From Chitinophagaceae bacterium (GTDB lineage Bacteria; Bacteroidota; Bacteroidia; Chitinophagales; Chitinophagaceae), in the NCBI GenBank assembly GCA_023957755.1, contig JAMLGT010000016.1:1-32000 (forward strand): a stretch of DNA of 32,000 nucleotides, read 5' to 3'. The notes below the pieces were generated by a model. The model was not told the DNA's origin. It saw nothing but the letters and a program-made list of their open reading frames with translations, and did not search any database. Shown here piece after piece: positions 1 to 32,000 of this stretch. Positions within the stretch are counted from its first letter, which is position 1; each line of letters opens with the position of its first letter. A program made the position numbers and the translations under genes.

Positions 1-3000
1 CCTGATACTTTGGGTTGTACGGTTCCCATATCCACTAAATCACTTACTTGGGGAACACCAGGATTTGAGGTAATAGAACCATCTGCTAAATATATCATTG
101 GATCTCCTTGATCATTTAAGCCAGCGAATCGATAGGCAAAAAGTGTGAATGGTTGGAATCCTGTTCTCAAACCCAATCTTACAGGAGCATAGAATGCAGA
201 TGTTAATGGCTTGATTAAAGAGGCAGCATCACTTGCTGTTAAGGAATTATACAGACTTACAACCTTTCCTTTATTATATGCTAAGTTTAGATTGCTATGC
301 CACTTAAACCCCTTGTTATCAATGTTTATTGAAGTTAGACTAACTTCTATACCTTTATTATCAATTATTCCGGCATTTCCAAACACAAAGTCAAATCCTG
401 TAAATGGATTCTCTGGAACATTGCCAAGTAAATTTGTAGTATGTTTAAAATAATAATCAAACTCAGCATTAATACGACTTTTTAATATTGAAAAACTTAA
501 GCCAACATTAAAATTATTCGTTTTCTCCCAACTAAGATTTGTATTTCCAGGTGTAACAATTGTATTTGCGTTAATTAAGCCCGATGGCACCCCCCACGCA
601 AATCCTTGTCCTATAATATCATAAGAACTTCCTGTTCCAGGTAAAGGTGAATTCCCTGTAATTCCATAGGTAACTCTAAGTAGAAGGCGATCTATCCATT
701 TTAAATTTGAAAAAAAAGATTCATCAGATACCTTCCAACTTCCGCCAACCGACCAAACTGGCCTAGCCTGTGCAGACACATCTTTCCCAAACAAATTTGA
801 TTCATCATATCGAGTGCTAGCATTCAATGTATATTTCTTTTGAAAGGTATAGGCTCCATTCGCATAATAAGAGATAAATCTGGTATCATTAATGGACTCA
901 ATATATTGATCATTAATTTTATATGTTCCTGATGTATTAATTATGGAATTAGGAATTCCTGCACTAGTCGTAACATAATCTATAGACTTATAAGTAAGCA
1001 TTGATTTATCATAACCTCGAACAGTCGATCTAACAGAAGAATTATAATGTTGCTGGACTTCCATCCCCCCCAAAATGGTTAATTGGTGATATCTGTCTTT
1101 CCAATTTTTATCATAAATAAGTTGATTTCGGATACTCCATTCCTTTGTTATAGTAGAAAAAAGTGATCTTTTACCTCCAGTTGTTGGTAAATAATTTTTA
1201 ACAACAGGGGTAGCAATTGTCATTTTGCCAATTTCTAACTGATTGAAATAGCTACGGACATCATCAAATTGGTGGTTTTCAGTATTTTCCAAAGAACCAC
1301 CATAAAGGCCCTCAAAGCTCAATCCTCTAAAGAGGTCGATATTTATTCCTGAAAGAAATCTACTTTTTAAAGTGTTGGCACCTGTCTCTCCATAGTTAAG
1401 TTCTAAACTCGGGTAATAACTTAAATTGAGTTTTCCCAAATCTGAGATTCCTTCACTTTGATTTTCATATACCCGCCTCAAGGAATCTGTTCTAAATAGC
1501 CAGGACATATCTAACCCATTCCCATGCTCATCCTTAAACGAAGCATATGGAATAAATCTTCCATCAGGTGAAATAGTCGATTTTTCTTTAAGGTTTCTAT
1601 ATACGGCATTTGTAATTATGTATATTTTTAATCGATTTAAAGGACGAAAATCCTGCCTAATATTGAGGCTATAAGAATCGTCACTACTTCCTGGGGAAGA
1701 ACTATAATTTTCAGTAAAACCAATAGAAGCATATATCCCATATTTCATATTATTTGCACTTAATGAAAGTGTGTGATTTCCCATTAATCCACTACGATAC
1801 CATAATTCTTTCATTTGAGCCAAATTATCCATTAAGGCCAAATCTTCAAGTGTTTTATTCTTATAGAAGTCGGGAATCAATTCTGATTTCCCATAAAAAA
1901 AATAATCATGTGGGGCAACAGGGTTTTCACCCTTTATTAAGTCTGGAGTATTGATGGTTGCCCAATCAGTTTTTCCAGCGGAAATATATCCGGGGGTGTT
2001 ATAAATCTCTTTGATAGCTTTAATATAATCTTCTCCTCTTAGCATGGGGAAAACATCAATTTTCGGTTTGCCTTGGAAAGTATAAAACACATCATAATTA
2101 AACTTAAATCCGTCTCCACTTGCATCTTTCGTCGTCAGAACAATAACTCCATTTGCTGCCCTAGCCCCCCAAACTGACGCAGCTGTAGCATCTTTTAATA
2201 TCGTGATATCTTTTATATCAATAGGGTTAATACCGCTTAATGACTCAACCACCATTCCATCAACTACAAAAAGAGGAGAAGACGAGCCATTGACAGTTGT
2301 TAGGCCTCTAATTGATATTGGGAAATAATCGCCTTGCCCCCCCTTGTTCAACGTTAGCCCTGGCACCAAACCATCCATTCGGTCTAGTATATTTAATGAA
2401 TTAGTTCGATTCTTAAAGGTTTCCATTTTGGGTTTTGAAAATGTTCCAGTACTTCTTTCGCGAGAAATCTTTTGATATCCAGTATTTGCAATTACAATTT
2501 CTTGTTGCTGCTCAAAACTAATTGCCAATCTCACGTTTATATTTGTTCGACTCTTAACTTCAACTTCATTCATAAAATACCCAACCATTGAAAAAATCAA
2601 AATAGCGTTTTCGCTTACTTCCTTTAAAGAAAAAAAACCGCTACTATTCGTACTAGTTCCCATATTTGTCCCCTTAATCACTACACTTACTCCTTCCAGG
2701 GGCTTTCCGTTTTCATCGGTTACTACACCCTGCACCTCAATAGTAACGGGCATATCAGCATCTCCTTTTAAGGAATCAAATAATGAAATAGCTCTTGGTT
2801 TGCTTACTACTGTTATAGTCTTGTTTTGAACAGACCAGGTAAAAGGCTGATCGTGAAATACCTGTTTCAGCACTGTTTCTACCGGCTGATTGGTAACATC
2901 AATAGTGACTGGATTGGCTTTCTTTAGAAGATCCACATCATAAAAAAATACATATTCTGACTGCTTTTTGATTATTTTAAAAACCTTTTCCAAAGAAATA

Positions 3001-3143
3001 TTCTTGCCGGATATGCTCACGTTCTGACCGTTTGTACGGGCACTTACCTGCATGAGTCCTAAAAACAAAAAGACAGTTAAAAGTTTCATACCTAGTAAAA
3101 TTTGTCGGGAAACCAATGTTTTTCGTAACTGAAAAAATTGCAT
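1..3143 (-). CDS. SusC-like TonB-dependent receptor with N-terminal STN signalling domain (partial; 3' end lies beyond the window start)
   Basis: Absent from the ORF track because it runs off the edge. My minus-strand translation from ATG 3143 (alternative ATG 3089) gives MQFFQLRKTLVSRQILLGMKLLTVFLFLGLMQVSARTNGQNVSISGKNISLEKVFKIIKKQSEYVFFYDVDLLKKANPVTIDV (STN-type). This is followed by VQGVVTDENGKPLEGVSVVIKGTNMGTSTNSSGFFSL (carboxypeptidase-regulatory-like). At about 2050-2290 it gives PLFVVDGMVVESLSGINPIDIKDITILKDATAASVWGARAANGVIVLTTK (TonB plug). The frame is open at 1-120. It lies directly downstream of FecR and the ECF sigma factor. Confidence 0.85.
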   Translation of the reverse strand, partial: MQFFQLRKTLVSRQILLGMKLLTVFLFLGLMQVSARTNGQNVSISGKNISLEKVFKIIKKQSEYVFFYDVDLLKKANPVTIDVTNQPVETVLKQVFHDQPFTWSVQNKTITVVSKPRAISLFDSLKGDADMPVTIEVQGVVTDENGKPLEGVSVVIKGTNMGTSTNSSGFFSLKEVSENAILIFSMVGYFMNEVEVKSRTNINVRLAISFEQQQEIVIANTGYQKISRERSTGTFSKPKMETFKNRTNSLNILDRMDGLVPGLTLNKGGQGDYFPISIRGLTTVNGSSSPLFVVDGMVVESLSGINPIDIKDITILKDATAASVWGARAANGVIVLTTKDASGDGFKFNYDVFYTFQGKPKIDVFPMLRGEDYIKAIKEIYNTPGYISAGKTDWATINTPDLIKGENPVAPHDYFFYGKSELIPDFYKNKTLEDLALMDNLAQMKELWYRSGLMGNHTLSLSANNMKYGIYASIGFTENYSSSPGSSDDSYSLNIRQDFRPLNRLKIYIITNAVYRNLKEKSTISPDGRFIPYASFKDEHGNGLDMSWLFRTDSLRRVYENQSEGISDLGKLNLSYYPSLELNYGETGANTLKSRFLSGINIDLFRGLSFEGLYGGSLENTENHQFDDVRSYFNQLEIGKMTIATPVVKNYLPTTGGKRSLFSTITKEWSIRNQLIYDKNWKDRYHQLTILGGMEVQQHYNSSVRSTVRGYDKSMLTYKSIDYVTTSAGIPNSIINTSGTYKINDQYIESINDTRFISYYANGAYTFQKKYTLNASTRYDESNLFGKDVSAQARPVWSVGGSWKVSDESFFSNLKWIDRLLLRVTYGITGNSPLPGTGSSYDIIGQGFAWGVPSGLINANTIVTPGNTNLSWEKTNNFNVGLSFSILKSRINAEFDYYFKHTTNLLGNVPENPFTGFDFVFGNAGIIDNKGIEVSLTSINIDNKGFKWHSNLNLAYNKGKVVSLYNSLTASDAASLIKPLTSAFYAPVRLGLRTGFQPFTLFAYRFAGLNDQGDPMIYLADGSITSNPGVPQVSDLVDMGTVQPKVS

Positions 3144-3250
3144 AGTTTTGATTGTTTGAAGGTAAATAATAATTGAGCGTAAGGTTTTTGTTTATCATTT
3201 TCAAACGACCCCGGAAATGTTCGCTGCATTTCCGGTTTTGTTTTTATACT

Positions 3251-4501
3251 TTAAGGTTTTACAATTAATTTCTTTCCCTGTATTTCAAAATTTATTTTGT
3301 TTTGGCTGAGTAATTTCATTACCTGACTTAGTGTAAGACTCTTTTGTATCTCACCGGCAAATCTCCGTTTCGGGATGCTACCTTCGTATTCTACATCCAC
3401 ATCATACCACCTGGCAAGCTGTCCCATCACGACCTCAATATCTGCATTGTCAAAATAGAACAGCCCATTCTTCCAGCTAATCACTTCCTCAGTATTCACA
3501 TCTTTTCTTATTTCCATGCTATTACCGGAAATCCTTGCCTGCTCGCCTGGCTGCAATACAGCACTTTGACTTCCAGCGCTAACGTTCACTTTCCCCTCAA
3601 GAAGGGTCGTCTTAAACGTACCATCATCTCCATACGCATTTACATTAAAATGAGTTCCCAACACCCTAATATCCATCTTTCCTGTACTCACAAAAAAGGG
3701 CTTTGAAGCATCATGTGCCACTTCAAAATACCCTTCGCCTGTGAGTGTTACTTTTCTTTCATTGCCCATAAAGGCAGTGGGGTAAGTGAGTGATGATGCG
3801 GCATTCAGCCATACTTTGCTACCATCGGCAAGCACTAACTGGTACTGACCACCGCGGGGAGTGGAGATGGTGTTGTAAGTTGTGGATTGTGGGGTGTGAG
3901 TTTCAGGTTTCAGGTTTCCGGTTTCGGAATTATAAGCGATTTGGCCGTCGTTGAGTTTAATGACGGTAATGTTTCCCTGTCTGGTGATAGCGCCGTTATT
4001 GGCGGAGTCCAGAATGATTTTCGTACCATCGGCGAGGGTGAGAATGGCTTTGTTGCCGCCGGGGGCGATATCGGTCTGAACTTTTTCTTTTGTTTTACTA
4101 TCTGCAATTAACTTATCATCTGACGAAAACTTTGATATCAGAAAGTAGGCAGACAAGCCTAAAAGTACTACCACAGAAGCAGCTACCCACCACCTTCTGG
4201 ACCTGTGAGTTGACATCGGAATCACTTTTTCATTTTCCTCCTGCTCTATTACAGTCATTGCCCGTTGGAACGATGTGCGAATTACCTTTTCATCGGGCCA
4301 TTCCGGATTACGAGACCTTACTTCCCTGATAATGGTGACAGCATCTTCCAAAACATACTTCCTCTCCGGATATTTATTCAGAAAATCATTCCAGAACTTA
4401 TCTTTCTCAGCATCTGGACTTATCAGCCAATCCTGAAACCATTCATCGGTAATAAAATCACCGCACTCAAAACTTTTATAGTCGTCAATCGTATGCATCA
4501 T
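3251..4501 (-). CDS. FecR-family anti-sigma factor / transmembrane sensor
   Basis: 416-aa ORF. The N-terminal cytoplasmic part is followed by one TM helix (WWVAASVVVLLGLSAYFLI). The periplasmic FecR-like region contains GGNKAILTLADGTKIILD and RKVTLTGEGYFEV, and the C-terminal part (WKNGLFYFDNADIEVVMGQLARWYDV) is typical of Bacteroidota anti-sigma factors. It sits between the ECF sigma gene and an STN-bearing receptor. Confidence 0.85.
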   Translation of the reverse strand: MMHTIDDYKSFECGDFITDEWFQDWLISPDAEKDKFWNDFLNKYPERKYVLEDAVTIIREVRSRNPEWPDEKVIRTSFQRAMTVIEQEENEKVIPMSTHRSRRWWVAASVVVLLGLSAYFLISKFSSDDKLIADSKTKEKVQTDIAPGGNKAILTLADGTKIILDSANNGAITRQGNITVIKLNDGQIAYNSETGNLKPETHTPQSTTYNTISTPRGGQYQLVLADGSKVWLNAASSLTYPTAFMGNERKVTLTGEGYFEVAHDASKPFFVSTGKMDIRVLGTHFNVNAYGDDGTFKTTLLEGKVNVSAGSQSAVLQPGEQARISGNSMEIRKDVNTEEVISWKNGLFYFDNADIEVVMGQLARWYDVDVEYEGSIPKRRFAGEIQKSLTLSQVMKLLSQNKINFEIQGKKLIVKP

Positions 4502-4568
4502 AGCTTGTATAATTAAATAGTGTAGGCATGATGAAATTTTACCCCATCAACCCCGAAAAATTTTCAGA

Positions 4569-5138
4569 TTATTTTAATAATTGGATATGAGAAAGCCCAA
4601 TCAGGAAAATCCTCAATAGCCCTTTCAACTGAAGTAATGCCCTGGCTACTATCTTATAAGTAGCCTTTTGGGTAATACCCATAATGGAAGCGACCTCCTC
4701 ATACGGAAGTTCTTCATAAAATCTCAGATGTATGGCTTCTCTCTGCCTTTCAGTAAGCGATTCAAAAGCAGCCTGAAGGCTGTTTGAAAGATGCTTTTCA
4801 TGGTCTTTGCGAAAGAATGATTCTTCTGTAGTATTATCCTGCCGGTCATCTTCAGATTTAATCGCTACCAATTTATTCTGCTTTCGCAGCCGGTCATACA
4901 GGCTATACCGGAAGGTAGTATAGAAATAAGTTTTCGGGTACTGAATGGTATGCAGTTCATTTCTTTTTCTCCAGAGAGTGATCAATGCTTCCTGAGCGGC
5001 ATCTTCAATCAGAGCCTCATCATCCGTAATCTTTTTCCCATAATCAAAAAATTTCCGGAAGAGAAAAAAATACAATTCTTCATAAGCGCCTTTATCGCCC
5101 TGTGCTATCTTTTCCCATATATCCACCGATAGTGACAT
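4569..5138 (-). CDS. ECF-type RNA polymerase sigma-70 factor
   Basis: 189 aa. Region-2-like segment (YEELYFFLFRKFFDYGKKITDDEALIEDAAQEALITLW) and region-4 HTH (LTERQREAIHLRFYEELPYEEVASIMGITQKATYKIVARAL). First gene of the sigma/anti-sigma/receptor triad. Confidence 0.85.
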   Translation of the reverse strand: MSLSVDIWEKIAQGDKGAYEELYFFLFRKFFDYGKKITDDEALIEDAAQEALITLWRKRNELHTIQYPKTYFYTTFRYSLYDRLRKQNKLVAIKSEDDRQDNTTEESFFRKDHEKHLSNSLQAAFESLTERQREAIHLRFYEELPYEEVASIMGITQKATYKIVARALLQLKGLLRIFLIGLSHIQLLK

Positions 5139-5804
5139 AAGTAAGAAACATGTACAGGCTTCAAAGTTATAGGAATTGATATTCTTTCTTCCTCCCTCCC
5201 GTCAGAAGCGTATAATAAGAAAATTTCAAAATGAGGCAGGAAAATCAATAGCCCTTTGGGTCAGAGTTTCATGTATTTAATTAAATGGGACTTATAGGAT
5301 ATTTTGAAAGGCCACTCACTAAATGTGAAAGATTAAAACATATAAATTGAAACACTACAAATCCATTTAGGCAATGAATCAGGTTAGCGACACAAAAATT
5401 ATTAATAAAACTATTTCCTCCCGGGAAAAATCATATCCCGGCATTCTTTAAAAATTCCGCGTTGACGTTTCCACTCATCTCCAACAGTTCTTCCAAACCA
5501 GGAAACGCATTGTAATCAATAGAAATCCCAAAAAATAGTGGCATCTGTATCAGTTAGTCCATTCAAGTTTTTCTTCCCAAGCCTTAAAATCAGAACTCTT
5601 TAGCTCTTATTTTGCGGAGTAAATCCTAAAATTATTTTCTCCAAACCACTGTAAAAAGAGATAGTATTTCATTGCAAAAATGAAAACACACACTGAGTAT
5701 GGTAGTTCCCATACTACAACGTGAAATACTTTGAGCAAAGCTATTTAGACATTTGGGCTTCCTAGAGAAAGTATAGACCCTGATAAAATCAAATAAGAAT
5801 TACC

Positions 5805-6617
5805 TCACTTCTCCATCTGCTCAATAACCGACTGGGTAACACCTGTGGTGGAGAATCCGCCATCGTGAAACAGATTTTGCATAGTAACATATTTCGTGAG
5901 GTCGCTAAATAAGCTTGCTACATAATTTGCGCATGCTTCTGCATCTGCATTGCCGAGCGGGCTCATCTTCTCTGCATAAGAAATAAAACCATCAAAGCCC
6001 TTCACTCCACTGCCGGCAGTAGTGCGGGTAGGCGATTGGGAAATGGTGTTTACACGTACTTTCTTCTTCAGTGCATAATGATACCCAAAACTACGCGTGA
6101 TGCTCTCCAATAACGCTTTGGCATCCGCCATCTCACTATAATCGGGGAATACCCTCTGTGCTGCAATGTAGGTAAGCGCCACTACACTCCCCCATTCGTT
6201 CAGCGCATCATTCTTCCAGCAGGTGGCTAACAAACGATGCAGGCTGGTGGCAGAGATATCGAGTGTCTTCTGATTGAAACCGTAATCTATTTCTGTATAT
6301 GACTTGCCTTTGCGCATATTCAGACTCATGCCCACGCTATGAAGTACGAAGTCGAAACTTCCTCCAAAATGTTCCATTGATTTCGCAATAAGATTTTGCA
6401 TATCCTCATTGCTGGTCACATCGCACGGGATTACAGGCGCACTTATCTTCTCAGCGAGCTTGTTTATCTCTCCCATCCTCATTGCCACAGGCGCATTTGT
6501 CAATACTATTTGAGCACCTTCTTCATGGCAGCGTAATGCAGTAATCCAGGCGATGGATCTCTCGTCTAATGCTCCGAAAATAATTCCCTTTTTTCCTTTC
6601 AATAAGTTGTAACTCAT
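5805..6617 (-). CDS. fabI: Enoyl-[acyl-carrier-protein] reductase (NADH), FabI
   Basis: 270-aa SDR-fold protein with a FabI-type N-terminus (LLKGKKGIIFGALDERSIAW), a Tyr...Lys active-site region (LTYIAAQRVFPDYSEMADAKALLES) and ISQSPTRTTAGSGV. ATG start at 6617. Confidence 0.9.
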   Translation of the reverse strand: MSYNLLKGKKGIIFGALDERSIAWITALRCHEEGAQIVLTNAPVAMRMGEINKLAEKISAPVIPCDVTSNEDMQNLIAKSMEHFGGSFDFVLHSVGMSLNMRKGKSYTEIDYGFNQKTLDISATSLHRLLATCWKNDALNEWGSVVALTYIAAQRVFPDYSEMADAKALLESITRSFGYHYALKKKVRVNTISQSPTRTTAGSGVKGFDGFISYAEKMSPLGNADAEACANYVASLFSDLTKYVTMQNLFHDGGFSTTGVTQSVIEQMEK

Positions 6618-6669
6618 ACTTGCTGATTTATTATTTGACCGAAAGTAAAATTTTTCTTTGTAATGGCAC

Positions 6670-8319
6670 TTAATTCATTAATTCTCTCGCATTTTCAAAA
6701 GCTGCCGCCGTCGGATTCTCTCCGCTCAGCATAGTCGCAATGGCGTGCAGGTGCTCTTCATGGTTCAGCTTCTTTATCCCCGTCCTCACTTTGCCGCCTT
6801 TCATTTCCTTATATACATAGAAATGAATTGAAGCCTTCGCAGCAATTTGGGGCTGATGAGTTATTAAAATAATCTGATGCTCATTAGAGAGTTCTTTTAT
6901 AATATTTGCCACCTGCTTCGAAGCTTCTCCGCTGATTCCTGAATCTATTTCGTCAAAGATCAGGGTAGGCAGACTGACACTGCGTGCAATCAGCGACTTG
7001 ATAATTAACATCAGTCTGCTCAGTTCGCCGCCACTTGCCACTTTGCGCACCGGTTGAAAAGTGGTCTTATTAGCATTAAACAGAAACTCTACCTCATCGG
7101 TCCCTGATTCTGTTAACTGCTCACGCTTCGTCAATTCTACTTTAAACGAGGCATTAGGCATACCCACAATCCCCAGAAGATTATTTACTTTCTTCGAAAA
7201 AGCAGGGATCTGTTTACTTCTTGCTTCGGATATTTTTCCGGCTGCCTGTCTTAGAGTTGATAATAGCACTTGTGCCTCCTTATCCATTCTTTCAATAGCA
7301 CCTGTCAGGTCTGCAACTGCATTTATCTTACCATTCAGTTCCTCCTTAATAGCCAGTAATTCAGCCGTGGTCTGCACTTTATGCTTTTTCATCAGCATAT
7401 TACCCAGGTCAAGTCGGGCATTGATTGTGGCCATGTGCGACTCATTAAAGGAAATCTCATCATTGACCTTCTCCAACTCATAAGAAATATCTTTCAACTC
7501 GATCAAGGATGACTGCAAACGCTCTTCAATCTGTTGCAATGCAGGCACCAGCGACACCACTGACGCCATCCTGGAAATTCGGGATTTCAACTGGTTCAAC
7601 ATCGGGTCTTCTCCCTCATTGAGAAAAAACAAAACCTCTGATAGTGTATTCTTGATATTTTCCGCATTGGAAATCAGGCGCGATTCGGTTTCCAGATCTT
7701 CAATTTCGTTTGGGCCAAAATTAGCTTTCTCCAATTCTTCAAAAAGAAACCGGTTATAATCGGCTTCCTGCGACATACGCTCCTGTTCATCCCTAAGAGT
7801 TTCAAGACGCTGTCTGAGCAATTTGTAATCGTTGAATAATTGTTGGTATTTATGAAGCCCGGGCTCATTGCCTGCAAGTGCATCCAGTACTTCAAGTTGA
7901 AAATCTTTCTTATTAAGCTCCAGTGTATCGAACTGGCGATGCAGGTCCACCAAAAAAGAAGATAGTTCCTTCAGTTGAGTCAGAGAAGCTGGCGTATCAT
8001 TAATAAATGCTCTGGATTTCCCATTAGGCATGATCTCCCTTCTTACTATAACTTCATCTCCGGTATCGAGCTCATTATCCTGAAGGAACGATTTCAATGC
8101 CTTCCCACGATCATTAAATAGTGCTTCTATGATACATTTCTTTTCTTTATCCAAAAGCATCGACGTTTCAGCTCTATCACCCAGCACAAGACTCAATGCT
8201 CCCATTAGAATACTCTTTCCCGCACCTGTTTCGCCGGTGATGATATTGAGATTATCGGCAAACTGAATTGTGAGCGAATCGATGATCGCATAATTCTTTA
8301 TATCGAGTTGCTGGAGCAT
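6670..8319 (-). CDS. recN: DNA repair protein RecN
   Basis: SMC-like protein. The N-terminus MLQQLDIKNYAIIDSLTIQF carries a Walker A motif (GETGAGKS). A long coiled-coil middle is followed by a C-terminal signature/Walker B region (ASGGELSRLMLIIKSL...TLIFDEIDSGISG). The track start at 8331 is a TTG; the ATG at 8319 gives the canonical RecN N-terminus. Confidence 0.92.
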   Translation of the reverse strand: MLQQLDIKNYAIIDSLTIQFADNLNIITGETGAGKSILMGALSLVLGDRAETSMLLDKEKKCIIEALFNDRGKALKSFLQDNELDTGDEVIVRREIMPNGKSRAFINDTPASLTQLKELSSFLVDLHRQFDTLELNKKDFQLEVLDALAGNEPGLHKYQQLFNDYKLLRQRLETLRDEQERMSQEADYNRFLFEELEKANFGPNEIEDLETESRLISNAENIKNTLSEVLFFLNEGEDPMLNQLKSRISRMASVVSLVPALQQIEERLQSSLIELKDISYELEKVNDEISFNESHMATINARLDLGNMLMKKHKVQTTAELLAIKEELNGKINAVADLTGAIERMDKEAQVLLSTLRQAAGKISEARSKQIPAFSKKVNNLLGIVGMPNASFKVELTKREQLTESGTDEVEFLFNANKTTFQPVRKVASGGELSRLMLIIKSLIARSVSLPTLIFDEIDSGISGEASKQVANIIKELSNEHQIILITHQPQIAAKASIHFYVYKEMKGGKVRTGIKKLNHEEHLHAIATMLSGENPTAAAFENARELMN

Positions 8320-8419
8320 TTCGACGGGCAAATTACAATATTATTGGCTTGCCATTCAGGGAACACCATTCTTTTTTCAATATCTTATTTGAATTAGTTG
8401 CAGCGCAATTTCAGAGCAA

Positions 8420-8447
8420 TAAAAAAGGCGCTGGTTCTCCGGCGCCT
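8420..8447 (-). terminator. Rho-independent terminator after the zinc-ribbon gene
   Basis: GC-rich 6-bp stem (aggcgc 8426-8431 / gcgcct 8442-8447) with a 10-nt loop, followed on the minus strand by a T-run (plus-strand A-run 8420-8426). It lies 23 nt downstream of the stop at 8470. Confidence 0.55.
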
Positions 8448-8469
8448 GAATTCGTTCGATAGGATAACT

Positions 8470-9225
8470 TTACTTGATTTCTACTCCGTTGTTGAGTTCG
8501 TCGTCCACCAAAATACGACCGCAGTTTTCACAAACAATGATCTTCTTCCTCTGGCGGATTTCACTCTGCACCTGAGGGGGTACGGCGTTGAAGCAACCAC
8601 CACAGGCATCTCTTTCGACGGGTACTACGGACAAACCGTTTCTATAATTCTTTCTGATACGATCGTAGCTGTGCAGCAGTCTTGGCTCTACATCTTCACG
8701 GGCAGTAACTTCCATCTTCTTAAAATGCTTCTCTTCCTTGTCTGTTTCGTGAATGATCTTCTCCAATTCCGCTTTCTTGGTCTTGAGGTTGGCATCCTTA
8801 TTTTCAATAGCCTTTTTGGCAGCCTCCAGATGCTCTGCTTTCTCTACCATATCCTCTGTGGCATCTTTAATATGTTTTTCAGCCAATTTGATATCAAGTG
8901 TCTGCATTTCAATCTCCTTGCTGATTGCCTCAAACTCACGATTGTTCTTTACGTTCTCACTCTGCTTTTCATATTTCTTTTTCAGTTCCTGAGCATTCTT
9001 GATTTGCTCCTTCTTATCTTCAATAAATTGAGTGATTCCGTTAATCTCTTCTTCAATACGGTTACGGCGCGAATTGAGTCCGGCAATTTCATCTTCCAGA
9101 TCACTAACCTCCATAGGTAACTCTCCCTTTAGCACTTCGATTTCATCCAGTTTACTGTCGATCTTTTGCAGCTTTACGAGTGAAGCAAGTTTTTCTTCAA
9201 TTGAAAAATCTTTTACCTGAGCCAT
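8470..9225 (-). CDS. Coiled-coil protein with C-terminal C4 zinc ribbon (COG1579-type)
   Basis: 251 aa, Lys/Glu-rich coiled coil ending in CGGCFNAVPPQVQSEIRQRKKIIVCENCGRIL (CxxC...CxxC). It lies immediately downstream of a NIF3 gene, a widely conserved pairing. Confidence 0.75.
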   Translation of the reverse strand: MAQVKDFSIEEKLASLVKLQKIDSKLDEIEVLKGELPMEVSDLEDEIAGLNSRRNRIEEEINGITQFIEDKKEQIKNAQELKKKYEKQSENVKNNREFEAISKEIEMQTLDIKLAEKHIKDATEDMVEKAEHLEAAKKAIENKDANLKTKKAELEKIIHETDKEEKHFKKMEVTAREDVEPRLLHSYDRIRKNYRNGLSVVPVERDACGGCFNAVPPQVQSEIRQRKKIIVCENCGRILVDDELNNGVEIK

Positions 9226-9278
9226 AAATTAATTGTATATGTTTTTAAGTTTAGAGCCTTAAATCCAACTTCCGGGAA

Positions 9279-10376
9279 TCAATACAAATATCGTACGGGA
9301 TTGGTCTTACGCTCCGTTTTTAGGACGGCAAAGGTAGGAAAATTCTTTTGTAAATAGGTAGCCAAAAGTTCTACTGTATATTGCTCTGTCTCATAATGCC
9401 CCGCATCAGCCAGGAGTATTTCGCCATCCGCCTCAAAAAACTCGTGATATTTGATATCTGCTGTGATATATACCTGGGCGCCTGCCGCCTTTGCCGATGG
9501 CAAAAGAAAAAACCCTGAACCGCCGCACAATGCGACCCTGCTCACCTTCCTCCCAAGAAAATCAGTATGGCGGATTACCTCGGCATTCAAAAGGTCTTTT
9601 ACCATATATAATAATTCCATTTCATCCATTTCCTCCTCTAAATCACCTACAATGCCACTACCAATTGTGGATACGGTATTATCCAGCGTAGTTATATAAA
9701 AGGCTACTTCTTCATAAGGGTGCGATTCGCGCAATGCGTTTACAAGGCCTATTTCTGCAAATGCCGGAAAAATCATCTCCATCCTCACCTCCTTTTCGTA
9801 ATGCCTTTCACCCTTATTCCCTACGAATGGATTTGCATCCTCAAGCGCTCTGAAGGTACCGGTGCCTTCCAGATTAAAGCTACATTCGTCATAATTACTA
9901 ATAAACCCGCCCCCGGAAGCAAACAGGGCGCTACGCACTTTTTCGGCATGATCTACAGGCACAAAGGTTACCAGTTTCTTCAATCCGTCCCGTTTCTCAT
10001 CCAGCACCCTGGTATTCGTCAGCCCGATTAACCCAGCAAGCATTCCATTGACACCGTGAAGCACATTATCCAGGTTGGTATGTATTGCATAGACAGACAG
10101 ATTTTCTCTGATGGCCTTCATCACAACCCTTTGCACCAGGCCATCACCTGTCAGTCGCTTTAGCCCCTTAAATATTATGGGATGATGGGCCACAATGAGA
10201 TTGCAACCCTTTTGGATAGCCTCGTCTAACACTTCCTCCGTTACATCCAGTGTCACAAGCACACCTGAGCAATCAAGTTGACGGTCACCGACAAGGAATC
10301 CCGAATTATCATAGGGCTCCTGCAACTGCGGAGGGGCCAAACGATTCAGAAAAGCCGTTACTTCAGCGATTTTCAT
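9279..10376 (-). CDS. Nif3-like dinuclear metal centre protein (YbgI/NIF3 family, long form with inserted domain)
   Basis: 365 aa. N-terminal NIF3 pattern (YDNSGFLVGD, LIVAHHPIIFKGLKRL, VYAIHTNLD) and C-terminal half (VALCGGSGFFLL, ITADIKYHEF...AGHYETE), with a roughly 100-aa insert between them. Confidence 0.85.
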   Translation of the reverse strand: MKIAEVTAFLNRLAPPQLQEPYDNSGFLVGDRQLDCSGVLVTLDVTEEVLDEAIQKGCNLIVAHHPIIFKGLKRLTGDGLVQRVVMKAIRENLSVYAIHTNLDNVLHGVNGMLAGLIGLTNTRVLDEKRDGLKKLVTFVPVDHAEKVRSALFASGGGFISNYDECSFNLEGTGTFRALEDANPFVGNKGERHYEKEVRMEMIFPAFAEIGLVNALRESHPYEEVAFYITTLDNTVSTIGSGIVGDLEEEMDEMELLYMVKDLLNAEVIRHTDFLGRKVSRVALCGGSGFFLLPSAKAAGAQVYITADIKYHEFFEADGEILLADAGHYETEQYTVELLATYLQKNFPTFAVLKTERKTNPVRYLY

Positions 10377-10390
10377 ATTGAAGATTTGCC

Positions 10391-10831
10391 TTACTGACCC
10401 ACCATTGTAAGTTGTATATCATCTGAGCCTCCCCAGGGTGCAAATTTCAGGGTGGGTATGTTCTTGGATGTAAACCTCCATGATCTTGCCAGAAATCCAA
10501 ATTCACCGGGTGGCACCGCGAGCGAAATTACCAATTTTCCATAATCATTGTTGCTGCTCCACGACCCTTGATAACTTTCACTTCCTTTGGTTGCAATTAG
10601 CGCTCCGCTATAATAATCGTTTCCCTTCTTAAGTATAAAAGTGTAACCATTGTATTGGGCAGTTATATCATTGCCCCTGTCATTTGCATAAGTAATTACA
10701 TAGGGCCGGTTTAATACCGCACTCTCAAAATACTGCTCCAGAAATGTGGGCGTCTTATCCCCTGACTTCTTACAGGAGGCCAATACCAAAAACAGTAAAA
10801 TTGCCATAAAACATTTCCCTAACTTAGACAT
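10391..10831 (-). CDS. Hypothetical lipoprotein
   Basis: The ORF has a signal peptide and lipobox (MSKLGKCFMAILLFLVLASCKK). I recognise no family. The stop is 14 nt upstream of the NIF3 start on the same strand. The track start at 10840 is a GTG; an ATG lies at 10831. Confidence 0.6.
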   Translation of the reverse strand: MSKLGKCFMAILLFLVLASCKKSGDKTPTFLEQYFESAVLNRPYVITYANDRGNDITAQYNGYTFILKKGNDYYSGALIATKGSESYQGSWSSNNDYGKLVISLAVPPGEFGFLARSWRFTSKNIPTLKFAPWGGSDDIQLTMVGQ

Positions 10832-10885
10832 ACTATTCACTTTTGAGCATCTGTAACGACTGCTTATTCAAAACTACCTTATTTA

Positions 10886-13669
10886 ATGTTCAGACATGCC
10901 GTTTTATTGTTACTCGCGGGCTTTATTACACTGAATTTATCTGCACAATACTTCGGAGGCACTCCCTCATCTATTAGCTGGCGACAAATAAATACAAGCG
11001 ACTTCAGAATTATTTTCCCTGAGGGAACAGACTCCACAGCCAACCATATAGCTTCCGTCATTTATCGAACAAAACCAAAATCTGCCAACACTATTGGCCT
11101 CAGGACGCGTAAGGTGCCCATAATTCTAAGAACTACAGGACTGGAATCCAATGGCTATGTAGGACTGGCCCCTTTCAGAAGTGAGTTTTACCTAACCCCG
11201 CCTGCTACACCTGTCTCTTTGGGCAGTATGCCATGGACCGACCTGCTCGCTATCCATGAATATCGCCATGCCCTGCAATACAGCAATTTCAATGTGGGTG
11301 GAAGCCGGGTGCTGCGTACGCTCTTTGGCGACGAAGGCCAGATCCTTGCAAATGCTGCCTCGGTGCCTGACTGGTTTTTCGAGGGCGATGCAGTTTATAC
11401 CGAGACTCAGTTAGGTGAAAAGGGAAGAGGCCATATCCCCTCCTTCTACAACGGATTCAGGGCCTTATGGCAATCGGGCCGTAACTATAGCTTTATGAAA
11501 CTGCGTAATGGTTCTTATCGCGACTTTGTGCCTGACAAGTATATTCTGGGCTATATGTTTGTAGCTTATGGAAGAGAAAAGTACGGAGACGAATTCTGGA
11601 AGAATGTGACCCATGATGCAGCGTCCTTCAAACCACTTATCTTCCCATTTCAGGCGAATATCAGAAAATATTCAGGCGAGAAATTCAGGGATTTCACCGC
11701 GCACAGCATCCAGCAATTCAAAGACAAATTCAATGACCAGCCTGACGGGCAAATGCAATCCGGTTACTATACCAACGAACAATCACCAGCATTCGATTCT
11801 TCCGGCGCACTTGTTTATTTAAAAAGCAGCGTAAAAGATGTTCCCCAATTTATTATACACAAAGACGGCAAAGAAAAACGTATCCGCGTTGCAGATGTGA
11901 TGAGCGACAGTTATTTCACAATGCGTAATGGCAGGATATTTTACTCCTCTGTAAATCCGGATGTACGTTGGGGTTATCTCTCCTACAACGATATTCAGAT
12001 GCTGGATATAGCCTCAGGCAGGCAAACTGCGCTCACGCATAAAACACGTTACTTCTCTCCTGCTCCGGACGAGGACGGTGCCAGGATTGTAGCCGTGAAT
12101 GCACCCGTAAACCAACAACCATCGCTCCACCTTCTCGATGGCCATTCGGGTAAACTCATAAAGGAATTTAAGCATCCGGAAGTACTGCACTACTATCACC
12201 CATTCATTTACAGCAACCAGATTTTCTGTGCTGTTTCAGATAAAGCCGGCCTGATGTCGATCCTCTCTTTCGACATAACGACAGGAGACTCACGTTTTCT
12301 GTTTCCCTTCCAAAATAGCATCATAAGTTACCCCACCATCAGAAAAGACACACTCTACTTTTCCTCAACTCAGCTTCTCAATGATGTACTCTTTGCTTTT
12401 TCAATGTCAGACGCAAAACTCTTTGAAGTGAATGCTCCCACACCGGTTCTCAGTAAATACAGACCTGCCTTCTCGACAGATAGTATAGCATGGGTAACAC
12501 AAACTGCACAGGGACTACACATACAAAAAACGCCGATTGCTCAATTGACCTACACGCCTGTGCCAATCAAAATCGAACCCTCAGCGACAAACAATCAGAG
12601 CAATGAGCTGCAATCACCAGCTACATTTAAGGATACCATCTTCCAAACAACTAAATACAGAAAGCTCAGCCACCCGTTTAACTTTCACAGTCTGGAACCG
12701 GGTATAGCCGATCCCGAATACAGTCTGCAACTAATTGGCGAAAATATTCTGGGTACGCTTCAGTCGCAATTAGGAATTACCTATAATAATGCTGACAGAT
12801 CTAAATCGGGCTCAATCAGCTTGAATTACGGAGGTCTTTTTCCACTATTTTCTGCTTCTTACGGCTATTCCATTGACCGTTATTTCATCAAAGACACTAA
12901 ACAGATTTTCTTTAATGAATCCGGACCCGAGGTGGGCATCACACTGCCATTGAACTTTAGCAAAGGAAGATCGTTTACAGGGTTGACAGTAGGCACCTAC
13001 ATCAGCCACAAAACACTTGCTGCCCAAAAAGCGTTCAAATCAGAATTCGGCGGACTTACCTACAGTTATTTGTCACATTCAATTTCTCTGTACAACCAAT
13101 CCAGACAGGCATTGGCCCAGGTATTACCCCGTTGGGGACAGTCAGTCACCCTGCGCTACAATCACGGCATTACGGGCGTGTCCGGTCAGCAACTCGTTAC
13201 TGTAGCAAGGTTGCTATTCCCCGGGCTTATCCGCACCCATAGCTTCAACCTCAGAGCCGCATTCTCAACCAAAGACACATTGAGAGAAATCAGCTATGCC
13301 AATAGTTTCCCATTTGCCAGAGGATTCAATGCGGTAAACCTGCACAGGATGTACGGACTTCAATTCAACTATCAACTGCCAATATTTTACCCTGAAACCG
13401 GTATTCCCAATATTGTGTATTGGTTGCGGCTTCGTGCCAACGCCTTTGTTGACCTGACTCGTGTGAACTACTTTGACAATAACAGCCACATGATTCACCG
13501 CAATTTCCGATCGGCAGGAATCGAACTCAATTTCGATACGCGCTGGTGGAACCAGGCTTTTATTTCTTTTGGTCTCCGCTATACCAGGCTAATGGATCCC
13601 GATATCTTTGAAAGTTCTCGGAAAGACAGGTTTGAGGTAATCCTGCCGGTTAATATCTTCAACAGATAA
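10886..13669 (+). CDS. Secreted or outer-membrane protein: peptidase-MA-like HExxH domain + beta-propeller-like middle + Omp85-like C-terminal barrel
   Basis: 927-aa ORF with a signal peptide (MFRHAVLLLLAGFITLNLSAQ). HEYRH lies at nt 11255-11269 and is followed by PDWFFEGDAVYTE, the HExxH...W-x2-EG-x-A-x-Y-x-E layout of MA-clan peptidase-like domains. The middle is repetitive and beta-rich. The C-terminal roughly 330 aa have alternating amphipathic strands and an ARGF motif (nt 13315-13326) resembling the loop-6 (V/I)RG(F/Y) motif of Omp85-family barrels. Confidence 0.7.
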   Translation: MFRHAVLLLLAGFITLNLSAQYFGGTPSSISWRQINTSDFRIIFPEGTDSTANHIASVIYRTKPKSANTIGLRTRKVPIILRTTGLESNGYVGLAPFRSEFYLTPPATPVSLGSMPWTDLLAIHEYRHALQYSNFNVGGSRVLRTLFGDEGQILANAASVPDWFFEGDAVYTETQLGEKGRGHIPSFYNGFRALWQSGRNYSFMKLRNGSYRDFVPDKYILGYMFVAYGREKYGDEFWKNVTHDAASFKPLIFPFQANIRKYSGEKFRDFTAHSIQQFKDKFNDQPDGQMQSGYYTNEQSPAFDSSGALVYLKSSVKDVPQFIIHKDGKEKRIRVADVMSDSYFTMRNGRIFYSSVNPDVRWGYLSYNDIQMLDIASGRQTALTHKTRYFSPAPDEDGARIVAVNAPVNQQPSLHLLDGHSGKLIKEFKHPEVLHYYHPFIYSNQIFCAVSDKAGLMSILSFDITTGDSRFLFPFQNSIISYPTIRKDTLYFSSTQLLNDVLFAFSMSDAKLFEVNAPTPVLSKYRPAFSTDSIAWVTQTAQGLHIQKTPIAQLTYTPVPIKIEPSATNNQSNELQSPATFKDTIFQTTKYRKLSHPFNFHSLEPGIADPEYSLQLIGENILGTLQSQLGITYNNADRSKSGSISLNYGGLFPLFSASYGYSIDRYFIKDTKQIFFNESGPEVGITLPLNFSKGRSFTGLTVGTYISHKTLAAQKAFKSEFGGLTYSYLSHSISLYNQSRQALAQVLPRWGQSVTLRYNHGITGVSGQQLVTVARLLFPGLIRTHSFNLRAAFSTKDTLREISYANSFPFARGFNAVNLHRMYGLQFNYQLPIFYPETGIPNIVYWLRLRANAFVDLTRVNYFDNNSHMIHRNFRSAGIELNFDTRWWNQAFISFGLRYTRLMDPDIFESSRKDRFEVILPVNIFNR

Positions 13670-13754
13670 TCCTCACTCTAAAATCCTAAACCCTTCTTTG
13701 GGAGATTGAAAATTCAGCTGAATACGTTAAATTTGAACTGAAAAAGCAATCTAT

Positions 13755-13928
13755 ATGTACCCCGATCCTGAAAAAAAGAAACCTGCTCCCAAAAAGGAGT
13801 CTGGCACTCGAAATCTCTTTTATATCATTCTCGCTTCGGTTGCAGTGGGAGCGCTTTTATACTTCACCGTAAAGGAAGGAGAGCGAATTAAAAAGGAAAA
13901 TGAACTCCTGGATTATGAAGTCTGGTAG
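13755..13928 (+). CDS. Possible small membrane protein (57 aa)
   Basis: Below the track's length cut-off. My translation is MYPDPEKKKPAPKKESGTRNLFYIILASVAVGALLYFTVKEGERIKKENELLDYEVW: a basic N-terminus, one hydrophobic helix and a charged tail. I recognise no homology. Confidence 0.3.
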   Translation: MYPDPEKKKPAPKKESGTRNLFYIILASVAVGALLYFTVKEGERIKKENELLDYEVW

Positions 13929-14036
13929 GCAGAATCATGCAATTTTTAAAAAAATCTTACGTTTTTTATATTGATTAATCCGAAAAATAATGCGTAATTT
14001 GAGTTTCGTATTATATGTTGGTATAATTTTGACTCG

Positions 14037-14369
14037 TTGAAAAGAATATTTTACATAATTCTTCTTACCGGATTGTCTTTTTCGGCATATAGCCAGATAA
14101 GGCCGGGAAATTCATCGGAGACGATGAAAGTCGCAAAGTTATACCCCAATCCTGCTGTGAATTTTGTAAATTTTGAGTTTGACCATACTGACAAGTCCGG
14201 CACCATTGTTATTTTCAATTTTATCGGAAAGAAGGTGGACGAAATAAAAGTTACAGACTCAAGAATGACCCTTTCTTTAAACGACTATTACAGAGGTATT
14301 TACATTTTCCAACTTCGCAATGCACAAGGAGCCATCCTTGAATCAGGAAAGTTTCAGGTAGCCAGGTAG
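14037..14369 (+). CDS. T9SS type A sorting (C-terminal) domain protein with almost no cargo
   Basis: 110 aa with a TTG start. The signal peptide MKRIFYIILLTGLSFSAYSQ is followed almost directly by a Por/T9SS CTD pattern (KLYPNPAVNFVNFEF...GTIVIFNFIGKKV...GIYIFQLRNAQGAILESGKFQV). Confidence 0.7.
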   Translation: MKRIFYIILLTGLSFSAYSQIRPGNSSETMKVAKLYPNPAVNFVNFEFDHTDKSGTIVIFNFIGKKVDEIKVTDSRMTLSLNDYYRGIYIFQLRNAQGAILESGKFQVAR

Positions 14370-14497
14370 TCATCCGGCGTTTTGCTATCCTGCCACCTCC
14401 ATCAGATTCCACTACAATTCATTAAAATCTCCCTAAAAAGACACGTGTAAATGTCATTTTGTCTCTCAATCGGGCATTGGCAAACGATTTGACATCG

Positions 14498-14505
14498 TAC
14501 CTTTG
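14498..14505 (+). promoter_or_regulatory. Candidate Bacteroidota -7 promoter box (TAccTTTG) upstream of grpE
   Basis: Matches the TAnnTTTG consensus and ends 28 nt upstream of the grpE ATG. I see no well-spaced -33 TTTG, so support is weak. Confidence 0.25.
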
Positions 14506-14532
14506 CACGCGATTTAAAAAACATGAACCAGA

Positions 14533-15096
14533 ATGAGTAAGAAAGAAAACAGGCACCAGGAAGAAGTTTTTCATGAAGAACAAGAAACTGTAGCTCAGAA
14601 TCAACAGGCTACACAGGAAAATAGTGACACTGAAAAAGATTTGACTGAAGCGTACGAAGCACTTCAAAAAGAATTGGAAACTCAAAAGGATAAGTACATC
14701 AGGTTATTTGCAGAATTCGATAATTATAAGAAAAGAACTGCCAAAGAAGTACTCGAAATTCGACAAATAGCCTCTAAAGATGTAATTACTTCATTATTGG
14801 AAGTATTGGATGATATTGACAGAGCCGAGGGGCAAAAGGCAGAATCCAAAGAAGGCAGTCATATTCCTGAAGGGATTCAATTAATTTTTAATAAGTTCAG
14901 GCGGATACTGGAACAAAGGGGGCTTAAGGCAATTGACAGTCTCCATACAGAATTTGACGTGGAGAAAGACGAGGCGCTGGCACATGTGCCTGTCGAGGAT
15001 GCGCAACTCAAAGGAAAAGTTATTGAGGAAATCGAAAAAGGATATATGCTCAATGACAAATTGATTCGATTTGCAAAAGTGGTAGTAGGTAAATAG
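14533..15096 (+). CDS. grpE: Nucleotide exchange factor GrpE
   Basis: 187 aa. An acidic N-terminus is followed by the GrpE core (KDKYIRLFAEFDNYKKRTAKE...LLEVLDDIDRA...GYMLNDKLIRFAKVVVGK). It lies directly upstream of dnaJ. Confidence 0.92.
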   Translation: MSKKENRHQEEVFHEEQETVAQNQQATQENSDTEKDLTEAYEALQKELETQKDKYIRLFAEFDNYKKRTAKEVLEIRQIASKDVITSLLEVLDDIDRAEGQKAESKEGSHIPEGIQLIFNKFRRILEQRGLKAIDSLHTEFDVEKDEALAHVPVEDAQLKGKVIEEIEKGYMLNDKLIRFAKVVVGK

Positions 15097-15138
15097 CATT
15101 CCTGCCAGGCGGGTTTATAATTTAGATTTAGAAAAATA

Positions 15139-16299
15139 ATGGCTTCAAAAAGAGATTATTACGAGGTACTGGAGGTGCAGCGAAATGCCCAGGCTGAGGA
15201 GATAAAAAAGGCCTATCGAAAGATAGCGATGAAATATCATCCTGATAGAAATCCGGGTGATAAACAGGCAGAAGAAAAATTTAAGGAAGCAGCAGAGGCA
15301 TACGAAGTACTTAGCAATCCGGAAAAGAGGGCTAAGTATGACCGTTTTGGTCATAATGCCTTTGGGCCGGGACGAGGTGGAGGAGATTTTGGTGGTGGGA
15401 TGAACATGGACGATATCTTCAGCCAGTTTGGCGACATTTTCGGAGACAGTGTATTCGGCAATTTCTTTGGTGGCGGTGGAAGATCAGGCGGCAGAAGATC
15501 CAGAGGTGTAAGAGGGAGCAACCTTAGAGTACGTATCAAACTAAACTATGAGGAAATCGCTAAAGGAGCTACCAAAACTATTAAGGTAAAAAAATATGTA
15601 ACGTGTAGCCAGTGCCACGGCAACGGAGCCAAAGACAGTAATAGCATGCAGACCTGCCATACCTGTGGTGGAAGTGGCCAGGTACGAAGAGTACAACACA
15701 CTTTTCTCGGACAGATGCAAACAGTCACTACCTGTCCGGAATGTAACGGGGAAGGCACTACCATTACTAATAAATGTCCTCAATGTAAGGGTGAAGGCCG
15801 TGTGTATGGTGAAGAAAATATTACTATAGATATCCCGGCAGGAGTGAGCGAGGGTATGCAGCTCAGCATGAGTGGCAAGGGCAATATGGGTGAGCGAGGC
15901 GGCGCTCCGGGAGATTTGATCATCTTAATCGAGGAAGAAAAACATCCCCAACTACAAAGAGAGGGCAATAATGTGGCCTTCGATCTTTATATCAGCTTCA
16001 CCGATGCGGTATTTGGCACACAGACAGAAGTGCCTACCATTGATGGCAGAGCTAAGATAAAAATTCCTGCAGGCACACAGAGCGGCAAAATCTTCCGACT
16101 GAAAGGGAAAGGATTCCCTTCACTCGACTCACACGCCAAAGGCGACCAACTGATACAGGTAAACGTGTGGACACCACAAAAAATAAGCGACGAAGAGAAA
16201 ACAGCTCTGGAATCGCTTAGTCACAGTGACAATTTTAAACCCCATCCCGATAAGAATGAAAAGGGGTTCTGGGAGAAGATCAGGGAGACTTTTAGTTAA
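15139..16299 (+). CDS. dnaJ: Molecular chaperone DnaJ
   Basis: J-domain (DYYEVLEV...[17 protein letters not shown]), a Gly/Phe-rich linker, four CxxCxGxG zinc-finger repeats ([32 protein letters not shown]) and C-terminal substrate-binding domains. Confidence 0.95.
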
Positions 16300-16511
16300 A
16301 TTCAAAAAGCGGTTGGATAAGAAACCCTCCGCGCGACAGACGCTCCAGGATAAATACGATCCGCTTTTCAGTCAGATCTGCATAAGATTTTGCAAGCAGG
16401 GCTACATGCTTGACGATGCACCTTCAAGCGTGAGAACGCTACAACTCTGTGTGGCAGTGCCCAGTACAAAATCTTTGTGCAACATGCGTTAGTGATCTGT
16501 TACCCTTCATT

Positions 16512-16689
16512 CCGTTGGCTGAAGCCAACGATAATAATAGCCGGCTAAAGCACTTTAAACACAAAACTACTTCAGACAAAAAGAGAAGTTGTGGTGGGGA
16601 GGGGTAATGCGCAATTTGAAAATTCTGACTTAGAAAAAGGCAAACCACAACAAACCTCATAGCACCTTTTACCGTGGGCTTTAGCCAAC
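16512..16689. repeat. Two related REP-like hairpin motifs flanking a ~140-nt non-coding segment
   Basis: ccgtTggctGAagccaacg (16512-16530, a 7-bp stem with a tgaa loop) and ccgtGggctTTagccaac (16672-16689) share the pattern CCGTnGGCTnnAGCCAAC. A related ggctaaagc occurs at 16543-16551. An 8-bp inverted repeat (gttgtggt/accacaac) lies between them. Confidence 0.35.
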
Positions 16690-16841
16690 TAAAAAGAAGA
16701 CTGCCTACTCAGGCTTTATCCACATTTTGAATAATAGAACCGGACAGTGATAATTTTTTATTATATCCGCCACAGGCAAAATTAGAGGCCATATTGACCA
16801 ATTAGATCTACCTTCTTAACGCACCATATCGGACTAAATAG

Positions 16842-16876
16842 AAAAAAATATCGCCTGAAAAATCCATTCCAGGCGA
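16842..16876 (-). terminator. Rho-independent terminator of the beta-eliminating lyase gene
   Basis: 7-bp stem (tcgcctg 16851-16857 / caggcga 16870-16876) with a 12-nt loop, followed on the minus strand by tattttttt (plus-strand A-run 16842-16848). It lies 40 nt downstream of the stop at 16916. Confidence 0.6.
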
Positions 16877-16915
16877 CACTGTCATTACATTTTGTGTATT
16901 AAAACTCCGTTAGAA

Positions 16916-18346
<1,431 letters not shown>

Positions 18347-18632
18347 CTATACCAATTATACATGAGCGGCGTCAGAATGCCGTCATATTTGATGAAAAAT
18401 GCCCGGAGGGTAATGAATTGAAGTTCCTTTCTTAAAAAACTGAATCCTCATGTAACCTTTTGCAATCTCATTTACTCAAATAGATTGAAAGCCTGCCAGG
18501 GATTTTCATGGTACCTGTATATTTCGGGGTTAATAATCCCATCAGGGACAATTCCGAAAATTACTATGAGAAAACAGCAACCTACCTCATGAAAACAGGC
18601 AATAAAGTAATGGAATTAAAAACAGAAAAATC

Positions 18633-19283
18633 ATGCACGAACCAGGAAAAACAACATCTCAGACATATTAAACGATGTGCTACCTTATCCGAAAATAAAC
18701 AGGATAAGTGAAGACGAAAAAATCGAAAAAATAGAGTACCATTTTACTGAAATAATGAAAGTACTGGGTACTAGACCTGACGGATGATAGCCTTAAGGAT
18801 ACACCAAACAGGGTTGCGAAGATGTACATTAATGAAATATTCAGTGGCCTGAATCCAAAAAATAAACCCGACATTACTCTTTTTGAGAATAAATACCACT
18901 TCAGCGAAATGCTGGTGGTAAAGGACATAGCTCTCTACTCCAATTGTGAACATCATTTCGTACCCATCATAGGGAAAGTACACGTAGGCTATTTTCCGGA
19001 AAAGCATGTAATCGGGCTTTCAAAGATCAATCGACTCGTACAATACTACGCCAGTCGCCCTCAGGTGCAGGAGCGCCTTACTGTCCAGATAGGGGAAGCG
19101 CTACAAAATATTTTTCTTCATAATGATGTGGCTGTAGTCATAGAAGCCGACCATTTATGTGTAGCATCAAGAGGTGTAAAAGACATCAGCAGCCAGACCG
19201 TAACTTCTTATTTCTCCGGAAAATTTGAAGATAAGAGTGTGCGGAATGAATTTTTGTCTTATATCCGAAATAATAAACAGTAA
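18633..19283 (+). pseudogene. folE: GTP cyclohydrolase I (FolE), interrupted by at least one frameshift (or an assembly error)
   Basis: Track ORF 18822..19283 is the FolE core (NCEHHFVPIIGKVHVGY, IGLSKINRLVQYYASRPQVQERLT, ADHLCVASRGV). Homology continues upstream in the same frame (LDLTDDSLKDTPNRVAK, 18771-18821) until a TGA at 18756-18758. The expected N-terminal segment (ISDILNDVLPYPKINRISEDEKIEKIEYHFTEIMKVLG) is in another frame (18656-18769) that stops at 18785-18787. There is one extra base near 18770. Confidence 0.6.
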
Positions 19284-19330
19284 CCCGGCTCATTCATTTC
19301 CTGTTATAACTTGCCATATTACAAGCACAT

Positions 19331-19361
19331 AAGCTTCCTTACATTTGTTGGGAAGCTTTTT
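19331..19361 (+). terminator. Rho-independent terminator after folE
   Basis: 8-bp stem (aagcttcc 19331-19338 / ggaagctt 19351-19358) with a 12-nt loop, followed by a T-run to 19361. Confidence 0.55.
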
Positions 19362-19374
19362 AAATTATATCTGA

Positions 19375-19848
19375 ATGGAGAGATTACATACTTATAAAAC
19401 ACTCGTAGAATGGACAGGCAACAAAGGAAACGGAACCGCAGGCTATACTTCATATGAACGGAGTCATGTCGTAAAAGTTGAAGGTAAACAGGAGTTGATT
19501 TGTTCCTCAGATCCTGCATTCAGAGGAGATGACACCTTGTATAATCCGGAAGAGCTGTTCATAAGCAGCATTGCTTCGTGCCACATGCTTTGGTATCTCC
19601 ACCTCTGTGCTACCGCAGGAGTCATTGTCATCTCCTATTCAGATCACGCCACAGGGAACATGATGGAAGAAAGCGATGGCAGTGGCCGGTTTACCTCAGT
19701 CATACTTTCGCCCAGTGTAACTGTACAAAGCAAGGAGATGATAGCACCTGCACTAAGGTTACATGAAACAGCCCACAAACACTGCTTCATTGCCAATTCA
19801 TGTAACTTCTCTATTCATCACCAGCCGGAATGTGTAGCGGCAGATTAA
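19375..19848 (+). CDS. OsmC/Ohr-family peroxiredoxin-like protein
   Basis: 157 aa. It starts TLVEWTGNKGNGTAGYTSY and has two conserved Cys contexts (NPEELFISSIASCHMLWYL and ETAHKHCFIANS). Confidence 0.85.
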   Translation: MERLHTYKTLVEWTGNKGNGTAGYTSYERSHVVKVEGKQELICSSDPAFRGDDTLYNPEELFISSIASCHMLWYLHLCATAGVIVISYSDHATGNMMEESDGSGRFTSVILSPSVTVQSKEMIAPALRLHETAHKHCFIANSCNFSIHHQPECVAAD

Positions 19849-19900
19849 ACCTGAACTAAGAAATCTTGCCATACCTAAGATTCTTATGTATATTTGAGTT

Positions 19901-20233
19901 ATGAACAATCCTTCGCTATACAAAGGAATTCTGAGACCGATCGTTATCCGGTTACTGGAGGAGAATAAAAAGATGTATGGGTTTGAAATAACCCGGGAAG
20001 TAAAATCATTGACAGCAGGGCGTGTAAAGATTACGGAAGGAGCTCTGTATCCATTACTTCACAGCCTGGAAGCAGAAGGAGTGTTGGAATCAGAACAACA
20101 GTTTGTCGACAACAGAATGAGAAAATATTACAAGCTCACTCCCAGAGGAAAGAAAGTATCCGAACATTCTTTTGGAGAGATTACAGAGTTTATTACTCAC
20201 CTGCAAAATATTTTCAACCTAAAACCTGCGTGA
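19901..20233 (+). CDS. PadR-family transcriptional regulator
   Basis: 110-aa winged-helix pattern: KMYGFEITREVKSLTAGRVKITEGALYPLLHSLEAEGVLESE...RKYYKLTPRGKK. Confidence 0.85.
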   Translation: MNNPSLYKGILRPIVIRLLEENKKMYGFEITREVKSLTAGRVKITEGALYPLLHSLEAEGVLESEQQFVDNRMRKYYKLTPRGKKVSEHSFGEITEFITHLQNIFNLKPA

Positions 20234-20898
20234 TGCTTACTAAAGAACAAATTGCACACCTCTTTAAGTTTTGCGAAAAGCATTACGTGTATTACTACGA
20301 AGTTCAGGTCGAACTCGTAGATCACCTTGCGAACGCTATCGAGGAGAAAATGGCCAGTACCGGGAACCTGGCTTTCGATGACGCCTTAAATAAAGTCTAT
20401 GCCGACTTTGGAGTGATGGGTTTTGCACCTATCGTACAAGAGAAACAAAACCAGGTATTCAGAACTTCTAAAGCAGCTTACTGGAAATTTATCAAAGAGC
20501 AGTTGAAGTGGCCGCAGATATTGAGAGCGCTTTTCTTCTCAGCCCTGCTTTATCAGTTGCTTCTGCATTACGAAACCATAGGTATTGTTCTTATTGGAAG
20601 CATTATTTTTTACGGAATCGTTTCCAACCTTTTCTATCAAATCCGGCTCGCCCGCAGCATAAAAAATACAGGTAAGAAATTTGCCTTGTTGAATTACTCC
20701 TCTCACCTCACTCTGGGGTTCCCTGCATTTTACTTTCTCATACAGGTAATGCTGCATTTGGATGAGGTCTATCCGCTACTATATAGTATCCTCACAGGGT
20801 GTTACATCGTGCTCTTCATCGCATCGGATAAGGTGACAAACCACGTCAAAGAAAAACTAGTCCGCGAATATCCGGAGGCCTTTTATCCGGCTGCATAA
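20233..20898 (+). CDS. Membrane protein translationally coupled to PadR
   Basis: The ATG at 20233 overlaps the PadR stop (TGATG). A soluble N-terminal ~90 aa is followed by 3-4 hydrophobic helices (ILRALFFSALLYQLLL, IVLIGSIIFYGIV, LTLGFPAFYFLIQVML, LLYSILTGCYIVLFIA). Confidence 0.6.
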   Translation: MLTKEQIAHLFKFCEKHYVYYYEVQVELVDHLANAIEEKMASTGNLAFDDALNKVYADFGVMGFAPIVQEKQNQVFRTSKAAYWKFIKEQLKWPQILRALFFSALLYQLLLHYETIGIVLIGSIIFYGIVSNLFYQIRLARSIKNTGKKFALLNYSSHLTLGFPAFYFLIQVMLHLDEVYPLLYSILTGCYIVLFIASDKVTNHVKEKLVREYPEAFYPAA

Positions 20899-20914
20899 AT
20901 TGAAGATGGATACA

Positions 20915-21946
20915 TTATGGCACAATAACGGTCCTCACTCCTGCATCAAATTTCTCAAGGGCATCAAGCGTGTCATTAATCGCCTGTGCATCGAGCGGAA
21001 TAGTGCGACTGACTATATGAGAGGTATCCAGCATCTTCTTTGAGGCAAACTCTACCAGACGGGGTAATTCCTGCAACAAATGGTCGTTTGAACCTATCAG
21101 TTCCACTTCGTTACCCAGAATCTCACTGTAGGTATGAACAGCCAAATCTTTATTGGAAAGCCCTACTAATACCACCCTTCCCATTGGGCCGGCTGATTGT
21201 AATGCCTGCTTCTGTGTCTCAATAAGGCCAATCATTTCAATAGCCACATCTACCCCTCTGCCACCGGTTTGCTTACGTATTTCTTCCACTACATTTCCTT
21301 CTTTTCCATTCAGCGGCACGGCTCCATATTGGGAGGCAAGCTTTAGCTTCTCCTCATTGATATCAATAGCAAAAACTGTGGTTGCTCCGAATGCTTTTGC
21401 CAACTGAACAGCCGACTGACCAAGCCCTCCCACTCCAAAAACAGCCACCTTATCGCCGGGCTTTATCCGTCCTTTCAGAAGAGAATGAAATGCAGTAGCT
21501 GAGGCGCACATGAGCGTCGCTCCTTGTTCAAATGGAATCTCATCAGGCAGATGAATGGCGTTTCTCGCCGGTATCGCTATATATTCCGCATAACCTCCGT
21601 TAGTATGATGGCCAATCATTTTACCCTTAAGGCAGAATTGTTCATTGCCTGTAGCGCAGTAGTAGCAATCTCCACAGGTAATCAGATAGTGCAGGCATAC
21701 GCGGTCGCCCGGCTTCACATTATCCACCTCTTTTCCTATTTTCTCAACCACACCAGCCACCTCGTGACCTAATGTAATAGGAGTGAAACTTACGGGAGAA
21801 ATGCCTGCCCTGTAATGTGCATCGGAATGGCAGATACCTGCTGCTTTTACACGTACCAGAATATCACGGTCTCCGATTTCGGGTATCGGAATCTCCTGCA
21901 ATTCAAGAGGCTTATTTACTCCTGTCATTCTTACTGCTTTCATCAT
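20915..21946 (-). CDS. Zinc-dependent alcohol dehydrogenase (MDR family)
   Basis: 343 aa. Catalytic-zinc region (GICHSDAH...GHEVAGVVEKIG), structural-zinc Cys cluster (CGDCYYCATGNEQFC) and Rossmann motif (VFGVGGLGQSAVQLAK). Confidence 0.88.
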   Translation of the reverse strand: MMKAVRMTGVNKPLELQEIPIPEIGDRDILVRVKAAGICHSDAHYRAGISPVSFTPITLGHEVAGVVEKIGKEVDNVKPGDRVCLHYLITCGDCYYCATGNEQFCLKGKMIGHHTNGGYAEYIAIPARNAIHLPDEIPFEQGATLMCASATAFHSLLKGRIKPGDKVAVFGVGGLGQSAVQLAKAFGATTVFAIDINEEKLKLASQYGAVPLNGKEGNVVEEIRKQTGGRGVDVAIEMIGLIETQKQALQSAGPMGRVVLVGLSNKDLAVHTYSEILGNEVELIGSNDHLLQELPRLVEFASKKMLDTSHIVSRTIPLDAQAINDTLDALEKFDAGVRTVIVP

Positions 21947-22074
21947 TCTTTTCTTTTGGTTCCGCGAAGATACGCCTCAATTCGCAGCACTATTTTCGAA
22001 AAGTGATATTTGGGAAGCGACGACTTTCAGGCTTGTAAGCAACAGCAATTCAAAATGAATCAAAGGAATATTTC

Positions 22075-22103
22075 AAATAAAAAAGGGAGCACGCCGGCTC
22101 CCC
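22075..22103 (-). terminator. Rho-independent terminator ending the SusCD-cyanophycinase operon
   Basis: Stem gggagc (22085-22090) / gctccc (22097-22102) with a 6-nt loop. On the minus strand it is followed by ttttttattt (plus-strand A-rich run 22075-22084). It lies 21 nt downstream of the stop at 22124. Confidence 0.6.
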
Positions 22104-22123
22104 ATGATTGATCTTAAGGTTTA

Positions 22124-23251
22124 TTACTTAATGAAGATATCTCTTGGACTCTTCAAACCGGAAAGGAAGTTTTCTACATTGGTACCATCCAGATTAGCAC
22201 GTTTGATTATGCCTTTATCCCTGTCGGACCAGTAAAATTTATTTTCTGTATAATCCATCGCCATTCCATGAATTCTGGTGCTTGGCGCATCAGCAAACTT
22301 CTCTACTCCGGAACCATCGAGGTTTGCTCTCATCACAGCCTTCGAGTTACGATCATCATAATAAAGCTTGTCGTGAATTTTATCTACAAAGATGCTGTAT
22401 CCATAAGCACCCGAAATTATCTTCACGACTCCGGTACCATTAGCTCCTGCCGCATACAGGTCTTCATTATTCACCTCATAGAAATAAATAATATTATTCT
22501 TACTGTCAAAAGCAATTCCACGCATCATCCCATCAGCAATATGGATAAACTGTCTTTCCAGATTACCCCCATCCAGATCTGCGCGCGAAATATTCCCGTC
22601 ATCATCTGCCCAGTAAATTTTTCCGCCTGCAAGATTAATAGCAATAGAATACGGATCTACTATACCGTTTACTAATTGTTCCATTCCGGTGCCATCCATA
22701 TTCATCCTCCATATTTTGCCATCATCGGCCACCTCGAAATCTGAAAAATAAATTTTCCCGTTAACAGAATCGTATGCTAGTCCCACACCACCTTTACCAG
22801 TTACATCCGCTATCAACTCAGGAGTAGAACCCGGAGCCAGGGATACCTTACGGATTGCGTTCTGGCCTAATTCCACATAATACATATCTTTTATTGTGGG
22901 CGGAGGAGGAGTAGTATCCTTGATGGTCACATCGATCGAATAATTACCCGTACCACCCGGACCCACAGCCCTCAATGCCACAGTGAAAATACCAGGTGCA
23001 TGATACACCTTGGTTGGATTTTTATCTGTGGAAGTGGTGCCGTCTCCAAAATTCCACAAATAGGAGTCGGCGCTCTCTGAAAGGTTATTAAAGTGCATTT
23101 CCTCACCTACATCGTATGCAGTACTATCAAGTGTGAAATAACTCTTCACAGTGTCAGGCAGATCGTCAAAATTGTAGCTTGTCTTCTCACAACCTGCCAT
23201 AAGGAAGAATGCCCCTAATAAAAACGGAATAAATCTTTTTGTTATCAACAT
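22124..23251 (-). CDS. Lipoprotein with PKD domain and six-bladed YWTD (LDL-receptor class B-like) beta-propeller
   Basis: Lipobox FFLMAGCEK. PKD signature (YLWNFGDGTTSTDKNPTKVYHAPGIFTVALRAVGPGG). Six repeats follow of the type KIYWADDDGNISRADLDGGN, KFYWSDRDKGIIKRANLDGTN, KLYYDDRNSKAVMRANLDGSG and KIYFSDF..KIWRMNMDGTG. Confidence 0.8.
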   Translation of the reverse strand: MLITKRFIPFLLGAFFLMAGCEKTSYNFDDLPDTVKSYFTLDSTAYDVGEEMHFNNLSESADSYLWNFGDGTTSTDKNPTKVYHAPGIFTVALRAVGPGGTGNYSIDVTIKDTTPPPPTIKDMYYVELGQNAIRKVSLAPGSTPELIADVTGKGGVGLAYDSVNGKIYFSDFEVADDGKIWRMNMDGTGMEQLVNGIVDPYSIAINLAGGKIYWADDDGNISRADLDGGNLERQFIHIADGMMRGIAFDSKNNIIYFYEVNNEDLYAAGANGTGVVKIISGAYGYSIFVDKIHDKLYYDDRNSKAVMRANLDGSGVEKFADAPSTRIHGMAMDYTENKFYWSDRDKGIIKRANLDGTNVENFLSGLKSPRDIFIK

Positions 23252-23307
23252 CTTCTGTAGTTTTAAAATTTTTAACGAACGAGTCTTTTCTGTTATAAGG
23301 TTTTATT

Positions 23308-24159
23308 TTATTTCAATTTAAATGTATCTCCTGCAGAATAAAGCGCAAGTTTTGCATTCTGAAAGGCAATCTTGTCTCCATTGAACACTTTTACCTTCCC
23401 GGGGTGCGACACCACTACCACCTGGCTCTCACCCACTACACGTACACGCTTACCCTTTACAATCACTGCTGTGCTTTCATCAATCCCTATTACCATCTTA
23501 TCCGGATGATCTCCTAATACACTCAGCAGCCTGTTGTATCTGCTCCTCTTTACAAAATGCTGGTCTATAATCGCCTTGCTCACAAAGCCCATTCCTTCAG
23601 AGGTGATCACATTGCCTTTCTTAATCTCCCTGAAGTTATTGTTATCCTTCTTATCGCGCTCCTCACCTGTGATCATAATCTGAGACATCACCGCTGCTCC
23701 TGCACTGGTTCCGGCCACAGTAGCCCCCTCGTTGAAAGCCGTGTGCATTGCTTCGTACAAAGGAGTAGCCCGTACCACGTCCATAAATCTGTTTTGGTCA
23801 CCCCCTACAATATAAATCAGCCGGGCATTTGCTACAGAGTCGATCCAGGCTTTCTTATCCTTTGCTTCCTGCTGTGTAAAATGAAATTTCGTCACCACAT
23901 TCTTACAAAGTGTGCCCAGTTGTTTACTTATCGCCTCATAAGATTCGTCAGGTACCCCACTTGCCATTGTCAATACTACTATATAGTCGTCCCCTGCAAG
24001 TGAAGCTGTATTCAAAAGTTCCTGCATCAATGCCGTTGACCTTTCACCTCCGCCGATGATAAACAGATTTCCACTTCCCTTCTGTGCACCGGCTATTGCC
24101 GTGACCAGTAGCAAGCTGATTGTGAATACAATATTTACGATTCTTCTGTACCTCATCAT
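23308..24159 (-). CDS. Secreted cyanophycinase (peptidase S51, CphB/CphE type)
   Basis: Signal peptide MMRYRRIVNIVFTISLLLVTAIAGAQ. All the blocks I remember from CphB are present: FIIGGGE, YIVGGDQNRF, AGTSAGAAVM (nucleophile Ser), IDQHFVKRSRYNRLL (His) and GIDESTAV (Glu). The start overlaps the upstream stop by 4 nt. Confidence 0.88.
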   Translation of the reverse strand: MMRYRRIVNIVFTISLLLVTAIAGAQKGSGNLFIIGGGERSTALMQELLNTASLAGDDYIVVLTMASGVPDESYEAISKQLGTLCKNVVTKFHFTQQEAKDKKAWIDSVANARLIYIVGGDQNRFMDVVRATPLYEAMHTAFNEGATVAGTSAGAAVMSQIMITGEERDKKDNNNFREIKKGNVITSEGMGFVSKAIIDQHFVKRSRYNRLLSVLGDHPDKMVIGIDESTAVIVKGKRVRVVGESQVVVVSHPGKVKVFNGDKIAFQNAKLALYSAGDTFKLK

Positions 24160-25214
24160 TCCTTATATATAAATATCGATACTTTGCCATTCTCATCTAT
24201 CATACCTCTGTACATCCCTGGCGTATTAAACTCCATCGCCACATTTCCAGCCTTATCCAAAGCAATAATACCTCCATTGCCTCCCATCTTCCCTATTTCA
24301 TCAATTACCTGCCTTGCAGCATCATCTACAGAAAGTCCTTTCAATTCCATTAATGAAGACAAGCGATTGGCTGCCACCTCCCTGATATAAAACTCTCCCC
24401 ACCCGGTACTCGAAATACCCGCAGTAGCGTTATTACAATAGGTCCCTGCGCCAATGATGGGAGCATCTCCCACTCTTCCATACTTTTTGTTGGTCATCCC
24501 ACCTGTAGAAGTACCTGCTGCCAGATTTCCACTCTTGTCCAGAGCTACTGCCCCCACAGTCCCAAACTTCTTATCCTTGCCTGACACTCCTGAAATACTG
24601 CTACTCTTTGGATCGATGTCATTAAAGGCAGCATGTCCGGTTTCCTCCTGACTGATCATCCGCTGTAGCTGATCCCAGCGTTCCTGCGTGAAGAAGTATG
24701 AGGGAGGTACCGTATCGCACCCATTTGCCGCTGCAAATATCTCCGCTCCCCTTCCTACCATCATTACATGTTCCGACTTGTCCATCACAGCCCTTGCTGC
24801 ATTGATCGGATTCTTCAGATTGGTTACGCCGGCTACAGCCCCTGCTTTCAATGTAGCGCCATCCATGATAGAGGCATCCAGCTCATTCTTACCATCATGG
24901 GTAAAAACGGCTCCCTTCCCTGCATTGAAAAGTGGAGAGTTTTCCATTACATTGATCGCCGACTGCACTGCATCTAATGAAGCGCGTCCCTCTTTAATCT
25001 GATCGTATCCTGCCTGCAATGCCTCCGTCAGTGCTTCTTTATAGGCCTGTTCCTTTTCCGGAGTCATCGACTCTTTATTAATAGTGCCTGCACCACCGTG
25101 AATCACCATTACATACTTTGTGTGCTGGCCTTCTGATACAGGCACGTCACATGAGGCCAGTAAGAATCCGGACATCAGGAAACAACACAATATAATTACA
25201 ACCCTGTTCATCAT
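24156..25214 (-). CDS. Isoaspartyl peptidase / L-asparaginase (plant-type, Ntn hydrolase), lipoprotein
   Basis: Lipobox FLLASCD. HGGAGT lies near the N-terminus. The autoprocessing and nucleophile block is KKFGTVGAVALDKSGNLAAGTSTGGMTNKKYGRVGDAPIIGAGTY. Confidence 0.9.
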   Translation of the reverse strand: MMNRVVIILCCFLMSGFLLASCDVPVSEGQHTKYVMVIHGGAGTINKESMTPEKEQAYKEALTEALQAGYDQIKEGRASLDAVQSAINVMENSPLFNAGKGAVFTHDGKNELDASIMDGATLKAGAVAGVTNLKNPINAARAVMDKSEHVMMVGRGAEIFAAANGCDTVPPSYFFTQERWDQLQRMISQEETGHAAFNDIDPKSSSISGVSGKDKKFGTVGAVALDKSGNLAAGTSTGGMTNKKYGRVGDAPIIGAGTYCNNATAGISSTGWGEFYIREVAANRLSSLMELKGLSVDDAARQVIDEIGKMGGNGGIIALDKAGNVAMEFNTPGMYRGMIDENGKVSIFIYKE

Positions 25215-25223
25215 TTATTTATA

Positions 25224-26282
25224 CTAATCATCTACCATACTTAATCTGCCTGTATTTACCGACCACCATGATCTGGTAAGCCCATTTGTACTCTCAGGCT
25301 CAAAAGTGACCATGTTGAACTTGTTACCTGCTGCTTTAGCTGACACGGCCGAAACCCTAAGTGCCTGGCCGCTCCAGTTCCAGGTAACCGGCGTATTGGA
25401 CGTAAATGTTTCAGGCGCTTTATCAGAAAATGCTTTGATGAAAAATGCTTTATTTGACCCAACCACTTCAGCCATGCCCGCATCGTCAATACATACTGCT
25501 GTCGCTTCATCTACAGCAACACCCGAAGGGGTTTTCCCCCAGTCTTTCATAATTCTGCCCATAAACACTACAAGGCGGCCCTGTCTGTCACGCTGAGTGA
25601 AATGCTGATCCGTTATCACACTCTGCAAAAAAGGTGCACGTAGAAAATCACCGTTATACAACAGGATATCACTCCCATAGGGATTTGTCAGGGCAGCAGA
25701 AGAAACTACACTCCCCTTCTCGCCACTGAAATAAAAATTGCCTAATATAGCCGCTCCTGCACTGGTGCCTCCAACCGGCACCTTCTTCACCGTCAGCAGA
25801 TAATTAATAGCGTCCATCACCTTAGTACCCTTCCAATAACCGGTATAGTCAGACTGGTCGCCACCTGCAATGAATAATAGCTCCGCATTCCTGATAATTC
25901 GGGCCACACCATCATCCTCGGCCAATTTGCGTGAATCGATCTTCAGAGTCTCAACTGAATTCAGTGAGCCCAGGCGATTTACATAGGGATTATAGGCGTC
26001 CGTTCCCGAAGCGCGGATAATCACTGCATCACCACCGCCACTCCTGGCTATCATCCAGCGAAATGCCGCATCCACATCAGCGCCCCCTCCCATAATCACC
26101 ACTCCTCCACTGGTGGTCTTTGTGACATCGGCAGTATCCCCTACAATTCCGATAGAGGCGGGACGTGTTGTCGTTGGATTTACCGGATCCGGATTCCGCG
26201 GTGTAAAAGGATTAAAATCATCATCCTTCTTACATCCCGCAAGAAAAAACACAAAAAGAAACAGTGACAATATATACTTCAT
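25224..26282 (-). CDS. Cyanophycinase-like S51 peptidase lipoprotein with C-terminal extension
   Basis: Lipobox with acidic +4 to +6 residues (MKYILSLFLFVFFLAGCKKDDDF). S51 cyanophycinase blocks: VIMGGGAD, FIAGGDQSDY, GGTSAGAAIL, TDQHFTQRDRQGRLV and AVDEATAV. An extra ~90 aa follow at the C-terminus. The track start at 26297 is also an ATG. Confidence 0.8.
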   Translation of the reverse strand: MKYILSLFLFVFFLAGCKKDDDFNPFTPRNPDPVNPTTTRPASIGIVGDTADVTKTTSGGVVIMGGGADVDAAFRWMIARSGGGDAVIIRASGTDAYNPYVNRLGSLNSVETLKIDSRKLAEDDGVARIIRNAELLFIAGGDQSDYTGYWKGTKVMDAINYLLTVKKVPVGGTSAGAAILGNFYFSGEKGSVVSSAALTNPYGSDILLYNGDFLRAPFLQSVITDQHFTQRDRQGRLVVFMGRIMKDWGKTPSGVAVDEATAVCIDDAGMAEVVGSNKAFFIKAFSDKAPETFTSNTPVTWNWSGQALRVSAVSAKAAGNKFNMVTFEPESTNGLTRSWWSVNTGRLSMVDD

Positions 26283-26312
26283 TACGCTACAATTCATTAT
26301 TTGCTATCAGTT

Positions 26313-27725
26313 CTAATATTTAGGATTCTGCACCATCGCTTTGTTTACCGACATCTCATCAGAAGGTATTGGGAAACAGTATTGTGCTGCCGTAGGTTCC
26401 AGCTTCACTGCTCCCGAGGCATTGATAGCATCCTGAGGCAGACGCTCTACAGGAAGGTTCCTGCGTTTCAGATCGAAGAAACGATGTCCTTCAAAAGCCA
26501 ATTCTTTAAACCTTTCATTGTAGATCGCATCCAGCAGGCTCTGTTTATCAGGGAAGCTGGCATCTACATACCCTATTATTCTGGCTCTCCTCAATTCGTT
26601 CAGGTCTTTCGCTGCTGCAGTAATCCCGGCAGGGCTGTTATCCTTTTCCAACAAAGCCTCTGCCCTGATGAGATACATCTCTCCGGTTCTGAAAAGCTTG
26701 ATATCCGTAAGACCTAAATTCAGCGGATCACCTCCATTATACTTCTTAATCAGGTAAGCAGATTTCTTACCTCCTGAGTTATCCTGACGCAACTGGTCAT
26801 ACGTAATATAGCTGCTGAACCGCACATCATTATCTCTGTCAAATGTGTTGAGCAATTTGAAGGCGGGTGCATACAATACGATTTCTCCTGTCTCACGGAA
26901 GAAGGCTGACCCTATTTTAGAATCGCCAGGTACCCGTGCCAGTTCCCACACAACTTCAGCATTGCTCTGGTCTATCCAGATTTTCCCGAAATCATTTCTT
27001 GCTGCAAGAGGCTCCTGGTTAATCACTTCTGTAGCATAAGCGATGGCCTTATCCCAATCCTTTGCATACAATGCCACCCTGGCCTGGATAGCTGACACAG
27101 CAGCTCTGGTGATCCGTGTTTTAACATTAAAACTTGCAGGGATCAGATCTTTTGCTGCCTGCAGGTCTGCATTAATATCCTCAAAATTCGATTGCACGGT
27201 AGGCCTTGCCGGGTAGCCCAGCTCATGCTTCTTCATATAAGGTACACCCATACCGTCTCCGTCATACTTAGAAGCATAAGCCTTTAACAGTTCGAAATGG
27301 CTAAATGCCCTGAGTGCCAGCATCTCACCCTGATACTGATCCAGTGTGCTTTGGGTAGCACCTGTAACAGGGATATTCGGCACTGCTTCCAGCACCCTGT
27401 TGGCACGGTCAATCACCAGATAATACTCATTCCAGGCACTCGTAACAGAACCGTAGGAGGAGTTATACATCCAACGGTGGGTAACGGTGTTGGATACCGT
27501 ATTCTCAGTAGGAAGCATTACCTCGTCTGATACGATAGCCCCTGTCTCTATAAGCGTATAATCGAGTGGTGCATAGGCGCCTAACGCGCCCATATTGAGG
27601 TCGTTCAGATTACGAAATGCCTTTGTAGGATCGATGGAATCTGTCGGAGGCATATCTAACTTATCGCAGGACACCAGTACAGCTCCTGAAAGAGATAAGA
27701 AAAAGAATAATTTTTTTATGTTCAT
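26313..27725 (-). CDS. SusD/RagB-family outer-membrane lipoprotein
   Basis: The ATG at 27725 gives MNIKKLFFFLSLSGAVLVSCDKLD (lipobox). The protein is TPR-like and helical, with RAEALL, ERFKELAFEGHRFFDLKRR and a C-terminal QNPKY. It starts 10 nt after the SusC stop. Confidence 0.85.
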   Translation of the reverse strand: MNIKKLFFFLSLSGAVLVSCDKLDMPPTDSIDPTKAFRNLNDLNMGALGAYAPLDYTLIETGAIVSDEVMLPTENTVSNTVTHRWMYNSSYGSVTSAWNEYYLVIDRANRVLEAVPNIPVTGATQSTLDQYQGEMLALRAFSHFELLKAYASKYDGDGMGVPYMKKHELGYPARPTVQSNFEDINADLQAAKDLIPASFNVKTRITRAAVSAIQARVALYAKDWDKAIAYATEVINQEPLAARNDFGKIWIDQSNAEVVWELARVPGDSKIGSAFFRETGEIVLYAPAFKLLNTFDRDNDVRFSSYITYDQLRQDNSGGKKSAYLIKKYNGGDPLNLGLTDIKLFRTGEMYLIRAEALLEKDNSPAGITAAAKDLNELRRARIIGYVDASFPDKQSLLDAIYNERFKELAFEGHRFFDLKRRNLPVERLPQDAINASGAVKLEPTAAQYCFPIPSDEMSVNKAMVQNPKY

Positions 27726-27735
27726 GACTGTCAGA

Positions 27736-30700
27736 TTAAAAGTTAACATTGATACCTGCCGTATAAGTACGCGCGTTAGGATATTCAAACCTTCCGTACA
27801 CCCTGTTATTTTCAGGATCCAGTCCTCTCCATGTGGTCCAGGTCAGCAGATTCTCTCCCTGCGCAAAGAGGTCGATAGACTTTACGAAATTCAGTTTCTG
27901 TAACACATTCCCCGGTACACTATATGCCAGCCTCAGGTTTCTCAGACGCATGAAAGATGCATCCTGAATATCTTTTGAGGTATAGTTTCTCGGAATATCG
28001 ATACGCTGAAGCGTGGTATGGTCGCCGGGCTTTTTCCAACGATCATAAAGCATCCTCTTACTCTGATTGCTTGACATGTAAGCCTGGTTTTCAATATAGA
28101 AGTCGATATTGTTCCACCGCTTAATATCAGATACAAAGGTGAAGAGTGCATCCAATGTGATATTTCTCCATTTTACGTTAGTGGTGAAGCCACCGGTAAT
28201 CTTCGGGTAGAAGCTGCCAAAATCGTGTACAGCCTGTTGTTCTTCGTTATACACATTGGTAATGCTTCCATCACGGTTATAGTACAAGGCATCACCTGTT
28301 TCAGGATCTACCCCGGCCCATTTAGGAGCAAGGTAGGTGCCATACGGGAAACCCACTTTAATAATCCTTGTATCACCGTCAGGCAATTCATCAGTCACAT
28401 CTGTTACGTGCAGTATTGTGTTCTTGTTGAAAGCACCATTAAACCCAATGCTCCAGGTGAAATTATTCGTCTGAATCACATCTCCGGTTAATCCCAGTTC
28501 AACCCCTCTGTTCCTCATCTTACCTGTACTGAGTGGCGCTGACGTTGCACCAGAAGTAGCCGACAATGGCTGATCGATAAACATGTTTCTGGTGATTCTG
28601 TCATAGAAGTCAAAAATAATCTTTAACCTTTGCGACTTGAACAATGCCAGATCGAACCCGGTATTGAACTCATCTACATATTCCCAGTCAAAATCCGGAT
28701 TGCCAATTGCTGAAGGTCTGATTGCCGCTTGTCCGCCATAGGTAGTACTCACTGAATAGGTGGACAAATACAGGAAGTCTCCACCGAACGGACTTGCCGT
28801 CTGGCCGTAGCTGGCTCTCAGCCTTAATGCTGAAATGAAATCGCTTGACGCAAGGAAGTTTTCCTTCTTCGCATCCCAGTTAGCTCCGAAAGAATAGAAG
28901 CCATGCCAACGATTATTAGGCGATACCGAAGAGGCGCCATCATATCTGTAGCTTGCCGTCAGTGTGTATTTTTCATTATAGGTATATTTACCCACCCCCA
29001 TATACGACATCAGGGTGCTGAACGTGCGCCCGCCTCCAAGGCTTGGCAAAAAGGTAGTGCTGACCGTAATGCCGGCAGGGGTTCCCATCAACCTGTCATC
29101 AATTCCATAACCGGTATAGTTAAACGACCTGTAATGATTATGTAAATACTCAAAGAATCCGGATATCTCAAAATCATGTTTGTCGATTTTATTATCGTAA
29201 GTAATCCCTGAAGTGGACACAATATTAAAATTGCGCCTTTGCGCCTCTCCAAAGGAACCGCGCTGGCCAAATGCCTTGCTTCCGATATAGGAATTTGGAT
29301 TTATGAAGTTCTGGTCGGTCGAACTTCTAAGGTCAATCCCCGCCCTGGTAGTTATTTTAAGGCCCGGTAGAATTTCATATCCCAGATTCGCCCCTATAAT
29401 TGACTTTACCTGTTCAGTCTTGGTAGAAGTGCCATAAAGCACATCTATACCGCGACTACCTTCACGTGTATCCAGAAAGGTTATTGCATCATCCGTAGGA
29501 TGGAATACTCCATCCGGTGTGTAAGGATACTCAAACGGAAGTGCATAATATACAGAAGCCATCGGCGTACCTACAGAAGTACCGCCTTCGTTATAGGTAA
29601 ACCTCGAGTTGGAGTAACCAATGGAGATATTTACTCCGGCAGTGAACTTATTGAATTTCATGTTCACATTACTCCGTAATGTATAGCGCTCTAATCCTGT
29701 TCTTCTTACAATGCCATCCTCCTTCCAATAACCCAGTGCGTTATACGCCTGAATATTCTCATTACCACCACTCAGGCTCACTTGCTGCTCCATGAAGTGG
29801 CCGTCTCTGAAAAACATATCCCTCCAATCTGTATTAATTTGCCTCAGGCTATCCAGGATAAAGTCGGCCCGTTTCTGCCAATCCACCGTATGATTTGCAT
29901 AATCCGGATTCTTTTTAGAATAAGTCCAGCCGGGTCCTATATTCTGGCCTGTCTCCAACCCTACTTCTTCTTCAAATCTGAGATGCTCTTTGGTATCCAT
30001 CATTTCAAAGCGCGGGCTGGTAAGGGTAGAAAACCCATACTGGGAATTATAACCTACATTCAATTTTCCTTTCCTGCCTTTCTTGGTTGTGATTACTATG
30101 ACTCCGTTTGACCCTCTGGAACCGTATAATGCCTTTGCAGAAGCATCTTTCAGGATGGTCATCGACTCAATGTCCTGAGGGTTGATTGTCTGGAAATAAT
30201 TTCCCTCGATCGGAATTCCGTCCATTACATATAGCGGAGTAGTACTACCGCTGATGCTTCCCACTCCTCTGATTACCACAGCGGCACTTTGTCCGGGCTG
30301 GCCCGAGCTTGAGGAAACACTCATCCCCGGCACGCGGCCTTGTAATATCTGATCCACTGTGCTCATAGGCACCTGATTGATCTCTTTACTTGTGACAAAA
30401 GTGGTGGCACTCGGACTTTCTTTTCTGGAGTATCCGGTGTAACCTGTAATTGTAACCGTCTCCAACTGATTTACCTTCGACTGCACCATCGCCACCACAT
30501 GGTCTGTGGCACCCACTTTCACTGTAGTAGTCTGGTAAGAAACGTGGGATACAATTAACTCATCACCTTCCTTTGCATTAATGGTAAATGAGCCATCATC
30601 TTTTGTAGAAACGGCTGTATTGCTTCCTTTGACGGTAACTGTGGCTCCTGCTACAGGCCTTCCTGTTTCATCTATTACCTGGCCCGTAATTTCTTTAAAG

Positions 30701-30879
30701 ATATCGGCTTTGGTCTCCTTATGGGTAGGAGTACCCGAAAAATGGATGCCCGGTGCAGATGTGGCTCCTGCCTGAAGACACGTGCCTGCAATTAATAAGG
30801 CCGAAAATCCTAAACTTCTCAGATTTCTCCTGAGAAGCAAGGCCTGCGTGTGTGCTTTTACTGATACAATTTGTACCAT
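27736..30879 (-). CDS. SusC/RagA-family TonB-dependent transporter (no STN domain)
   Basis: The ATG at 30879 gives [39 protein letters not shown]. A carboxypeptidase-regulatory-like domain follows ([37 protein letters not shown]), then a plug ([49 protein letters not shown]). The barrel ends in [12 protein letters not shown]. The track's TTG at 30948 overlaps the candidate promoter box. Confidence 0.9.
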   Translation of the reverse strand: [1047 protein letters not shown]

Positions 30880-30946
30880 ATCAATTAGTATTTGTTTTGA
30901 AGAATTATTTAGATTGACGTTGCTTTTCGGTTTTTCAGAACCAGAC

Positions 30947-30954
30947 AAACATAG
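30947..30954 (-). promoter_or_regulatory. Candidate -7 promoter box (TAtgTTTG on the minus strand) for the SusC operon
   Basis: Plus-strand caaacata at 30947-30954 reverse-complements to TATGTTTG, which matches the Bacteroidota TAnnTTTG consensus. It lies about 68 nt upstream of ATG 30879. I see no clear -33 element. Confidence 0.25.
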
Positions 30955-31323
30955 GGTGTATTTTTCATATTGGGGATACGAATCATTATCGGCTTCTCTT
31001 TCCTGTTAATACTCTAAAAAAAAACTGGTTACTCGGGTAAAGGTAGCTTTTTTTACAATTCCATGACAATTCCGAATTGCCCTTGAAGACCCAATATTAA
31101 ACGAGTAAAACGTCCTGAATTGGCCTTGCACCGGGTAGTGAAATCTGTTACTATACCAGTACTACCCCCTACTTCCAGACCGACCAGCTAGCTTACTCAA
31201 AATCAGCATTTTTTTTGCCCTCTTTGAAGGTTTATCCTCTCTTGGCCAAAGTTTCAATTTTAGAAAGCATCCTCAGAGAATATGTTTTATTTTGCCTCCC
31301 TTTGGTTTATAACCATTTCGCTA

Positions 31324-32000
31324 ATGGACGCCCCGAAAAATAACTTCTATCCACAAAATCCTGTACCCTCAGGACTACCTGCGTCTATTACGCCTGTACC
31401 TACAGCAATTCCGGGGTTTATTGGCTATACCGAGCGAAGAGGTACGCCAGATAATCCAATCCCATCAAAAAGAATAAATGGTTTTGAAATAGCGGAGCCG
31501 ATAAGAATTCATTCTCCGGAGGAATACGTAAAAATTTTTGGAAGGAGTCCGGCAGCGACAATCCATGTTTCTATCTCAGAAAGCCTTAATCCCACAACCA
31601 AACGTGTGGCTGAAAAATCTATCCATATCGATTGTGATATTCCACCGCTCCATAAAATGTATTATCATCTGCAACTCTACTTTGCCAATGGTGGCGGACC
31701 GTGTTATATCATAAGCGCCGGAACCCTATCAGAAAAAATTATTGAGGCAGATGCACTGATTGCGGGTATAGAGATGGCTGCATCCTGCCAGGAGATTACC
31801 TTACTCACATGTCCGCAAACCGAACAACTGGAGGAAAAAGATGCAACCTCTATTTACCATGCCATGTTACAGCAGGCCGGACAGCTCAAAGACAGGTTCG
31901 CTATTTTAGACTGTTTCGATAATAACCAGGCATTTCGGATGCGAGAAGTTGTCGGGAAAGACTTTCTGCAATTCGGGGCAGTATATCACCCTTATCTGAA
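31324..32000 (+). CDS. Contractile tail sheath protein (phage-tail-like / extracellular contractile injection system), 5' part only
   Basis: Absent from the track because it runs off the edge. My translation is MDAPKNNFYPQNPVPSGLPASITPVPTAIPGFIGYTERRG...HKMYYHLQLYFANGGGPCYIISAG...ITLLTCPQ...YHAMLQQAGQLKDRFAILDC...GAVYHPYL. The AIPxFIGYTE, FxNGGGPCYI and DRFAILD blocks are hallmark N-terminal motifs of tail-sheath family proteins. An in-frame ATG at 31282 is an alternative start. Confidence 0.8.
   Translation, partial: MDAPKNNFYPQNPVPSGLPASITPVPTAIPGFIGYTERRGTPDNPIPSKRINGFEIAEPIRIHSPEEYVKIFGRSPAATIHVSISESLNPTTKRVAEKSIHIDCDIPPLHKMYYHLQLYFANGGGPCYIISAGTLSEKIIEADALIAGIEMAASCQEITLLTCPQTEQLEEKDATSIYHAMLQQAGQLKDRFAILDCFDNNQAFRMREVVGKDFLQFGAVYHPYL

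Follow-up and report, generated by a model that had tools for sequence, protein, structure and literature searches.

A PUL-like operon from a Chitinophagaceae bacterium as a candidate cyanophycin utilization locus

Introduction

Cyanophycin, a polymer of aspartate and arginine, is a major nitrogen store of cyanobacteria and many other bacteria. To our knowledge, few experiments document how it returns to the food web once cells have lysed. What does a SusCD-type transporter pair import when its companion genes encode two S51-family peptidases and an isoaspartyl peptidase? This question is raised by a six-gene locus from a Chitinophagaceae bacterium, a soil or freshwater-type member of the Bacteroidota. 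The locus lies within the 32-kb stretch of DNA analysed here (the window). An earlier, sequence-only reading of this DNA proposed that the locus serves cyanophycin utilization; enzyme profiles, active-site pocket residues, and synteny of the gene cassette support that proposal well in silico.

Organization of the locus

The six co-directional ORFs occupy the minus strand from 22124 to 30879; gene starts are those of the public gene calls on the identical contig (locus L003). The first gene (27736-30879) encodes a SusC/RagA-type TonB-dependent outer-membrane transporter of 1047 aa, with a signal peptide and CarboxypepD_reg and Plug domains. It matches TIGR04056 with 710 bits and carries the TIGR04057 signature; a profile scan for the STN domain (PF07660) gave no match. 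The second (26313-27725) encodes a SusD/RagB-family lipoprotein of 470 aa (lipobox ...LVSC), with matches to PF07980 (1e-28) and PF14322 (1e-21). Its lipobox Cys is kept across orthologues, and the top 120 homologues in the database share 60-98% identity with it.

Three genes for enzymes follow: S51L (25224-26282), an S51-family lipoprotein and predicted surface cyanophycinase of 352 aa (357 aa from an upstream ATG), with lipobox LAGC and then KKDDD; an IaaA-type isoaspartyl (beta-aspartyl) peptidase of 351 aa (24156-25211; lipobox LASC), an Ntn hydrolase of the Asparaginase_2 family; and S51S (23308-24159), a predicted periplasmic cyanophycinase of 283 aa with a type-I signal peptide (AGA/QK). 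The last gene (22124-23251) encodes a lipoprotein of 375 aa (lipobox MAGC) with PKD and YWTD-propeller domains, a predicted surface substrate-binding protein. From SusC to the propeller gene, the intergenic gaps are 10, 30 (15 with the upstream ATG), 12 (9 with an MM start), -4, and 56 nt, the S51S start overlapping the IaaA stop by 4 nt.

Much of this had been read from the letters and translations alone, and it stands. All six minus-strand ORFs are found, and the gap figures agree; domain matches return the proposed order, including a SusC that lacks STN; and the N-termini, assigned by eye, bear a signal peptide or lipobox on every product. The quoted motifs are likewise all present in the translations: GGGE, GGDQ, AGTSAGAAVM, IDQHF..R.R..RLL, and GIDEST, together with the Ntn signature GTVGAVALD...TSTGG...GRVGDAPIIGAGTY. 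The reading had also remarked on the lack of glycoside hydrolases, lyases, and esterases, and a domain scan of the six products found no GH, PL, or CE domain.

Because no CAZyme domain is found among the six products, the locus is PUL-like in architecture only. It has the adjacent susC-like and susD-like genes of a polysaccharide utilization locus (PUL), separated by the 10-nt gap. It also has two features of a cyanophycin utilization locus (CUL): two S51 genes directly downstream of the SusCD transporter pair; and a clustered isoaspartyl dipeptidase gene, which is of the iaaA and not the iadA type. No regulator (HTCS, SusR, or ECF sigma/anti-sigma) is adjacent in the window, and no inner-membrane transporter or Arg/Asp catabolic gene lies within the locus. 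Among the scanned ORFs of at least 110 aa in the window, none matches cyanophycin synthetase.

A surface-to-periplasm model

We consider it likely that the locus is a compact, PUL-like CUL, organized as one operon, in which degradation proceeds from the cell surface to the periplasm. The surface lipoprotein S51L would trim cyanophycin outside the cell. SusC, powered by TonB, would then bring soluble beta-Asp-Arg units, probably both short oligomers and dipeptides, across the outer membrane. Cleavage to beta-Asp-Arg would be finished by the soluble, periplasmic S51S; the exported IaaA-type Ntn hydrolase would then cut the isopeptide bond, and the Asp and Arg set free would be taken up by inner-membrane amino-acid carriers encoded elsewhere. 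With no STN on SusC and no ECF sigma/anti-sigma pair, the locus in the window would operate without a dedicated regulator.

The N-termini of orthologous proteins suggest such a layout. A lipobox Cys is present without exception in SusD, S51L, and the propeller protein, and S51S is equally consistent in carrying a plain signal peptide; IaaA has either type of N-terminus, switching among genera. This pattern suggests that SusD, S51L, and the propeller protein face the surface (lipoprotein exposure being read from N-terminal sequence only), and that S51S and IaaA reside in the periplasm. In Flavobacteriales variants, a T9SS sorting domain replaces the lipobox on the S51L-type paralogue, which may offer another way of reaching the cell surface.

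The same layout bears on a simpler route for cyanophycin, in which S51L would degrade the polymer fully to beta-Asp-Arg outside the cell, SusCD would act as a high-affinity dipeptide importer, and S51S would be redundant or mop up. Such a route fits with the full CphB pocket kept in S51L (see below), and with the account of CphB and CphE as exo-enzymes releasing beta-Asp-Arg (passages of PMC10206079). We nevertheless judge it unlikely. S51S carries a plain signal peptide in every cassette, which is hard to explain with dipeptide-only import: a cyanophycinase in the periplasm would make sense only if the imported material included pieces longer than a dipeptide. Oligomer uptake, moreover, is characteristic of SusCD/RagAB systems.

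A search of the full-text literature found no experimental work on cyanophycin systems linked to SusCD. As a counterpoint to the surface-to-periplasm scheme, the cyanophycinases characterised so far are exopeptidases that release dipeptides, and for such products the need of a SusCD transporter is not obvious.

The S51 proteins

For the two S51 proteins, the relevant thresholds are the equivalog cut-off of the cyanophycinase profile TIGR02069 (126.6 bits) and the gathering score of the Pfam S51 family (PF03575; 23.9). S51S reaches 163.6 bits with TIGR02069, above the cut-off, and just 41 bits with PepE; the NCBI name of a protein identical to it is 'cyanophycinase'. S51L scores 84.3 bits with TIGR02069, below the cut-off, so its substrate is less certain; it matches PF03575 with 31.7 bits, above the gathering score, and PepE weakly. 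A PepE identity for the S51 proteins was considered and rejected on relative scores.

Alignment to structures identifies the catalytic residues. S51S matches the cyanophycinase structures 7UQV (5e-28) and 3EN0 (1e-20), and S51L can be aligned to both; identity is low, with alignment scores of 101 and 53 bits, respectively. The triad Ser132/His174/Glu201 (3EN0 numbering) corresponds to S152/H201/E228 in S51S and S174/H227/E259 in S51L. CphB residues Gln101, Asp172, Gln173, Arg178, Arg180, and Arg183 of 3EN0, which we take to be the beta-Asp-Arg pocket, are all six present in both proteins: Q122, D199, Q200, R205, R207, and R210 in S51S; and Q143, D225, Q226, R231, R233, and R236 in S51L. The functional importance of the CphB triad and pocket residues was reportedly established by Law et al. 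in 2009. These residues are invariant among 18 homologues of S51S, and are conserved in the 13 canonical S51L orthologues aligned, all 13 of which have the lipobox Cys.

The sequence-only reading had recognized the Ser/His/Glu positions and other CphB blocks in both S51 proteins, and the alignments to 3EN0 and 7UQV now place the triad and the six pocket residues there. It had further proposed profile and homology searches with the three enzymes; these set S51S within the cyanophycinase equivalog and give EcAIII as the best match of the Ntn hydrolase. S51S is predicted to hydrolyse cyanophycin to beta-Asp-Arg.

With CphB of Synechocystis (3EN0/7UQW) and the 7UQV cyanophycinase, the locus enzymes have in common the S51 serine peptidase fold, the Ser-His-Glu triad, and the beta-Asp-Arg pocket. 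CphB is cytoplasmic, whereas both locus enzymes carry export signals; in this respect they resemble the extracellular CphE of Pseudomonas anguilliseptica. S51L, unlike CphB, also has a lipoprotein linker of ~45 residues and a C-terminal extension of ~65 residues.

Could the locus instead scavenge aspartyl and isoaspartyl peptides in general, from aged proteins or Asp-rich peptides, by means of a RagAB-like importer, PepE-like S51 enzymes, and an IaaA acting on isoAsp dipeptides? The S51 scores cut both ways. S51L, below the cyanophycinase cut-off and with its weak PepE match, would suit a system that is not specific for cyanophycin, whereas S51S, with 163.6 bits as cyanophycinase against 41 bits as PepE, would not; nor would a CphB-type pocket of three Arg plus Gln/Asp/Gln in both proteins. 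Similarly, SusD does match RagB structures (2e-06), but far more weakly than it matches other SusD-like proteins. Given these scores, and even allowing for the promiscuity of IaaA enzymes as isoaspartyl dipeptidases (noted in passages of PMC10206079), general peptide scavenging appears quite improbable.

The IaaA-type peptidase

In sections of PMC10206079, IaaA enzymes are described as hydrolysing beta-Asp-Arg, and the locus enzyme is predicted to do so. It matches PF01112 (Asparaginase_2) over its full length, at profile positions 2-308 of 309, with 381.5 bits. Its score with NF007589 is 334.9 bits, below the 567-bit cut-off of that beta-aspartyl-peptidase equivalog. The best PDB match is E. 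coli IaaA/EcAIII (2ZAK, 1e-87), and the IaaA structure 8DQM is matched as well. The segment FG-T218-VGAVALD aligns to residue 1 of the mature beta-subunit chains 2ZAL_B, 1JN9_B, and 8DQM_B, and Thr218 is the putative autoprocessing nucleophile.

The locus enzyme, E. coli IaaA/EcAIII (2ZAK, 2ZAL), and 8DQM have in common the fold of Ntn hydrolases, a GT site for autoprocessing, and two motifs, TSTGG and GRVGD. Two differences from E. coli IaaA are the score under the NCBI equivalog cut-off, and export, which follows from the signal peptide and lipobox. Judged by these comparisons, the protein is related to the E. coli enzyme but divergent and exported.

A locus for glycopeptides or N-glycan-linked asparagine, with an Elizabethkingia-like periplasmic glycosylasparaginase and a SusCD pair importing glycopeptides, is scarcely credible: although the Asparaginase_2 family includes glycosylasparaginases, which are among the PDB matches (about 1e-32), and exported Asparaginase_2 proteins occur in Bacteroidota, the enzyme aligns to EcAIII with 298 bits and to glycosylasparaginases with ~117 bits, the locus lacks a glycoside hydrolase, and the invariant partners are two S51 peptidases. 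A glycosylasparaginase identity for the enzyme itself was rejected on the same scores.

The propeller lipoprotein

In the domain scan, the last gene product has an N-terminal PKD match together with DUF5050/Ldl_recept_b matches, and it matches the propellers of LRP2, LRP4, and LRP6 down to 4e-55. The top Foldseek matches of its AlphaFold2 model (mean pLDDT 90.9) are the ApoER2, LRP4, LRP6, and nidogen propellers, at ~2 A rmsd. As modelled, the fold is a six-bladed YWTD (LDL-receptor class B) beta-propeller. The protein is found with SusCD and S51 in two different gene orders; presumably it binds substrate at the surface.

Conservation of the cassette

The order SusC-SusD-S51L-IaaA-S51S, in some cases followed by the PKD-propeller gene, recurs between unrelated flanks in Niabella, Sphingobacterium, Pedobacter, Mucilaginibacter, and Parapedobacter. 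A synteny search had been suggested at the outset, and it is in this form, a cassette kept across Chitinophagales and Sphingobacteriales amid varied surroundings, that the arrangement reappears. Look-ups anchored on SusD (61-63% identity) found S51L, Asparaginase_2, and S51S as neighbours in four of four cases; those anchored on the propeller protein found SusCD and S51 in two of two.

The scan of genome contigs for related loci comprises the best 80 loci, with neither Salinivirga nor Niabella genomes among these. Among the matches listed, a contiguous array from SusCD to S51S is present in 23 of the 63 GTDB-species loci with enough flank, and the related S51S gene does not adjoin SusCD in about 40 of the 63. 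The presence of S51S alone thus does not imply SusCD transport. Three orthologous loci from other genera (L088-L090) have an ECF sigma factor, FecR, and an STN-bearing SusC.

Flavobacterium SusCD genes (~25-30% identical, and a few kb from S51S, as in locus L030) were considered as a variant CUL and rejected. By Pfam scan, the L030 SusCD pair belongs to a sulfatase PUL that is unrelated, and genes for AsnC and an aminotransferase separate it from S51S. In some related loci, a secreted M20 peptidase is found in place of IaaA.

Relation to known systems

A SusCD-type cyanophycin locus is not a new idea: a CUL was already proposed in 2017. Ben Hania et al. (Environ Microbiol 19:1134) are said to have described its transport complex as homologous to those of polysaccharide utilization loci. 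As summarised in PMC10206079, that Bacteroidetes 'cyanophycin utilization locus' (Ben Hania et al. 2017) is from Salinivirga cyanobacteriivorans L21-Spi-D4, where cyanophycinase genes are joined by those for an isoaspartyl dipeptidase and a transporter. Both clusters would serve to scavenge external cyanophycin, Salinivirga being, in the same summary, a non-producer. Each also has a pair of S51 paralogues that differ in structure, and one member of the pair is directed out of the cell (for Salinivirga, PMC6243061). The outward paralogue has a Por/T9SS domain in Salinivirga and is a lipoprotein in the window; the dipeptidase is IadA, an amidohydrolase, in Salinivirga and an exported IaaA, an Ntn hydrolase, in the window. 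Set against the Salinivirga CUL as described in these summaries, the window locus adds the PKD/YWTD-propeller lipoprotein and is without a regulator.

Sharon et al. 2023, in passages of PMC10206079, count 32 RefSeq genomes that lack CphA1 and carry cyanophycinase and iaaA, 94% of them clustered. They read such clusters as scavenging environmental cyanophycin, and state that the CUL observation holds for iaaA too. A SusCD pair, a second S51 lipoprotein, a propeller protein, and export signals are undescribed in those passages. In Citromicrobium, a TonB-dependent transporter lies beside cyanophycinase; this arrangement and the CUL concept are both in keeping with the cyanophycin reading.

With Sus-type PULs, the locus shares adjacent SusC and SusD, surface lipoproteins that take the place of surface glycan-binding proteins, surface and periplasmic enzymes, and operon organization. 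Unlike them, it has no CAZyme and, in the window, no SusR, HTCS, or ECF regulator, and its predicted substrate is a non-ribosomal branched polyamide. With RagAB of Porphyromonas gingivalis it shares a predicted peptide, and not glycan, cargo; the similarity of SusD to RagB is marginal.

Since the CUL idea is already known, the value of the present locus lies in experimental leverage and annotation, not discovery. A regulator-free six-gene cassette in cultivable Sphingobacterium, Pedobacter, and Niabella is a compact test system. Tractable questions include whether SusCD transporters handle a branched polyamide; to which surface proteins this polymer binds; and how surface and periplasmic cyanophycinases divide the work. 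For annotation, SusD of this clade, S51L, S51S, and IaaA or M20 would provide a marker set for cyanophycin scavengers in metagenomes.

A bolder combination of claims, which we offer tentatively and rate a little short of even, takes the locus as a genuine machine of the Sus type whose polymer is neither a glycan nor made by ribosomes. SusC would import (beta-Asp-Arg)n oligomers and not dipeptides; the YWTD propeller would be the first surface protein known to bind cyanophycin, doing for a peptide polymer what surface glycan-binding proteins do for glycans; and the S51L clade would form a distinct class of surface cyanophycinase (lipoprotein or T9SS) that solubilises insoluble granules. If all this is true, the loci with M20 for IaaA would suggest that cyanophycin dipeptidases include a fourth class, as yet undescribed.

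Flanking DNA signals

The sequence-only reading had also called a TAnnTTTG-like box upstream of the genes and a hairpin with a T-run downstream, and both are found. The box, TATGTTTG (30946-30953, minus strand), is a candidate Bacteroidota -7 promoter element that lies 66 nt upstream of the SusC ATG, and is the sole TAnnTTTG match in that intergenic region. Across the window, the motif has 24 matches against 29.8 expected; because it is not enriched, the box is positionally plausible, nothing more, as a possible promoter. Further copies stand just upstream of gene starts (for example 5162-5169, 10869-10876, 14498-14505, 19340-19347, and 19889-19896). A sigma-70 promoter scan is uninformative for Bacteroidota. 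No Rfam match to a regulatory RNA was found in 21900-31400, and repeats in the 450-nt upstream intergenic region are only short ones at chance level. At the other end of the locus, an intrinsic-terminator-like hairpin (22103-22084, minus strand; a 7-bp stem with 5 GC pairs), followed by TTTTTATTTG, lies 20 nt past the stop codon of the last gene.

Gene content and surroundings

ORF calling places six genes on the minus strand at 22124-30948, with the gene order and domains expected of the operon proposed from sequence alone. Gene starts follow public gene calls on an identical contig (L003-L005): SusC (start 30879, 1047 aa); SusD (27725, 470 aa); S51L, an S51-family lipoprotein (26282, 352 aa); IaaA, an Asparaginase_2 Ntn hydrolase (25211, 351 aa); S51S, an S51 cyanophycinase (24159, 283 aa); and a PKD/propeller protein (23251, 375 aa). 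The intervening gaps, in order 10, 30, 12, -4, and 56 nt, agree with the earlier figures if other start codons are considered. Scans with Pfam and NCBIfam profiles identified SusC (TIGR04056, 710 bits) with Plug and CarboxypepD_reg domains and, as claimed, no STN domain. SusD matches PF07980 and PF14322, and the last product matches PKD and DUF5050/Ldl_recept_b. The same scans found no carbohydrate-active domain in any of the six products, consistent with the reported absence of glycan-degrading enzymes.

The anticipated hairpin and T-run, a terminator-like structure, lies at 22103-22084 (-), 20 nt past the last stop codon. The TAnnTTTG-like upstream box, TATGTTTG, is present at 30946-30953 (-), 66 nt 5' of the SusC ATG, but motifs of this type are not enriched in the window (24 observed, 29.8 expected), so this copy is plausible as a promoter element by its position only. 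Rfam gave no matches across 21900-31400.

An NCBI protein from a Chitinophagaceae MAG, identical to S51S (100%), is named "cyanophycinase". Elsewhere the window encodes housekeeping functions (RecN, NIF3, GrpE, DnaJ, FolE, OsmC, PadR, and an alcohol dehydrogenase), and next to the locus there is neither a regulator nor an inner-membrane transporter nor a gene for Arg/Asp catabolism. A second transporter module at 3-5138 (-) is separate from and unrelated to the candidate cyanophycin locus: an STN-bearing SusC-like gene cut by the window start, FecR anti-sigma (3251-4501, -), and ECF sigma factor (4569-5138, -). An isolated phage-tail-sheath-like gene (31337-32000, +), upstream of the locus and divergently oriented, continues past the window end. 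Its visible N-terminal 225 aa have no Pfam match; the product in L003 has 466 aa and matches PF17482 (Phage_sheath_1C), and the next gene there encodes aspartyl-tRNA synthetase. No further contractile-system genes are visible. Two other ORFs, 927 aa (10886-13669, +) and 149 aa (10391-10840, -), have no Pfam match at E <= 1e-4.

Conservation of the cassette

A synteny search for SusC-SusD-S51-Asparaginase_2 clusters, as the sequence-only reading had advised, reveals that the cassette recurs across genera with unrelated flanks. The full six-gene order is present, so flanked, in Niabella pedocola (L001), in Sphingobacterium pedocola (L002) and litopenaei (L007), and in two contigs of metagenome or MAG origin: L087, from a Logan sequencing-run assembly, and L091, from GCA_002429985.1. 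S. cavernae (L071) matches up to the contig end, which falls inside S51S. Parapedobacter (L042), Mucilaginibacter (L024), and several Pedobacter species have an otherwise matching order with no propeller gene detected.

With each GTDB species represented by a single genome, an S51S-alignment scan yielded the best 80 loci, from Bacteroidota and Balneolaceae, and arrays were counted in the 63 whose upstream flank spans 7 kb or more. Among these best matches listed, 23 of 63 have a contiguous, co-directional array running from SusC and SusD to S51S. S51L and/or IaaA intervene in 14 of the 23 arrays listed, and in 13 of those 14 SusD shares 49-70% identity with its window counterpart; the odd one is Flavobacterium aquariorum (L075; 28%). 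Also among the matches listed, seven arrays and one cut contig (Dawidia, Gelidibacter, Cyclobacteriaceae, Fulvivirga, and others) carry two propeller genes between SusD and S51S, and two of the 23, from Balneolaceae, comprise SusC-SusD-S51S alone. Look-ups anchored on SusD (61-63% identity) found S51L, Asparaginase_2, and S51S adjoining in four of four cases; those anchored on the propeller found a SusCD and S51 locus in two of two. SusD is unusually conserved, with 60-98% identity across the top 120 matches.

Regulation of the cassette differs between lineages. Orthologous cassettes elsewhere in Sphingobacteriales, in L088, L089, and L090 (about 2830-7990) and in Pedobacter (L009/L014), are preceded by genes for an ECF sigma factor and a FecR anti-sigma, and their SusC bears an STN domain. 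In L088-L090, S51S is also inverted, and an alpha/beta hydrolase follows it. All of these features are missing from the window locus.

Export signals and a model for uptake

The expected export signals were found: a lipobox Cys in SusD, S51L, the propeller protein, and the window IaaA, and a signal peptide in S51S. Across orthologues, the lipobox Cys is always present in the first three, and S51S has a plain signal peptide throughout. IaaA carries a lipobox in Chitinophagaceae and Sphingobacterium, but its Pedobacter and Mucilaginibacter orthologues have a plain signal peptide instead. The window S51L has KKDDD right after the lipobox Cys, similar in appearance to the acidic signal that sends Bacteroidota lipoproteins to the cell surface. 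In the variant loci of Flavobacteriales, the lipobox of the S51L-type paralogue is replaced by a C-terminal T9SS sorting domain (Por_Secre_tail; regions L046:12255-13190, L082:9520-10449, and L075:2301-3173). One of these proteins additionally contains a GEVED domain, and some Flavobacteriales paralogues have an altered pocket, with DTH/DSH, and NP replacing the first Arg. A T9SS-tailed S51 paralogue has likewise been described in Salinivirga and strain Omega (PMC6243061). With two independent surface routes available to this paralogue, S51L probably works outside the outer membrane, and the plain signal peptides argue for S51S and IaaA acting in the periplasm.

These placements fit a model in which SusD and the propeller lipoprotein would capture cyanophycin released by lysed cells, and the surface enzyme S51L would trim it. 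Soluble (beta-Asp-Arg)n would cross via SusC and be cut down to the dipeptide unit, beta-Asp-Arg, by periplasmic S51S. IaaA would then free Asp and Arg, to be imported by carriers whose genes lie elsewhere. One variant of the mechanism keeps the cyanophycin idea but has dipeptides alone crossing SusCD; the main argument for oligomers presumably being imported as well is the conserved periplasmic cyanophycinase. We hold the detailed topology with lower confidence than cyanophycin utilization itself; gene content, export signals, residues, and linkage are direct observations.

Enzymes and the propeller protein

S51S scores 163.6 bits against the TIGR02069 cyanophycinase profile, above the 126.6 cut-off, and only 41 bits against the PepE profile. 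S51L scores 31.7 bits against PF03575 and 84.3 bits against TIGR02069, under the same cut-off. Both align to 7UQV (S51S, 5e-28; S51L, 1.6e-13) and to Synechocystis CphB, 3EN0 (1e-20 and 1.1e-12). Both retain the claimed catalytic residues Ser132, His174, and Glu201 (3EN0 numbering), along with pocket residues Gln101, Asp172, Gln173, Arg178, Arg180, and Arg183. The S51S equivalents (Q122, S152, D199, Q200, H201, R205, R207, R210, and E228) are invariant in 18 homologues, and those of S51L (Q143, S174, D225, Q226, H227, R231, R233, R236, and E259) are conserved in the 13 canonical orthologues that were aligned. Work by Law et al. in 2009 reportedly found the pocket residues of cyanophycinase functionally critical. 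The cyanophycinase-specific pocket and the profile scores count against a generic scavenger of isoaspartyl or Asp-peptides.

IaaA scores 381 bits against PF01112 and 335 bits against NF007589, below the latter's 567 cut-off. Its nearest structure is E. coli IaaA/EcAIII (2ZAK, 1e-87), in line with the proposed isoaspartyl peptidase, and mature beta-subunit chains align from Thr218. Glycosylasparaginases score far lower (about 117 bits against 298 for E. coli IaaA/EcAIII) and the locus has no CAZymes; both points weigh against reading it as a glycosylasparaginase or glycopeptide locus.

In the AlphaFold2 model of the propeller protein (mean pLDDT 90.9), a PKD Ig-like domain precedes a propeller with six blades. 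The fold matches YWTD propellers from ApoER2, LRP4, LRP6, megalin, and nidogen with an rmsd of ~2 A, and phmmer concurs (LRP2, 4e-55). YWTD propellers are protein- and peptide-binding modules in animals. Public records name this family only "DUF5050" or "PKD domain-containing".

Together, the S51 pocket, the scores, the IaaA match, and the cassette linkage support in silico the original proposal: the locus probably serves cyanophycin utilization.

Relation to predicted systems

The 2017 abstract of Ben Hania et al. is said to describe a transport complex homologous to Bacteroidetes polysaccharide utilization loci. Sharon et al. 2023 cite the cyanophycin utilization locus (CUL) of Ben Hania et al., say that iaaA behaves alike, and count 32 RefSeq genomes with cyanophycinase and IaaA without cyanophycin synthetase (CphA1), the genes being clustered in 94% (PMC10206079). 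Earlier, Tang et al. 2012 had deduced from gene context in Citromicrobium that cyanophycin is a substrate of a TonB-dependent transporter. This kind of locus is therefore known, though only predicted so far, and novelty is limited; a full-text literature search found no experimental test of a SusCD-linked cyanophycin system. The window locus is particular in its YWTD-propeller lipoprotein and missing regulator. Moreover, it has an exported IaaA where the Salinivirga CUL has IadA, and lipoprotein S51L in place of a T9SS-tailed S51 paralogue. The cassette makes a long-standing prediction directly testable, being compact, widely distributed, and carried by genera that can be cultivated.

Variant loci

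Where SusCD is not adjacent, S51S neighbours include penicillin amidase with AsnC (Flavobacterium), IadA-like amidohydrolases, M20 and M28 peptidases, and DcuC/AbgT carriers. These differing neighbours indicate that cyanophycinase is used in several import architectures. The penicillin-amidase family is an immediate neighbour in 11 of 40 loci without contiguous SusCD, among the matches listed, and may supply this pathway with another hydrolase downstream. In the Flavobacterium loci (L022, L025, L027, L028, L030, L033, L034, L036, L037, L041, and others), at about 9400-13050, the genes flanking S51S encode an AsnC/Lrp regulator and an Ntn hydrolase of the penicillin-amidase family (734 aa). SusCD pairs a few kb off in Flavobacterium loci belong to unrelated PULs and are not part of the cassette.

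Loci with the order SusC-SusD-propeller-propeller-S51S have a secreted Peptidase_M20 (437 aa) in place of IaaA: L086:13370-14683 (+); L082:8176-9435; L046:10878-12149; and, on the minus strand, L044:10950-12179 and L050:4550-5065. These enzymes share 55-59% identity between loci. Cyanophycin dipeptidases known so far comprise IaaA, IadA, and CphZ, an M14 enzyme (PMC9974463; PMC10206079); the M20 peptidase could represent a fourth, undescribed class.

Niabella-type genomes encode an Orn/Arg decarboxylase directly after the cassette, on the opposite strand (L001:12946-14418, -; L087:11204-12667, -). This could reflect a link to the utilization of released arginine, or coincidence.
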